This document shows, piece by piece, positions 1-64,000 of a stretch of DNA of 64,000 bases. A program made the translations under genes and the position numbers. The notes below the pieces were generated by a model. The model did no database searches. It was not told the DNA's origin and saw only the letters and a list, made by a program, of their open reading frames with translations. Numbering within the stretch: the stretch's first letter is position 1; each line of letters begins with the position of its first letter. The stretch is from sequence record OQ938542.1. One strand, 5' to 3'. This stretch comes from Escherichia phage vB_EcoP_PE007.

Positions 1-324
1 ATGACTACTCAAGCTACTGTACGTATGACCGCAGGAACTTTACTTGGTACTGTTAACTCAGCTGCTACTACTGTTGCAGATACATTCGGTACAGCAACTA
101 AAGCAGTAGGTATGCTTAATTCATATGTTAGTACTATGGCAGAGAAACAAGCCATTCGTACTAAATTAGAAATGCATACATTCGTTAATAAACTGGCAGA
201 GGAAACAGCTATGACTGAGACTCTGCGTAAGAAAAGTATCGAGGAATTCTGCAAGGATTCAGAGAACGCTCGTATCTATAACGCAGAATATTCAAAAGTA
301 ATTGACATCCTGACTAAAGACTAA
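1..324 (+). CDS. hypothetical early protein (may be 5'-partial at window edge)
   Basis: ORF from window position 1, 107 aa; followed by hairpin terminator. Confidence 0.4.
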   Translation: MTTQATVRMTAGTLLGTVNSAATTVADTFGTATKAVGMLNSYVSTMAEKQAIRTKLEMHTFVNKLAEETAMTETLRKKSIEEFCKDSENARIYNAEYSKVIDILTKD

Positions 325-332
325 GTCACCTA

Positions 333-358
333 GGAGGCTCTTCGGAGTCTCCTTTTAT
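333..358 (+). terminator. intrinsic terminator
   Basis: 8-bp GC-rich stem (ggaggctc/gagtctcc, one G-U) with ttcg loop then T-run. Confidence 0.6.
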
Positions 359-412
359 AAACATTAGATAGATAGTCAAAAGTAGATAACTATTCTACTT
401 TGGAGATAGATA

Positions 413-751
413 ATGACTAAGTACATTTGCATAAAATCATTAACTAAAGATGTTCCTGTAGGAACAGAACTAGTAGGAAGATTCCACTCACCAGGAAGAT
501 TCATTCTTACCGAAGATAGTAAATTAAAGTGTGTATCAGGAATAGGACCACGTTGGTACAAAGATGACCAACTACCTCTTCTAGGTGCTTTATGGGTATG
601 GCAATGCCAAGACCCTATTAAAGCTTTAGAACGCTATGAGAAAGCTGTTCGTGCCCATGAAATGCTTGGTGCTCAAGACCCAGAAGATTGGCCTGGAATT
701 GAGAAAGAGTATGAATCTGCTAAGGCAGAATTGCTTAAACATTTGTATTAA
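413..751 (+). CDS. hypothetical early protein
   Basis: 112-aa ORF, GGAG RBS upstream of ATG. Confidence 0.5.
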   Translation: MTKYICIKSLTKDVPVGTELVGRFHSPGRFILTEDSKLKCVSGIGPRWYKDDQLPLLGALWVWQCQDPIKALERYEKAVRAHEMLGAQDPEDWPGIEKEYESAKAELLKHLY

Positions 752-756
752 AAACC

Positions 757-773
757 AGGAAGCTCCGCTTCTA
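757..773 (+). promoter_or_regulatory. candidate virion-RNAP early promoter hairpin (stem gaagc/gcttc, loop tcc)
   Basis: 5-6 bp stem with 3-nt loop, preceded by aaaacca, ~30 nt upstream of next ORF; architecture known for N4 vRNAP promoters. Confidence 0.5.
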
Positions 774-805
774 TTGGGTATCATTTAACTATTGGAGATT
801 AAGCT

Positions 806-1012
806 ATGCGTATTCAAACTTCCTTATTTGCAAACAAGAGTAACAATGGTGGATTGTTAGGTAAGATGAATGCTCAATGGAATCTATGGTTCTCAGAGAT
901 TACTAACGTAATAGAAAGACAGCACTATGTTGCTTGTCACACATTCCCTGTTAAACCTACCAAGAAACAAATCCGTAAATTACGTAGAGAGTTTCGCAAA
1001 GAAGCAATCTAA
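806..1012 (+). CDS. small early protein, basic C-terminus; paralog of 1664-1849
   Basis: 68-aa ORF with RBS; shares C-terminal KPT[KR]KQIRKL motif with ORF 1664-1849. Confidence 0.5.
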   Translation: MRIQTSLFANKSNNGGLLGKMNAQWNLWFSEITNVIERQHYVACHTFPVKPTKKQIRKLRREFRKEAI

Positions 1013-1016
1013 AACC

Positions 1017-1033
1017 AAGACGCTCCGCGTCTT
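1017..1033 (+). promoter_or_regulatory. candidate virion-RNAP early promoter hairpin (stem aagacgc/gcgtctt, loop tcc)
   Basis: 7-bp stem, 3-nt loop, same aaaacca upstream motif as hairpin at 757. Confidence 0.5.
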
Positions 1034-1139
1034 ATGGATGATGTAAATGCATCCACTAATCATTGAACTTTTATCCCTTTGTTTGGGTGTTCTCACCGAC
1101 GAGTTCACCCGTAAATCACATAAATCTGGAGAGTACAAA

Positions 1140-1520
1140 ATGTCTATTCAAAAATTCACTTTCGGTCAATCTAACGCTGCTGCTACCACTGCTAAAGCTG
1201 ATAAACCAAAAGCTCAGTTCTGGCTGAACATTGGTTATGTAGCTAATGAAGGCTCTGATGATGAGAAATTCATCTCACTGCCTACTGGTATTCCACTGGA
1301 TACTCAGGAACCGCTGCCTACTAATAGCAGCAATGCTGACTTCCGTGCTATGCGTTGTGCACAGAATGACTTGCTGGAACAGTTAATCGCTTATGCTCAG
1401 AACCTGGAACCAGGTGAAGAAGGTATCATTAACCTGCAAGTTCAACTTCGTCGTGTGAAAGCAGAGGCTGCTGACATCCCAGCAGACGAGAATAAATATG
1501 CTCGTAAACTGACTTTCTAA
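1140..1520 (+). CDS. hypothetical early protein
   Basis: ATG at 1140 with GGAGA RBS (in frame with longer ORF from 1047); 126 aa. Confidence 0.5.
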
Positions 1521-1529
1521 TCAACCAAT

Positions 1530-1558
1530 AGACTCCCTTCGGGGAGTCTTTTATTTTT
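1530..1558 (+). terminator. intrinsic terminator
   Basis: agactccc-ttcg-gggagtct stem-loop followed by tttatttttt. Confidence 0.7.
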
Positions 1559-1663
1559 AACTAGACGATAAGCTATTTCTACTTTTTGAGTATCTTTAGA
1601 CGAAGGGTACTGAAACAGTAACCAGATAAATATAGATTTATATTAGATGAAGGAGTAACCATT

Positions 1664-1849
1664 ATGCGTACATTATGTAGCCGTTATAACTCGCAGAAGA
1701 TGATTAATATGTTACAACCTTGGGGCAGTAAGATGACACTGAACGCACGTTGGCAGGTATCTGTAAAAGATGAAAATGGTCAGTGTTATGACCACTTCTT
1801 TGTAGCTAAACCTACTCGTAAACAAATCCGTAAACTTCATAAGGCATAA
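1664..1849 (+). CDS. small early protein; paralog of 806-1012
   Basis: 61-aa ORF, AGGAG RBS; conserved C-terminal KPTRKQIRKL. Confidence 0.5.
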   Translation: MRTLCSRYNSQKMINMLQPWGSKMTLNARWQVSVKDENGQCYDHFFVAKPTRKQIRKLHKA

Positions 1850-1853
1850 GACT

Positions 1854-2072
1854 ATGTTGGACTTCATTGCGTTTGTAATACTCTGCTATGTGCTATATCG
1901 CCTACGTGGTTACATTCTCAATGGAGCCAAGTGGGTAGTTACTAAGCTAGTACTTATCCGTAAGTTACCAGTTGTATTCATTAAGTGTCTGTTTGCTTCC
2001 ATCATAGCCAAAGAAGTTCGTAAGCAGCTATGGGCTAAGGAAGCTGAAGAGTTTGCTAAGAGGAACCAGTGA
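1854..2072 (+). CDS. hypothetical protein
   Basis: 72-aa ORF immediately after previous stop. Confidence 0.4.
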   Translation: MLDFIAFVILCYVLYRLRGYILNGAKWVVTKLVLIRKLPVVFIKCLFASIIAKEVRKQLWAKEAEEFAKRNQ

Positions 2073-2251
2073 TATTCACTAACATAGAAGATGCCATTGA
2101 AGAATGTATCTTTCGTAGGTATCACACTGGTGTACAGAAACGACACTATGGTGTTGTACAACTCAATGGCTATCAAATGGTTGTAAGAATTGTACGTAAC
2201 AATAAACCTTTTAACTTTATGTGGAGTACTAAATCATGCGTAAATCATTAA
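2069..2251 (+). CDS. hypothetical protein (GTG start)
   Basis: 60-aa ORF filling gap, GAGGA upstream. Confidence 0.3.
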   Translation: MIFTNIEDAIEECIFRRYHTGVQKRHYGVVQLNGYQMVVRIVRNNKPFNFMWSTKSCVNH

Positions 2252-2364
2252 TCATGGGAACCAGAGAAGACGTGCAAAAGATGAAAGAACGTCTGGTTGC
2301 TAAGAAACAGTCGTCTGAACCAGTACGTAAGATTGTTACCTTCAACCATTCATGTATCAAGTAA
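2236..2364 (+). CDS. small hypothetical protein
   Basis: 42-aa ORF not in track, ends just before terminator. Confidence 0.25.
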   Translation: MRKSLIMGTREDVQKMKERLVAKKQSSEPVRKIVTFNHSCIK

Positions 2365-2368
2365 CTAG

Positions 2369-2399
2369 GAGTCCTCCATTAGGAGGGCTTCTATTTTTT
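2369..2399 (+). terminator. intrinsic terminator
   Basis: cctcc-atta-ggagg stem-loop plus T-run. Confidence 0.6.
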
Positions 2400-2442
2400 A
2401 TTCCTGAATAGTTAGATATGTATTTGAATAGGAGAAATAACC

Positions 2443-2751
2443 TTGAATGAAATTGTTTGTATACTTCCTCATTCAGCTAAGATAGCCGACCGGAATATAC
2501 GTATTCACCTACCATTCCCATTAAGTAATCCATTCACTCGTAATGAAAGAACCACAGTAGAAGATGTAGAGGTAGCTTATGAGGCTTATCTTCGTAATCG
2601 TCTTATTAGTGGTGACAAGTTAATTACAGCAGAGATGGAAAGGATTGCATCCTTTGTAACAGATAGTACAGGTAAGCCTGTTGGCTTAATCGGTACTGAA
2701 TCTGATGTGAATGTTATTCGTAAAATATTAATGGAGGTATTAAATGGCTAA
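2443..2751 (+). CDS. hypothetical protein (TTG start)
   Basis: 102-aa ORF; AGGAG 8 nt upstream of TTG. Confidence 0.45.
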   Translation: MNEIVCILPHSAKIADRNIRIHLPFPLSNPFTRNERTTVEDVEVAYEAYLRNRLISGDKLITAEMERIASFVTDSTGKPVGLIGTESDVNVIRKILMEVLNG

Positions 2752-2974
2752 ATATAAAGTAATACGTTTTGCAGATAATAAACGTGGCATTGGTGCAGAA
2801 GTAGAGAAGAAAACATTCTTTGGAACCAGCACATGGGTGAAGATTGCTACACCTGGTTACGATGAATGCTTTGACAAATGGGTTAATAAAGCAACGGGTA
2901 AATCTGGGTATGCTGATATTTGCATGTCACAGCTTAATGACTTCTATACTGCCAATCACATTACTAAGGAGTAA
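2744..2974 (+). CDS. hypothetical protein
   Basis: 76-aa ORF with GGAGG RBS. Confidence 0.5.
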   Translation: MAKYKVIRFADNKRGIGAEVEKKTFFGTSTWVKIATPGYDECFDKWVNKATGKSGYADICMSQLNDFYTANHITKE

Positions 2975-2979
2975 ACAAA

Positions 2980-3201
2980 ATGTTGTTCAGCACTAATTAT
3001 GGAATCTGCCCAATCTGTAAGAAAGGAAGAGGAGTTGCTAATCATAAGAAGTGTAGTCGTATCCTACAGAAACAACGGAACCAGAAAGAATGGGATAGGA
3101 TATTGGAAAACCAACACAAAGATGAGTTCAAGAAGACGGCTGTTAAGGCATCTACTCAGCTCATTCGTCGTACTAACTTCATAGAAGGTTATCAGAGATG
3201 A
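2980..3201 (+). CDS. small basic Cys-containing protein (possible zinc ribbon)
   Basis: 73 aa; CPICKK...KKCSR motif; RBS present. Confidence 0.45.
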   Translation: MLFSTNYGICPICKKGRGVANHKKCSRILQKQRNQKEWDRILENQHKDEFKKTAVKASTQLIRRTNFIEGYQR

Positions 3202-3554
3202 AACTAATAGTGGCTGGTGGAAGAGACTTCGTAAATACCCAAGTAATGATTACAGTATTAATGGATTTAGTGGAGAAGGGTAAGATTGACCCTAATCCAG
3301 AATTAGTATGTGGTATGGCTCGTGGAGCAGATATATTAGCTTTCCGACTATGGAAATCTGCAAATATGCAGATACATGTATTCCCTGCTGAATGGGATAC
3401 CTATGGTAAATCTGCTGGATTCCGAAGGAATAAAGAAATGGGTGAGTTTGCAGATGCTGCTGTATGTTTCTGGGATGGTAAATCCAAAGGAACCAAGCAC
3501 ATGATTGATATCATGAATAGACTTAATAAACCTGTATATGTTGTGAGGTACTAA
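3198..3554 (+). CDS. SLOG-superfamily protein (DUF2493-like)
   Basis: 118 aa; GGRDF...GMARGADILAFRLW...AGFRRN...FWDGKSKGT pattern recalled for DUF2493/DprA-LOG-like Rossmann fold. Confidence 0.5.
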   Translation: MKLIVAGGRDFVNTQVMITVLMDLVEKGKIDPNPELVCGMARGADILAFRLWKSANMQIHVFPAEWDTYGKSAGFRRNKEMGEFADAAVCFWDGKSKGTKHMIDIMNRLNKPVYVVRY

Positions 3555-3809
3555 ATGATTATTACATATCCTACGGGTAAAACTGTGGAATATATGAAGC
3601 ATACAATTCAAGTGCCTCATTGGGTTAAGTATATAGCATTACTACCTCGCCAATATAAGAGTGCTAATACCTCACTAATAGGATTCTCTAAGAAGCCTAA
3701 GCTAACAGAAAACAATATCTGGGTATCCTCTGGAAGACAAGAAGAGATTGGTTTTTGTGATTTGAGTATTGTCGATAATAACATCTATGGGACATTGAGA
3801 AAGGTATGA
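3555..3809 (+). CDS. hypothetical protein
   Basis: 84-aa ORF. Confidence 0.45.
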   Translation: MIITYPTGKTVEYMKHTIQVPHWVKYIALLPRQYKSANTSLIGFSKKPKLTENNIWVSSGRQEEIGFCDLSIVDNNIYGTLRKV

Positions 3810-4120
3810 AAACTATTCTAATAGTACATGATTCTACATTTACTGATGTAGATAAGATGATGCGTAATATTGATTATGTATCTCAGACAAGCCAAGCATT
3901 CAATGAAGAGTTTACTCTGTACTGTAATGCTGAATCTCCGCTGGTTCCTATCCTTAAGGAATCAGGTCTACCATTCTCTACAGAGAACTTCCCGGAAGAA
4001 CCAGACTATGTAATTTCATTTATCTATGACTTACATGATGGCTCTGAAACTAGTGAACTAGCTATGAACCAGTGGCGTAGTAAACGTCCTGTGTTTGCAT
4101 TTCAGGTACTTAAACCATGA
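3806..4120 (+). CDS. hypothetical protein
   Basis: 104-aa ORF, start overlaps previous stop. Confidence 0.5.
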   Translation: MKTILIVHDSTFTDVDKMMRNIDYVSQTSQAFNEEFTLYCNAESPLVPILKESGLPFSTENFPEEPDYVISFIYDLHDGSETSELAMNQWRSKRPVFAFQVLKP

Positions 4121-4500
4121 AGATTATGTCATTAGGTGACGACACCAATGCTTTACTAGGTGTATCTGCACGTCCAATCATCATTGTTAATAAACATCAC
4201 GGTAAATCTGGTGAGTATATTGGGCGTGGCTCACCATTAGGCAATCCATTTGTCATTGGTAAAGACGGTTCGAGAGAACAGGTTATAGCCAAATATCGAG
4301 TATGGCTTAATGAACAAATTATGAGAAAGAATCCAGTTGTACTGGATGAACTTAATCGTCTTGGTAATAAAGCCATTGACGAGAAAGGATTAGCCTTACA
4401 GTGCTTCTGTTATCCGAAACCATGTCATGGCGAGGTTATTAAAGAGAAGCTAGTGAAAGCTATGTATAACTATTTTGTGGAGAATCCCAATGGCATTTAG
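4117..4500 (+). CDS. DUF4326-like protein
   Basis: 127 aa; GSPLGNPF...YRVWL...CFCYPKPCHGEV pattern recalled for DUF4326. Confidence 0.4.
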   Translation: MKIMSLGDDTNALLGVSARPIIIVNKHHGKSGEYIGRGSPLGNPFVIGKDGSREQVIAKYRVWLNEQIMRKNPVVLDELNRLGNKAIDEKGLALQCFCYPKPCHGEVIKEKLVKAMYNYFVENPNGI

Positions 4501-4873
4501 TGATATTAACCATCCAGCTTTATGGGGTATTTTACATATCCCAAGTAATAAGTTATTGCGTCAATATCCTAAAGGGTATGGGCATACTCAATTAGACGTT
4601 GAAGATCCAGTTAATCATGAAAGACGCAAACGTGGTATTAATTTACCACCTCGTCTGTTCACTGATGAAGATACAGCTAAAAGGGCATTAACTAGTTGGT
4701 TAGCTGGTTCCTGGAAAACTGAATTAGAGTATGAATCAACTGACGAATATGGTAGTGGGTTCTATTATAGGGATGTACCATCACCCCATAAAAAGGCAAA
4801 TCGTATTAAAGAGGATATGAAAGTAGTTCCTGTTTATCTATATACAGATGCAAAAGAGGAACTATATGTCTAA
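4490..4873 (+). CDS. hypothetical protein
   Basis: ATG at 4490 inside ORF 4475-4873; 127 aa. Confidence 0.45.
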   Translation: MAFSDINHPALWGILHIPSNKLLRQYPKGYGHTQLDVEDPVNHERRKRGINLPPRLFTDEDTAKRALTSWLAGSWKTELEYESTDEYGSGFYYRDVPSPHKKANRIKEDMKVVPVYLYTDAKEELYV

Positions 4874-5051
4874 ACAATGCAAATGTGGTAAAGGCCATGT
4901 ATCCCAGTGGGATGGTAAATGTGGCCATTGCCGAACCAAGAAAGAGCAACGTGACCATGAATATGCTCTTACTTACTTAGAATTAACCAGAGCCAACAAC
5001 AATATGACCACACACGATGCTTATATTTATAACAGAGAGGCATGTAAATGA
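4848..5051 (+). CDS. small Cys-rich protein (CxC...CxxC)
   Basis: 67 aa; CKCGKGH...CGHC suggests zinc binding. Confidence 0.45.
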   Translation: MQKRNYMSKQCKCGKGHVSQWDGKCGHCRTKKEQRDHEYALTYLELTRANNNMTTHDAYIYNREACK

Positions 5052-5398
5052 AAGAAATCTTAGTATTCACTACCAATGTACTTGGGCAGCATATCAATGC
5101 TGCTGCCAAATTAGCATATAAGAAGCATGGTGCTCGCTGGGGTATGGCCTATGGTCATTATGGTAATAGCTTTGCCATTCCAGTAAAGGATGGTTATGGT
5201 AACCGGATTAAAGAGGGTACTATCTATGGCTTCATTGAAGGTTTCATTGCCTATGCATCTTCTAATCCACAATGGGATTTCAAAGTTATGAGTAATGACT
5301 ATCTGGACCCATACCAATTCATTAACGTAACTGGAAATGTACTGTTACCAGAAGCATGGCGTAAACACTTAGGCGATGCTTACAACTACTGGAGTTAA
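5048..5398 (+). CDS. hypothetical protein
   Basis: 116-aa ORF, start overlaps previous stop. Confidence 0.5.
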   Translation: MKEILVFTTNVLGQHINAAAKLAYKKHGARWGMAYGHYGNSFAIPVKDGYGNRIKEGTIYGFIEGFIAYASSNPQWDFKVMSNDYLDPYQFINVTGNVLLPEAWRKHLGDAYNYWS

Positions 5399-5400
5399 TA

Positions 5401-5661
5401 ATGACTTATGAAGAATTATGGTCTGCTCAAGTCAGAGCCAGAGCACTTACACGACACGATATCTATTGTGCATTACAGAACGAATTAAAGAGTCGTACTA
5501 AGCTGGGTCACATATCTGGTTTAGTTAAAATACCTATGACTAGCCTAGTATGGCCTTATCAGAAGAAAAATAATGAATTTAATGGTAATGGATTGCATGT
5601 ACGCATCGACTACATCGGTAATGAAAATAGTATTCGTATTACCTTTTGGACTAAGCGTTAG
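5401..5661 (+). CDS. hypothetical protein
   Basis: 86-aa ORF. Confidence 0.5.
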   Translation: MTYEELWSAQVRARALTRHDIYCALQNELKSRTKLGHISGLVKIPMTSLVWPYQKKNNEFNGNGLHVRIDYIGNENSIRITFWTKR

Positions 5662-5666
5662 GTAAT

Positions 5667-5681
5667 AGCTGCTCCGCAGCT
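5667..5681 (+). promoter_or_regulatory. candidate virion-RNAP early promoter hairpin (stem agctgc/gcagct, loop tcc)
   Basis: 6-bp stem, 3-nt tcc loop, 13 nt upstream of next ORF. Confidence 0.45.
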
Positions 5682-5693
5682 TAAGGATATGAA

Positions 5694-5927
5694 ATGTCAG
5701 TATCAATTCAGCAGATCATAGCTAAGAAACATAAACATAAATGGGGTAATTATCCAAAGATTAAAGAAGCAGTTAAAGGGGCATATGAAAGCCCTAATAA
5801 TTGGTGTGAAGTAGAATTATCCTTCCCGTGGGCATGGAGACATAACTTCCATGGAAACTACATAAGAATGTATTACCGATGTGCTAGTGAGCATAAAACC
5901 AGGTCTCTAATAGCAAGTATTGTTTAA
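5694..5927 (+). CDS. hypothetical protein
   Basis: 77-aa ORF. Confidence 0.45.
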   Translation: MSVSIQQIIAKKHKHKWGNYPKIKEAVKGAYESPNNWCEVELSFPWAWRHNFHGNYIRMYYRCASEHKTRSLIASIV

Positions 5928-5947
5928 ATTAATTAGGAGAATAAGCG

Positions 5948-6766
5948 ATGTACTCATCAATTGAACATCAGAAGCAACTCGAAAAACTATTCAATAAAAA
6001 TCAGCTCTTGCCTCGCATGAGGAAGGAATTCGAGGACTCCGAAGAAATTGACTTTAAGGCATTCGCTGCCTATTTAGAAATTGATTATAAGCTGCTCATT
6101 GATGCAATGGTGCAGATTGCCTTACATAAACGTGCTGACATCCAGACTATGATTGGCTCTCTCATGAGTCACTCAGATGACGCTCAGTACATCGCTGACT
6201 GTCTGTATAAGATGGCAGAGAATGACTGCTTCAACTATGACCCTACCATCGACAAGTTCGGTGTTATTTATGAGATTAGTGAAGATGTACAGATGGAACT
6301 GGAGGCATTCCAGTATCCTTTGCCTATCGTAAGTGCTCCTAAGCCTGTTAAGTGTAATCGTGATACTGGTTACTACGAAAGCAGGGGTAGCATCATTCTC
6401 AAGAAGAACCATCATGAAATGGATGTCTGTCTTGACCACATCAACCGTATGAATAACCAACGTCTCTGTATTAACTGGGACGTTGCTAACTATGTAAAAG
6501 ACTCTCGTCCTAACATGGATAAACCCAAAGAAGGTGAAACCCGTCAGGACTATGAGAAACGTGTTAAAGCCTTTGAGAAGTACAGCCGTACAGCTAAGGA
6601 AGTAATGGAGTTAGTGACCAAAGAAGGTAATAACTTCTCCTTGGCTCACAAATATGACAAACGTGGGCGTACATATGCCTGTGGCTACCACATCAATTTT
6701 CAGGGAACCAGCTACAACAAAGCTGTACTTGAGTTCGCTGATAAGGAGTTAGTAAATGAAGACTAA
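5948..6766 (+). CDS. RNA polymerase II small subunit-like (N4 gp15-like)
   Basis: 272 aa immediately upstream of a T7-like RNAP catalytic fragment; size and position as in N4. Confidence 0.5.
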   Translation: MYSSIEHQKQLEKLFNKNQLLPRMRKEFEDSEEIDFKAFAAYLEIDYKLLIDAMVQIALHKRADIQTMIGSLMSHSDDAQYIADCLYKMAENDCFNYDPTIDKFGVIYEISEDVQMELEAFQYPLPIVSAPKPVKCNRDTGYYESRGSIILKKNHHEMDVCLDHINRMNNQRLCINWDVANYVKDSRPNMDKPKEGETRQDYEKRVKAFEKYSRTAKEVMELVTKEGNNFSLAHKYDKRGRTYACGYHINFQGTSYNKAVLEFADKELVNED

Positions 6767-6917
6767 CATTGGATCCTATGAGCTATGGGTTAATGAAGAG
6801 TGTATCTACTCAGGTACATATGTGAAGTGCTTATACTTTGAGAAGCTTTACAAGCTTCAAAACCCTGAGAGTAAAACCATTATTTATAAACTATCTGCCG
6901 ACGTAGTAACTGGCTAA
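6756..6917 (+). CDS. small hypothetical protein
   Basis: 54-aa ORF not in track, between the two RNAPII genes. Confidence 0.3.
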   Translation: MKTNIGSYELWVNEECIYSGTYVKCLYFEKLYKLQNPESKTIIYKLSADVVTG

Positions 6918-6974
6918 TCCATCCAATAAGCAGGCTCTCCATAGTGGGGAGCCAAGAAGCAAAAGGAACATAAA

Positions 6975-8192
6975 ATGCAACTGTTAACCGCTCGTGAATA
7001 CCTGAAAGTAGATATTGCTAATAACTATGGCTTAGATAAGAAGACATGGGATGAGCGTATTGCCTGGTTCGATGAGAACGAAGCTAACCTGCTTAATCTG
7101 GTAGATGAGGCAGAGGATTCCGCTCTGTTCTTTGCAGGTATAAACGCATGGAAAGACATGAAAGCAGGTAAGCCTATCGGTTATGCCGTAGCTCTGGATG
7201 CTACATCATCTGGCTTGCAGTTACTGGCCTGCCTGACTGGTGACCGTTCTGCTGCTGAACTGTGTAATGTAGTTAACTACATGGGAGAGAATGGTAAGCC
7301 ATTACGTCGTGATGCTTATACAGTTATCTATCACAAGATGCTGGACATCCTTGGTGAAGCATCACGTATTAAACGTAGTGACACTAAGCAGGCAGTTATG
7401 ACTGCATTCTACGGCTCAGAAGCCAAGCCTAAAGAAGTATTCGGTGAAGGTATTCGTCTCAAGACTTTTGAGAATGTAATGGAAACTGTTGCTAGTGGTC
7501 CTTGGGCATTGAACAAGTTCTTACTGCAATGTGGTAATCCAGATGCCAACCGTTACATATGGATACTTCCTGACAACTTCCATGCTGTCATTAAGGTCAT
7601 GGTTCCAGAAGTACAGACTGTTAACTTCTTAGGCAAACCGTTCGACATTACTCGTATGGTTCAGGGTACTGAAGAGAAGACTCGTATGCTCTCTGCTAAC
7701 ATCACCCACTCTATTGATGGAATGGTGGTACGTGAGATGCTACGTCGTTGTAACTTCGACATGAACCAGGTGGGCTATATTAAGTCCCTTTGCGAGGGAA
7801 CAGGTGATTACATGGTTGGATCTGATGATAACTATGAAATGGTTAATACACTGTGGACTAGTTATGAGAAATCAGGCTTCCTGTCTACTCGTATCTTTGA
7901 CTATCTGGATTCAGAAACCATTGCATTGGTTGATACAGATGTAATCCTGGCTATGCTCAACACTATGCCTAAGAAACCATTCCCTGTAATGACTGTACAT
8001 GACTGCTTCCGTTGCCATCCTAACTACGGTAATGACCTGCGTCGTCAATACAATCAGATCTTGTCTGACATTGCTAAGAGTGACTTACTGGGCTTCATTC
8101 TGTCTCAGGTACTGGGACAAGAGTTCTCTGCTGGTAAGCTGGATGACAGCCTCTGGCAGGACATCCTTGAAACAGACTATGCGTTGAGTTAA
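6975..8192 (+). CDS. RNA polymerase II large subunit-like, T7-like single-subunit RNAP catalytic fragment (N4 gp16-like)
   Basis: 405 aa; DATSSGLQLLA resembles T7 RNAP motif A (DGSCSGIQH) and MTVHDCF resembles motif C (HDSFG). Confidence 0.65.
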   Translation: MQLLTAREYLKVDIANNYGLDKKTWDERIAWFDENEANLLNLVDEAEDSALFFAGINAWKDMKAGKPIGYAVALDATSSGLQLLACLTGDRSAAELCNVVNYMGENGKPLRRDAYTVIYHKMLDILGEASRIKRSDTKQAVMTAFYGSEAKPKEVFGEGIRLKTFENVMETVASGPWALNKFLLQCGNPDANRYIWILPDNFHAVIKVMVPEVQTVNFLGKPFDITRMVQGTEEKTRMLSANITHSIDGMVVREMLRRCNFDMNQVGYIKSLCEGTGDYMVGSDDNYEMVNTLWTSYEKSGFLSTRIFDYLDSETIALVDTDVILAMLNTMPKKPFPVMTVHDCFRCHPNYGNDLRRQYNQILSDIAKSDLLGFILSQVLGQEFSAGKLDDSLWQDILETDYALS

Positions 8193-8199
8193 TAAACTA

Positions 8200-8232
8200 G
8201 CCTCATTCCTTCGGGAGTGAGGCCTATTTTTT
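8200..8232 (+). terminator. intrinsic terminator
   Basis: 10-bp stem gcctcattcc/ggagtgaggc, ttcg loop, ctatttttt. Confidence 0.7.
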
Positions 8233-8249
8233 GCTTGGAGGTAACAACT

Positions 8250-8432
8250 ATGCTAATCCCTTTTGAAGTAATCTTTCAGCTAATACTGATAGTTTTATCT
8301 GTACTGGTTCTGTCTACAATAGTTCATGCCCACAAATCTAAGTTTGCTTATTACTACTATGGAGCATATTCACTAGGCTGCTTTGTAATGGCAGGATGGA
8401 TAGCTTTTGCTATCTACTGTGTAAACAACTAA
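8250..8432 (+). CDS. small hydrophobic membrane protein
   Basis: ATG at 8250 with GGAGG RBS; 60 aa mostly hydrophobic. Confidence 0.45.
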   Translation: MLIPFEVIFQLILIVLSVLVLSTIVHAHKSKFAYYYYGAYSLGCFVMAGWIAFAIYCVNN

Positions 8433-8459
8433 CCCTCCTAACGGAGGGTTTATTTTTTT
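8431..8459 (+). terminator. intrinsic terminator
   Basis: ccctcc-taac-ggaggg plus 9-T run. Confidence 0.7.
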
Positions 8460-8506
8460 ACATGTCATGTATACTAACTCTGCTATTTACTTATGAGGAA
8501 ATTGAT

Positions 8507-9340
8507 ATGCCAACTTTAAAAGTAGGTTTTAACAAAACCACTAATGTTGCAACTGTACTGGATGCCAGTGGTTCTATCCCAGGTGGTTCCGTAGAAGTAG
8601 GAACCTTTGTACACCCAGATGCCACTTACCCTGATAGCTTAGTTATCTTCCATGGTGTTCGTGACCTGCTGTATAAACGTTCTGCTAAAGACCCAAGTAA
8701 AGTAGGCTTCTGGCCTAACAACATCGTGGATATGCAGTCTATCTCTATTGATATGAAAGCTACTCCACGACTGACTATTGCTACCAAACTGCCACGTGTA
8801 GTCTCTGCTATTGAAGGTGAAGATATTAACTGGCACGTTGATGTAGCAGGTGGGAAAGCACCATTTACTTATAAATGGCAATTCAAAGCTGATACTGCTG
8901 GTGCAGCATTCGCTGATATTAGCTCCAGTACTAACCCATCTGCTGCTACTGCAACATTGACCCTTAATGATGTAACAGCTACTTCTGCTGGTACTTACAA
9001 AGTGATTGTTACTGATGCTAATGGAACCACGGTAGAGGATGGGTCACTATTAGCTGTAGGCTATTACGAAGCAAGCTCACTGGTAGCTACTCCTGCTTCA
9101 CTGGCTCTGTCTGTTGCTGCCGATGCTGTTGCTGGTAAGACTGTAACAATTGTTGCTATGCCCGTTGGTTCATCTGCTGGTACTTTGTCTATCAAGACTG
9201 CTCCAGATTCTGCTCGTGCTACGGCTACCATTGCTGGTAACGTACTGACAGTTAAACCAGTGGCTGCTGGTGATACTACTTCTGTAGTAGTTACCAACGG
9301 TATAGTCGATGTAACCATCCCTGTTACTGTTGCAGAATAA
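8507..9340 (+). CDS. Ig-like domain protein, candidate capsid decoration protein (N4 gp17-like position)
   Basis: ATG 8507 with GAGGA RBS; 277 aa; Ig-like sequence features (FTYKWQF...TSAGTYKVIVTD); sits just after RNAPII genes. Confidence 0.5.
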   Translation: MPTLKVGFNKTTNVATVLDASGSIPGGSVEVGTFVHPDATYPDSLVIFHGVRDLLYKRSAKDPSKVGFWPNNIVDMQSISIDMKATPRLTIATKLPRVVSAIEGEDINWHVDVAGGKAPFTYKWQFKADTAGAAFADISSSTNPSAATATLTLNDVTATSAGTYKVIVTDANGTTVEDGSLLAVGYYEASSLVATPASLALSVAADAVAGKTVTIVAMPVGSSAGTLSIKTAPDSARATATIAGNVLTVKPVAAGDTTSVVVTNGIVDVTIPVTVAE

Positions 9341-9362
9341 TAGTACTTCTTTTTGTGGTTAT

Positions 9363-9388
9363 AGCCCTCCTTAGTGAGGGCTTTCTTG
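9363..9388 (+). terminator. stem-loop, probable terminator
   Basis: agccctc/gagggct stem, weak T tract. Confidence 0.45.
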
Positions 9389-9407
9389 TATCTATAGGAG
9401 AGTAAAA

Positions 9408-9716
9408 ATGACACAGAAATTACGTGTATGGCACATTCCCCAAATGCCAATGAAGGCATTTCATGTAGAAACTGATAGTCTTCAGGAAGCTGTTAAGATT
9501 AAGAATGCGTTAGCAGACTATGACCTATTCCAGTATGAGAACAATGTCAAAGGCGATTATGCTAATGCTAACGGTATTGAGATGTGGGATGAGTCCCTCA
9601 CTGACCAAGACCTTATTGATAGGGAATTGGAGGACCGTTGGGTAGATTGGTATATTGAAACTGAAGACGATTTCTTTGATGACCCAGAAGAATATCTGAA
9701 TTATCTAATCAAGTAA
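9408..9716 (+). CDS. acidic hypothetical protein
   Basis: 102 aa, strongly acidic C-terminal half. Confidence 0.5.
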   Translation: MTQKLRVWHIPQMPMKAFHVETDSLQEAVKIKNALADYDLFQYENNVKGDYANANGIEMWDESLTDQDLIDRELEDRWVDWYIETEDDFFDDPEEYLNYLIK

Positions 9717-9769
9717 GTATGATTGCTTTATTTGGGGTTATAAACCCTGAAATGAAACCCTCAAGTTTG

Positions 9770-9798
9770 ACCTCCCTATTGAAGGGAGGTCTTTTTTT
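9770..9798 (+). terminator. intrinsic terminator
   Basis: acctccc/gggaggt stem plus ttttttt. Confidence 0.7.
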
Positions 9799-9823
9799 GA
9801 CTTAAACATCCTGGAGCCAGGAA

Positions 9824-10012
9824 ATGTACAAAGAGATTGCGTTTTTCTCATTCTTACTAGGTGGTTTGATAGGTGCAGGATTTGTAGCTATTTCTAATAC
9901 CTACTTTGGTTCTACTCCAAACTCTGTAACACAAACCCTCAAGCATGAATGTGAATTGAATATCCCTCGTAATCAAAACTGTGTAATGCAGTTCGTACCG
10001 GAGAAGAAATGA
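9824..10012 (+). CDS. small membrane protein
   Basis: 62 aa with hydrophobic N-terminal segment. Confidence 0.45.
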   Translation: MYKEIAFFSFLLGGLIGAGFVAISNTYFGSTPNSVTQTLKHECELNIPRNQNCVMQFVPEKK

Positions 10013-10269
10013 ATATTCATAATCTACATTTGGTTGAAAAACTGTATGAAGAATACAACGACAACCGACAGCAATTAGCTAGTTTGAAGAAAGCTCCACA
10101 TATGGTGAAAGTATCCTTTTACGATAAGGATTTAGGACCGCAAGCTCGTACAAGAATACTACCTGAGCTACTGTCATTTTATCAAAATAAGGTAGATGAC
10201 TTAGAGAAACGCCTGAAGCATTTAGGTGTAGATTTATCAACGCTACCGGATGAAGGAGAAGATGAGTGA
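10009..10269 (+). CDS. hypothetical protein
   Basis: 86-aa ORF, overlapping start/stop. Confidence 0.5.
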   Translation: MNIHNLHLVEKLYEEYNDNRQQLASLKKAPHMVKVSFYDKDLGPQARTRILPELLSFYQNKVDDLEKRLKHLGVDLSTLPDEGEDE

Positions 10270-10475
10270 AAGTAACAAATCGTTCTGAGAACAATGAGGT
10301 AACTTTCGGTGATGTGGAGCCTGCTAATGGTTTTATTTATAACCAGACAGTGTGTTTAAAGATTCACTTACCTGATGGTAAACCTGCTGCTGTTGCTGTA
10401 GAAACTGGTAAATCATTCTGTCTATCTGCAAGTACATTCGTAACACCAATAAACCTGGAAGGATATTACCTTTGA
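10266..10475 (+). CDS. hypothetical protein
   Basis: 69-aa ORF. Confidence 0.45.
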   Translation: MKVTNRSENNEVTFGDVEPANGFIYNQTVCLKIHLPDGKPAAVAVETGKSFCLSASTFVTPINLEGYYL

Positions 10476-10657
10476 AATTAACACAGTCCCAAGCAATCTT
10501 CCTTCGTATGGTTCAAGGTGGCTCTGCCACCAGCAACCGTAATAACAAAACCGCACAGTCTCTTAAAAAGCTGGGCTTAGTTCAGTTCAATACTGGTCTT
10601 GGGTGGTCATTAACCCCTATCGGTGTACTTCAACTCAACGAAATGAAAGGTAACTAA
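10472..10657 (+). CDS. hypothetical protein
   Basis: 61-aa ORF. Confidence 0.45.
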   Translation: MKLTQSQAIFLRMVQGGSATSNRNNKTAQSLKKLGLVQFNTGLGWSLTPIGVLQLNEMKGN

Positions 10658-10987
10658 ATGAAAACTTTACTTAAAGGTATTGCAGTAGCTGCACTGATAG
10701 CTTTGGCCCCAAGTGCACAGGCAATTGAACCAGAACCAATTCTGGAAGGTGCTCAGGCTTACCTGGATGACACCCGTGATGTGTTCGGGCAAGGGTTCTT
10801 CATGGGCAGCATGGTTGCTTACATTGAGAACACAAATAACTGTGTTCCTGATGGTATTAAGTATTCAAGCATTCTGCCTAAGATTGCCAAAGTAGTTATT
10901 TATGACTCTGCGATCCTTAAGATGAAGAATACATCTCAAATTATTGCGTACTCAGTGCACAAGGCATATCCCTGCACCAAATCTTAA
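10658..10987 (+). CDS. secreted/periplasmic protein with signal peptide
   Basis: 109 aa; N-terminus MKTLLKGIAVAALIALAPSAQA is a classic Sec signal with AxA cleavage site. Confidence 0.5.
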   Translation: MKTLLKGIAVAALIALAPSAQAIEPEPILEGAQAYLDDTRDVFGQGFFMGSMVAYIENTNNCVPDGIKYSSILPKIAKVVIYDSAILKMKNTSQIIAYSVHKAYPCTKS

Positions 10988-11021
10988 TTAGTAATTCCAT
11001 TAGCTTTAGGAGAGTAAGTAA

Positions 11022-12074
11022 ATGGCAAGCATTGACTCCTTGACCGTATGTAATTCACGTCAAGCCCGTAACTTTATTATCCGTGCCTTGAAAGCAGGTA
11101 ACGTACCGTTCCTGACTTCATCCCCGGGTATGGGTAAATCTGCAATCATTCGTTCTATTGCAGAAGAATTTGGTATGAAGCTGATAGATCATCGTCTGTC
11201 TACTTCTGCCCCAGAAGACCTGTCTGGCTTACCATTCCGTAATGGTGACCGTGCAGAGTTTATTCCATTCGCTGACTTATTCCCCATTGAAGGGGATGAA
11301 GTACCAGAAGGGTATAATGGCTGGCTCCTGTTCCTTGATGAGTTCAACTCAGCTAAGAAAGAGGTAGTGGCTGCTGCATACAAACTAATTCTCGACCGTA
11401 TGACTGGTCAGAAAAAACTTCATCCTAATGTGATGATTGTATGCGCTGGTAACAAAGCTACTGACCGTGCCATTGTTAACCCATTAGGTACTGCAATGCA
11501 GTCCCGTGTGGTTCACTTTGAAATGGAACTTAACTTCGACATCTTTGTTGAAGACGTAATGATTCCTCAGCAATGGGATGAACGTCTGGTTGCATTCTTA
11601 CATGCTAATCCAGGCTATCTGCATGACTTCGACCCAGCTCATAAGAACAAAACGTTCTGTTGTCCTCGTACTTGGGACTTTGTTAATAAAGACCTCAAGA
11701 ACCTGCCAGAAGGTGCTCTTCCTGATGAAGATTCTATCTACTATGCAGGTCACGTTACTGCTGGTAAGGCTACAGAGTTTGTTCAGTTTACTCAGGTATA
11801 TAATCGTATCATTACGATTGAGAAGGTAGTCAAAGACCCACTGGGCTGTGCACTACCGGAAGATAACAACCTGTGTTGGGCTACCGTTAACCATCTGGCT
11901 AACAAGACTACTGAAGAGAACTTTGTTGATGTTCTTCAGTACATTGAACGCTTTAAAACGTTCACCCATAAGATTCTGTACTTCCGCACAGTAGGCAAGG
12001 CTTTACCAGAAATTCAGGCTACACCTGAATGGCGTAAGGCTGCTGCTAACGTCTCTCGTTACATTCACGGATAA
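11022..12074 (+). CDS. MoxR-like AAA+ ATPase
   Basis: 350 aa; Walker A SSPGMGKSA, Walker B LLFLDEFNSA. Confidence 0.6.
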   Translation: MASIDSLTVCNSRQARNFIIRALKAGNVPFLTSSPGMGKSAIIRSIAEEFGMKLIDHRLSTSAPEDLSGLPFRNGDRAEFIPFADLFPIEGDEVPEGYNGWLLFLDEFNSAKKEVVAAAYKLILDRMTGQKKLHPNVMIVCAGNKATDRAIVNPLGTAMQSRVVHFEMELNFDIFVEDVMIPQQWDERLVAFLHANPGYLHDFDPAHKNKTFCCPRTWDFVNKDLKNLPEGALPDEDSIYYAGHVTAGKATEFVQFTQVYNRIITIEKVVKDPLGCALPEDNNLCWATVNHLANKTTEENFVDVLQYIERFKTFTHKILYFRTVGKALPEIQATPEWRKAAANVSRYIHG

Positions 12075-12081
12075 TCACAAC

Positions 12082-13257
12082 ATGAACCAATTTCCTCAGC
12101 ACACACTTAGTGATGAACAACTCATGCGTGAGTATGACCGTATTCAGGCTCAAGCCTTCCTGGGTAAGTCTGCTGCGTTCTTTGGTTCATTGCTGTGTAG
12201 TCTTAAATTCTCATGGAAACGCGAGGATTGCCCCACTGCATGTACTGATGGGATAGAACTCCATTTCAACCCAGACTTCTTTATCTGGATGTGTCCAGAT
12301 GCAAGAGAAACAGTATTAATGCACGAGTTATGGCATGTGGCATATCTACATGACATTCGTCGTGGAAGCCGTGACCCGGAAGTCTGGAACCAGGCTTGTG
12401 ACCACTTCATTAACCTTCAGTTAGAAGAGGATGGTTACAAGTTCACTGGTATTGACAAAGGCATTTGCAAAGACCCTCAATATAAGGATTGGGTCGAAGA
12501 AGACATCTACGATGACCTGATGAAGAACCCTCAGAAAAGGCAGAAGCCGTCAGGGGGTGCTGGAGCAGGTCTTGCTGGCGACATAAAATCCCCCACTTCG
12601 GGGCAGTCCCAGGGTGCTGTTGTCAACAACGTAGTTCGTGCAATGCAGAGCCAGAAAATGGCTGGTGGACAGATGCCTGGTAAGGGTGCTGGACGTATGG
12701 AAGAGGTTATTACCCAATTCCTTAAACCAGTGGTTCCTTGGCAGGAAGTTCTGATGAACTTCTTTACCGACATTGATGACACTCACTATACGTGGGCCAG
12801 ACCAAACCGTCGTTATACTGACACCTATCTACCTTCACTGGAAGATGATGAAGGACGCCTACGACACTTAGCTTATTTTGAGGATGTATCCGGTTCTATT
12901 AGTAGTGCTGACTCTCTGCGTTTTAACTCAGAGGTTGCCTACGTTAAGAGCCAGTTCAATCCTAAGAAGATGTCCCTAATTACCTTCGACGATATTATCC
13001 AGGAAGAAATAGACATCACTGAAGAAGATACTTTCGAAGAAATTAAAATTACTGGTCGTGGTGGTACAAGCCTCGTGCCTGTACGAGATTGGATTATTAA
13101 GAATAAGCCAACCGCTGCAATCATATTCTCCGATATGTATGTTCGTCCAATGGAAGAATTGCCATTTGATATCCCTATCATCTGGTGTGTTCTGAATAAT
13201 CCCAATGCTACCGTACCTTTTGGGGAGGTAGTTCATATCCCTAAAGGAATGAAATAA
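12082..13257 (+). CDS. vWA-domain protein with N-terminal HExxH motif (DUF2201-like)
   Basis: 391 aa; MHELWH motif; MIDAS-like DVSGS; directly follows AAA+ ATPase. Confidence 0.55.
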   Translation: MNQFPQHTLSDEQLMREYDRIQAQAFLGKSAAFFGSLLCSLKFSWKREDCPTACTDGIELHFNPDFFIWMCPDARETVLMHELWHVAYLHDIRRGSRDPEVWNQACDHFINLQLEEDGYKFTGIDKGICKDPQYKDWVEEDIYDDLMKNPQKRQKPSGGAGAGLAGDIKSPTSGQSQGAVVNNVVRAMQSQKMAGGQMPGKGAGRMEEVITQFLKPVVPWQEVLMNFFTDIDDTHYTWARPNRRYTDTYLPSLEDDEGRLRHLAYFEDVSGSISSADSLRFNSEVAYVKSQFNPKKMSLITFDDIIQEEIDITEEDTFEEIKITGRGGTSLVPVRDWIIKNKPTAAIIFSDMYVRPMEELPFDIPIIWCVLNNPNATVPFGEVVHIPKGMK

Positions 13258-13763
13258 TGGTTGTTAATGGTAATTCTCTATATCGTTCATCTCAGTTGCT
13301 GGATGTCCCAGACCGTAAGATATCCGAACATGGTGTAAGCTATGGATTGGGTGAAGCTGGTTACGATATTCGTATCAAACAAGATATTACCTTCTATCGC
13401 TTATTTGGGTTGATTCCAATGGTGAAAGTCGTTGATGGAAACAAAGTATCACGCCATCTCGGTAAATTCACATTGGCTTCAGCAATTGAGAAGTTCAACA
13501 TGTCCCCATCCTGTGTAGCTATCGTTCACGATAAGTCTACGTGGGCAAGACGTGCATTATCAGTGTTCAATACCGTAATAGAACCAGGATGGAAAGGGTA
13601 TCTCACCCTTGAACTGGTCTATCATGGTCGTAAGAAATTGCATATCCCAGCTGGTGCTGGGATAGCTCAAGTATTATTTCATCTGGTTCAAGAACCTGCT
13701 AATTACAATGGCAAGTATATGAACCAGGAAAACAAACCAGTAGCTGCAAGAAGCAGTAAATAA
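13257..13763 (+). CDS. dcd: dCTP deaminase / dUTPase-superfamily protein
   Basis: 168 aa; EPGWKGYLTLEL...AGAGIAQVLFH resembles dCTP deaminase core motifs. Confidence 0.6.
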   Translation: MVVNGNSLYRSSQLLDVPDRKISEHGVSYGLGEAGYDIRIKQDITFYRLFGLIPMVKVVDGNKVSRHLGKFTLASAIEKFNMSPSCVAIVHDKSTWARRALSVFNTVIEPGWKGYLTLELVYHGRKKLHIPAGAGIAQVLFHLVQEPANYNGKYMNQENKPVAARSSK

Positions 13764-13772
13764 GGAAACAAC

Positions 13773-13982
13773 ATGTCAATATTTCAAGTAACTCATGCAA
13801 CCTCAGATGTACGTGTAACCATTAATGCTGCAAATGTAGTAGGAGTGGAACAAATTCCACTGTCTGATTGTGCACGTATCACATTCGTAAATGATAGTAC
13901 TATGGACACCAAAGAAACCTATCGTTCGGTACGTAATTACCTGAAGAAAGCTCTTGCTCCTACAAGCAAAGACGCTGAGTAA
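13773..13982 (+). CDS. hypothetical protein
   Basis: 69-aa ORF. Confidence 0.45.
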   Translation: MSIFQVTHATSDVRVTINAANVVGVEQIPLSDCARITFVNDSTMDTKETYRSVRNYLKKALAPTSKDAE

Positions 13983-13995
13983 GTAACTGCCTAAA

Positions 13996-14019
13996 TAGCC
14001 CAGCATAGTTGGGCTATTT
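13996..14019 (+). terminator. stem-loop, possible terminator
   Basis: tagccca/tgggcta stem; short T tract. Confidence 0.4.
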
Positions 14020-14055
14020 GTGAAGAAACTAACTCAACCCCACATAGGAACCATC

Positions 14056-14298
14056 ATGGAATCTTTAGCAGCAATCCTTGTTATGTTGTTTGTATTAGCT
14101 GTATACCTTATCCCTACTATCATTGCTTTCTCACGAGGCCATGCCTCTAAGTGGGGTATTGGTGTGCTTAATATCGTATTAGGCTGGTCTTTAGTCTTCT
14201 GGGTAGTAGCACTGATTTGGTCGCTGTCCAACAAAGGACAGAACCAAGTTACAAATGTAACTGTTGTCCAAACCAATGGTGGCAGTAAAGCAGAGTAA
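14056..14298 (+). CDS. superinfection-immunity (Imm)-like small membrane protein
   Basis: ATG 14056 with AGGAA RBS; 80 aa, two hydrophobic helices; IPTIIAFSRGH...NIVLGWSLVFWVVALIWSL pattern recalled for Imm family. Confidence 0.5.
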   Translation: MESLAAILVMLFVLAVYLIPTIIAFSRGHASKWGIGVLNIVLGWSLVFWVVALIWSLSNKGQNQVTNVTVVQTNGGSKAE

Positions 14299-14370
14299 CT
14301 AATCGTAATAGTCTCATGAGGCTATTACTGGAAGTTACTTCCAGCTCATTGCTTATCCATCTCCTAATCC

Positions 14371-14397
14371 AAGCCCACCTAACCCGTGGGCTTTTTT
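14371..14397 (+). terminator. intrinsic terminator
   Basis: aagcccac/gtgggctt stem plus tttttt. Confidence 0.65.
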
Positions 14398-14413
14398 AAT
14401 TACAGGTACTCTT

Positions 14414-14794
14414 ATGTCAAACAGACGAAATGGTAAGTCTATCTTTCAAGGGATGGACTTCGGTAAGCTGGAACAAACTGCAATGCTTGCTTTGGGTAAA
14501 ACTGTCCATGACCAAGTGGAGAGTAAAATTGAATTAGATCTTTATGCAACAATGCAGACTCTTATTCAGAAAAAATGGATTACTAGCAGACCTTTTCCTT
14601 CATACATTCCCCCAGAACCACATCTGAAATCTAAGGTAGACCGTATCATAGATAAGTTCTGGCTTAGCCCGTGTTATGACGAAATGCATCTTTACTTGGC
14701 TCAAATACAAAAGAATCCTTATACCAAAGATGTATTTAAGGGCAAGAGCACTACCCATCACTACCCCTGGTATAGAAGAGGTAGTAAATACTAA
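14414..14794 (+). CDS. hypothetical protein
   Basis: 126-aa ORF. Confidence 0.5.
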   Translation: MSNRRNGKSIFQGMDFGKLEQTAMLALGKTVHDQVESKIELDLYATMQTLIQKKWITSRPFPSYIPPEPHLKSKVDRIIDKFWLSPCYDEMHLYLAQIQKNPYTKDVFKGKSTTHHYPWYRRGSKY

Positions 14795-15237
14795 TGCGTA
14801 TCCCATTCCTAAGAAAAAGAGAACGAAATCCTGTTCTTTATAATAAAGGCATAGAGGATGAGTATGAACTCAACCGTAAAGCCCGTTCCTACATAACAAA
14901 ATTATTCATGGGGACTAAAAACCCTGATAGATTATTAGACTTTGTTTTTGAACAAGTCTTTATCATATACAGCTTAGCTATGTCTGCTGGTTCACAAGAA
15001 GTAAGTGATAAGGCAAGAAATGCTCTCTGTATGCTCCGTAAAGAGTATGAAGCTCTCATGTATGGAGACTTGTACTCATTTAAGGAAGAAACCGCTGTAG
15101 CGTGTTCTGTGGCTCTTACTGAAGGTGTAGCAGTATTACAGGAACTACCTCGTAGTGAGTTTAAACTGGTATATGTTCAGGTTAAGAGAATCACAGAAAC
15201 GAGAAGTGGTATCACTAACTATCTAAGGTCATTCTAA
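14794..15237 (+). CDS. hypothetical protein
   Basis: 147-aa ORF. Confidence 0.5.
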   Translation: MRIPFLRKRERNPVLYNKGIEDEYELNRKARSYITKLFMGTKNPDRLLDFVFEQVFIIYSLAMSAGSQEVSDKARNALCMLRKEYEALMYGDLYSFKEETAVACSVALTEGVAVLQELPRSEFKLVYVQVKRITETRSGITNYLRSF

Positions 15238-16181
15238 TGATTAAGGCATCAGTAATTGCAGATTCCGTTCATCCAGAAACAGGAACCCGTATCACAACCT
15301 TTGAATTGGTTTATCCCCGATTCATTCACAGTGAGTTTATGACTCACCGTGTATTCAACCGCAATGCTTCAAGTAGCCGTGCTATTCCTACCTCTAAGTT
15401 AATCGAACAGGTTCGCAATGAACCAGTGATGCCAAGTCACTGGGGCAAGAACCAGAAAGGTATGCAAGCAGATGAAGAACTCACTCCTATGGAGATTGAG
15501 GATGCTAAGTTTATCTGGGATAACGCTGCATCTGCTGCTGCTGTGTATGCTGAACAGCTACGTCGTGGGCAAGTACATAAGCAGATTGTTAACCGCATTC
15601 TGGAACCATTCACTCATATCCGTGTAGTAGTAACTTCAACTAGCTGGGCTAATTTCTATGGACTGCGTGACCACAAAGATGCACAGCCAGAGATTCGTGA
15701 ACTGGCTCAAGCAATGCGTATGGCACATGAAGAAAGTACACCAAGGGCATTACCATATGGACAATGGCATCTGCCATATGTTGCTCATATTGATCGTGTT
15801 GGGGCTTACAATTTCTGCAAACGCAATCGAATTACACGCGATGAACCAAGTGATGCAGAAGTGCATGGACTACTCCTCAAAGTAAGTGCTGCACGCTGTG
15901 CCCGTGCCTCATATAACAACTTTGAGGGACGCCCTTCTACTATCGAAGAAGATCTTGGCTTATTCGCTAAGTTAGTAGAAAACCAACCTATTCATGCTTC
16001 TCCAACGGAACATCAGGCTACACCTATGAACCTTGGTGAGAAGTATGTGAATAACATGAACCCAGTTACCTGGGAACAAGGTGTTACATCCATGGATAAA
16101 GAAGGGAATCTGTACTCAGGTAACCTGCTCCACTTTATCCAATTCCGTAAATTAATTCCTGGTGAGACTATTACTGAATGA
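15237..16181 (+). CDS. thyX: thymidylate synthase, flavin-dependent (ThyX-like)
   Basis: 314 aa; THRVFNRNASSSRAIP resembles the ThyX RHRx7-8S signature. Confidence 0.5.
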   Translation: MIKASVIADSVHPETGTRITTFELVYPRFIHSEFMTHRVFNRNASSSRAIPTSKLIEQVRNEPVMPSHWGKNQKGMQADEELTPMEIEDAKFIWDNAASAAAVYAEQLRRGQVHKQIVNRILEPFTHIRVVVTSTSWANFYGLRDHKDAQPEIRELAQAMRMAHEESTPRALPYGQWHLPYVAHIDRVGAYNFCKRNRITRDEPSDAEVHGLLLKVSAARCARASYNNFEGRPSTIEEDLGLFAKLVENQPIHASPTEHQATPMNLGEKYVNNMNPVTWEQGVTSMDKEGNLYSGNLLHFIQFRKLIPGETITE

Positions 16182-16417
16182 AAAAACTAGCTCTATACGC
16201 AATGCTAATTAGTACCCTACTAACACTGACCTACGCATACAAAGTTGCCTTTGTCGTAGAAACAGATATGCAGTTCATTCGAGCTAGTATTCTGTTCTTT
16301 GTAAGCGAGATTGGTTTATGGTGTGTTTACTACTTTGCTCGTGACTACGAAGCAATTCGTGAGCAAGAAGAAGTGAAAAAACAAATGATACGATTTGTAG
16401 AACAAAATCGTAAGTAA
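16178..16417 (+). CDS. small membrane protein
   Basis: 79 aa with hydrophobic segments. Confidence 0.45.
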   Translation: MKKLALYAMLISTLLTLTYAYKVAFVVETDMQFIRASILFFVSEIGLWCVYYFARDYEAIREQEEVKKQMIRFVEQNRK

Positions 16418-16422
16418 ACCTA

Positions 16423-16448
16423 AGACCTCCTCCGGGAGGTCTTTTTTT
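16423..16448 (+). terminator. intrinsic terminator
   Basis: agacctcc-tccg-ggaggtct plus ttttttt. Confidence 0.7.
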
Positions 16449-16477
16449 GGTTTCAATTAACTCTTTTAGGAGGGCAT

Positions 16478-16690
16478 ATGCCTGCTAAATACCGTATCAA
16501 AGACACACCCGTAATGTGTGAGGGTGAGAAGGGCGACATTGTATATGCCTGTATCCAGGATGATTTCAATGCTGCTCAGATGCTAACCCAAATGACAAAT
16601 ACACTGCATGTGTCAGTAACACTGGACCCTACCGGTGACTATCCATGCTTCCCTATTCCTGCCCATAACCTGGAGCAAATTCATGATTAA
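16478..16690 (+). CDS. hypothetical protein
   Basis: 70-aa ORF with GGAGG RBS. Confidence 0.5.
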   Translation: MPAKYRIKDTPVMCEGEKGDIVYACIQDDFNAAQMLTQMTNTLHVSVTLDPTGDYPCFPIPAHNLEQIHD

Positions 16691-16997
16691 CCCTGAAGTA
16701 ATTCATAGTAAAACCGGTAAGGCTGTCCCACTCAGTGAGATTGCAGTAACTGGTGATATTGCTGCTTGTCCAGCAAACATTGCCTCTCTATGTATGTGCA
16801 TTGCTGCACTGGCAGAGGAACGTAAGTTATGGCTGGAGCCAAGCAAGGAAATGGTACTAGCTGGTATGGCTGAACTGAATGCACTTCTGAAAGAAATGTA
16901 TGACGAGAATGGTCAATTAGTTGAACCTACTGATGACCAAATTTCAGACGCTGTAGTATTTGTCCTTCAAGCAATGGCAGGTAAACGCAATGGTTAA
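16683..16997 (+). CDS. hypothetical protein
   Basis: ATG 16683 with GGAG RBS inside ORF 16635-16997; 104 aa. Confidence 0.45.
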   Translation: MINPEVIHSKTGKAVPLSEIAVTGDIAACPANIASLCMCIAALAEERKLWLEPSKEMVLAGMAELNALLKEMYDENGQLVEPTDDQISDAVVFVLQAMAGKRNG

Positions 16998-17181
16998 TGT
17001 AAATATCGCCTCAGAGAAAACGTATAGCATTCAGATTAATGGCTTAACTGAGTATCAAGTCTTATTCCTAATGAATGCTTTTCAAAATAGTCCAGTGGGT
17101 CACCATCCTAATGATGAACCACGAGAAGAAGCTGAACTTCGTAAAGCTATTTTTGATAAGTGTAAACAAGTTCTAATGTAA
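16990..17181 (+). CDS. hypothetical protein
   Basis: ATG 16990 overlapping previous stop; 63 aa. Confidence 0.4.
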   Translation: MVNVNIASEKTYSIQINGLTEYQVLFLMNAFQNSPVGHHPNDEPREEAELRKAIFDKCKQVLM

Positions 17182-17208
17182 GCAACATTTAATCTGGAGA
17201 GTAAATAA

Positions 17209-19776
17209 ATGTTAGTTGCAGATACCAACGAAATAGCTACCTCAGCGACACTGGGTAGCAAAGAAACAATTGCCTTTGGCATCTCTGATGACCCGGCATT
17301 CTTTCATGTATTAAGTACTTCCCTGTATAACAATCCTACTCTGGCAGTAGTCCGTGAGACTATCTGTAACAGTTGGGATGCTCATATTGAAGCAGGTAAG
17401 ACTGATACCCCTATTCGTATCACTATTGATACAGACAACTTTATTACCTTCCGAGACTACGGTAACGGCATTCCAGATGAACTCATTGGTTCCATTTATG
17501 GTGTCTATGGTGCATCTACTAAGAAGGCCAACAGTAGCGTTACTGGTGGCTTTGGCCTGGGATGTAAATCTCCATTCGCTTATACAGATAGCTTCCAGGT
17601 TACTTCATGGAACCAGGGAAAGATGTCGGTATATAACGTAGCTAAGGCTGCGATTGAGAATGATGGTAAGCCCGGTATTGTTCCTATTGTTACTGGTATT
17701 CCTACTGAGGAATCTGGCCTGGAAGTTAAATTCCAGTTAGGCAAACATGACGTAAATACCTTCGTGCATTACATCACATCAATCGTATTTAACGGTGAGA
17801 TTAAAGCTGAGCTTAGTATCCCTAAACTAGTTAAAACAGAAGCAGGCAATAGTATTCAACAGGGTGATTACACTTTATTGAATACGCTGGGTATGTCATT
17901 TGAACCTGGTTCATATGATATGTCTGATAGATGGTATCAAGGCTATATGGGTAGCAGTAACATATACGTTCGCTACGGTAATGTAATGTACCCAATTGTA
18001 TCCAGCCCAGCTAGTGAAGAAGCTGTAGACCTTATCCTCAACTTCATGAATATTATTGGTGCTTCTAATCTAGTAGTTCAGGCTGCACCAGACACTTTAG
18101 CTATTGCTCCTAGTCGTGAAACGCTGTCTAACCAGAAGTTAACCGACGATGGTATTACTACTCTATGTGTAGATTTAGTAGACCGTATGGAGAAAGAGAT
18201 TAAGGCTAAGATTCCTGAAGCTATTAAGCAAGTTGAAGAATATGCCTCTAAATCCTCTACTCGCTTTTGGGAATATCCATCTTTCCTACTTGCTGTTACA
18301 GACAGAACCGTCCAACGTTATATGTCCTCTAGCTTATGGGCTAAGCAACGTAAGCATCACATCAAACACTGGCGTAATCTATCCAATAAGGCTTTGTTAG
18401 CTCGCCCTGAGTATGCAGGTCTTAAGAAACTGTATGGCAAGGCTATGTGTGCTCTTAAGGATACTCGTGAAGAAAGTACATACTCTCCGTTCCAGGAATT
18501 AGTATATCGCCATCTACACTTACCACAGCTTGCTGCTTTGAAAACCTCTGGTATTAAGTGGTCTGGTTACATAATGAACCAAGGTAATCGTGTTGACCTG
18601 GTGAAGGGTAGACTTACTGACTACTTTAAGATGTATCATAACTCCCATCAGGGTATTGGCATATTTACTACCAAGAACGTTGTAGTTACTCGCCGTTTAT
18701 CTGATTGTGCAGACTCTTTTTCATACTTCCCTGAGTACAATCGAGGTGATCTGGAGCGTACAGCTTTTGTTCACGTCGTTGGTCCTAAGAAGGGTGCAGC
18801 AGAAGAAGCTGTAACTAAGTTCACTGCTATGGGTTATCGGGTAATTGACCTTACTCAATATAATGAGTGGGACAAACCAACTAACTTCCGCAGAGAACAA
18901 GCTAAGATAGCTGCCGAGAAACGGGCTAAGACAATAGCTGCCAATAAAACCAAAGCAACTAGTAAAACCAATGCTCTGATTTCATTGAATGCAGTTCTTG
19001 GTGCTACCCAGGTGCGGAATAAAAATGGAGATTGGGAACCCAAGCCGTATATTCAGAAAGAATTTGCTGACCCAAGTCGCCATGAAAAGTACGGTTTCGT
19101 TGAAGTAGAACAGCCTAAGTACTACGTACTAGCCAATCAGGTTGGTTCAGGTAACCCAGTAACTGCCAGTATTGGAACCATGTGGAAATGGTATGAGTTA
19201 TCCGATGAGATGAAAGCAGAGACTGTTGTCTGTCGTAATCAAATTGAAGCTAACAAGGCCAAACGACGTGGTGCTATCCACATTGATGATGTTCGCTTTA
19301 GTGAACTGATGTCTGTTATTACCAGTAAAGGATTCAAGAAATATGTTACTGAACATCGTATAGGTATTCTGGAATACGTAGGACTGGATGACAGAGAGTA
19401 TTGGGAAATCCTAGACATACTGGGTCTAACCTTCAAACCATTACAGAATCTGATTTTTAAACCAGAATATGAATGGGCATATGACTTTCTACGGAATCGA
19501 CCACACGACAACAAAGAAAAACTTGTTGAAATGGGTTGTATTAAGTCAGTGGATGACTTAGAGCCATATGCAATAATGACTAATCCGCGTAATCATAAGT
19601 ACTTTAAAATACTTAATGATTACAAAGAATTATTCAGTTATAGCTGGAATAAAAATGACATCCTACAGACGCTGGACTTAGGTAGTTTGGTCAAACACCT
19701 TAAGAAGAATCCAGAGGATATTCCTGGGTTTAAGTCCCTCTACCGTAATCGTCTAAATAAACTGAAAGGTAACTAA
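17209..19776 (+). CDS. rIIA: rIIA-like protein with N-terminal GHKL (HATPase_c-like) domain
   Basis: 855 aa; N-terminal ICNSWDAH...RDYGNGIP...GGFGLGCKS resembles GHKL ATPase motifs as in rIIA. Confidence 0.55.
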   Translation: MLVADTNEIATSATLGSKETIAFGISDDPAFFHVLSTSLYNNPTLAVVRETICNSWDAHIEAGKTDTPIRITIDTDNFITFRDYGNGIPDELIGSIYGVYGASTKKANSSVTGGFGLGCKSPFAYTDSFQVTSWNQGKMSVYNVAKAAIENDGKPGIVPIVTGIPTEESGLEVKFQLGKHDVNTFVHYITSIVFNGEIKAELSIPKLVKTEAGNSIQQGDYTLLNTLGMSFEPGSYDMSDRWYQGYMGSSNIYVRYGNVMYPIVSSPASEEAVDLILNFMNIIGASNLVVQAAPDTLAIAPSRETLSNQKLTDDGITTLCVDLVDRMEKEIKAKIPEAIKQVEEYASKSSTRFWEYPSFLLAVTDRTVQRYMSSSLWAKQRKHHIKHWRNLSNKALLARPEYAGLKKLYGKAMCALKDTREESTYSPFQELVYRHLHLPQLAALKTSGIKWSGYIMNQGNRVDLVKGRLTDYFKMYHNSHQGIGIFTTKNVVVTRRLSDCADSFSYFPEYNRGDLERTAFVHVVGPKKGAAEEAVTKFTAMGYRVIDLTQYNEWDKPTNFRREQAKIAAEKRAKTIAANKTKATSKTNALISLNAVLGATQVRNKNGDWEPKPYIQKEFADPSRHEKYGFVEVEQPKYYVLANQVGSGNPVTASIGTMWKWYELSDEMKAETVVCRNQIEANKAKRRGAIHIDDVRFSELMSVITSKGFKKYVTEHRIGILEYVGLDDREYWEILDILGLTFKPLQNLIFKPEYEWAYDFLRNRPHDNKEKLVEMGCIKSVDDLEPYAIMTNPRNHKYFKILNDYKELFSYSWNKNDILQTLDLGSLVKHLKKNPEDIPGFKSLYRNRLNKLKGN

Positions 19777-19780
19777 TCTG

Positions 19781-21829
19781 ATGAAAATCGAACTGATTTC
19801 TATCATCGCACTGGCAGTTGACAGTCGTAACCTTACATTGTGGAAGCCTGATGGCTCCACGATTGTATATCCTCAGAGCGACCCACGGGTTGCTCGTATT
19901 GTATCTGAAGCACAAACCAAGGGTCTGGGAACTACCAAAGACCAAATAGAAGTAAACATTGCACCGGAAGTAAACCTGCGTACTGAATATCTGGAAGCAG
20001 AGAAGAACACTAACGGATTCGTCCGTTTCTTCAAGGTAGCCAAAGCTAAGCTTAAAGATTTCTTCCAAGATGGTACGGGTACTCAACCTGACCGTATCAT
20101 TTCTGATATTAAGCTAGGCAATCCAACCAAAACATTAGTGTCTAAAGCTATGGATACATTCCTGGCTGTACAAGCTAATGAACCAGAAGTAACAGTATCT
20201 GACGGTTTCTACGACAGACGTGACAACCTAATGTGGGTTACTGGCTGGGATAAGGACCATAACCATCCTGCATTGGTTCGTTTTATTAACGATGTATTGT
20301 GTTGGGGCTATGCTCATACCGACCGTACTCTTGCACAGGAATGGCCTATTGCAATTCGTGCAGTATCCGATGATGAAATGTGTGAGTTTGCTAAACAAGC
20401 TAAACACATCAAAGGGGTACACATTGTATTCACCAGTCGTGATGTAACACCATTTCCTTACGTAGAAGTAGCTAAAACTACGAACCAGGACAAACTGGCT
20501 GCTGCTTCTGAAAAGTTAGCTGCATTGGGAGCTATCAGTACCGATGATGCTAACTTCCACACTGAAGTGAAGGAGGATGAAGTGGTTGTTGCTGTTACCA
20601 ACAATGGGGTTATCCCTGGAGTTGAGAACCTGCATCGTCACTTACGTCAGTCTGCCAAGCTGAAAGACTACAAGGGCTTTACTAAGTTCCTTGAACGCCT
20701 GGCTCCGGTTATTAAAGACCGTCTGCACTCAGTAGAAGACCTGATGAAGTTCATGGAAACTGCTGAATTACCTATTGCCGATGATGGTTCAATCCTGTTC
20801 CTTAAACGCCTTAAGTCTAGTGGTATAGAAAATGGTAAACGTGTATTCGTTGACTGTCACTCAGGTAACATTCGTCAATGGGTAGGCTGTAAAGTGCAGG
20901 TACGTGAAGACCTGGTAGACCCTGACCGTCGTCAGGATTGTTCTAACGGTCTGCACGTAGCATCCATGAGCTATCTACGTGGCTTCGGTGGTAACGTAAC
21001 TATCCTTGGTAAAGTAGCACCGGAAGATGTATTTGCTGTTCCTGAGTACAGCACTAATAAGATGCGTGTATCTGCGTATCACATTATTGCTGAACTACCG
21101 GAAGAGGAACGTAATAACGTTAACAATGGTATCTACCTGTCTAAGACAGAAGTAGGTAAGAAGTTGCTTAATGATGCCATCGTTGGGAACCATAGCTCAC
21201 CTACCACACTTATTATGGTTGGGGGTCATTATGGTACTAACCTCAAATACACTAATCTCACATCTGGTTCTGTAGAACAATTCCGTACAGTTGCTAGCAA
21301 AGAAGCACTGAACATGGAAGAGTCACTGAATGAAGCTGTAGCTGCTGAACCAGTGAAGGCTACTGACCTTAAACCTGTTATTAAGAAGGCTCCTACTGTG
21401 AAAGAACAAATCCAGGAACTGGTCAAAGAGTTCCTTACTGCAACAACCCCAGAAGATAAGTTAGCTGCTGCTGACCTTCTGGTAGAACTGCGTGGTAAAG
21501 CTCGTAAGCCTTGGGCTGCATTCGATGTGGGTAATGATGTAGTAGCTAAGATTGCTGATGTACGTGCTACCTATACAGCTAAGCCTATTGGTAAACCTAA
21601 AGCTGTTAAGCAGGATAAGACAGTTAAACCTACTAAATCTAAGCCTGCTATTAATAGTACTAATGCCAACATCATCAGAGGTTATCTAGCAGATAGTGGT
21701 ATGTCTGATTATCAGAAAGCCCACTCCATTCATGACCTGAAACGTGCAGCTAAGAAGTCTTATGCTGCTATGGGTCTTACTGAAGAAGAGTGCAAAGCCA
21801 TTGATAAGCTGAAGCACCACCTTAAGTAA
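19781..21829 (+). CDS. rIIB: rIIB-like protein
   Basis: 682 aa immediately downstream of rIIA-like gene; call by synteny. Confidence 0.4.
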   Translation: MKIELISIIALAVDSRNLTLWKPDGSTIVYPQSDPRVARIVSEAQTKGLGTTKDQIEVNIAPEVNLRTEYLEAEKNTNGFVRFFKVAKAKLKDFFQDGTGTQPDRIISDIKLGNPTKTLVSKAMDTFLAVQANEPEVTVSDGFYDRRDNLMWVTGWDKDHNHPALVRFINDVLCWGYAHTDRTLAQEWPIAIRAVSDDEMCEFAKQAKHIKGVHIVFTSRDVTPFPYVEVAKTTNQDKLAAASEKLAALGAISTDDANFHTEVKEDEVVVAVTNNGVIPGVENLHRHLRQSAKLKDYKGFTKFLERLAPVIKDRLHSVEDLMKFMETAELPIADDGSILFLKRLKSSGIENGKRVFVDCHSGNIRQWVGCKVQVREDLVDPDRRQDCSNGLHVASMSYLRGFGGNVTILGKVAPEDVFAVPEYSTNKMRVSAYHIIAELPEEERNNVNNGIYLSKTEVGKKLLNDAIVGNHSSPTTLIMVGGHYGTNLKYTNLTSGSVEQFRTVASKEALNMEESLNEAVAAEPVKATDLKPVIKKAPTVKEQIQELVKEFLTATTPEDKLAAADLLVELRGKARKPWAAFDVGNDVVAKIADVRATYTAKPIGKPKAVKQDKTVKPTKSKPAINSTNANIIRGYLADSGMSDYQKAHSIHDLKRAAKKSYAAMGLTEEECKAIDKLKHHLK

Positions 21830-21841
21830 TAGCCTGTTCAA

Positions 21842-21875
21842 ATAGCCTCACTTATAATAAAGTGAGGCTATCTTT
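21842..21875 (+). terminator. stem-loop terminator
   Basis: 12-bp stem atagcctcactt/aagtgaggctat with 6-nt loop. Confidence 0.55.
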
Positions 21876-21891
21876 GAAGAGGAAATAAGCT

Positions 21892-22287
21892 ATGTCTAAA
21901 ATATTCAGAAGTAATCGCAAAGCAACTGATGAAGACATCATTCGTATGAATGCTGTTGGTCTGTCCCTCGCAACTATCGCTAAGACGTTGGGGGTTCACC
22001 CCACTACGGTTACTTTGCGATTGCGTTCTCTAAACATTGAACCAGCCGACACACGTCGGACGTTCATGGAAAACGTATTACGACCTTTACCAACCCATGT
22101 GGCTGATTGGCTGTCAGAACAAGTTGGTCCTGCTTATGAGATTCGCTCATATGTAAGAGACTTGATTCTGGAAGCGTATAATAATCGCCACCTTAACCAA
22201 GAGAGTGAGCATGACAAGTTCATCCGTTTGTACGCTGGCAAATACGGAAGCCTGGTTCCGGAAAGCAGTACCAAATCCGACAAGTAA
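21892..22287 (+). CDS. HTH DNA-binding protein
   Basis: 131 aa; VGLSLATIAKTLGVHPTTV helix-turn-helix-like segment. Confidence 0.45.
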   Translation: MSKIFRSNRKATDEDIIRMNAVGLSLATIAKTLGVHPTTVTLRLRSLNIEPADTRRTFMENVLRPLPTHVADWLSEQVGPAYEIRSYVRDLILEAYNNRHLNQESEHDKFIRLYAGKYGSLVPESSTKSDK

Positions 22288-22303
22288 GAACATTAGTACC
22301 CAG

Positions 22304-22666
22304 ATGGGTTGCCATCTGGAAGAAGTAGAAGAAATGCTTCAGACCATTTATCCAAATGGTAGTTACGATGCAGAATTACTGCAACGTGCACAGGATGCTC
22401 TTACAAACCTGGCAAACCATATGAAACGTAATGACGATGCTTATCGCATTGATGCTAGTACCAACCTGCTGGATGCACTGGCAGACCAGATTGTTACAGC
22501 AACTGGCGTCGGTACTTTCCTTGGGATGAATGTCCCTGGAGCATTGGCTGAAGTCAATCGCTCAAACTATTCTAAGTTTGAAGATGGTGAACCTGTCTTC
22601 AATGAGAATAAGAAAGTTATGAAAGGGAAAGACTACACTCCCCCGGATTTAAGCCCTTACATCTAA
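22304..22666 (+). CDS. hypothetical protein, possibly MazG-like NTP pyrophosphohydrolase
   Basis: ATG 22304 in frame of ORF 22205-22666; helical acidic protein; assignment tentative. Confidence 0.3.
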   Translation: MGCHLEEVEEMLQTIYPNGSYDAELLQRAQDALTNLANHMKRNDDAYRIDASTNLLDALADQIVTATGVGTFLGMNVPGALAEVNRSNYSKFEDGEPVFNENKKVMKGKDYTPPDLSPYI

Positions 22667-22687
22667 CCCTCTACGGAGGGTTTTTTA
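22665..22687 (+). terminator. intrinsic terminator
   Basis: aaccctc-tacg-gagggtt plus tttttt. Confidence 0.7.
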
Positions 22688-22699
22688 CTGGAGATTTTA

Positions 22700-24010
22700 A
22701 TGTTTTCCAAACCTACCAAAGCCCCACTGAACAAGGGGCAAGAAGCGGTTGCGAAGGAGTTCTTCGACTTCCTGCTCAACCCTAATGCTACCGAATTCAA
22801 TATTAGTGGCCCTGGGGGAACTGGCAAGACATTCCTGATGTCGCACCTCATTGATGACACTATGCCTGCATATATGGAAACTTGCTCCCTTATGGGAACC
22901 AAGCCCCTGTATAACGAAGTTGTTATGACTGCGACCACGAACAAGGCTGCTGAAGTTCTGGCTCAGGCTACTGGACGTCCAACATCTACCTATCATTCCT
23001 TCCAGGGACTGATTGTTAAGAATGACTTTAAGACCGGTGAGGCTAATGTCGTACCGTCTAAATCATTCAATATTAAGAAGAACAAAATCATCTTCGTAGA
23101 TGAAGCATCCATGATTGACCGTCAGTTACTTAAATATGCTCGTGAAGGTACTCACCAGTGCAAACTGGTATTCGTAGGCGATGCTTCTCAGCTTCTGCCT
23201 GTTAAAGAGAATAAGTCTCCCGTGTATGCAGGTAATATCCCAACACACTATCTGACTGAACAGATGCGTACCGATGCACCGGAACTAAAAGCATTGCACC
23301 AGCAATTGCGTGATACGGTAGAAGGTAAGACAGGTTTCCTGCCTATTAAGTGTATTCCAGGCATTATTGACTGGGTACAGGGAGAAGAGATGGAGAAACT
23401 GGTTCTCAGTCACTTCACTCAACCCACCAACAGCCGTATTGTTGCTTACACAAATGACCAGGTTATTAATTACAATAACTACATTCGTGAAGCCAATGGT
23501 TACGTGGGTGAGTACTCCATCGGTGAACAGTTAGTTTCTAACTCTGCTGTTCGCTTAGGTGTGGAAGACCGTCTGTCTATCGAGCAAGACGTAAAACTCA
23601 TCGACCAGGATAGCAGTACTCGCATGATTCAGGTTACAGGTGACCTGGAACTGGAAGTCCGTGATAGTACTCTGGACCTTGGCTATGGTGGTATTGTAAG
23701 TGAAGTCCCAGTACCTACCGACCCAGAATACTTCAACCGTTTGGTTAAGTGGCTAGGTAAGGAGAAGAACTGGGAACCTTACTTCCGTCTTAAAGAAACC
23801 ATTCCAGACCTACGTGCTACTCATGCATGTACTGTCCATAAATCACAAGGCTCTACTTACGACACAATCTTCATTGATGCAGATGACCTCTCAAGCTGTC
23901 GCCAACCGGATATGGTTGCTCGTCTGCTTTACGTCGCTGTGTCTCGTGCCCGTAAGCGAGTAGTGTTTTATGGCAATCTTGCCAGTAAGTATGGTGGTCT
24001 AACTTTCTAA
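22700..24010 (+). CDS. SF1 DNA helicase (Dda/RecD-like)
   Basis: 436 aa; Walker A GPGGTGKT, Walker B IIFVDEASMID, C-terminal VHKSQGSTYD...VAVSRARK. Confidence 0.7.
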   Translation: MFSKPTKAPLNKGQEAVAKEFFDFLLNPNATEFNISGPGGTGKTFLMSHLIDDTMPAYMETCSLMGTKPLYNEVVMTATTNKAAEVLAQATGRPTSTYHSFQGLIVKNDFKTGEANVVPSKSFNIKKNKIIFVDEASMIDRQLLKYAREGTHQCKLVFVGDASQLLPVKENKSPVYAGNIPTHYLTEQMRTDAPELKALHQQLRDTVEGKTGFLPIKCIPGIIDWVQGEEMEKLVLSHFTQPTNSRIVAYTNDQVINYNNYIREANGYVGEYSIGEQLVSNSAVRLGVEDRLSIEQDVKLIDQDSSTRMIQVTGDLELEVRDSTLDLGYGGIVSEVPVPTDPEYFNRLVKWLGKEKNWEPYFRLKETIPDLRATHACTVHKSQGSTYDTIFIDADDLSSCRQPDMVARLLYVAVSRARKRVVFYGNLASKYGGLTF

Positions 24011-24020
24011 GGGAGGATAT

Positions 24021-24551
24021 ATGCCTCAGATTGGTTCAGCGACTATTGGTCAGGTTGCCAATAGCAGTGAGATAGTCAAACACCTGTTCTTAGCAGAACT
24101 GGTTCGTCTTGATAATGTGTTAAACGGTATCATTGATAAGAACGACCGTATCAATGGTATTGATGTATCGGCTGGATTCCTTTATCAAGGGGAGTTCTAT
24201 CAGCGTTCTAATGCTTCCAGACCTCCGACCTACGGTGAGCGATTAACGCTTAATCCAGAACTTTGGCCTGCAATGGACAAGTATCTGAAAGCCTCCAGTC
24301 GTCTGATTATGGAAGTACACCTAGTGAACCAGACTGTTTATCGCCTGGTTCGTGGTTGTATGTCTTATCAGGATGTACGTGATGCTTTGCCTGAATGCCT
24401 GGTAGCCCAGGACCAGACTGGTAAGTACAAGGAACTACCACGTACTCGTGAAGCAGCCTGGACACTTGCTGGTGATCCTATGGCAATAAAACAGTATGAG
24501 AAGATTCTTCCCTCTATTGAGTACTATGCAGCTTCTCATCTGATTTTCTAG
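24021..24551 (+). CDS. hypothetical protein
   Basis: 176-aa ORF. Confidence 0.5.
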   Translation: MPQIGSATIGQVANSSEIVKHLFLAELVRLDNVLNGIIDKNDRINGIDVSAGFLYQGEFYQRSNASRPPTYGERLTLNPELWPAMDKYLKASSRLIMEVHLVNQTVYRLVRGCMSYQDVRDALPECLVAQDQTGKYKELPRTREAAWTLAGDPMAIKQYEKILPSIEYYAASHLIF

Positions 24552-24560
24552 GGTAAAGCT

Positions 24561-27140
24561 ATGCGTTACATCACCTCTCAAGATACGGGTAAGTATCCTA
24601 TTGCTATCCTCGGTCATCAAATCCGAAGGGAGGAGATGATTAAAACCTACCTGCTGCCTAATGACCTAAGCATGGAAGATTTTATCTTCATTGAACTTCA
24701 TTCTGCCCCTGGCAAGAAGAAGACTCCTGCAAGGGAAATTAAAGAGTTCATACAGCAGGAACTGCAACAGGTACTGGATGATGCAGAAACTCAATACATT
24801 ATCTGTACCGATTCTGATTACTTCAAAATACTGACTAAAGAAGCTAAAGCAGAGGCTAATCTCGGCTATGTTTGTGATTCAGTATGGGGTAAGCAGAAGG
24901 TTATCTATGCACCTAGCTACAGGCAGGTCTTTTACGATCCTCCTGTAGTGAAAGCCAAGATTGCTCAGGGTATGGATGCATTACTTAACCACATACGTGG
25001 ACAGTATGCTGAACCAGGACAAGGAATTATTGAATTTGAAGCCTATCCAGATACTCCAGAGAAGATTAAAGCCTGGCTAGACCAGTTGCTTGAGATGAAT
25101 AAGCCACTGGCTATAGACATCGAAGCATTCGGTTTAAAGCACTATAACGCCGGTATAGGGACAATTACATTCTGTTGGAGTAAGACACAAGGCATAGCCT
25201 TTAATGTGGACTACGAGCCAATTCCTGGGGCTACTGAAGCACCTTACGGGCGTATCAACAGAAATGGTGTTGTTCGAAATCTTCTGCGTGAGTTCTTCAT
25301 TAAGTACACTCAACGGCAGATGTATCACAACATTAGCTATGACGTGTATGTGCTTATCTATCAGTTATTCATGGATAACCTGATTGATACAGAAGGCTTA
25401 CTGCATGGCATGGAAATCATGCTACGTAACTGGGATTGCACTAAGTTAATCACCTACTTAGCTACTAACAGTTGTGCAGGTAATCACCTTAGTCTGAAAG
25501 ACCAGGCTCAGGAATATGCTGGTAACTATGCTCAGGATGACATTAAAGACATTCGTCTTATTCCTAATGAGCAATTGTTACGCTACAACCTCATTGATGG
25601 TTTGTGTACGTGGTACACCTACGAGAAGCACTGGGATACTCTTATTGCTGATGACCAACTGGATGTTTACAACAACATCTTTAAGCCAGCCTGTGAAGAT
25701 ATTATTCAGATGCAGTTAACCGGTATGCCCATAAATATGGAAACCGTTAACCAGGTAGCTAAGGAGATGGAAACTGACAGGAACCAGGCTCTGAAAACTA
25801 TTCGTGAGTCCAAGCTCATGAAGAATTTCACCATGATGCTTCGTCAGGAATGGGTAGATGATAAGAATGCTAAGCTCAAGAAGAAACAAGTAACACTTGC
25901 TGATTGTGACATCGAGTTTAACCCTAACTCAGGTCCACAATTACAGAAGCTGTTATTTGATTATATTGGCTTACCGGTACTTGGTCTTACTAAGAGCAAG
26001 CAACCTGCTACTGATGGTGACACCATTAAAGCACTGCGTACGCATACGCAGAGTGAAGATGTTAAGGAACTGCTCAATGCACTTATCGACTATAAGCTCG
26101 TGGATAAGATTATCACTTCATTCATCCCGGATTTCCGTAATGCACAACCTGGGCCAGATGGATGGCACTACCTATTCGGCAACCTCAATCTGGGGGGAAC
26201 GGTTTCTGGTAGATTATCTGCCTCTGAGCCAAACCTGCAAACCATTCCGTCTGGTTCCAAATACGCCAAGAAGATTAAGAAATGCTTCGAAGCACCACCG
26301 GGTTGGATCTTTTGTGGACTGGACTTTGCAAGCCTTGAAGACCGTATCTCAGCTTTAACTACCAAAGACCCTCAGAAGCTTAAGGTATATACCGATGGCT
26401 ATGATGGTCATAGTCTCCGTGCATATGCTTACTTCGGTGAGCAGATGCCAGACATAGAAGACACAGTAGAATCTATTAACTCCATTCAGCATAAGTACAA
26501 ATCATTGCGTAGTGACTCGAAGGCTCCAACCTTCTTGCTTACCTATGGTGGTACGTATATGGGCTTAATGAAAAACTGTGGCTTCTCAGAAGAAAAGGCT
26601 AAGACTACAGAGAAACGTTATCACGACCTCTATGTAGTTAGCGATATGTGGGTTCAGGCTAAACTAGACGAAGCTGCCAAAACTGGTTATGTTACTGCCG
26701 CATTCGGTTTGAGAGTGCGTACTCCTTTACTGGCTCAAGTATTACGTGGGACATGTAAGACTCCGTATGAAGCAGAAGCAGAAGGCAGAACTGCTGGTAA
26801 TGCTTTAGGGCAAAGCTGGTGTCTACTGAATAACCGTGCTGGTTCAGAATTTATGCGTAAAGTCAGAGCCAGTGAGTTCAGGTTAGATATTCGTCCTAGT
26901 ATTCATATTCATGATGCTCAGTACTTCATGATTCGTGACAACATGGATACCTTGCAATTCACGAACAAGCACTTGGTTGAAGCCGTTAACTGGCAAGACC
27001 ATCCTGATATTGCTCATCCAGAAGTTGGTTTGGGTGGGGAACTATCCTTGTTTTACCCAACGTGGGCTAACGAGATTGAAATTCCAAATCACGCTACCCC
27101 AGAAGAAGTTCATCAAATAATTCAAAAGGCATTCGCATGA
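24561..27140 (+). CDS. family A DNA polymerase with 3'-5' exonuclease domain
   Basis: 859 aa; exo motif LAIDIEAFGL; pol motifs CGLDFASLEDRISA, KAPTFLLTYGGTYMGL, IHIHDAQYF. Confidence 0.75.
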   Translation: MRYITSQDTGKYPIAILGHQIRREEMIKTYLLPNDLSMEDFIFIELHSAPGKKKTPAREIKEFIQQELQQVLDDAETQYIICTDSDYFKILTKEAKAEANLGYVCDSVWGKQKVIYAPSYRQVFYDPPVVKAKIAQGMDALLNHIRGQYAEPGQGIIEFEAYPDTPEKIKAWLDQLLEMNKPLAIDIEAFGLKHYNAGIGTITFCWSKTQGIAFNVDYEPIPGATEAPYGRINRNGVVRNLLREFFIKYTQRQMYHNISYDVYVLIYQLFMDNLIDTEGLLHGMEIMLRNWDCTKLITYLATNSCAGNHLSLKDQAQEYAGNYAQDDIKDIRLIPNEQLLRYNLIDGLCTWYTYEKHWDTLIADDQLDVYNNIFKPACEDIIQMQLTGMPINMETVNQVAKEMETDRNQALKTIRESKLMKNFTMMLRQEWVDDKNAKLKKKQVTLADCDIEFNPNSGPQLQKLLFDYIGLPVLGLTKSKQPATDGDTIKALRTHTQSEDVKELLNALIDYKLVDKIITSFIPDFRNAQPGPDGWHYLFGNLNLGGTVSGRLSASEPNLQTIPSGSKYAKKIKKCFEAPPGWIFCGLDFASLEDRISALTTKDPQKLKVYTDGYDGHSLRAYAYFGEQMPDIEDTVESINSIQHKYKSLRSDSKAPTFLLTYGGTYMGLMKNCGFSEEKAKTTEKRYHDLYVVSDMWVQAKLDEAAKTGYVTAAFGLRVRTPLLAQVLRGTCKTPYEAEAEGRTAGNALGQSWCLLNNRAGSEFMRKVRASEFRLDIRPSIHIHDAQYFMIRDNMDTLQFTNKHLVEAVNWQDHPDIAHPEVGLGGELSLFYPTWANEIEIPNHATPEEVHQIIQKAFA

Positions 27141-27442
27141 CAAAAAGTACTAAAGAAACCGTAGTCAGAAAATATCATTGGATGGTAGCAGCACAGGTAG
27201 TCTTCCAGCTTCCTAAAGTGGATGATGGTTCCCTGCTTACCATGAACACAATGTTGCTCACTGATGAACCTTATGTGACCTATAAAGATTTGGCTCGTGC
27301 CAATCATTCCCTGAAGATTAGTCTGGACCAGCGTTTCGACACTTCGGTTGACTTGAAGGACATTGTTTACCTGTCTCTTAGCAATCTGGGTCTGATGTCT
27401 GAACCAGAGTTCCAGGCAAACATGATTCCTAAGGAGAAATAA
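27137..27442 (+). CDS. hypothetical protein
   Basis: 101-aa ORF. Confidence 0.5.
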   Translation: MTKSTKETVVRKYHWMVAAQVVFQLPKVDDGSLLTMNTMLLTDEPYVTYKDLARANHSLKISLDQRFDTSVDLKDIVYLSLSNLGLMSEPEFQANMIPKEK

Positions 27443-27918
27443 TGGCTAAGCTCTCCGGTGGATTGAATAACTGGTATGTAGTACCAGTTAAGAACCCTCA
27501 ACGGAAAGAGCAAGAGCCATATCAAGCAGAGTGTGAGGATATTATCCAAGCACTGGGCATGACCTTCGATGAGGGTTGTGCCTTTAAAGCTCTGTGGCGA
27601 AATGCTGCTGCCCGTATGGGTAATGGTAAACCTGGAAACACTGCTGTTTACGATGCAGAGAAGCTGGTTCATTATGCTAATCGTATTCTTGCTAAGGAGA
27701 AGTTAGCTAGTGAGTTATTTCCGGATCCTGCTACGAATGTAAATACCGTTGGTAGTTATTGGCACCATACAAACAATGGTAAACCTCACTTCACTAAAGA
27801 ATTTTCATTCATTGAGATTGTTTATAAAGATGAACGAGATGAAATTTACTCGTATAACTTCAATCAGCTAAGTGAAATTAAGTGGAACTGGGTTCACAGA
27901 TACAGGATTACTTACTAA
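27442..27918 (+). CDS. hypothetical protein, N-terminal DUF3310-like region
   Basis: 158 aa; CAFKALWRNAAARMGNGK...DAEKLVHYANRIL pattern recalled for DUF3310. Confidence 0.4.
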   Translation: MAKLSGGLNNWYVVPVKNPQRKEQEPYQAECEDIIQALGMTFDEGCAFKALWRNAAARMGNGKPGNTAVYDAEKLVHYANRILAKEKLASELFPDPATNVNTVGSYWHHTNNGKPHFTKEFSFIEIVYKDERDEIYSYNFNQLSEIKWNWVHRYRITY

Positions 27919-37300: not shown

Positions 37301-40300
37301 TTAGTTAGTAAGATTGAGCCACGGGTTCAGGGTATGAGCACGTAAGCCTTGACCGAAACCGAAGGAGTAACCAAGATTGCCCTGTGCAGCAATACTAAAG
37401 ATGTTGTCCTGAATAGGCAGACCAACGTTACCAAACATGGTAGGGGTTGGAGCCAACATAGCTATAGCAGCATGCACCGGGTTATTACGAATCATGGACA
37501 CTGCAACTTTTGCAGAACGAATCTTAAAGTTATAGAACCACATTAAACCAACACTTTCCATATACCCACGGAAGCGACCCGGTAGACGGTCATAGTTAAT
37601 AAACTCTTCCGTTACACGTCCTAGTGCTTCTTCACGGGTCTTACCTTTACGCTGAGTCAGTTCATCATAAATGATTGCTTTAGCGATAAAGTCAGAGTAC
37701 TCAACCGTCTTCTGGATACCCTGGAACAGAGCAGTATCCTTAGTGATAAGTGCATAACGACCTGCGTTACGTACAGACTTAGGCAGCTTATCAGCCAGCT
37801 TATCCATGTATTCGTGAAGTTTGCCTTCAGTAATAAGGATATCATCACGACCAATACCAGCATCTGCAATTGAGGAGAACTCACCAGCTTCCAGCAGAGG
37901 CCAGATACTCAAACGTTTATGGCTATCAGAGATGGACTGAATCTCAGCCTTAAGTTTACGAATCTGGTTCGGGTTAGTAGCTGCACGTAATTCTGCTTCT
38001 GCATCTACCTGACGCAGACGAGATTTCAGGTACTGGTTAATCTCAGCAGTCTTCTGTGGAATGCTCTTAGCAATGTTCTTAACCGGTACACCACGAGCAA
38101 TCATCTGATAAAGGTTAGCCAGGAAGTTAACAGCAGGTACGACTACTGACTTAACCACAATCAGAGTCTTAGCTTCTTTAACTAAGTTCTGAACCAGGTT
38201 CTCACCACCCATTACATACTTATAGGCACGGTTGCCAAAGACACCCAGCATAGCTTTCTTGAAGGTATCCAGTGTTTCTGGTGACCAACGGGAATTACCA
38301 GACCAGGCATCACCTACAGAAGCTGCACGATAACCCAGAGCATCGTTGAGCATGTCACGACGTACCCATAATTCACCCGGACCAAACAAACTTTCTGCTT
38401 TCTGACGGGTTTCACTGTTCATCAGCTTAAGTGCATCGGCAGTTACTGGGTCCAGTTTAGAACCAAGAAGGTTAACGTACTGGGACTTATTAGAAGCAGA
38501 CATCTTAATGTCGTTCTCATACATGCTATGCAGGTTCTCAATCAGCATATCATTGAAACGCTGAGCCTTAGCTTCTTCCACCTGACGACCACGCCATACA
38601 CCGATTGCACGAGCAAGATGGTTCTCACCTTCAATGTGCTTCAGCATATTAGGGTCAATGGATTGCTCATAAGCAACCACATTACCATTGGCATCATATA
38701 CAGGCAGCAGTGGTTCATTACCACGTTCACCACGAGCCAGTGCTTTAGTGATACGGTCTACGGAAGGCTTGTCAGTGATACGACCAGCTACCATGGTTCC
38801 CATAGTAAAGCCCGTACCGAGATCTACACCACCAGCAGTATTACGAACGTTCTGTAAGATACCTTGCGAGAAAGGAGCCTGTGCCTGTACTGGTGCAAAG
38901 TAGTAGCTACGTGCTGGTCCACGATTAGCAGAGCTACCCTGATAAGTACCAAGACGTACATAGGATTTCTCAATCAAATCAGCAAACTGACTATCTTCAG
39001 CAACAATCAGGTTAACACCCTGTTTGTTCTCAGTTGGGATGTATCCTTTGTACTGATTCAGGGTTGCACGAGTATCAGACTTAGCTTTAGCCATTTCATC
39101 TTTACGCTGACCAACCAGGTAAGAAGTAGCAAAGTCCATGCCTTCAATTTCTGTCTGAGCCAGTGAAGATAACATCTCACGGTCAGTCTTATTCATTGCT
39201 TCCAGTGCATACAAAGTAATCAGTTTATCCAACTGAGCTACATCTACAACAGAACGTGTAGTCTTACGTTCACCCAGTAAACGAGAAATTGCAGTAGCAT
39301 TACGTAGCAGGTTGTTACCAACCGTACCATTAATCATGTATTGAGCCAGTTGCTTAGATTTACGATTAATCAGAGGCCAGTTACGTCCTGCTTGTTTCTG
39401 TAAATCTGCTTCCAGTTTATTAACCTCACGGTCAACAATCTTCTGGTCAGTCAGCAGGTCACGGATTTCAGCCAGAGACATAGTGTCGCGAAGAACAGCT
39501 AAGTCAGTTTTACCCATACCAGTATGCATTGCTTTCCACTCATCGTTAGTCAGCTTACGGCTGAACTTAGATGCGATAGTAGTAGGCAAATGCTCACGGA
39601 ACTGCTGACGGTCAGCCTGTACCTGTGCACGTACTGCTTTAATCAAATCATATACAGAAGCATTGCTCTTAGTACGACCAGTTAAGTCATTAACCAGGTC
39701 ATGGAAAGGTTGCCATACTTTACCCTGGTTCATTGCAGCCATAACACCTTCAGCTACGATTGCACCATTCTTCTCTGTAGCAATAGCAGCTATCAATTGT
39801 GCAGCATGAGCAGCACCTTTAACCAGTGGGTTCTTGGTATTAGCTGCAACTTCACGAGCACCTTCCAAAGCACGGGTAGACAGTACATCAATAGAGTCCA
39901 CCAGATACTGGTTAGCACGGTCAATAGCATTACCGGTAGGAGTAGCAACGGAATCATAGAAGGACTCTGCATTAAGACTGGTCTGCATAATTGTCTGAGC
40001 CAGTGCATCCATACCTTCCTGTACGTTAGTGGCTTTAGTATCACCTGCTACACGAGCATTCAGGCTAGCCATTGCAGCAGTACCGATGTTAGTCAGCATT
40101 GCATCAACGGTATTGCCTGATTTCTTATCTGCTTTCATAACAGGAATATCAGCCAGTACCTTACGTACCTCTTCGCTTACCATTGCCAGACCAACAAAGG
40201 TAGGCAGTAAGGAAGAACGACCTTGTGCATCAAATTCAATGTTGTTAGCACCCATGATGGTATCGAACTTCTGCTGTGCATAGTAACGGTCAGCAGGGTT

Positions 40301-43300
40301 AGTACTATCCGGGTCAGCCATGAATGATTCGACGGTCAGATTCTTAGTAACATGCGTGTAGTATTCCTGTGCACGAGCCATAGCAGCAGGGTTAATAGCA
40401 GCCTCGGTAGCCAGTGCAGCAACAATGTTAGTAAAGAGACGCTGTTCCTGCATATTCATGGTGAAGCCATGTGCCTGAACATCACGAGTTACTTTAGTTG
40501 CATTTACTACTGCATCAGAGAACTTACCTTTACGAATTACTTGCTGTACTGGTTCTGAACCAATGTAGTTAGTAATCAGCTTATCGAAGGTTTTCCCTAG
40601 CTCTTCCAGACGAGTATTGTCACCGTATGCTTTGTTATGGAACAAGGTAGTATCTTTAGCTACAGCAGTAGTAGGGGCCTGCCCACGCATTACTACAGCA
40701 GAGTTAAACAGTAAGCCAGAGAACATATCATCTGCATTAGCAGGAGCTTTCTTACGTCCGAATACCAGACGTTTGATTGCTTCATATACAGCCTGAACCA
40801 TAGTTTTAAGTGCAGTGGTTTTCTTCTGCTTACTTATAAGTTCACGGTTGGTTAAACCCCAAGCCATGTACTCATTCAGTGCAGCAGCTTTAGCCATCGC
40901 TGGTTCAATAAAGCCATTAGACAAGTGACCATTAATGGTATTCAGTGCATTAGCATATGCTTCACGTACTGCCGGAGATTCATCCTTAACATCCAGAGCA
41001 CGGAACTGATTCATCAGGTCTTCAATATTCTGTACTGCTTCATTAGGAGTACCTTCATAGTGAGCCAGTACAGATTCAAAAGTAGAAGCATGTACTAATT
41101 CATGAACCAGAGTCTCTAAGGAAGGAGTAACTAAGTAGATGGTTTTATCTTCAAAGTTAGTCCAGCCATATGCATTACCAGCCTCAGCAGCTTCAATATC
41201 TTCTGGTGCTGGGCGAGTAATATTCTTCTCAATAGCGTAGGCATCCAGTTGAGAAGGCGTACCGTAAACAACCTTATAGTCTTTAGCAGCAAGAGATTTC
41301 TGTATTTCTTTCAGTACTGCTTGTTGTTCAGGGGACATCTCTTTAGCCAGTTTAGTAATGGCAGCATTAGACAGCAGACGTACACCAGACTTCAGTACAC
41401 GACCGACCTGTTCCATTGCTGGCACTTCTTTCACTGGTTCTGCTTTAGCAGCACGTACTGCATCACGACGCTTGTTTAATTCAGCATCAAACAGTTCGTT
41501 CAGCTTAGCTACTTGCTGGTCTACAGTCAGACCTTCCAGAGAGATTTTACCGTTGTTCACATAAGGAGCACCAACAGCAGCCATCTGGTCAACAGTGACT
41601 TGTACCTGGTCCATTACCTTGTGGCGAATATCTACACCCAGAGCAATATTACGCAGATTACGTTCAATCTGTTCAGCACCAACACGTAACAGGTCATCAG
41701 TAGCACCCTCACGTTGGTCGTATTCCAGTGCAGATTTAGCGATAGCTTGTTTGGTTTCATCAGACAGTTTGCTGAAGTCTACGTTCTTCATGAACTTAGC
41801 AAAGGAGTCATAAACATTCTTGATAGGGTTACCCTGCCAGGAAGTATATACAGCCTCATTAGCTTTACGGCTTGCATCAGTAATGTCATTAATACCAATG
41901 TTCATACCATCAAAGATTTTCAGGGTATTCTTCGGAGCACCTTTCATAGTAGAAAGGGTCTGCATCATCATGCCATCACCTGTACCGATGGTCATAAATG
42001 GAATACCTGCTACACCTGCCTGTGAAGGAGCATAGATGATCATTGGCACACGCATACGGTCATCTAAGTTGGTAGCCAATACTTGGTTAGCAACATCAGT
42101 ATTCTCACTACCAGCAATGTAGAAAGTCTGTGAACCAGTCTCAATCATTGGAGCCAGTGGAGACAATGAAGCCTGGATTTCATTCAGTTCTTTCTGTGTT
42201 AAGAAATCACCTTTCTTCCATGTTGGGTCTTTTTCTTTTTCTGCCAGCTTAGCCTGTACAGCTTGTTGGAACATATCCTGCAATACCAGAGATTGAATCT
42301 GAGTAGCCTTCTGTAAGTTCTCAGTAGAATACATCAGACCCTCACCAACAGTATTTCGGATACCAGTACGCATTGGTTCAACGAACAGATGAAGCATGTT
42401 CTCTTGTAAGTTCTTCAGAGCATTACCGGATACAGTAAACTTCTGAGGGTCTAACTTACCAGTCAGAGCACCATCTACCTGCTGAATAGACAACTCACCT
42501 TTACGCATAACCGGAACATTACCAGTTAGTGCTTCCATAGAAGTAAGGAAAGTATCCAGCATAGCCTGAGCATCAGCCTCAGACGCAGCCTCCTTACCAA
42601 ACATAGCCATAGCTGGGGAAATGCTAGGGTCAGCAGCACGGGCTTGTAGAACGTCACTGAAGCGTTCGTAGATGGTATCAGTAATTGCACTAACCATCTT
42701 GCCAGCAATACCACGAGCACCAGAACCATAGATGGTAATGGTCAGTGGGTTTTTAGCGATACCACGTTTCAGGTCCAGAGTACCATCTTCATTAAGATTG
42801 AAGTCTTTAATGAACAGGTCCATTAACTTCTGAAGATGCTTCATCTGGTTCGTAACAGGAACGTTGTTACGGTAAGTATTGCGTAATTCATTCAGTGCCT
42901 GTTGCAGACTATTAGTAGATGCTTCATACAGGTCAACACTGTCATCATGCGAATGATGCTCGTTCATAGTCTTGCCAGCTTTACCGAAGAACAAGCCACC
43001 CTTAGCAGTATTCTTAATCCAGTCTGAAGTGAACTTACCACCAGTCATTAATACCATTGCGTTGATTGGTCCGTTGGTTACACCATCGGCTTCAACGTAC
43101 AGTGGGGTATTAAAGTTAGCACGGTCATCACTGTTAAGGTAACGGGCATATTCCATAAGAGCCATGAGAGCTACGAATGATTTATCATTCCCCAAGGAAG
43201 TCTTCAGAATATCCACTGCATTAGCAGGTAAGTGACCAGACTTATCAAACTCAACCATCATATCAACAGCAGGTTTCAGTTTACCTTCCAGAGCTTTAGT

Positions 43301-46300
43301 CAGCTCATCTGACATAACTTCACGGGACATTTTATGAACTTTAATGCCTAATGCCTGAGCCAGTCCAAGCTGGAAGTCAGAGAACGTTTGACTGTTTTCA
43401 TTACTTAAGTCGATGGTAGAGAAGGTTGGAAGGATTGCTTCACGAACCAGCTTACTGGATTGTGGGTTGTTCTTACCAAGCATCTGCATACGACCTACAC
43501 GGGTCATGTTGTAGCCGTAGTGAATAGGTGTATCCAGTCCATTCTCCTGTTCCTTAATTTGATTGATTACACCAAACAAAGAATCATATGCCATGGACAC
43601 GGACAGGTTCTTACCTTCCAGTGATTTAGCAGTATTCACATTAAGCAACTCTGGGGTAAGAGCACCAGCACCCATTAATTCCAGAATGTTGTCACGACCC
43701 AATGCTTCATAGAAGTTAACCATAGGCATATGTACACGAAACTCAGTAGCTTGTTCTGCTTTGAGAGCAGCTTTCTGTTCCGGGGTATTATTAACAGCAG
43801 GGTTACGTAACTGAGTTTGAGCCACGGAAGGAATGTCATCACCCAGATACAATTTCTCTACTGGTTCTAAAAGGACAGTTTCCTCAATAGCAGTAGGGAA
43901 TTTATTAATGGCATCGTTATCATCCAGCTTCTCAATGGTATACAGACCAACAGTCTTATTAGATTCTGGGTCAATCTCAGACACATCTAACATGGACTCT
44001 TTAACTTCACCCATCTCAATAAGGGAAGACAGAATCTCTGTAGCCATTGCCATTGGGATACCCTTGGTATACCCCAAAGGTGCATTAGGATTACGATTCA
44101 AACCCCAATAGGATTCAATCTTTTGAGCTAGTGAGTTAGTAGCTTCAACCAGGGTCTGAGCATTCTCGAAGTCAGCCAGAATACCTTCTGGTAGCAGAGA
44201 TGCTTCCACACCAGTAATAGCAGCTACGTCTTTCATGTCTTTAACAGCAGCATTCTGTGTAGCAGTCAATCGCCATTGCAGACCAGCAAGTACAGCAGTT
44301 TCTAATAGCTGGTCATTGAACTTAAAGGTGTCACCATCTTTCTCTACGATGTTAAGTAACTTACCACCTACCCAACGGTTAGCCTCAGTACCTTCCGCAA
44401 AACGTTTACCAACGTTCTTGTTAGCAAGGAACTTAGCCAGACGGTCAGACAGAGTAGTCTTCAGAGTTTCACCAAACTCAAATAAGTCCTGGTAACGCTT
44501 AATCACATCACTTGTGAGAGCGTTATTTTCTTTTTGAGTAAATGCTTCAAAGCGAGCAGCAGAAGACAGTGCTTTCTTAACATCAGTCAAAGGAGACTCA
44601 GAGCCAATGGTACGAGACTTAGGTTCTTCTGGAAGACTAAATGCTTTAAGGAACTGGTTCGGTGTCTTGTCATTGTTGTAGACAGGGAACACTGTTTCCA
44701 TTTGAGATAAAGGTTTACCACCAACGGTATAGTCTGCTTTCAACTGAGCCAGTGATACTTCTTCCTTCTCTACATTATTGGTATTACGCCCAGACGTATC
44801 TACACCAATCTGAATCAGTGCATTGTTTGCTTCTACGAATGATTGAACAGTATTGAATTGTTCAGGAGTCAGCTTCTGATTATCAAACAGTTGTAATGAT
44901 ACAAATGGTTGCTCACTTCCTTTGTAGAAAGTGGAGCGTACAGCACCAGTATCCAGAGACATATCACGGTAACCATCATGACCAAATACATCAGACAGAC
45001 TGATATGGTCACCATTGGAACCAACAACAGTACCATCATCAAAGAGCCAAGGACTCTCCTTACGGTCACCATACTTATTAAGAGTATCCTGTGAAATAGT
45101 ATTCTCTTTCACATAAGAATCTCTTTCAGATTCAGTAGGCTGTTCAACGGTATCCTGTTTTTCAGATTGGTTCTCAGGTTCTTTTACAGTCTGTGGTTTA
45201 GACTCTTTAATAGTAGGTTCTGTTTTAACAGCTTCACTAACAGAGGGTTTAGTCTGTACAGTAGGGGTAACTGGTTCCTGTTTTGTAACAGGAGTTTCAT
45301 CAACCTGATTCACTGGTTCATTGGTCTGTTGGGATTGAGCAGCATCAAGATTGCCCTGACGGAACTCTTTAACTACCTGGGCGGCAGGCTTGTCCAAACG
45401 TGAATCCAATGGGGTAACTTTCACATGAGAAACATTAAGCTCCGGGTAAGCCGTAGCAAGTGCGTTAGCAATATCAGCTACGGTCTTGGCTTCCAGTCCT
45501 ACTTGCTGGGCAAACTTAACAGACTTGGTATCATACGGATTGACACCGAGGCCAGTACGACTACGTACCCATTCACGCGAGGGAGTAAGAGCCTGATAAT
45601 GGACAGACTTATTCTTATCCGCATTCCCAGAAATCAAATGCTCATTCAACGCTCCGACCTTATTCTGCATGTGCTGGGCGAACTTCATAAAATCGCTCAG
45701 ATAAGCGGAGGCCAAATCGAAGTTACCAGAGTTATACGCAGAACGAATGCGTTTCGCATGTTGCAACGCAGAGTACTGTCCTTCATTAGAACGAGACTCA
45801 TCGGTTTTAATCTGTTTACTAACAATATCTTGAGGACGTAAGCCTAGTTCTTCTGCTTTAGCGTCGAACTCTCGTGCACCCTGTAATAAGGCAGCAGCAG
45901 ATTGCAGGGCAGCACGTTGACGATTCCCCAGTGTAATCTTACCTTCACTTGCATGTTTCAGAACCATGTTCACTGAATCTGCATCCAGCACTTCTGGAGA
46001 TACATCAGCAGCCATAGCAATGTTGTTTGCTTGGGCTTGGTTAGCTTCTTCAGTAGCTTTCAGTTTACCTGCTTCAGCCTGTTCCTGAATCATGGAATGG
46101 ATGGCACGGAATGCACGAAGTACCTTCGGTGTATTCTGAACGTTAGCCATCAGGCCGGAGAATTGGTCTACGATTGCAGCAGCAGGGGAACCTTGTTCCA
46201 GATTAGCCAAAGCACCCGGGTCACGGTTAATGAAGCTATCCATAGACATGATATTGTCATACATCTGGATTGCAGCTTCCATTTGAACGTTAGGGTCTTC

Positions 46301-48055
46301 GGCAGTATTAACCAAGTCAGCCATCTTCTGAATAGCTTCTACACGGTTAGTGGAACCAGAAACAGCTTCACGGATTGCTGGGTTAGTTTGTTCCAATTCT
46401 ACCGGGTCAAACTTCATTGCCTGAGTTAAGTCAGCAGCATACTGGGTAGCAGCAGCTTTCTCTTCTGGAGAAATATCCATTGCATCCACTGCTTCCTGAA
46501 CAGTTGCTTGAGCTTGTTCTGCCTGAGCAGTAGCTTCTTGTGCAGCAGCGTTAACCGTAGCATCAGATACGGGGGATGCTTGTTCATTACGCTTAGCAAC
46601 TTCTTCCCCACGTTGAACCAGGATGTTAGTAATAGGTGAAGCTACTTTTGCTAGTGCCTTACCAGCCAAAGAAGCACCAGCCAGGGTAGTACGTACAGCA
46701 GGACCAACGGCAGCACCAGCAGCCTTAACAGTTGCACCAGGAGCTTGAGCAACTCCAGCAGAACCGAAGCCATACAATGCACCCAGACCAGTTTGTTCAC
46801 CCACACCTTTAAGCAAATCACGCTCAGCATCTACATTGCCATGAATTGCCTTGTTTTGTGCAAACTGACTTGTACCAGACTGGATACCTTCTTCTACAGT
46901 CTCACGCAGCATGTTAGAACCAGCACCAGCCAGTGAACCTACCTTAAGTGGGTTAAGTTCAAACTTGGATACCAGTGGAGCAGTAAGAGCAGCAACTGGA
47001 GCAGTTAAGCCAGCAGCAGTGATACCTGTTTCAGATGCAGTCTGGCGACGTGCTTCTTCAGGAGACAGACCGTCTTTAATATGCTGTTGGTATACAGGAG
47101 ATTTAGCAGCCAGTTCACTGAATGGCATTTCCATAATTTCATTAGCAGTCTGTTGGTATGCACCACCAGCTTCCATACCACCAATTGCTATAGCAGGTGC
47201 AGCAACACGACCAGCAGTCTGTGCAATACGTGCAGGACGATAACCTAATTCAGCAGCTAGGGTAATACCCTTAACAGCTTTATCACCACCTACCATTACT
47301 TTACCAAGTGCAGATACACCACGGATAAGTGGACCACCTGTAAAGAGGGAACCAACACCTTCACTCAGTCCGTCAGAAGCAGCCATACCATTATCAAGTG
47401 TGTTAGCAACAGAATCAAAAGCGTCACGACCAATACGAGACAAGGAGGCAACCAAATCGCTCCCCCCATTTTTGATATCTTGTTCATAGAGCTTCTGGTT
47501 CTTCCGTGCAGAAATCTGGTTCTGATTCTGAACAACTTTACGTGTAGCATTCAGTGCATCAGACTGTAGATTGTGTACACCCTCATTCAACCAATCCATC
47601 CCGGAAGCAATGGTTGCCCCGGCATTATTATTGACCAAACCTGCGCCAAGAGCAGCAATGCCCCCAAGGGTATTAGCAACACCAAGACCAACACCAGAAA
47701 GAGTATCGCCAAATGCTTCTGCGTTAGTACGTTGTTTAGATAAGTCCTGACGTACAACATCAGCAGCATTAGCTCGGCTATTAAGAATCTGTAAACCTTG
47801 CTCATTACCGTACTTATTAATGATTTCTAATGGGGAGGCTTGAGTGAAATCTGCCTGAAGTGAACCTGGTTCGAATGCACCGATTCCAAGATTACCTACT
47901 CGTCCAGTCTGGAGATTGTAAGCATTCTCTGGGGTTAATTGGAAAGGGCTTTGCCCTTGTGCAGCTTGCTTCTGAGAGGTTGCAGTAGAGACATCGACTT
48001 GCTTAGCATTAGTGATGCTGTCTGCGAAACCTGCCAGACGGTCAAATGTTGACAT
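37301..48055 (-). CDS. virion-encapsidated giant RNA polymerase (N4 gp50-like vRNAP)
   Basis: single uninterrupted 3584-codon ORF; ATG at 48055 with AGGAAA RBS (track ORF starts at upstream TTG 48073). Confidence 0.8.
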   Translation of the reverse strand: MSTFDRLAGFADSITNAKQVDVSTATSQKQAAQGQSPFQLTPENAYNLQTGRVGNLGIGAFEPGSLQADFTQASPLEIINKYGNEQGLQILNSRANAADVVRQDLSKQRTNAEAFGDTLSGVGLGVANTLGGIAALGAGLVNNNAGATIASGMDWLNEGVHNLQSDALNATRKVVQNQNQISARKNQKLYEQDIKNGGSDLVASLSRIGRDAFDSVANTLDNGMAASDGLSEGVGSLFTGGPLIRGVSALGKVMVGGDKAVKGITLAAELGYRPARIAQTAGRVAAPAIAIGGMEAGGAYQQTANEIMEMPFSELAAKSPVYQQHIKDGLSPEEARRQTASETGITAAGLTAPVAALTAPLVSKFELNPLKVGSLAGAGSNMLRETVEEGIQSGTSQFAQNKAIHGNVDAERDLLKGVGEQTGLGALYGFGSAGVAQAPGATVKAAGAAVGPAVRTTLAGASLAGKALAKVASPITNILVQRGEEVAKRNEQASPVSDATVNAAAQEATAQAEQAQATVQEAVDAMDISPEEKAAATQYAADLTQAMKFDPVELEQTNPAIREAVSGSTNRVEAIQKMADLVNTAEDPNVQMEAAIQMYDNIMSMDSFINRDPGALANLEQGSPAAAIVDQFSGLMANVQNTPKVLRAFRAIHSMIQEQAEAGKLKATEEANQAQANNIAMAADVSPEVLDADSVNMVLKHASEGKITLGNRQRAALQSAAALLQGAREFDAKAEELGLRPQDIVSKQIKTDESRSNEGQYSALQHAKRIRSAYNSGNFDLASAYLSDFMKFAQHMQNKVGALNEHLISGNADKNKSVHYQALTPSREWVRSRTGLGVNPYDTKSVKFAQQVGLEAKTVADIANALATAYPELNVSHVKVTPLDSRLDKPAAQVVKEFRQGNLDAAQSQQTNEPVNQVDETPVTKQEPVTPTVQTKPSVSEAVKTEPTIKESKPQTVKEPENQSEKQDTVEQPTESERDSYVKENTISQDTLNKYGDRKESPWLFDDGTVVGSNGDHISLSDVFGHDGYRDMSLDTGAVRSTFYKGSEQPFVSLQLFDNQKLTPEQFNTVQSFVEANNALIQIGVDTSGRNTNNVEKEEVSLAQLKADYTVGGKPLSQMETVFPVYNNDKTPNQFLKAFSLPEEPKSRTIGSESPLTDVKKALSSAARFEAFTQKENNALTSDVIKRYQDLFEFGETLKTTLSDRLAKFLANKNVGKRFAEGTEANRWVGGKLLNIVEKDGDTFKFNDQLLETAVLAGLQWRLTATQNAAVKDMKDVAAITGVEASLLPEGILADFENAQTLVEATNSLAQKIESYWGLNRNPNAPLGYTKGIPMAMATEILSSLIEMGEVKESMLDVSEIDPESNKTVGLYTIEKLDDNDAINKFPTAIEETVLLEPVEKLYLGDDIPSVAQTQLRNPAVNNTPEQKAALKAEQATEFRVHMPMVNFYEALGRDNILELMGAGALTPELLNVNTAKSLEGKNLSVSMAYDSLFGVINQIKEQENGLDTPIHYGYNMTRVGRMQMLGKNNPQSSKLVREAILPTFSTIDLSNENSQTFSDFQLGLAQALGIKVHKMSREVMSDELTKALEGKLKPAVDMMVEFDKSGHLPANAVDILKTSLGNDKSFVALMALMEYARYLNSDDRANFNTPLYVEADGVTNGPINAMVLMTGGKFTSDWIKNTAKGGLFFGKAGKTMNEHHSHDDSVDLYEASTNSLQQALNELRNTYRNNVPVTNQMKHLQKLMDLFIKDFNLNEDGTLDLKRGIAKNPLTITIYGSGARGIAGKMVSAITDTIYERFSDVLQARAADPSISPAMAMFGKEAASEADAQAMLDTFLTSMEALTGNVPVMRKGELSIQQVDGALTGKLDPQKFTVSGNALKNLQENMLHLFVEPMRTGIRNTVGEGLMYSTENLQKATQIQSLVLQDMFQQAVQAKLAEKEKDPTWKKGDFLTQKELNEIQASLSPLAPMIETGSQTFYIAGSENTDVANQVLATNLDDRMRVPMIIYAPSQAGVAGIPFMTIGTGDGMMMQTLSTMKGAPKNTLKIFDGMNIGINDITDASRKANEAVYTSWQGNPIKNVYDSFAKFMKNVDFSKLSDETKQAIAKSALEYDQREGATDDLLRVGAEQIERNLRNIALGVDIRHKVMDQVQVTVDQMAAVGAPYVNNGKISLEGLTVDQQVAKLNELFDAELNKRRDAVRAAKAEPVKEVPAMEQVGRVLKSGVRLLSNAAITKLAKEMSPEQQAVLKEIQKSLAAKDYKVVYGTPSQLDAYAIEKNITRPAPEDIEAAEAGNAYGWTNFEDKTIYLVTPSLETLVHELVHASTFESVLAHYEGTPNEAVQNIEDLMNQFRALDVKDESPAVREAYANALNTINGHLSNGFIEPAMAKAAALNEYMAWGLTNRELISKQKKTTALKTMVQAVYEAIKRLVFGRKKAPANADDMFSGLLFNSAVVMRGQAPTTAVAKDTTLFHNKAYGDNTRLEELGKTFDKLITNYIGSEPVQQVIRKGKFSDAVVNATKVTRDVQAHGFTMNMQEQRLFTNIVAALATEAAINPAAMARAQEYYTHVTKNLTVESFMADPDSTNPADRYYAQQKFDTIMGANNIEFDAQGRSSLLPTFVGLAMVSEEVRKVLADIPVMKADKKSGNTVDAMLTNIGTAAMASLNARVAGDTKATNVQEGMDALAQTIMQTSLNAESFYDSVATPTGNAIDRANQYLVDSIDVLSTRALEGAREVAANTKNPLVKGAAHAAQLIAAIATEKNGAIVAEGVMAAMNQGKVWQPFHDLVNDLTGRTKSNASVYDLIKAVRAQVQADRQQFREHLPTTIASKFSRKLTNDEWKAMHTGMGKTDLAVLRDTMSLAEIRDLLTDQKIVDREVNKLEADLQKQAGRNWPLINRKSKQLAQYMINGTVGNNLLRNATAISRLLGERKTTRSVVDVAQLDKLITLYALEAMNKTDREMLSSLAQTEIEGMDFATSYLVGQRKDEMAKAKSDTRATLNQYKGYIPTENKQGVNLIVAEDSQFADLIEKSYVRLGTYQGSSANRGPARSYYFAPVQAQAPFSQGILQNVRNTAGGVDLGTGFTMGTMVAGRITDKPSVDRITKALARGERGNEPLLPVYDANGNVVAYEQSIDPNMLKHIEGENHLARAIGVWRGRQVEEAKAQRFNDMLIENLHSMYENDIKMSASNKSQYVNLLGSKLDPVTADALKLMNSETRQKAESLFGPGELWVRRDMLNDALGYRAASVGDAWSGNSRWSPETLDTFKKAMLGVFGNRAYKYVMGGENLVQNLVKEAKTLIVVKSVVVPAVNFLANLYQMIARGVPVKNIAKSIPQKTAEINQYLKSRLRQVDAEAELRAATNPNQIRKLKAEIQSISDSHKRLSIWPLLEAGEFSSIADAGIGRDDILITEGKLHEYMDKLADKLPKSVRNAGRYALITKDTALFQGIQKTVEYSDFIAKAIIYDELTQRKGKTREEALGRVTEEFINYDRLPGRFRGYMESVGLMWFYNFKIRSAKVAVSMIRNNPVHAAIAMLAPTPTMFGNVGLPIQDNIFSIAAQGNLGYSFGFGQGLRAHTLNPWLNLTN

Positions 48056-48118
48056 AGCATGTTTCCTGTTCAAACTTATATCGTATATAGGTAACTTACT
48101 CTACAGTAAGCCAGTTAA

Positions 48119-48143
48119 AGAAAAAAGCCCCGTAGGGCTTTTA
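48119..48143 (-). terminator. intrinsic terminator upstream of vRNAP gene
   Basis: aaagccc-cgta-gggcttt stem-loop with T-run on - strand. Confidence 0.6.
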
Positions 48144-48149
48144 TTAGTA

Positions 48150-50114
48150 TTACCGATTTTGTCTGGGTTGCATATACTCAGGCAGTCCTTGTGCCTGACG
48201 TAAGTACCGTGCAGCACGTTCTTCATCTTCCTTGGCTCGTGCTCTATCCACACTAGCCTGTGACTGGAAACCTCTTGGAGCCAGGTTAGCTGGGTCAGCC
48301 TGTACTTGTGCCTGTGCAGCTTGGAGCATTGCAGCAGCTTTAGTAACAGCCTCCTGACGTGCAGGTAAAAGAGCAGTAAGACCGCTTTGTCCGGTGTTAA
48401 TCTTATTCTGGGTATTTGCCAGTGCAGCTACAGCAGCATCATATGCAGTCTGTGCCGCCTGAATATTCTGCATAGCTTGAGCACGACCAAGGTTACGAAC
48501 ACTACCTTCCAGTGGTTCACCCCGTTTCACACCCTCGATTAACTGTTCTACCTGACGGTCATTAAGACGCATACCATTACCTGCTTCATTGGTAATGAAT
48601 GGGTTAACTGCATCAATAGCACGACTAATATAACCCTCTGGTACACCAGTCTGTGCACGTTGCATAACAGCAGCAGCCATAGCAGGTGACATATTCCCAC
48701 GTTGAGAAATATCGTTCAGTCGATTCAGTACCCAGTTACGGTCAGCACCTTTAAAATCACCCTCCAGCAAACGATTAGCAATCTCACCTACTGGGGTATT
48801 ATCAGTGACAGTACCAAGGAAGTCTGTGTTAAGACTACCAGTGTTATCCTGCATAGAACGAGTACCAATCATACCCTGAGCCAGAGTAGATACTGCCTGA
48901 TTACCTTGATTATTCTGAACCATAGCAAGTGGGTCAGCCCCTACTTCAGCTTGAGCAATAACAGGTTTAATCTGTTCCCAAGTCATATCCTTATAAGCAC
49001 CTGGGGTAGAGTTAGGCAGAGCAGCCCAAGTATCTTTAAGGTTACCGTTCTTACGAGACTCGAAGATAGCCTTACCAATCTTATCCTGGTTCTCAGGAGA
49101 AAGAGGCTGGCTTTGCCAATCTGAACCAAGAACTTTGGGAGCGAAGTCTTTCAGAGTAGCTTGGTTAATCTGGAATGCACCAACAGGTGAAGCACCTTGA
49201 TTCGACTTCATACCATCCTGGTGTTTAATTACATCACCAATACTCATTTGAGTAATAGGGGTAGATGTACCGGCAAACTGGTAAGTAACATCGTAAGGGG
49301 AACCCTGACGAGTACCAGCAGTGCCAGGAGCAGACGCAGCACCTACGCCATTGCCGTATACACCCGGGTAAGTACTAGCCAGTAAACTCTGTAAACGTGC
49401 CTGTGCAACTGGGGACAAGTTCTTACTGTATGCTTCTGCCAACAGACGGGCATCATTAGGGTTCTCAGCACCACGGGTAATCTGTGACATTACACCCATA
49501 GCTGCCTGACTGTCAGCATCATTACGTTGAGCAACACCTAAATCAAAACGATTCTGTGCCTGATTAATAGCCTGACCACCCTGACCTTGTAGACGACCCA
49601 TCATCTCCAGTTGTTGGTCAGCAGGGAGTGCAGACAGTGCATCACGGGTCTGACTTAATGCAGCATTAATACGGTTCTGGTCACCGGACTGATAAGCCTC
49701 AGACAGTAAACGAATAGCCGGGGAAGCATTATCTAATGCAGTGTTAGTATCCTGTAAACGACCAAAGCGATAAGCAATGTAGTCATTGGTTCCCTGCTGT
49801 CCTTGTTGTGTCAGTAATGTACCTGCTCGTTCATCCAGGTTTTGGAGGGTACGTTGATTTACCAGTGAAGGATCAACCCCCTGAAACAGTGCACCAGATG
49901 CCAAAGCATTACGGTACTCATTCGGGTCTTGGTACTGCATAGCATTCATCATGACGGCATTGCCAGCCTCCTGCTTGGCAGCGTTCTGGAAATTACCCAG
50001 TGCATCACTTAAGCCGGAGGTGGCGTTACCAATCATGCTACCAAATGTGCGAATGCTGTCACCAACTCCAGAGAAGTTAGGTGCATCAACATTTCTCCAC
50101 GTTATCTGAGCCAT
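48150..50114 (-). CDS. virion protein (N4 gp51-like position)
   Basis: 654 aa, Gln/Ala/Asn-rich; AGGAAA RBS. Confidence 0.5.
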   Translation of the reverse strand: MAQITWRNVDAPNFSGVGDSIRTFGSMIGNATSGLSDALGNFQNAAKQEAGNAVMMNAMQYQDPNEYRNALASGALFQGVDPSLVNQRTLQNLDERAGTLLTQQGQQGTNDYIAYRFGRLQDTNTALDNASPAIRLLSEAYQSGDQNRINAALSQTRDALSALPADQQLEMMGRLQGQGGQAINQAQNRFDLGVAQRNDADSQAAMGVMSQITRGAENPNDARLLAEAYSKNLSPVAQARLQSLLASTYPGVYGNGVGAASAPGTAGTRQGSPYDVTYQFAGTSTPITQMSIGDVIKHQDGMKSNQGASPVGAFQINQATLKDFAPKVLGSDWQSQPLSPENQDKIGKAIFESRKNGNLKDTWAALPNSTPGAYKDMTWEQIKPVIAQAEVGADPLAMVQNNQGNQAVSTLAQGMIGTRSMQDNTGSLNTDFLGTVTDNTPVGEIANRLLEGDFKGADRNWVLNRLNDISQRGNMSPAMAAAVMQRAQTGVPEGYISRAIDAVNPFITNEAGNGMRLNDRQVEQLIEGVKRGEPLEGSVRNLGRAQAMQNIQAAQTAYDAAVAALANTQNKINTGQSGLTALLPARQEAVTKAAAMLQAAQAQVQADPANLAPRGFQSQASVDRARAKEDEERAARYLRQAQGLPEYMQPRQNR

Positions 50115-50126
50115 GGTGGTTTCCTA

Positions 50127-50570
50127 TTAACGGGTTAGTTTATTGGCTGCAATATAAGCATCAGCCGAAGACTGGTCACGATTTTCTGCTGTAGCACGGC
50201 TACGAGCACGGTCTTCCAGTGCAGTGTTATAAGACTTAATCTGGTTATTCAGGTTAGTGTTAGTAACACTCTTAGTAAAGTTCAGCTGGTCTTTGGCTAA
50301 CTTGTTAGCCTGGAAACCACTATAGATACCAGCTAAGGAACCAAGTGCACCGAGTCCTAGTTGGAAGGTGGGTACATTCATACCCAACTGATTAGCTGAA
50401 CCAGACAAGAAGGAAGTAGGGGAGGCTACTCCTGTACCTGCATTCATACCAATAGCTGCACCCGGATTGTAGTTCATAGCTGGGGTATTAAAATTCTGAT
50501 TGTTATTAGACATCCAAGACATAGCAGCTGGCTGTGGGGTTTGGTTGCCTGTTAAGAATGACAAATCCAT
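50127..50570 (-). CDS. virion protein (N4 gp52-like position)
   Basis: ATG at 50570 with AGGAG RBS (track ORF starts at TTG 50591); 147 aa. Confidence 0.45.
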   Translation of the reverse strand: MDLSFLTGNQTPQPAAMSWMSNNNQNFNTPAMNYNPGAAIGMNAGTGVASPTSFLSGSANQLGMNVPTFQLGLGALGSLAGIYSGFQANKLAKDQLNFTKSVTNTNLNNQIKSYNTALEDRARSRATAENRDQSSADAYIAANKLTR

Positions 50571-50583
50571 AGGGATTCTCCTG

Positions 50584-53238
50584 TTAAACAAGGTCAGTAT
50601 TAAGAGTCATATCAGAGTAGCTTCCAATCATGTTTAAAGACATGTCAGCTATATCCGAACCAGTCATGAGAGTACGTGAGAGGAAAGAATCCATCGACTC
50701 CATTGACACAAATTGCATAGGGTCAATTACACCCTGCCCAGCAGTACCAAACATCTCTTCATACTGCTTATTGATTGCCATCATATCAGTATTGTACTGC
50801 TGCATTACTTTCTCTGCTTTCTGAATAGTAGCAGCCGTAGATGCATTAATATACTGGCTAATACCATTACCTACTGAACTGGTAAGCTGCATGATGTTCT
50901 GAGCATTCATCATTTCACTGGCTAAGGTAGATAAGGATGAACCAGTAGATAGAGCAGTACCAACATTCATAGCTACCATTGAAGCAACAGCAGCAATGAT
51001 AAAACCTAGCTTATCACCAAAGAGTGAAGTGGATACTTTAGTGATAATAGATACCAGAATCATTGCAGCAATGGCGTTTGCTACAGCACCTACTATTACA
51101 GCAGCTAATCCAACAAAACCGAGTGACGCCCCAACTGCTCCATATGCCCCAAGTATACCTGCACCACCAGTACCCATAGTGAATACGGATACAACGACAG
51201 CAACCACAACAACCACAATCTTAAAGGCAGATGTTTGATACCACTTCTGCTTAACCTTCTTATATGAGTTCATCACCAAGTAAGAACAGGCAGTAGATAA
51301 CTGAGTACTACGAACCAGTGACATTGAACGGTAGATGTTAGTATGTAGTGGAATAATGAACCCACTCTCCTCTGCATCACCCATTGCTTCGGCAACATCA
51401 ATATGCACTGACTTATTCTTATATACCCTGTTATTGTGATTTAGACCCAGTACTCTAAGTTTACGATAAGTGTTATTACCATCCTGCCAAAGCAGTTCAT
51501 ACTCCTGCATAGAATAGAATGTAGTGGTAACCTCTAACTTCTTAGCTGAACCGGAGTTACTAGCAGTTCGTATGTTCTTGCGAGTAAGAGTTATATCCCC
51601 TGCATACCTGGCTCGAAGTTGTCCTTGCTTAGCACCAGACCATGCTTGCCCTGAGTGGGTAGTTTCAGATACGTAATTCCAACCAATGGTCATGTCATAC
51701 TTGTAATGCTTATTACTATGTACCCTAAATTCTCTCTTAGGTATGACTGGGTATTCTGGCAGTGGTGGAGGAGTTCCAATAGTGTGCCCTTCAGTCCTAT
51801 TCCACCATTCTACATATGCATCAACTGCATCATTAGCTGCCTGATAACCTGCAATCACTGCCTCCAAGGTTGGATAGGTTGGGTCAGGTGGGAATGCTTC
51901 AGTAGCCATCTGAAAGAAACGGTAGATGTATTCCTTAGCAGTATCTTCAGGAGTATTAAGAGATACGCCAAATGTGCCATAAATGTACTGAATATCACCT
52001 ATATCATCATTCTTCTTAAGCTCTGTTACTACCTTATCAATTTTTCCACCGGTAGCTTTATAAAGAGCTTTCTTACAGTATGGATAGATTGGGTCATTCT
52101 CTACCCATTGTTTATCGTTCCTGATTGGAATAAATGGATAGAATCGATTATCGGTAGCCTCAGTATCGAACAGTGAGTCTAGTGCAACGTTACCAGAGTT
52201 CTGCTTATAGATAAGCATCTTAGGTGTACCAACAGCAGTCATCTCTGTATCTGTACGAGTAGTCTGGGAGGAATACTTACGAACCAGTGTCTCTGTGGTT
52301 GTAGTGATTGTATCGGTACGAGTAACACCACCACCTATATCAACTACATTGGTAGTTACAGAAGTACTGGATTGAATCTCACCAAACTTTTTATGAGTCA
52401 TTACCCTGTCAGATACAACTACAGTTACGTCATCAGGTTTTTCAGTGAATCCTCTACGGTAAACCTTAATGTAAGAGTTCCAGTTATCTACACTTGGTTC
52501 GGTGACAGTACTGTCTTCATCTGGTCTACCATCAGAATAAACAGAATGAGTCTGTATAGTCTTAGTGAGATTAGTTGTATTAGCTGTTGTATCACTTGAA
52601 ACAGTAGTCCATAACAAAGTAGAAGGTAAGTCATCCTCATCATCATAGACAGTAGTCGGTCCCTCTACCGGTGGATTGATAGACGGGGACTTATAGAATG
52701 AGTAATCAGCATAGAGATACAAAGCACCTGGTTCAAAGTTAGTAGGTGTGAATTTAATAGTAGAACCACCATCCAGGGAGATCATAGTAATTTCATTAGT
52801 ATCTTCATTGATGTCTATGTCGAATCGTTCCATGATTCGACTAGGAGCATTTTCATAAAGATATTGGTCACACCATTGCTCAAAGTCAGCAAAGCCAATT
52901 TCTGCTGCCTGAACATAGACAGACTCTCCAGCAGGTGGTGTAATTTGACCCTCTATAACAGTAGGGTCAATCTTAGCCAATACACCCAACGAAGAACCAG
53001 CCATACCAACTTCTGAATCATAGTGGTTCTTACTCCAGCTGGAGAACAATCGCATACGAATACCAGGTCCATTCAGATAACTATCAGAGATAGTGTCTGC
53101 CATAGTGAATCCTGTATTGGAAACAATGTTACCGATGACTACAGTCTTCATATAGTTAGGACGTTTGTGTATATCCCCTGCCATGTTATAGACAGAGGAT
53201 GCTACGTATACTTTAGTCTTCCCACTGAATAAGCCCAT
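50584..53238 (-). CDS. large virion protein with Gly/Ala-rich hydrophobic segment (candidate ejection/internal protein, N4 gp53-like position)
   Basis: 884 aa; internal ~60-aa hydrophobic stretch IVVVVVAVVVSVF...AAVIVGAVANAIAAMILVSII. Confidence 0.5.
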   Translation of the reverse strand: MGLFSGKTKVYVASSVYNMAGDIHKRPNYMKTVVIGNIVSNTGFTMADTISDSYLNGPGIRMRLFSSWSKNHYDSEVGMAGSSLGVLAKIDPTVIEGQITPPAGESVYVQAAEIGFADFEQWCDQYLYENAPSRIMERFDIDINEDTNEITMISLDGGSTIKFTPTNFEPGALYLYADYSFYKSPSINPPVEGPTTVYDDEDDLPSTLLWTTVSSDTTANTTNLTKTIQTHSVYSDGRPDEDSTVTEPSVDNWNSYIKVYRRGFTEKPDDVTVVVSDRVMTHKKFGEIQSSTSVTTNVVDIGGGVTRTDTITTTTETLVRKYSSQTTRTDTEMTAVGTPKMLIYKQNSGNVALDSLFDTEATDNRFYPFIPIRNDKQWVENDPIYPYCKKALYKATGGKIDKVVTELKKNDDIGDIQYIYGTFGVSLNTPEDTAKEYIYRFFQMATEAFPPDPTYPTLEAVIAGYQAANDAVDAYVEWWNRTEGHTIGTPPPLPEYPVIPKREFRVHSNKHYKYDMTIGWNYVSETTHSGQAWSGAKQGQLRARYAGDITLTRKNIRTASNSGSAKKLEVTTTFYSMQEYELLWQDGNNTYRKLRVLGLNHNNRVYKNKSVHIDVAEAMGDAEESGFIIPLHTNIYRSMSLVRSTQLSTACSYLVMNSYKKVKQKWYQTSAFKIVVVVVAVVVSVFTMGTGGAGILGAYGAVGASLGFVGLAAVIVGAVANAIAAMILVSIITKVSTSLFGDKLGFIIAAVASMVAMNVGTALSTGSSLSTLASEMMNAQNIMQLTSSVGNGISQYINASTAATIQKAEKVMQQYNTDMMAINKQYEEMFGTAGQGVIDPMQFVSMESMDSFLSRTLMTGSDIADMSLNMIGSYSDMTLNTDLV

Positions 53239-53239
53239 A

Positions 53240-54076
53240 TTAGTTCAGCCCGTTGTTAGTCTTCAGCTTGGTCAAAATGGTATCAATACTTGCGTTAGTG
53301 AAACCATTAGGAGGATTCAAGCCTTCATCAATAGTCTTCTGTGTAATCCATGCATCAGTAAACAACTTAGATGCTTTGACTTCTGCATCACGTTGGTAAG
53401 AAGTAATCTGTTGAGAGTACAACTCTTTCTGTTTACCTACAGAACCAGTAACAGTAGCACCATCACTACGAGTATCCAGTGTCTGTGCACGTTGTGCTTC
53501 TGTCTGCTCAGTAAGCAATTTAAGCTGTTGAGGTAGCATCTGATTAGCATTAAACAATGCAGCACAATACGTCTCAGACTCAGTAGCAATCTTCATCTTA
53601 GTAAGAGCGTATTCACTCTTAGCAGACAATGCCTGAATCTTAGCCAGTACAAACTGAGCCTTAGAAGTAGCCAGTTGAACACGAGCAGTAACTGCCTGAA
53701 TCTGTGCCATAGCAGCAGCCCAGTATGCCTGGTCACGTCCAAGTAAGAACTGAACAGCATTACTCATGCATGATTCCATCATAGCAATGTATGCTTTGGT
53801 ATATTCACCACCAGTAATACGGTTAGCTTTAAACTCAGCTTTAAGGTGATTGTGAGCAGATTCCATTAATGCATCAAACGTACCACTGCCTCCTACTTCA
53901 CGGGTAGTAAGAGATTCATTGGTTATTTTAGTAATAGCCCCAAAGATTGTAGAATCATCTCCACCAGGGATATCCCATTCAGGACCAGACATATCAATAT
54001 CAGGAAGGGTAAAGTCATCACCCTTAGTTAACTCTTCTAGGAGTCGGTTAGCTTCTACCTCAGCAGAACAAGACAT
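53240..54076 (-). CDS. virion structural protein (N4 gp54-like position)
   Basis: 278 aa from second ATG with AAGAGGA RBS; helical Ala/Gln-rich. Confidence 0.45.
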
Positions 54077-54152
54077 AATCATTCCTCTTGGTTCAAAAAG
54101 AAACGGCCCACGGAGTTACCCCAGTGAGCCGTGTTGAACTGTAGCTTATACG

Positions 54153-54794
54153 TTAATCGTTAAGGCTACCAGCAGCAATCTGTGCTTGAGCCAGTTGAGC
54201 TAATTCAGCTTCAGTCAACGGAGGCAGTACTTCAATGGAGAACTCACGTGCTTCTGTTGCACGGATGTCCGGTAAGCCATTCTTACCTTTACGAGTCGTA
54301 ATGTTGATGAACTTGCGTTCTTTAAGGAACTCGTAGATACAGTACGGAATATGATAACCATTGTCGGTTACTTCACCGAATGGAACAAACTTACGTACAG
54401 TACCCATATATTCGTTAGCTACGGTGATAATTTCACCCGGCAGGTCTTTCTTCTTAGGGTCAAGGTTCTGGATACGTACACGAATCAGTCGAGTCTGTTC
54501 TGCACGAATCTTCTGACCCAGGGTCATCTTCTTAACGCCAGCTTCTTGTTTTTCGCCAAGTGGGTTAACAGCAGCTTCTTCAACTACTGGTTCATCTTTT
54601 ACTTGTGCAGCTTCAATCTTCTCACGAAGCTTCTCAACGGAAATGTTGTTAGAGAACTTGATATTCATCAACGTTGCACGTTGCTTAAGAACTTCAAGTT
54701 CGCTAGGCATTGCAATATCGTTAACGGTATCTTCGTTGCCCTGTACGTTCACTTCTACGTCAGTGGTCGGTTTATCGTTAATGCTCATGTTCAT
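54153..54794 (-). CDS. virion structural protein (N4 gp55-like position)
   Basis: 213-aa ORF downstream of capsid gene; start may be ATG 54788. Confidence 0.45.
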   Translation of the reverse strand: MNMSINDKPTTDVEVNVQGNEDTVNDIAMPSELEVLKQRATLMNIKFSNNISVEKLREKIEAAQVKDEPVVEEAAVNPLGEKQEAGVKKMTLGQKIRAEQTRLIRVRIQNLDPKKKDLPGEIITVANEYMGTVRKFVPFGEVTDNGYHIPYCIYEFLKERKFINITTRKGKNGLPDIRATEAREFSIEVLPPLTEAELAQLAQAQIAAGSLND

Positions 54795-54819
54795 ATTTCC
54801 TGTGGTTCATTTAGTTTTA

Positions 54820-54850
54820 TTAAGAGGGGGACTTATGTCCCCCTTGTTTT
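54820..54850 (-). terminator. stem-loop terminator downstream of major capsid gene
   Basis: agggggac-ttat-gtccccct 8-bp GC-rich stem just 3' of capsid stop. Confidence 0.55.
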
Positions 54851-54861
54851 ATTTCGGACTA

Positions 54862-56064
54862 TTACAGAGGAGCAACAGTCTTAATCAGAGCCAGACGTTC
54901 TGGGCGTTTAACCAGGATACCATAGTACCACTTGATAGAACTGAAGCCAGTTTCACCATACGGGTCGTTACGGTCAGCAGTTTCTTTACCAGGCATCTTA
55001 GTCATGATGGTGAACTTAACAGACTTACCATCAGTCTGGAAGCCAATGGTAGAGAAGGAGTCGTCACCAACTACCAGCATCGGGAATACGTCGTAGTGTT
55101 CCTGACCAGATACCATAGAAGTACGATAACCCGGGTTAGTAGTAACCTGAGCACCAGCACCTGCCCAATGAAGCATCTCAGGAACCTGGATAATACGGAA
55201 CTTATCAATACAACCGATTTCACCATTCATCAGAGTACCAGCATCAGCATAGTGCTGAACTTCGATGAATGCTTTATTACCAAACAGGTCTTTCATCGCT
55301 TTCAGTTCTGGAACCAGTTCAGAACCAACGTACATTACACGAGTACCACCAAGTACTTTGGTATCTGTCAGTTTAGAACCAGTGATGATAGTAGTCTGGG
55401 TCGGAGTACGGTTCTCAGTAAGAATCTGGTCAAGACGCATCAGGTTCTTATAAGAAACTACAGACGGGGTAGAACCTTCACCAGTGATGGTTGCATCAGA
55501 GACAGCAGCACCTGCATACAGTACAGTACCAGCAGCAGCCAGCAAGTCTTTCTGGAGAACAGCTTCAGTCAACTGTACAGCACCGTTCATCAGTTCACGA
55601 GACAGGTGTTCTTTCAGCTGGTCATCGGAATCAAAGTCCAGAGACTCTTGGGTAAATTCGTAGAAGAAGCCGAACTTATGAATGGAACCTTCACGAGCCA
55701 GACGAGTGAAGCCTACACGGTTAACACGACCACCATTCTCTGACAGCAGAGGCAGTTTAGAGGTGATGTTACCAACGTCTTTGGAAGAACCGTACAGGTT
55801 ACCGTTAACGATGGTAGCACCATTAGCATCAATACCCTGGTCGTTAATGTTCTTATCATCGAGCAGAGGAACGTACTCGTACACCTTAACAGTCTTGCCG
55901 TAGTTCTTCGGCATGTTAACGGTGTTAGCCAGAGGCATAAAATACTGGTCTTTACGAGACTGAATAATAGCCTTCTTCAGCCAGTAATAGGTATTCATCT
56001 GGTCGGAACCAGCACCATCAATGCTAGATTTCTGACCGTCAATTGGAGCGTTATAGTTTAACAT
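54862..56064 (-). CDS. major capsid protein (N4 gp56-like)
   Basis: 400 aa between portal/scaffold-like genes and tail genes; followed by strong hairpin; size matches N4 MCP. Confidence 0.6.
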
Positions 56065-56080
56065 ATCATCTCATTCCTGT

Positions 56081-57301
56081 TTAAAGACTACCCGGTACTG
56101 GGAGTTTAGCGAAATCTTCATCACTCATAGCGAGTGGGTTTACAATAGGTGTTGCTTTACGTGTAGCAGCCCGATTAAGGGAAGCTGCTTTAGCTTGCTC
56201 ATTGTTAGCCAGAGTCTGCTTAGGTTGTGCTACACGCACTACCGGCTGAACTGCTGGTTTAACTGCTTGTACTGGTTCAGGCTTAGCTACTTGGTTAAAT
56301 GCTCCTTGTTGTGCAAGAAGGTTACCAACGTAGTTATAAGCCTGAATAAACGGAGTACCTACCGGAATCTGACCTAACACCTGAAGACGATTCACTTCAT
56401 TAGCAATGGTGTCATAAATACCATTCTCACGCTGTTCGTGAATGGTGTGGAGTAAGCCACGATTCTGATAAAGAGCATCTTTACTGGCAGCATCCCATGT
56501 CGAGCTAATAACACCTAATGTAGCTTGTCCTTCTTGAGTAGACTTTAAGTCGTCAATTTCGGTTGCAAAATCTGCTTCGGTGTCTGTAACACGGTGTTTG
56601 CCACCCTGGTAGTTAATTTCCTCTTCTGGATTAAAGTCCAGAGGATCTGTACCAGAGTCTTTCAACAACTTTTTAATGGCTTCAGGATTCTTCTTATCCA
56701 GGTCAATCAGGAAAGAAAGTTTTTCCTCATCCATTAAACCGTTGTTCTGTAGCATCAGCATTACCTTACGGTACGGCTGAAGTTCTTGCATCTTACGAGT
56801 ATAGTTAGCACCCATCTGCATCAGGCTAATGGCCTCCTCCGGAGAACGGGGAGTAATCATTTTGCCGTTAGCTTTAAAAGGAGCCATCAACTTCTCATAA
56901 CCTTCCTTATAGTTGAAGTCAGCAGGCAGACCTTCAGACTGTTTGCCTTCTTCTTTCTGTTCCTGGCCTGGTTCAGCAGTAGAAGGTTCAGCTTCAGTAA
57001 TCGGCTTACCGTTACTATCAACTTCTGTGTCAACAACTTTATCATCAACTTTATCAGAAGTTAAAGAATTTGCTGAATCATCTTCATCTGCGTCAGTTTC
57101 GGGGGAGGTTTCTTCGGTTGGTAGTTCTTCAACAGCAGGGGTGTCAACTTCTTCATCAGGAGTCTGTACGCCGTTGGTTTCTGGGTTGTTCTGAGTGGAA
57201 GTATCTTCCTCAGCAATAATAGCTGGGGCTTCCATATTCAGAATCTCATCATCCGACATTGCGAGAATGTCGGAAGCTGTGGTTGCAGCTTCCGTAGTCA
57301 T
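56081..57301 (-). CDS. acidic head-assembly protein, candidate scaffolding protein
   Basis: 406 aa, acidic N-terminal third, helical; lies between portal and capsid genes. Confidence 0.4.
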   Translation of the reverse strand: MTTEAATTASDILAMSDDEILNMEAPAIIAEEDTSTQNNPETNGVQTPDEEVDTPAVEELPTEETSPETDADEDDSANSLTSDKVDDKVVDTEVDSNGKPITEAEPSTAEPGQEQKEEGKQSEGLPADFNYKEGYEKLMAPFKANGKMITPRSPEEAISLMQMGANYTRKMQELQPYRKVMLMLQNNGLMDEEKLSFLIDLDKKNPEAIKKLLKDSGTDPLDFNPEEEINYQGGKHRVTDTEADFATEIDDLKSTQEGQATLGVISSTWDAASKDALYQNRGLLHTIHEQRENGIYDTIANEVNRLQVLGQIPVGTPFIQAYNYVGNLLAQQGAFNQVAKPEPVQAVKPAVQPVVRVAQPKQTLANNEQAKAASLNRAATRKATPIVNPLAMSDEDFAKLPVPGSL

Positions 57302-57320
57302 AGGAAATATCTCCGGTTAA

Positions 57321-57665
57321 TTATTCGTCTTCAGGTTCAGCACGAACTACATCGAGTTCTTCTTCTACCTGTAGAATAACGTCAGCTTCACGTTCGCCCA
57401 TACGAATGGCGAGGTCGAGCCAACGACGTAAGTGACCAGCAGCTTGAGCCATGTTGAGTGCATCTGCACGATTGTTAGCTTCAAGCAGTGGGTCACCAGA
57501 CTCTTGCACGTAACGTGCACAATCTTCTACACAGAACTGGCGAAGGATTACTTTACGGAACAGTGGATTCTCCAGAAGTTTACGTACATCCTCTGCGTGT
57601 GCAACTGCACCTTTAGCAGCTTCCAGTCGATGTTCCAGTCCTGCGATTGTTGATTCTTTACTCAT
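57321..57665 (-). CDS. hypothetical virion-module protein
   Basis: 114-aa ORF between portal and scaffold-like genes. Confidence 0.45.
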   Translation of the reverse strand: MSKESTIAGLEHRLEAAKGAVAHAEDVRKLLENPLFRKVILRQFCVEDCARYVQESGDPLLEANNRADALNMAQAAGHLRRWLDLAIRMGEREADVILQVEEELDVVRAEPEDE

Positions 57666-57678
57666 GTGAAGGTCTGCC

Positions 57679-59949
57679 TTATAAGTTCATACCAAGAGCC
57701 GATGCTGGGTCTTGGCTAGGGTCATAATGTTGGGAACTAAGTGAATAAGTCGGGTCTTGCTGTGCAGCTAAGTCACGTTCCTGTAAAGAGTTCCCGTTAG
57801 TCAAAGCGTTATATCCGACAGCAGCAGATATGTTGGGGGTAGTTTCACCTTCTTTAGTAGGTGTTGTCAACGCCTTAGTTATTTGAAGGTTCTGGTTTCC
57901 TTGAGATTGTGCTTTTTGTTTTTCCATATCACGAGCATGTTTAGTACCAGATTCCTGTTCCAGATAATCCAGGTCTTTAAGGTCACCACTAGAAATAGCT
58001 TCTTTAGCCTTAGCATTATTGAGTGCAATCTTACTTTTCAACTCTTCATTCTCAAGCTGTGCTTTTTGAATTGCCAATTGCTTAAGCTGTTCTTCCATAG
58101 GGTCTGGTTGTGGTCGCCAGGTACGTAATTCATGAGCAAGGTCTGGCATACGCTTAAGTTCTGCAATTTTAGCTACGAGAGATAATGTAATAGTCTGGTC
58201 AACTGTATTACCTAACGTTTGAACCATGAAGCTCAAGTCCTGAGATTTCTGGTTATCAATTTCAGCAGTATTAATATCAACCTCAATATCGAAATTACCT
58301 TTAAGGTCTTCACGGTTAATTTCTACGTACTGTTCATTGGTAATACGTACTACTTCCTTCTCAGATAAGAATACGGCATTCATTGCACAAATCTTAGTAC
58401 CAATGTCTGCCATACCCTTAGCTAATCGACGAAGGATTGCCATCTCACGTTTGGATGCTGCATCGAGTGCACCACGAATACCAGCAGCCACATCTCCATA
58501 AGCTGCACCAGTTACACCTCCAGAGAATGCTTTAACACCAGTTAGTGCTTCTGCTTCCTGGTTCTGCATCTGAGTCATAACTATTGCCGACTGAGGTAAC
58601 TCAGGGAACTTATGTTCCATAATGGCCTGACTAGGGTTGCCCTGCATTGGGTTATACTCATAGTCTTGTCCGTCATCATATCGACGTCGGTTCAGAGTAT
58701 CTAACATCCCTTTAGGATAACCACGTTGCCCGTTTGCACTTCGACCTAACAGGTCAATCATCCCACGCATAGTTGCACCAAGAATTGCTTGGTTATCCCC
58801 CAACAGTTCAGCATCAGCTTCACCAAAGAGTTCACGTTTACGGGGCATGTAAGGAACAACTACCAGAGGTAACTTACCATCTGGGAACGGGTTCTTCTCC
58901 ATACGAATAAGAGTAGAACCAATCCAGGTAGCAACAATTGGTTCCAGTGAACCGTCATCATTAATGTCGTAAAATCCCCAGTATTCATAAGCAATGACTT
59001 TCTTACGAAGTGCATCCTTAAACTGGAAATCACCAGGAGTTTTACTTTCATGGTCTGGGTCTGTCATAGGACTAGAACTTTCCCAGTCAATCTTATCCAG
59101 GTTGTGGTAACGGTCCTTGTTCTTCATGAGGTCTGCTTTGCAAGTCTCAAATGAGATAACTGCATAAAGAGCCTTATCCAAATCACCATTACAGCTTGGG
59201 TCAATAACTACGTTGTTTGGGTTAAGCATTTCAACAGTAGGTCTGTTAACCAGTGCTTTCTCTACTTCAACTTCAGTAACACCTGTCTGGATTGCATAAG
59301 TAGCTTCCCCAGTTTCATTGAAGTAATTAACAGCTTCCTTAATATCTTCTGGCATTGTTTCGTCGTACTCACGGGGATTCTCTGCCTGAAGCTGTAGTGC
59401 CTGCTGAAGAATATCTGCTTGTTCTTGGTTCTCAATTGGATACAACTGAAAGACTGGTGTTTCTGTTTTAATCTTAACAGTCTTACGTTCCCAACCAATA
59501 CGAGCAATACCAGTACCGTCATCTACGACACTATGTACGTAATCATCCACCAGTTTTACTTTATTAAGCTGGGTACGGAATTGGTAGTTAAGAACTAATT
59601 CATTCTGACGTGCAGCTAACTCATCTTCAAAAGTAACGGGAGTTACCTTAAAGAGTTTATTAGATGAGAGGAATGGTTCAGACAATGGTGCATAACGCCA
59701 TTCTGCCTGACGGCGAACCAGTCTAGGTTGGACTTGGGAACGCCCCTTCACCTTTGGAGGTTTAGCCTTACCCTTAACTTCCATCAAGTCATTCCACTCA
59801 CGAATCTGGGCCATGATTGCATCGTGAGCAGGTTTAGCTGATTCCAAATCACCTTTCAGTAATTGGATACTTGGTTCCTTCTTCCAGTCCGTTAACTTCT
59901 CTGATTGAGCCGGGTCTGGTAAAGGCTTAAAAGTGTCTTGGTGTTCCAT
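57679..59949 (-). CDS. portal protein (N4 gp59-like)
   Basis: 756 aa immediately upstream of scaffold-like/capsid genes; AGGA RBS. Confidence 0.55.
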
Positions 59950-59951
59950 AG

Positions 59952-60458
59952 TTATTCCTGTTCAAAAAGTTTACGGTCAGCCTGGATCTGTTTACCCAAC
60001 TCAATTAGTTGGCTGTCACGGAGTCTAACAGTTGCCCTGAGTTCTTCAACCAAACGTCTGCCTTCTTCAAGATTGTTGTCGAGTCTGGCTGCATGGCTTG
60101 CAAGACTTCTGCACTCAAAGGTTCCGGTTTCGGCTTGACGTTTATATACCGATGCTCGTCTTTCAGACTGTTGCATCCGGCTGTCATAATCACTGCTAAC
60201 GCGAGCAAGCTCGCTTGCGTAATTACTCTCAGCCGTCTGCAACCGGGAAGTGAGTAACCCGACTTCATAACTATGGTTTCTTTGGAGAGCATTGTATTTG
60301 TCCTGTAATTTTTGTGTTGCCTTTTGGTCTTCAACCTTTTGGGCATCCCACTTCTTTTGAACAGTAGACTGTCCGTTGGAATTACCCCAAAAGTAAATGG
60401 TGGCCCCGAGGACCACCACTAGAAGATAAGGCCAACCTTTAGAGATTAGCATCTTCAT
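59952..60458 (-). CDS. i-spanin (Rz-like)
   Basis: ATG 60458 with GGAGG RBS; N-terminal TM ([21 protein letters not shown]) then coiled-coil periplasmic domain; contains embedded lipoprotein ORF. Confidence 0.55.
60005..60268 (-). CDS. o-spanin (Rz1-like lipoprotein) embedded in i-spanin gene
   Basis: alternate frame inside 59952-60458; signal peptide plus lipobox-like ...[12 protein letters not shown]; Pro-rich mature part. Confidence 0.5.
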   Translation of the reverse strand: MKSGYSLPGCRRLRVITQASLLALAVIMTAGCNSLKDEHRYINVKPKPEPLSAEVLQAMQPDSTTILKKADVWLKNSGQLLDSVTAN

Positions 60459-61074
60459 TACATGCCTCCAGTGGCACATTGCCTATTCGGTTAGCTATCC
60501 AACCATACGTAAAGTCTGGCATGTTTAATGAGGTGTAGTGGTTCAGTTGTTTAGCATCTAGTAACTTAATCATTACCCGACATGCTGCAACTTTGCCTCG
60601 TTTTTTCTGTAATGCTTTATATGCATTAACAGTACTTACACCGACTTTACCATCAACCTGTATTTTAGGGTAGTCTTTGCCATCACGGGACATTTCATTA
60701 AGAGATTGCTGTAACCACTTAGCCGGACGAGTTACACCAGTGTTAACACCGGCATCTACCAGCTTGTGTGTTACAGCAGGAGATATATCAGCGAAGGCTA
60801 CGAAGTTAGGCTTAAGTACGTAGTCATCGATGTATATCTCAGCAGCCATCTCTTTAGATAAACCCTTCATAGAACCATCCCAGCCGTACTCAGTAGCCAG
60901 AACTTCTTTATGGGATTTAGCTACAGATTGGGTAATTCCATGATTAGTTTCCCCACCTGGGTCACGAGGATTATTTACATAACCCCCTTCCATATAAAAC
61001 ACTGCCCCCAGGATAGCAGCGACAACTCCTCCCACTGCACCACCTTTCGCAGCAAGTTTCTGTTTAGCTTTCAT
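60439..61074 (-). CDS. endolysin, GH108 N-acetylmuramidase with N-terminal signal-anchor and C-terminal peptidoglycan-binding region
   Basis: 211 aa; EGGYVNNPRDPGGETNHGIT is the GH108 hallmark; N-terminal Gly/Ala-rich weak TM GGAVGGVVAAILGAVFY. Confidence 0.7.
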   Translation of the reverse strand: MKAKQKLAAKGGAVGGVVAAILGAVFYMEGGYVNNPRDPGGETNHGITQSVAKSHKEVLATEYGWDGSMKGLSKEMAAEIYIDDYVLKPNFVAFADISPAVTHKLVDAGVNTGVTRPAKWLQQSLNEMSRDGKDYPKIQVDGKVGVSTVNAYKALQKKRGKVAACRVMIKLLDAKQLNHYTSLNMPDFTYGWIANRIGNVPLEACNEDANL

Positions 61075-61324
61075 GTGAATCTTCCTTTGGTCGGAATCGT
61101 ATTAATCTGCCTATGATGTTTAAGGCAAACAGTGCGATTACAATATTGGAGCCATGGGGAATATCTTCCAGGATGTGACGAGGTAATCCTGTCAGCATTG
61201 GTTGAATGATATCTATGGCAGAAAACATAATTAACCCGAGCGTACTAATCTGGATGGATGCCCACTTCCAGCATCTTTTCCAGTTAGGTACTAGCTCTAC
61301 CTTTCTTTTTAGCCTGCGAACCAT
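61064..61324 (-). CDS. holin candidate (two TM segments)
   Basis: ATG 61324 with GGGAG RBS; 86 aa, two hydrophobic helices; overlaps endolysin start by 11 nt. Confidence 0.45.
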   Translation of the reverse strand: MVRRLKRKVELVPNWKRCWKWASIQISTLGLIMFSAIDIIQPMLTGLPRHILEDIPHGSNIVIALFALNIIGRLIRFRPKEDSHES

Positions 61325-61638
61325 GCGAATATCTCCCGTCTTGCAGCAGCCAATACACCAATAATTGCACCTGCCCCAGCCCACACCCACTTACCAAAAA
61401 TTCCAGCACCAACAACTTTATGCTTAATGGTGATGAACTCTTCAATAGTAGGTTCATTCTTAGCTAAGCTATCCTCCACATTCTTTAGTCTATTGCCTAT
61501 GTCATTTATTGAATCCCGTAGTTCTACCAGAGTTTCCTCCAGTTTCTCACGGTCCTGCCTGTCCCTTGTCTGGTTCTCAAACAGAGTCTTCAATCGTTCC
61601 TCCAGTCTGACTAGAAGCAGTTCGCCTGATTCGTTCAT
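61309..61638 (-). CDS. coiled-coil protein with C-terminal transmembrane anchor (lysis-associated?)
   Basis: 109 aa; helical N-terminal region, C-terminal GAGIFGKWVWAGAGAIIGVLAAA. Confidence 0.4.
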   Translation of the reverse strand: MNESGELLLVRLEERLKTLFENQTRDRQDREKLEETLVELRDSINDIGNRLKNVEDSLAKNEPTIEEFITIKHKVVGAGIFGKWVWAGAGAIIGVLAAARREIFAWFAG

Positions 61639-61854
61639 AGTATTACCGTAGTTGTGTAGTTAGAATCCCCAATAGGGTCGTATCATAAGATGACTCTTAG
61701 ATAATACTTAGTATGATGGGGTACATCCAGACATAGTGTCTGGTAGCAACCCATGGTGGATGGTATTTAGTTAGGTATGTTTAACATATCCGGGCAAGTA
61801 ATTACCCTAACAGCAGTATCGGTTAGGGTAATGCAAACAGTAAACTCTATATGA

Positions 61855-61878
61855 GAAAAGGCCCAAACTGGGCCTTAG
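61855..61878 (-). terminator. intrinsic terminator downstream of tailspike gene
   Basis: aaggccc-aaact-gggcctt stem with T-run on - strand. Confidence 0.6.
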
Positions 61879-61884
61879 TTTTAA

Positions 61885-63999
61885 TTAAATCAATCCATAA
61901 ACTGCATTGTGTATTACGACACCCCCAACAACTGAAGAAACATTAAAATTAATTTCAGCTTTGTAGGCTCCTTGTGGAACGCAATCCACCAAAGCATAAA
62001 AGTTGAACGTGTTTACCACTGGGATGATATATCCTATGGAATCCGCAACAGTATTTCCTTGCTGGTCCAGGAATCTAATTGACGCCAGGGTGGTTGTTGT
62101 ATTTTTAGCCCAAAAACCAAGCTGAAAATAACGACCCGGTTCACAATCAATGATTGTTTGGGTGAAGTTAGCTGCTGCATCTGCTGATGGTACAGATAAA
62201 ACAAAAGAAGTTGTAAACATTAAATTGTTAGGAACATCGTTTGCTGTAGTAGCAGTGACAACGCCTGTTCCAGTTTGCGAGAGTGTCCAGTTAGATGTGT
62301 TTTCAAACTGTCCTGAGCCATTGCTAATGCTATTAATATAAGGGCTTACAATGCTTCCTAGATTCCAGTTAGTTGTAATAAACCCTGCACGAGGGAAGCA
62401 CCCTCTGGACATTACTTTTTTGCTAGCGCCACCTATCAACTGTCTTGTAGCAAATCCAGTAGCAATCGTTGTGTTACCGTAGAGGGGCAATGAGCAGTTA
62501 TTTAAACTAACTACCCCGTCACCATTACTAACAATAGGCACTGTACTGTAGCCTTCCGGAAGCAGAATAGTAGAATCTTTAATACTGAGGCGTGAGCTTC
62601 CACTCACAGTAAAGCCTACAAAACTCTGCCCAGGTTGATACTCAATATTACCGTTAGCAAATACTAAGGTAGCATTACCACTTAATGCCACTACTGGATC
62701 GAAGTAGCCTGCCTTTTTACCTGCTGGTAATGAGCATGAATCAAAGATGAACTGCCCATTCTCAAATGTAAATGGACCCCCATTATCAACCATCCAGCAG
62801 TGGTTGAATTTTATAACCTCACCAGCATTAGCCGGGGAATTAAAGATTACAGAGTTAGTAAAACTGCGAGAAATGGTGCACTTATCAAACAGGATACGGT
62901 ATGCATTATCTTTAAACTCAATACCTGCGGTAGATATAAACCCGCAGTTAGATATACGTAATTCTGCTATCTCCCCTCCAGTACTACTGCCCAAGCACAT
63001 CTTTCGAGTACCTTTACCTACAAAGGAAATACCTGTTAATAGGGCAGTAGCATTAATGGCATCACGGGCTGTGTAATCTGTATTAGAATTGATTACGGTT
63101 AAGTAATACTCTCCTGTTACACCTTCCACTTCCGTAAGGGTACACTTATTGGCTCCTACTAAAGCCCCCTTAGATACATCCAGTACGATAGGTGTACTAA
63201 TAGTCCCTGATGTAGGTACAAGACAATCGTAACCGGCAGAGTTTACCTTGTTAATGAACGGAGCAATGTCCCCAGTACCAGTATAGCCTGCATCGTATAC
63301 CGTAGCAGTACCTTCAAAGAACTTACGCTTCCAGACCACACCTGCACCGGTGAAAGTTACAACTTCATCTACAGGAGTAGTATTAGGAACCGCAATCATA
63401 ATACCCCCACCAACGGAAGAACCTGAGTATGAATCTAGCATTACACTAGACCCTACTGTTGCTCCGACAGAGGCCAGGGCAGTTACGTCGGGTACACTAC
63501 CAATTAAAGTCATACCATCCTGAGATGCCAACTGAGCACGCAAATTAGGATCCGTTTGGGACTTCCAATCCGTGTTGCCAACAGGGTTGGCCCCTTCAAC
63601 AATAGTTACGGGTAGAGAACCTAAGTAGGTATAACCAATACCATTATGCATCAAAAGCTCATTTCGAGTATTTACTACTAAGCCCGTAGTAAATGAATCA
63701 GATAAGCATACAAACTCTCTACGTGCAGCAGCCAGTTCGCCTAAATCAATAGTACCAGCTGAATGAACCAGGACTGCGTGTTCGTTAAGACTAACAGCAG
63801 TAGTTCCTACCGGAAGTACAGGTAATGAGTAAGCACGTTGGGTAGCCTTATCATAAATTACTTTGTATCCACCCAAGTCCACACCTACAGAAAAATAAAC
63901 CACCTCATTCTGCTTAACACCAAACTTACGGGCAATGGCTTGCTTATTGGTAAGAATACCAGTGGAGCCTTTACCACCTTGGGAGAACATCTCGTTCAT
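61885..63999 (-). CDS. tailspike / receptor-binding protein with right-handed beta-helix (putative glycan depolymerase); start at window edge
   Basis: 704 aa; Gly/Ser/Thr/Asn/Val-rich repeats and NCGFISTAG...FDKCTISRSF...NHCWMVDNGG motifs typical of pectate-lyase-like beta-helix. Confidence 0.55.
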   Translation of the reverse strand: MNEMFSQGGKGSTGILTNKQAIARKFGVKQNEVVYFSVGVDLGGYKVIYDKATQRAYSLPVLPVGTTAVSLNEHAVLVHSAGTIDLGELAAARREFVCLSDSFTTGLVVNTRNELLMHNGIGYTYLGSLPVTIVEGANPVGNTDWKSQTDPNLRAQLASQDGMTLIGSVPDVTALASVGATVGSSVMLDSYSGSSVGGGIMIAVPNTTPVDEVVTFTGAGVVWKRKFFEGTATVYDAGYTGTGDIAPFINKVNSAGYDCLVPTSGTISTPIVLDVSKGALVGANKCTLTEVEGVTGEYYLTVINSNTDYTARDAINATALLTGISFVGKGTRKMCLGSSTGGEIAELRISNCGFISTAGIEFKDNAYRILFDKCTISRSFTNSVIFNSPANAGEVIKFNHCWMVDNGGPFTFENGQFIFDSCSLPAGKKAGYFDPVVALSGNATLVFANGNIEYQPGQSFVGFTVSGSSRLSIKDSTILLPEGYSTVPIVSNGDGVVSLNNCSLPLYGNTTIATGFATRQLIGGASKKVMSRGCFPRAGFITTNWNLGSIVSPYINSISNGSGQFENTSNWTLSQTGTGVVTATTANDVPNNLMFTTSFVLSVPSADAAANFTQTIIDCEPGRYFQLGFWAKNTTTTLASIRFLDQQGNTVADSIGYIIPVVNTFNFYALVDCVPQGAYKAEINFNVSSVVGGVVIHNAVYGLI

Positions 64000-64000
64000 A

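Follow-up and report, generated by a model that had tools for sequence, protein, structure and literature searches.

The region 59952-61638 of Escherichia phage vB_EcoP_PE007 (sequence record OQ938542.1; the window referred to below is the whole stretch of 64,000 nucleotides that was analysed) very probably represents the lysis cassette among the late genes of an N4-like podophage from the genus Gamaleyavirus (Schitoviridae). With the same high confidence, and based on sequence comparison, we consider the cassette orthologous gene for gene to gp63-gp62-gp61-gp60/gp60a of N4. It consists of five tightly overlapping genes on the minus strand, flanked by tail-protein and portal genes. All ORFs named in the initial annotation of this DNA are found at their coordinates on this strand, and its reading of the locus as a lysis cassette holds for the ORFs, the spanin pair and the signal-anchor-release (SAR) endolysin, but probably not for the roles given to the holin and to the protein with a C-terminal transmembrane segment (TM). 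The cassette is of an already known kind, the ordinary five-gene type of the G7C/ECBP1 group, and holds nothing new in this respect. Its features are the following, in the direction of the genes:

61858..61876, no strand assigned: GC-rich, terminator-like hairpin flanked by T/A runs, shortly past the tail-protein stop (61885), at the upstream boundary of the cassette; function putative
61309..61638, minus strand: gp63-like protein, 109 aa, with a helical cytoplasmic N-terminal part, a Receiver motif (PTIEEFITIKHK) and a C-terminal membrane segment
61064..61324, minus strand: gp62-like protein, 86 aa, ATG at 61324 with the Shine-Dalgarno (SD) sequence GGGAG upstream; DUF7940, two TMs
60439..61074, minus strand: gp61-like endolysin, 211 aa, with a SAR-type N-terminus, GH108 and PG_binding_3
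59952..60458, minus strand: gp60-like i-spanin (Rz equivalent), 168 aa, PHROG 6197, with an N-terminal membrane segment
60005..60292 (or start at 60268), minus strand: gp60a-like o-spanin (Rz1 equivalent), in the +1 frame inside the i-spanin gene, with the lipobox MTAG-C

The window also contains a virion RNA polymerase ORF of 3590 aa, and the portal gene neighbouring the cassette is of the SU10/N4 type. The order tail protein, gp63, gp62, gp61, gp60(+60a), portal is common to N4, KP8, JWAlpha, Paxi, Frozen and Zuri. In N4 in particular, all five genes recur between tail and portal genes with order and strand unchanged and with overlapping starts and stops, and the N4 proteins are 55.4% (gp60), 58% (gp60a), 68.9% (gp61), 62.8% (gp62) and 67.9% (gp63) identical to those found here, with divergence between the two phages in the N-terminal half of gp63 as well as of gp60. 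Over positions 59700-61900, nucleotide identity to Escherichia phage ECBP1 reaches 96.6%, and at least 80% of this stretch is covered in 57 phage records. Among Gamaleyavirus genomes, those of ECBP1, Bp4, St11Ph5, G7C and EC1-UPM are 94-97% identical to the window at the nucleotide level over the whole region, and GenBank records of this genus annotate the genes as Rz/Rz1 spanins (gp60.2, gp60.1), N-acetylmuramidase (gp61), holin (gp62) and gp63. Apart from an additional ORF in the upstream spacer of Bp4-type genomes, only point differences separate these genomes from the window, such as 11 nt between the window and ECBP1 within the maximal i-spanin ORF (59952-60479, 528 nt). Some Gamaleyavirus records are mis-annotated in this region, with the i-spanin cut to 74 aa (ECBP1, Bp4) and gp63 given as a "tape-measure protein".

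An Rfam scan of positions 59500-62200 revealed no RNA element, its sole match being a sub-threshold chance hit to Clostridiales-1 (20.7 bits versus a gathering threshold of 48), and a scan for sigma-70 promoters returned 5 sites versus 5.0 in shuffled sequences, with no promoter assignable to the cassette. For three of the genes (i-spanin, o-spanin and two-TM gene), the likely true start lies inside the maximal ORF.

The orthologous genes have been studied experimentally in N4, where gp60-63 expressed from a plasmid lyse E. coli in ∼25 min (preprint: Awuah et al., bioRxiv 10.1101/2025.11.12.688109). According to the same preprint, gp63 and gp61 substitute for S21 and R21, and gp60/60a for Rz/Rz1. 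The pinholin gp63 complements S21, though not S105, kills cells when expressed by itself and is conditionally essential; gp61, which works with lambda S as well as with the pinholin S21, behaves in complementation tests as a SAR endolysin; gp60/gp60a complement lambda RzRz1 amber mutants and form a bimolecular spanin; gp62 can be deleted and is described as a non-essential lysis regulator with late, weak holin-like activity, although the results on it are equivocal in part, as complementation of the deletion phenotype did not succeed (bioRxiv 10.1101/2025.11.12.688109). Rapid lysers carry mutations of T65 and T71 in gp63, and SAR-domain mutants of gp61 such as G12E lyse early (bioRxiv 10.1101/2025.11.12.688109). 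Muramidase activity has been reported for N4 gp61, as cited in that preprint, which also cites the endolysin work of Stojkovic & Rothman-Denes (2007).

For the phage studied here, our observations concern gene content, domains, membrane segments, the lipobox, gene overlaps, homology and conservation, with membrane topology derived from hydropathy, the positive-inside rule and the lipobox pattern; all functional steps of the cassette are carried over by homology from the N4 experiments, across 55-69% identity, and should be read accordingly. Lysis would proceed as follows. The GH108 muramidase would be exported by Sec and then held inactive at the inner membrane by its weakly hydrophobic, Gly/Ala-rich N-terminal segment, while the gp63-like protein, anchored by its one C-terminal Gly/Ala-rich helix, would accumulate and eventually trigger, opening pinholes and depolarizing the membrane. 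Depolarization would free the SAR segment, so that the endolysin could refold in the periplasm and degrade murein all around the cell. The i-spanin, predicted to be a type II protein of the inner membrane whose periplasmic domain is helical, and the o-spanin, a predicted outer-membrane lipoprotein from the embedded +1 frame, would together span the periplasm and, once the murein is lost, fuse or disrupt the outer membrane. In this scheme the two-TM gp62-like protein would probably not be the main holin but an accessory regulator whose holin-like activity is weak and late. Such a system resembles S21/R21 of phage 21, in which a small-hole holin depolarizes the membrane and frees a tethered endolysin, and shares with lambda Rz/Rz1 the architecture of an embedded two-component spanin, yet no sequence relationship of the cassette to S21/R21 or to lambda Rz/Rz1 was seen.

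We propose that the gp63-like protein is probably the main pinholin. From the alignment it appears homologous to N4 gp63 including both the Receiver motif and the C-terminal TM, with 43 identities over the 49 residues 61-109 that comprise these two elements, versus 31/60 in the diverged N-terminal half. The Receiver, PTIEEFITIKHK, is identical to that of N4, including the two threonines that correspond to N4 T65 and T71, and is followed by a Gly/Ala-rich membrane segment (approximately residues 75-98, hydropathy peak at 80-98). The family to which the protein belongs, PHROG 5211 (3e-50), is one of unknown function, and neither Pfam nor NCBIfam HMMs gave a match; a single-sequence AlphaFold model is all-helical at low confidence (pLDDT 53). 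No clear SD sequence was found ahead of its start, and unlike N4 gp63 it has no alternative start at Met17. In S21 there are two TMs, and the first is itself a SAR helix. The putative pinholin of the window, in contrast, has a single C-terminal hydrophobic region attached to a large cytoplasmic domain, and does not belong to the S21 family, but it may act like a pinholin, in which case it would make small lethal holes that free SAR but not soluble endolysins. The initial annotation correctly described a protein with a C-terminal TM, but left it unassigned, as a possible antiholin or pinholin partner, a role at odds with that of its N4 homolog.

The gp62-like protein, which the initial annotation took for a holin candidate, is probably an accessory lysis regulator or a weak holin. 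It matches Pfam DUF7940 (PF25612; 50.9 bits versus a cut-off of 27) and displays the two membrane segments expected of this family (hydropathy peaks at residues 22-40 and 59-77); with charges of +8/-1 at the N-terminus and a basic C-terminus, both ends are predicted to lie inside. Its gene overlaps the stop of the gp63-like gene by 16 nt, and its own stop (61064) is in turn overlapped by 11 nt by the endolysin ATG (61074), as had been noted before. Since N4 gp63 is the pinholin and N4 gp62, 63% identical to the protein found here, is dispensable, the two roles had most likely been reversed, a correction that we base on homology. The opposite assignment, in which the SAR endolysin is freed by the gp62-like protein as the main holin (of class II or a pinholin) and the gp63-like protein is an antiholin or accessory partner, appears improbable to us. 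It draws on the label "holin" carried by PHROG 1356, which the protein matches at 3e-31, and by many GenBank records of gp62 homologs, on the N-in/C-in two-TM layout classical for class II holins and pinholins together with the overlap with the endolysin start, and on the behavior of N4 gp62, which kills cells after CCCP and slowly frees both endolysin types; moreover, the genus of the phage reportedly has no lysis inhibition, which would leave room for roles unlike those in N4. Against this assignment stand the complementation of the S21 pinholin by N4 gp63, the conditional essentiality of the latter, and the near-identity of its Receiver and TM with those encoded in the window. The reading that we retain is that of a gp63-like pinholin probably accompanied by a gp62-like regulator.

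The maximal ORF of the gp62-like gene reaches a GTG at 61390, and a long form of 108 aa starting there was considered as an antiholin-like dual start. This candidate finds no support: an SD sequence is absent, GTG stands in the window where the long N4 form has its ATG starts, and Paxi and Zuri have no such extension. That the frame of the long form is open is explained by the Gly/Ala/Trp codons of the gp63 TM, which overlaps it.

The identification of the endolysin as a GH108 enzyme, already proposed in the initial annotation, is borne out by matches to Pfam Glyco_hydro_108 (PF05838; 72.1 bits versus a cut-off of 21.2, 5.6e-20, residues 24-113) and PG_binding_3 (PF09374; 31.9 bits versus 24.6, 1.5e-7, residues 117-196), as well as to PHROG 315 "endolysin". 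The protein carries the string EGGYVNNPRDPGGETNHGIT, and its E29-G-G-Y...DPGGETNHGIT residues lie in the same register as those of N4 gp61 and PDB 6v3z, in agreement with the pattern EGGY...DPGG.T..G; we infer that it is a muramidase. Its structural relatives in the PDB, 6v3z (Sen1395) and 6v40, are TtsA-like GH108 muramidases of type 10 secretion systems that share the same GH108 and PG_binding_3 fold family (residues 23-197 aligned, E = 1e-27). The endolysin is nevertheless not a member of the TtsA-type equivalog of holin-associated N-acetylmuramidases (NCBIfam NF040573), with 58.4 bits versus a cut-off of 240, and differs from R21 in being a GH108 muramidase rather than an enzyme of the T4-lysozyme type.

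Residues 11-28 of the endolysin, GGAVGGVVAAILGAVFYM, are uncharged and 50% Gly+Ala, and follow four Lys within residues 1-10. Judged by its sequence, such a basic-flanked, weak, Gly/Ala-rich N-terminal TM would place the enzyme in the SAR class, in line with the earlier proposal and with N4 gp61 (69% identical), which behaves as a SAR endolysin. The segment, which we infer to be uncleaved, would tether the enzyme until it is released on depolarization. The hydrophobic stretch runs straight into the EGGY motif of the GH108 N-acetylmuramidase domain, as the SAR segment does in N4, whereas the aligned part of the 6v3z chain has a polar DEILGK before EGGY at the place where the window endolysin has GAVFYM. 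We find it very unlikely that this N-terminus is instead a cleavable Sec signal peptide, with secretion of an already active enzyme that is restrained otherwise: a layout of n-region and h-region is present and, by eye, the small residues L22-G23-A24 could fit the -3/-1 rule, but there is no polar c-region between the Gly/Ala-rich stretch and the catalytic EGGY, and the hydrophobic stretch already contains the beginnings of the Pfam GH108 match (residue 24) and of the alignment to PDB 6v3z (residue 23). Moreover, N4 gp61 associates with the membrane, functions together with a pinholin and, alone, causes slow, stochastic lysis, and charge insertions in its segment lead to rapid lysis, all of which speaks for a SAR endolysin.

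The spanin pair agrees with the initial annotation, which had recognized an embedded two-component spanin: the outer gene matches PHROG 6197 "Rz-like spanin" (3.4e-77), and the embedded one combines a lipobox with conservation and with annotation in related phages. The i-spanin, whose maximal ORF spans 59952-60479, likely starts at the ATG at 60458, six nt downstream of a GGAGG. It has an N-terminal membrane segment at approximately residues 8-25 (hydropathy peak at 3-25), and an AlphaFold model (pLDDT 77) predicts helices at residues 9-111 and 116-167 separated by a break at 112-115, consistent with a type II protein with an N-terminal TM and a largely helical periplasmic domain; the latter contains one Cys, Cys116. 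Pfam and NCBIfam HMMs gave no match to the i-spanin. A frameshift in this gene, suggested by the 74-aa annotation in ECBP1 and Bp4, was rejected, as the 168-aa ORF is intact in both.

The o-spanin gene (60005-60292) lies entirely within the i-spanin gene (59952-60458), at an offset of 190 nt and hence in the +1 frame, as does its maximal ORF (60005-60346). Two start codons come into consideration, the ATG at 60292, which is kept in ECBP1, and the ATG at 60268, which ECBP1 does not have, with no clear SD sequence ahead of either; the start is uncertain, 31-39 residues ahead of the lipobox Cys. The window o-spanin has no counterpart of the Met found beside the h-region in N4, and its signal peptide therefore has a long basic n-region. 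The TAG-C remarked on in the initial annotation as lipobox-like does match the PROSITE-type lipobox pattern, and the residue at +2 is Asn, not Asp, as expected for sorting to the outer membrane. The predicted mature lipoprotein has 56 aa, as in N4, and the homolog in Paxi is annotated as LipoP-positive. No HMM of Pfam, PHROGs or NCBIfam matches the o-spanin, and the support for it therefore comes from conservation in tblastn searches and from the lipobox. The embedded frame is kept as a protein in 158 phage records, down to ∼40% identity, from hosts of at least 10 genera; the lipobox Cys is found in the same place in 9/9 inspected genomes from several Schitoviridae lineages and is followed by a conserved INVKP..EPL....QAMQP.ST motif. 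In St11Ph5 and G7C this frame bears the annotation gp60.1; records of Paxi, Piffle and Pokken name it o-spanin. An open +1 frame of the 137 codons seen here is attained in no more than 2% of shuffles among synonymous codons and in 0.7% of resamples drawn by codon usage, which points beyond chance. That the +1 ORF is a chance open frame, the outer membrane being disrupted by another factor, is hardly credible: the silence of the HMM libraries, the absence of a clear SD sequence before either ATG and the occurrence of open frames of such length in 0.7-2% of shuffles would fit it, but protein-level conservation across these records, the invariant Cys with its motif, and the complementation of lambda spanin mutants by the N4 gp60/gp60a pair go against it, and for the case of a real o-spanin we regard the conservation of the frame, seen in sequence comparison, as more decisive than the shuffle tests.

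The related phage G7C has been reported to be without lysis inhibition. We tentatively raise the idea, itself rather doubtful, that the Receiver motif serves general pinholin gating rather than the sensing of superinfection, and that lysis inhibition in N4 needs factors from outside the cassette that are missing here. Three observations touch on this idea: the Receiver is identical to that of N4, the G7C-like genus is reportedly without lysis inhibition, and the ATGs of the long gp62 form are lost.

As the cassette is a near-copy (94-97% at the nucleotide level) of deposited G7C/ECBP1-type cassettes, its significance lies mainly in correct annotation. By homology, what databases call "holin" (gp62 type) is probably no more than an accessory regulator, and the real pinholin is probably the gp63-type protein, which carries the label "hypothetical" or "tail length tape-measure protein"; several RefSeq records of Gamaleyavirus lack the embedded o-spanin. 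Beyond annotation, comparing this genus, reportedly without lysis inhibition, with N4 might help to find what controls lysis inhibition in the latter and, should the Receiver indeed serve general gating, could locate the factors outside the cassette on which it depends.

The lysis cassette, whose genes we name after their phage N4 counterparts, lies entirely on the minus strand, with a tail-protein gene on one side and the portal gene on the other. Start-codon refinements aside, its coordinates and descriptions in the initial annotation hold, with the ORFs located on the minus strand.

Features of the lysis cassette and its flanks
61885-63999, minus strand, tail-protein gene, 704 aa
61858-61876, spacer, hairpin, GC-rich, terminator-like
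61801-61832, spacer, hairpin, perfect 11-bp stem, 10-nt loop
61716-61754, spacer, hairpin, 18-nt arms, 78% complementarity
61309-61638, minus strand, gp63-like gene, 109 aa
61064-61324, minus strand, gp62-like gene, 86 aa; maximal ORF up to GTG at 61390
60439-61074, minus strand, gp61-like gene, 211 aa
59952-60458, minus strand, gp60-like gene, 168 aa; maximal ORF up to 60479
60005-60346, minus strand, +1 frame of gp60, embedded ORF, 113 aa (maximal ORF)
57679-59949, minus strand, portal gene, 756 aa

The five ORFs are tightly packed, with overlaps between neighbouring genes of 16, 11 and 20 nt in succession and a 2-nt gap between the gp60 stop and the portal ATG. Good Shine-Dalgarno sequences lie upstream of the ATGs of gp62 (GGGAG, 61324), gp61 (AAGGAAG, 61074) and gp60 (GGAGG, 60458); none is evident at the gp63 and embedded ORF starts. 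The 246-bp spacer between the tail-protein and gp63-like genes (61639-61884) contains the three hairpins and no prominent sigma-70-like promoter. In the spacer matching window ~61640-61880, an insert of ~535 bp is present in Bp4, PD38 and Uz-1, and the Bp4 spacer (3535-4188 in the comparison locus, L003) has a 217-aa opposite-strand ORF, absent from the window, which matched nothing in Pfam or NCBIfam and could represent a mobile or accessory gene. Elsewhere in the window, in the structural-gene block, a 366-aa ORF (54643-55743, plus strand) overlaps a 400-aa ORF (54862-56064, minus strand) nearly wholly, and is probably a spurious antisense ORF.

Over a 2.2-kb stretch matched by 92 phage records, the window shares 96.6% identity with Escherichia phage ECBP1 and 94-97% with Bp4, PD38, St11Ph5, EC1-UPM and pSb-1. 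All five records with taxonomy retrieved (ECBP1, St11Ph5, Bp4, N4, KP8) are placed in the Schitoviridae, Enquatrovirinae, and ECBP1, Bp4 and St11Ph5 are classed in the genus Gamaleyavirus. The window also carries a 3590-aa ORF (37301-48073), the virion RNA polymerase that is a hallmark of N4-like phages. The N4 gene order is gp59 (portal), gp60, gp61, gp62, gp63, and existing annotation of relatives lists gp60.2/gp60.1 as Rz/Rz1 spanins, gp61 as N-acetylmuramidase, gp62 as holin, and gp63. By sequence and synteny the cassette is a member of the N4-type family; it is nearly identical to ones already deposited, the feature is already known, and nothing in the window differs from published relatives enough to surprise a specialist.

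The N4 cassette has been dissected in a preprint from the Ramsey laboratory, where plasmid-expressed gp60-63 lysed E. coli in ~25 min (bioRxiv 10.1101/2025.11.12.688109). The window proteins are 55-69% identical to their N4 counterparts, and 43 of 49 positions agree across the Receiver (the motif beside the gp63 TM) and TM region; together with the N4 results, this allows roles to be assigned. What is observed here is the set of genes with their domains, membrane segments, lipobox and homology; every functional step is inferred.

The gp61-like endolysin exceeds the Pfam cut-offs for GH108 (72 bits) and PG_binding_3 (32 bits) and also matches PHROG 315 "endolysin"; its closest solved structures are the GH108 muramidases 6v3z and 6v40, and it falls outside the TtsA-type NCBIfam equivalog (58 bits, cut-off 240 bits). 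Residues 1-10 include four lysines, and residues 11-28 (GGAVGGVVAAILGAVFYM), uncharged and 50% Gly+Ala, directly abut E29 of the EGGY motif. Since the Pfam match starts at residue 24 and the 6v3z alignment at residue 23, both within this hydrophobic stretch, the N-terminus seems to fit a signal-anchor-release (SAR) segment that joins the folded enzyme, and would fit less well a signal peptide that has a polar c-region and is removed. N4 gp61, 69% identical, complements endolysin defects with a large-hole holin and with the phage 21 pinholin S21 alike, gives slow, stochastic lysis alone, and acquires rapid-lysis mutations that introduce negative charge into its N-terminal segment, all properties of SAR endolysins (bioRxiv 10.1101/2025.11.12.688109). 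The gp61-like protein would likewise be a SAR endolysin, as initially proposed.

The gp60-like i-spanin (Rz equivalent) matches PHROG 6197 "Rz-like spanin" (3e-77), has a hydrophobic N-terminal segment, and is modelled with moderate confidence (pLDDT 77) as long helices 9-111 and 116-167, the break adjoining its single Cys116. The +1 frame of its 507-nt gene is open for 137 codons, a length attained in 102 of 5000 synonymous-codon shuffles and 36 of 5000 codon-usage resamples, which is suggestive but not decisive. Comparative evidence argues decisively that the embedded ORF is more than chance: tblastn with the 87-aa product found the frame kept in 158 phage records, at identities down to ~40%, from hosts including Escherichia, Klebsiella, Erwinia, Achromobacter, Pseudomonas, Stenotrophomonas, Burkholderia, Xanthomonas and Delftia, several records labelling it an o-spanin. 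The frame (...CNSLKDE...) matches the PROSITE-type lipobox pattern with Cys at the cleavage point, and the mature part has 56 residues, Asn at +2 and four prolines. All nine genomes inspected (window, N4, St11Ph5, KP8, JWAlpha, Paxi, Frozen, Zuri, ZC03) have an i-spanin-embedded ORF with a lipobox-type motif ending in Cys, then a conserved INVKP..EPL...QAMQP.ST; the Frozen LAG/C lipobox was read by eye, the pattern demanding a different residue at -4. The likely start is ATG 60292 or 60268. Because ECBP1 has ACG (Thr) in place of the window ATG (Met, MKSGYS...) at 60268, the genus-conserved ATG is 60292, the start annotated in St11Ph5, which leaves an unusually long signal peptide of 39 residues ahead of the lipobox Cys. 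In RefSeq, ECBP1 (locus L001) and Bp4 (1751-2257 in both) have an i-spanin of only 74 aa from an internal Met and no o-spanin; a frameshift was rejected, as the 168-aa and embedded ORFs are intact in both, leaving an annotation error. N4 gp60/gp60a fully complement lambda RzRz1 amber mutants (bioRxiv 10.1101/2025.11.12.688109), and by homology the window pair would be a spanin working like lambda Rz/Rz1, though unrelated in sequence. The embedded spanin claimed at the outset is thereby upheld.

The holin is a different matter, as the initial annotation gave this role to the two-TM gp62-like protein and left the C-terminal-TM gp63-like protein unassigned, roles that are probably inverted. N4 gp63 is lethal to cells and complements S21 but not lambda S105, marking it as a pinholin; its mutations to rapid lysis cluster beside the TM, in a "Receiver domain", and substitution of T65 or T71 hastens lysis, whereas gp62 is deletable, yielded none of >60 rapid-lysis mutants, shows holin-like activity late only, and was named "lysis regulator" (bioRxiv 10.1101/2025.11.12.688109). 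The gp63-like protein matches PHROG 5211 (function unknown). Its N-terminal part is helical and is followed first by PTIEEFITIKHK and next by the Gly/Ala-rich hydrophobic VVGAGIFGKWVWAGAGAIIGVLAA, with both threonines conserved. Homology to N4 makes it the most likely pinholin, with the gp62-like protein most likely an accessory regulator. A "pinholin partner" had been named as a possibility for the gp63-like protein; the error is partial and understandable, public annotation still calling gp62 a "holin". Several GenBank records (Bp4, KP8, Frozen) name their gp63 homologue "tail length tape-measure protein". The label is a propagated misannotation: judging from N4 gp63, this 110-aa membrane protein is probably a pinholin. 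Pseudomonas phage ZC03 (locus L010, 764-1247) keeps the GH108 endolysin and embedded spanin pair; upstream it has no recognisable gp62/gp63 homologue, and instead a 108-aa protein of unlike sequence whose N-terminal half includes a hydrophobic stretch, which suggests that the holin module has been swapped out within the Schitoviridae.

For the gp62-like protein, the family matches are Pfam DUF7940 (51 bits against a cut-off of 27) and PHROG 1356 "holin", and its two hydropathy peaks, charged N-terminus (+8/-1) and basic C-terminus predict an N-in/C-in topology. Its 5' extension (61325-61390) overlaps codons of the gp63 TM, has no Shine-Dalgarno in front, and opens GTG-GGT-GTG where N4 has ATG-GGT-ATG, a change synonymous in gp63. 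A "dual-start" long form has been proposed for N4 gp62; its ATG starts are missing from the window, and this phage may lack the form.

In its mode of action the cassette would resemble the phage 21 pinholin/SAR system, to which it is unrelated in sequence, and the putative gp63-like pinholin, with one C-terminal TM, lacks the two-TM/SAR-TM1 feature that defines the S21 family. The Receiver motif is identical to that of N4, although the related phage G7C reportedly lacks lysis inhibition (bioRxiv 10.1101/2025.11.12.688109). This leaves a mildly interesting loose end, in that comparing the genus with N4 might help to part pinholin gating from the lysis-inhibition signal.

Follow-up and report, generated by a model that had tools for sequence, protein, structure and literature searches.

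A complete beta-helix tailspike gene in a Gamaleyavirus, with a predicted specificity for the Escherichia coli O78 O-antigen

A gene that looks like a tailspike and lies at the very end of the available sequence raises two questions: which host polysaccharide its product would act on, and whether the gene is complete. The window analysed here comprises 64,000 nucleotides of Escherichia phage vB_EcoP_PE007 (OQ938542.1). Its last gene is a minus-strand open reading frame at 61885-63999 that runs uninterrupted over 704 amino acids, from an ATG at 63999-63997 to a TAA at 61887-61885; read on the plus strand, the same interval contains stops throughout. An initial annotation had described it as a beta-helix tailspike and a likely host-range determinant. 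Very probably the product of the gene is the distal tailspike (RBP2) of a G7C-like podovirus, a gp66-docked trimer that acts as an endoglycosidase on the O78 O-antigen.

The tailspike is already known, both from near-identical annotated genes and from a homologue of 74% identity whose crystal structure has been solved. Across the full query the DNA is 96% identical to Bp4, ECBP1 and PD38 and 94% to EC1-UPM, and the protein shares 97-98% of its residues with the tailspikes of EC1-UPM, Bp4 and ECBP1. The tailspikes of EC1-UPM (AGC31579), Bp4 (orf13, AJB43735), ECBP1 (ECBP1_0072) and PD38 share locus, length, head variant and terminator with the one in the window, and differ from it by scattered substitutions only. 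PHROGs assigns the protein to phrog_4217, 'tail protein' (E = 4.9e-289). When searched against the PDB with phmmer, residues 20-704 align with positions 7-697 of the chain of 5W6H, which is TSP4 of phage CBA120 (E = 0, 1138 bits), and over these residues the protein is 74% identical to TSP4 residues ~340-1036. TSP4 (orf213 of this Kuttervirus) is collinear with it in head, neck, D3', beta-helix and C-terminal domain, but identity is unevenly spread: 64% at residues 21-100, 40% at 101-170, 53% at 171-230, 67% at 231-350 and 85-91% at 351-704, leaving the end of D2, the neck and D3' (residues 101-230) only 40-53% identical. The protein is 80% identical to PhAPEC7 gp70. RBP2 of PhAPEC5 and PhAPEC7, which belongs to the O78 subtype (PMC10408124), occupies the same genomic slot and has the same receptor-binding domain (RBD, 85-95% identity over residues 231-704), but carries another variant at residues 21-230 (36-68% identity).

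Four parts can be distinguished on the minus strand, with domain names such as D3' after PMC8825819. The head domain D1-D2 (residues ~1-150, 63550-63999, boundary approximate) is the predicted docking module for a gp66-type adaptor. The neck or linker together with a small inserted domain, which TSP4 nomenclature calls D3', follows at residues ~151-229 (63313-63549), aligned with 5W6H; this part is 53-57% identical to TSP4 and PhAPEC7, compared with 85-95% further downstream. Then come a right-handed parallel beta-helix D3, the catalytic and receptor-binding part (residues ~230-560, 62320-63312), and a C-terminal beta-sandwich D4 with a carbohydrate-binding-module-like fold (residues ~561-704, 61888-62319, pLDDT ~90).

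This layout agrees with an AlphaFold2 model (mean pLDDT 82, pTM 0.68, with a 33-sequence alignment as input), in which a long series of three-strand rungs at residues ~230-560 is followed by a beta-sandwich. The pLDDT is mostly 80-97 in the beta-helix and falls below 50 at residues 150-164. Structure prediction had been suggested as one way to check the beta-helix reading, which a model lacking such a fold would have contradicted; the beta-helix is present, and the best Foldseek match in the PDB is again 5W6H (E 1.2e-89). Next are the Klebsiella K2-2 tailspike (8IQ5/8IQ9; E ~5e-25, TMt ~0.8, rmsd ~3.3 A) and Kp7 gp52 (7XYC), both homologous in beta-helix and C-terminal domain, with other beta-helix depolymerases lower down. 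The K2-2 tailspike differs in its ~18% identity, its K2 capsule substrate and its N-terminal attachment module. For the C-terminal ~150 residues Foldseek finds matches to CBM61 (2XON, TMt 0.67) and CBM16 (2ZEY, TMt 0.69), and the profile of the beta-helix alignment also matches 2XOM. The sequence features that had first pointed to this fold are real as well: NCGFISTAG is found at residue 351, FDKCTISRSF at 371 and NHCWMVDNGG at 399, Gly, Ser, Thr, Asn and Val together make up 46% of the residues, and the cysteines of the supposed ladder (Cys352, Cys374, Cys401 and Cys422) are spaced by 22, 27 and 21 residues, one beta-helix rung each.

The phage was taken to be N4-like, and the window is indeed part of a Gamaleyavirus genome (G7C-like, Schitoviridae, N4-like), with ~40 phage genomes at 92-96% identity in megablast searches of the tailspike region and the first 25 kb of the window. 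It also holds a virion RNA polymerase open reading frame of 3590 amino acids at 37301-48073. Read along the coding (minus) strand, the tailspike is followed by a 246-bp spacer, a gp63 homologue (61309-61638), a holin, an N-acetylmuramidase endolysin (60439-61074), an Rz-type spanin (59952-60479) and the portal gene. Transcription thus reaches the tailspike before the lysis cassette; its earlier placement after the lysis genes holds for the plus-strand order, but on the coding strand it lies upstream of holin, endolysin and spanin. The gene corresponds to the slot named 63.1 in G7C nomenclature, which is the RBP2 position of Gamaleyaviruses. It adjoins the gp63 homologue in the window, and a gp66-like gene is seen next door in ECBP1, Bp4, PhAPEC7 and EC1-UPM. 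In Bp4, but not in the window, an extra 654-bp plus-strand open reading frame separates tailspike and gp63. Eight nucleotides past the stop codon there is a hairpin resembling an intrinsic terminator, AAGGCCCA-GTT-TGGGCCTT followed by TTCT (61856-61876, minus strand), which is identical in ECBP1. The PhAPEC7 gene and the CBA120 TSP3 and TSP4 genes have a different GC hairpin at the same location after the gene. A conserved terminator motif ('motif three') downstream of RBP genes has been described (PMC10408124), and a separate hairpin after each of these related spike genes is in line with it. No promoter is claimed, since a sigma-70 promoter scan yielded fewer sites than shuffled controls.

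Depolymerase activity had also been proposed. The 74% identity to TSP4, whose structure 5W6H was deposited as 'enzymatically active domain', supports it as a prediction, and the family alignment points to particular residues. A search of 1.84 billion representative proteins with the beta-helix (residues 230-560) yielded no more than 30 clusters at E <= 0.001. An alignment of 25 of these hits, down to 22% identity, with the query has six positions that are invariant in all 26 members: R368, N391, E394, G415, S423 and E453. The profile made from it matches the K2-2 tailspike with an E-value of 1e-51. At the column of E453, wild-type 8IQ5 has Glu and 8IQ9 has Ala, and E394 aligns with the K2-2 glutamate 56 residues upstream, Glu267. 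The 8IQ9 entry is the product complex of the K2-2 tailspike E323A mutant, and Glu267 and Glu323 are catalytic, as verified by mutagenesis (PMC10936425). Because Glu394 (codon GAG at 62818-62820, minus strand) and Glu453 (codon GAG at 62641-62643, minus strand) are invariant and align with K2-2 Glu267 and Glu323, respectively, we propose that they form the catalytic pair with which the protein would work as an O-antigen endoglycosidase. Much of what is said here of the tailspike can be found elsewhere, and the only small addition is this sequence link from the TSP4/O78 family to the Klebsiella K2-2 depolymerase, with E394 and E453 as nominees. Each CBA120 tailspike is a trimer with catalytic sites of its beta-helix D3 at the subunit interfaces (PMC8825819). 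By homology the window protein would likewise be a homotrimer, and its two glutamates would probably work in a groove between neighbouring subunits, as in K2-2. A lyase mechanism was rejected, as the relatives are described as hydrolases (PMC8825819, PMC10936425).

As to the substrate, the E. coli O78 O-antigen is predicted. CBA120 TSP2, TSP3 and TSP4 are reported to cleave the O157, O77 and O78 O-antigens, respectively (PMC8825819). The O78 assignment of TSP4 has been confirmed, and the O78 RBP subtype includes RBP2 of the Gamaleyavirus PhAPEC7 (PMC10408124). EC1-UPM, with its 97%-identical spike, is reported to be specific for E. coli O78:K80 (PMC3853248). This phage has another beta-helix RBP as well, 928 amino acids long, so that O78 cannot be assigned to the spike from host range alone. 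The O78 link rests mainly on TSP4. Where cleavage of either O-antigen or capsule had been suggested, the O-antigen is thus the predicted target, cut by a hydrolase rather than a lyase, and capsule is unlikely. In the proposed mechanism the beta-helix (~230-560) would bind the host O-antigen and cut it as an endoglycosidase, with the CBM-like C-terminal domain placed after it, and the cleavage would give the virion access to the outer membrane. Since cutting the O-antigen would open this path, the phage is proposed to be restricted to O78-type strains. The reading as a host-range determinant is supported in this form, that is as a predicted O78-type spike: the gene would mark its phage as a likely O78-specific Gamaleyavirus of avian pathogenic E. 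coli, and would supply a ready-made predicted O78 depolymerase module. The Ackermannviridae review gives neither O78 nor active-site particulars.

Other readings of the same protein differ in what it would do to the polysaccharide, or in which polysaccharide it would meet. Some beta-helix spikes are non-enzymatic, and a fibre or spike that only binds, its catalysis lost, could have the same overall shape. This is very unlikely here, as both family-invariant glutamates and the NAGEV and NIEYQ motifs around them are intact and the closest solved relative was deposited as an active enzyme domain. A deacetylase like gp63.1 of G7C, which modifies its receptor instead of cleaving it, is suggested by the neighbourhood: gp63.1 (4QNL) sits in the same slot between gp63 and gp66 homologues, has a homologous head and attaches via gp66. 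Its body, however, is an LPS deacetylase for 4s/O22-type O-antigen (PMC10408124, PMC6517402) with a catalytic fold entirely different from the beta-helix tailspikes (PMC6517402), whereas the body in the window is a predicted beta-helix glycosidase that matches TSP4, and similarity to 4QNL stops at residue ~229. An esterase of the gp63.1 type is contradicted by the fold and was rejected, with hardly any probability left to it. The same fold and enzyme class might instead be directed at a different substrate, such as the antigen of some other O-serogroup or the K80 capsule, which the EC1-UPM host carries too. The RBD is 9-15% divergent from TSP4 in the beta-helix, and the Bp4 and ECBP1 records come without host serotype. 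On the other side, RBP subtypes are reported to stay true to their serogroup when identity is far lower (30% or more; PMC10408124), residues 351-450 are 91% identical to TSP4, and three phages that were isolated on O78 strains (EC1-UPM, AVIO78A and ASO78B) share this tailspike module. A different substrate is therefore improbable, although it is the least improbable of these three readings, and the predicted O78 endoglycosidase is preferred.

The remaining alternative concerns the gene itself. The observation that the reading frame begins at the last ATG of the window was correct, and this ATG is the last complete codon there. Only one base is left before it, so the window alone cannot show the upstream sequence, and a true N-terminus beyond base 64000, for example a TSP4-like anchor with XD domains, is conceivable given that CBA120 TSP4 carries 335 more N-terminal residues. 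The homologues decide against it. M1 and the string MNEMFSQGGKGSTGILTNKQA align in phmmer with residue 1 of both CBA120 TSP1 (4OJ5) and G7C gp63.1 (4QNL), and the homologous coding sequences of ECBP1, Bp4, EC1-UPM and PD38 are also 704 amino acids long. In ECBP1, at 96% DNA identity, the upstream gene is followed by a terminator-like hairpin, then by in-frame TAG and TAA stops 7-8 codons upstream of the tailspike, and AAGAGG precedes the ATG. From the alignment of M1, the relatives of equal length and the stops in ECBP1, it follows that the coding sequence at 61885-63999 is complete, with 704 amino acids plus TAA. A 5'-truncated frame was rejected on these grounds and has almost no likelihood, and the idea that the N-terminus continues past the window can be dropped. 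The extra 335 N-terminal residues of TSP4 are not expected in this tailspike.

In TSP4 these ~335 residues (baseplate anchor and XD1-3) form the hub of a four-spike complex (PMC8825819), and in the window phage the hub role must fall to a separate gp66-like protein. A comparison of the N-terminal domain with those of other phages had been recommended, and it places the head among the heads of G7C gp63.1 and CBA120 TSP1: residues 1-173 match residues 1-178 of 4OJ5 (E 1.4e-56) and residues 1-229 match 4QNL (E 1.3e-54) in phmmer. The first ~170-230 residues also match the head of CBA120 TSP3 (5W6F/6NW9) from its residue 1. Such head domains are reported to have a docking role, with gp63.1 attaching via gp66 (PMC8825819, PMC6517402); to bind the gp66 tailspike, gp63.1 needs its XD3 domain (PMC8825819). 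By analogy, the head in the window (~1-150) is predicted to dock onto an XD3-type domain of a gp66-like adaptor or tailspike, whose gene would lie just past the window edge. The details could differ, because residues 101-170 (the D2 end of the head plus the neck) share only 36-40% identity with PhAPEC7 and TSP4, and PF18668 (Tail_spike_N, D2) finds no match at E <= 10 in the window tailspike, whereas it matches PhAPEC7 (E 7.6e-21) and TSP4 (E 7.4e-24). As the region does align with D2 of TSP1 in phmmer, it is a divergent D2 variant, which is not assigned to this Pfam family. Many spikes that have other bodies, encoded on contigs of ~72 kb and ~155 kb, share this D2/neck variant at 83-92% identity. 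Pfam scans gave nothing useful for the tailspike, the extra Bp4 frame, or the adaptor proteins of ECBP1 and Bp4. The gene upstream of the tailspike in PhAPEC7 and EC1-UPM encodes a long gp66-like protein. In ECBP1 its product has only 375 amino acids; it lacks a body and is made up of an N-terminal region, two XD3-like domains and a D1-like end, so the spike could be the sole enzymatic RBP in such phages. A tentative and rather doubtful idea is that the divergent D2/neck (~100-230), shared with ECBP1, Bp4 and EC1-UPM, represents a distinct docking solution for a spike carried on a body-less adaptor. If true, a body-less adaptor with its spike would amount to a simpler form of the branched architecture known from G7C and CBA120.

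The gene had also been regarded as a probable modular acquisition, and this is right for the receptor-binding cassette but not for the whole gene, whose slot and head stay constant. In Gamaleyaviruses with other spikes, the ~93-96% identity of the backbone ends between window positions ~61476 and ~61883, and in several of them it resumes only in the ~500 bp that code for the head. The slot holds the gp63.1 deacetylase in G7C (PMC6517402) and, in other Gamaleyaviruses, unrelated modules annotated as K5 lyase or endosialidase. The swapped cassette is thus the C-terminal ~530 amino acids only, whereas the slot and the head are constant features of the genus. Its composition bears no sign of recent foreign origin, since the GC content of the RBD part (42.3%) is much the same as that of the whole window (42.8%). 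Conversely, the body occurs with other N-termini, in Kuttervirus TSP4, in siphoviruses of ~47-57 kb and in myoviruses of ~150 kb, and with P22-type head-binding domains (PF09008) in proteins named at NCBI as Salmonella enterica hypothetical proteins. This is a further case of RBP cassette exchange between Gamaleyavirus, Kuttervirus, siphoviruses and prophages, a process documented in the literature, and the RBD subtype and its transfer across genera are already named in a published survey. Similarity at the DNA level extends over window positions 61869-63294 for PhAPEC7 and over 61878-62966 only for CBA120, and from these unequal spans the gene is a mosaic of at least three segments.

The beta-helix of the tailspike (window 62320-63312, minus strand) belongs to the TSP4/O78 family of receptor-binding modules, and at the profile level this family is homologous to the Klebsiella K2-2 tailspike and to Kp7 gp52 (E ~1e-51). 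The structures involved are PDB 8IQ5/8IQ9, 7XYC and 23SH. The catalytic glutamate pair is kept between the TSP4/O78 family and the Klebsiella K2 capsule depolymerases. The K2-2 paper (PMC10936425) mentions neither TSP4, nor CBA120, nor 5W6H.

Tailspikes of this kind are predicted to dock onto a gp66-type adaptor, and the proteins found in the gp66 position differ between relatives. In ECBP1, the closest relative, the upstream neighbour of the tailspike is ECBP1_0073 (9447-10574 of the ECBP1 sequence, minus strand), which has a length of only 375 aa. Two of its segments are XD3-like and its end is D1-like, but it lacks a receptor-binding body. The gp66-like proteins of PhAPEC7 and EC1-UPM are long, and in Bp4 the region is divided into two ORFs of 304 aa and 600 aa. 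Adaptor architecture is therefore variable within the genus.

On its other side, the tailspike is separated from the gp63 homologue by a spacer of 246 bp (61639-61884) that contains a terminator hairpin and two inverted repeats, one imperfect (61716-61754; 18 nt, 3-nt loop) and one perfect (61801-61832; 11 bp, 10-nt loop). The point within this spacer at which backbone homology ends differs among Gamaleyaviruses, and the spacer with its inverted repeats may mark a boundary of recombination or have a regulatory role. Between tailspike and gp63, Bp4, PD38 and Uz-1 have an additional ORF of 654 bp, which runs on the opposite strand and is lacking in both the window and ECBP1. In Bp4 this is orf14 (7137-7790 of the Bp4 sequence, plus strand; its place relative to the window is at about 61640-61884). 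It gave no match in a Pfam scan, and could be a mobile insert, for example a homing endonuclease.

In the Bp4 record, as in several more, the gp63 homologue itself (61309-61638, minus strand, in the window; 109 aa, PHROG 5211 of unknown function) carries the label "tail length tape-measure protein". Since the protein is this short, has a hydrophobic segment at its C-terminus and is encoded next to the holin, the label is implausible and is probably a propagated misannotation.

ARAGORN predicts one tRNA, a tRNA-Ile with the unusual anticodon AAT (35561-35635, plus strand). According to its paper (PMC3853248), the close relative EC1-UPM has no tRNA gene.

Among the lysis genes, the spanin ORF (59952-60479, minus strand; 175 aa) matches the full-length PHROG 6197, which is Rz-like (E 3e-77), whereas in ECBP1 and Bp4 only the last 74 aa are annotated, as a 225-bp "Rz-like spanin". 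Embedded in it out of frame is a second ORF (60005-60346, minus strand), which had no match in a PHROG search; it contains a lipobox-like motif and is a likely o-spanin (Rz1). The endolysin, an N4 gp61-type N-acetylmuramidase (60439-61074, minus strand), starts with a hydrophobic stretch rich in Gly, Ala and Val (AAKGGAVGGVVAAILGAVFY) that looks like a signal-anchor (SAR-type) segment.
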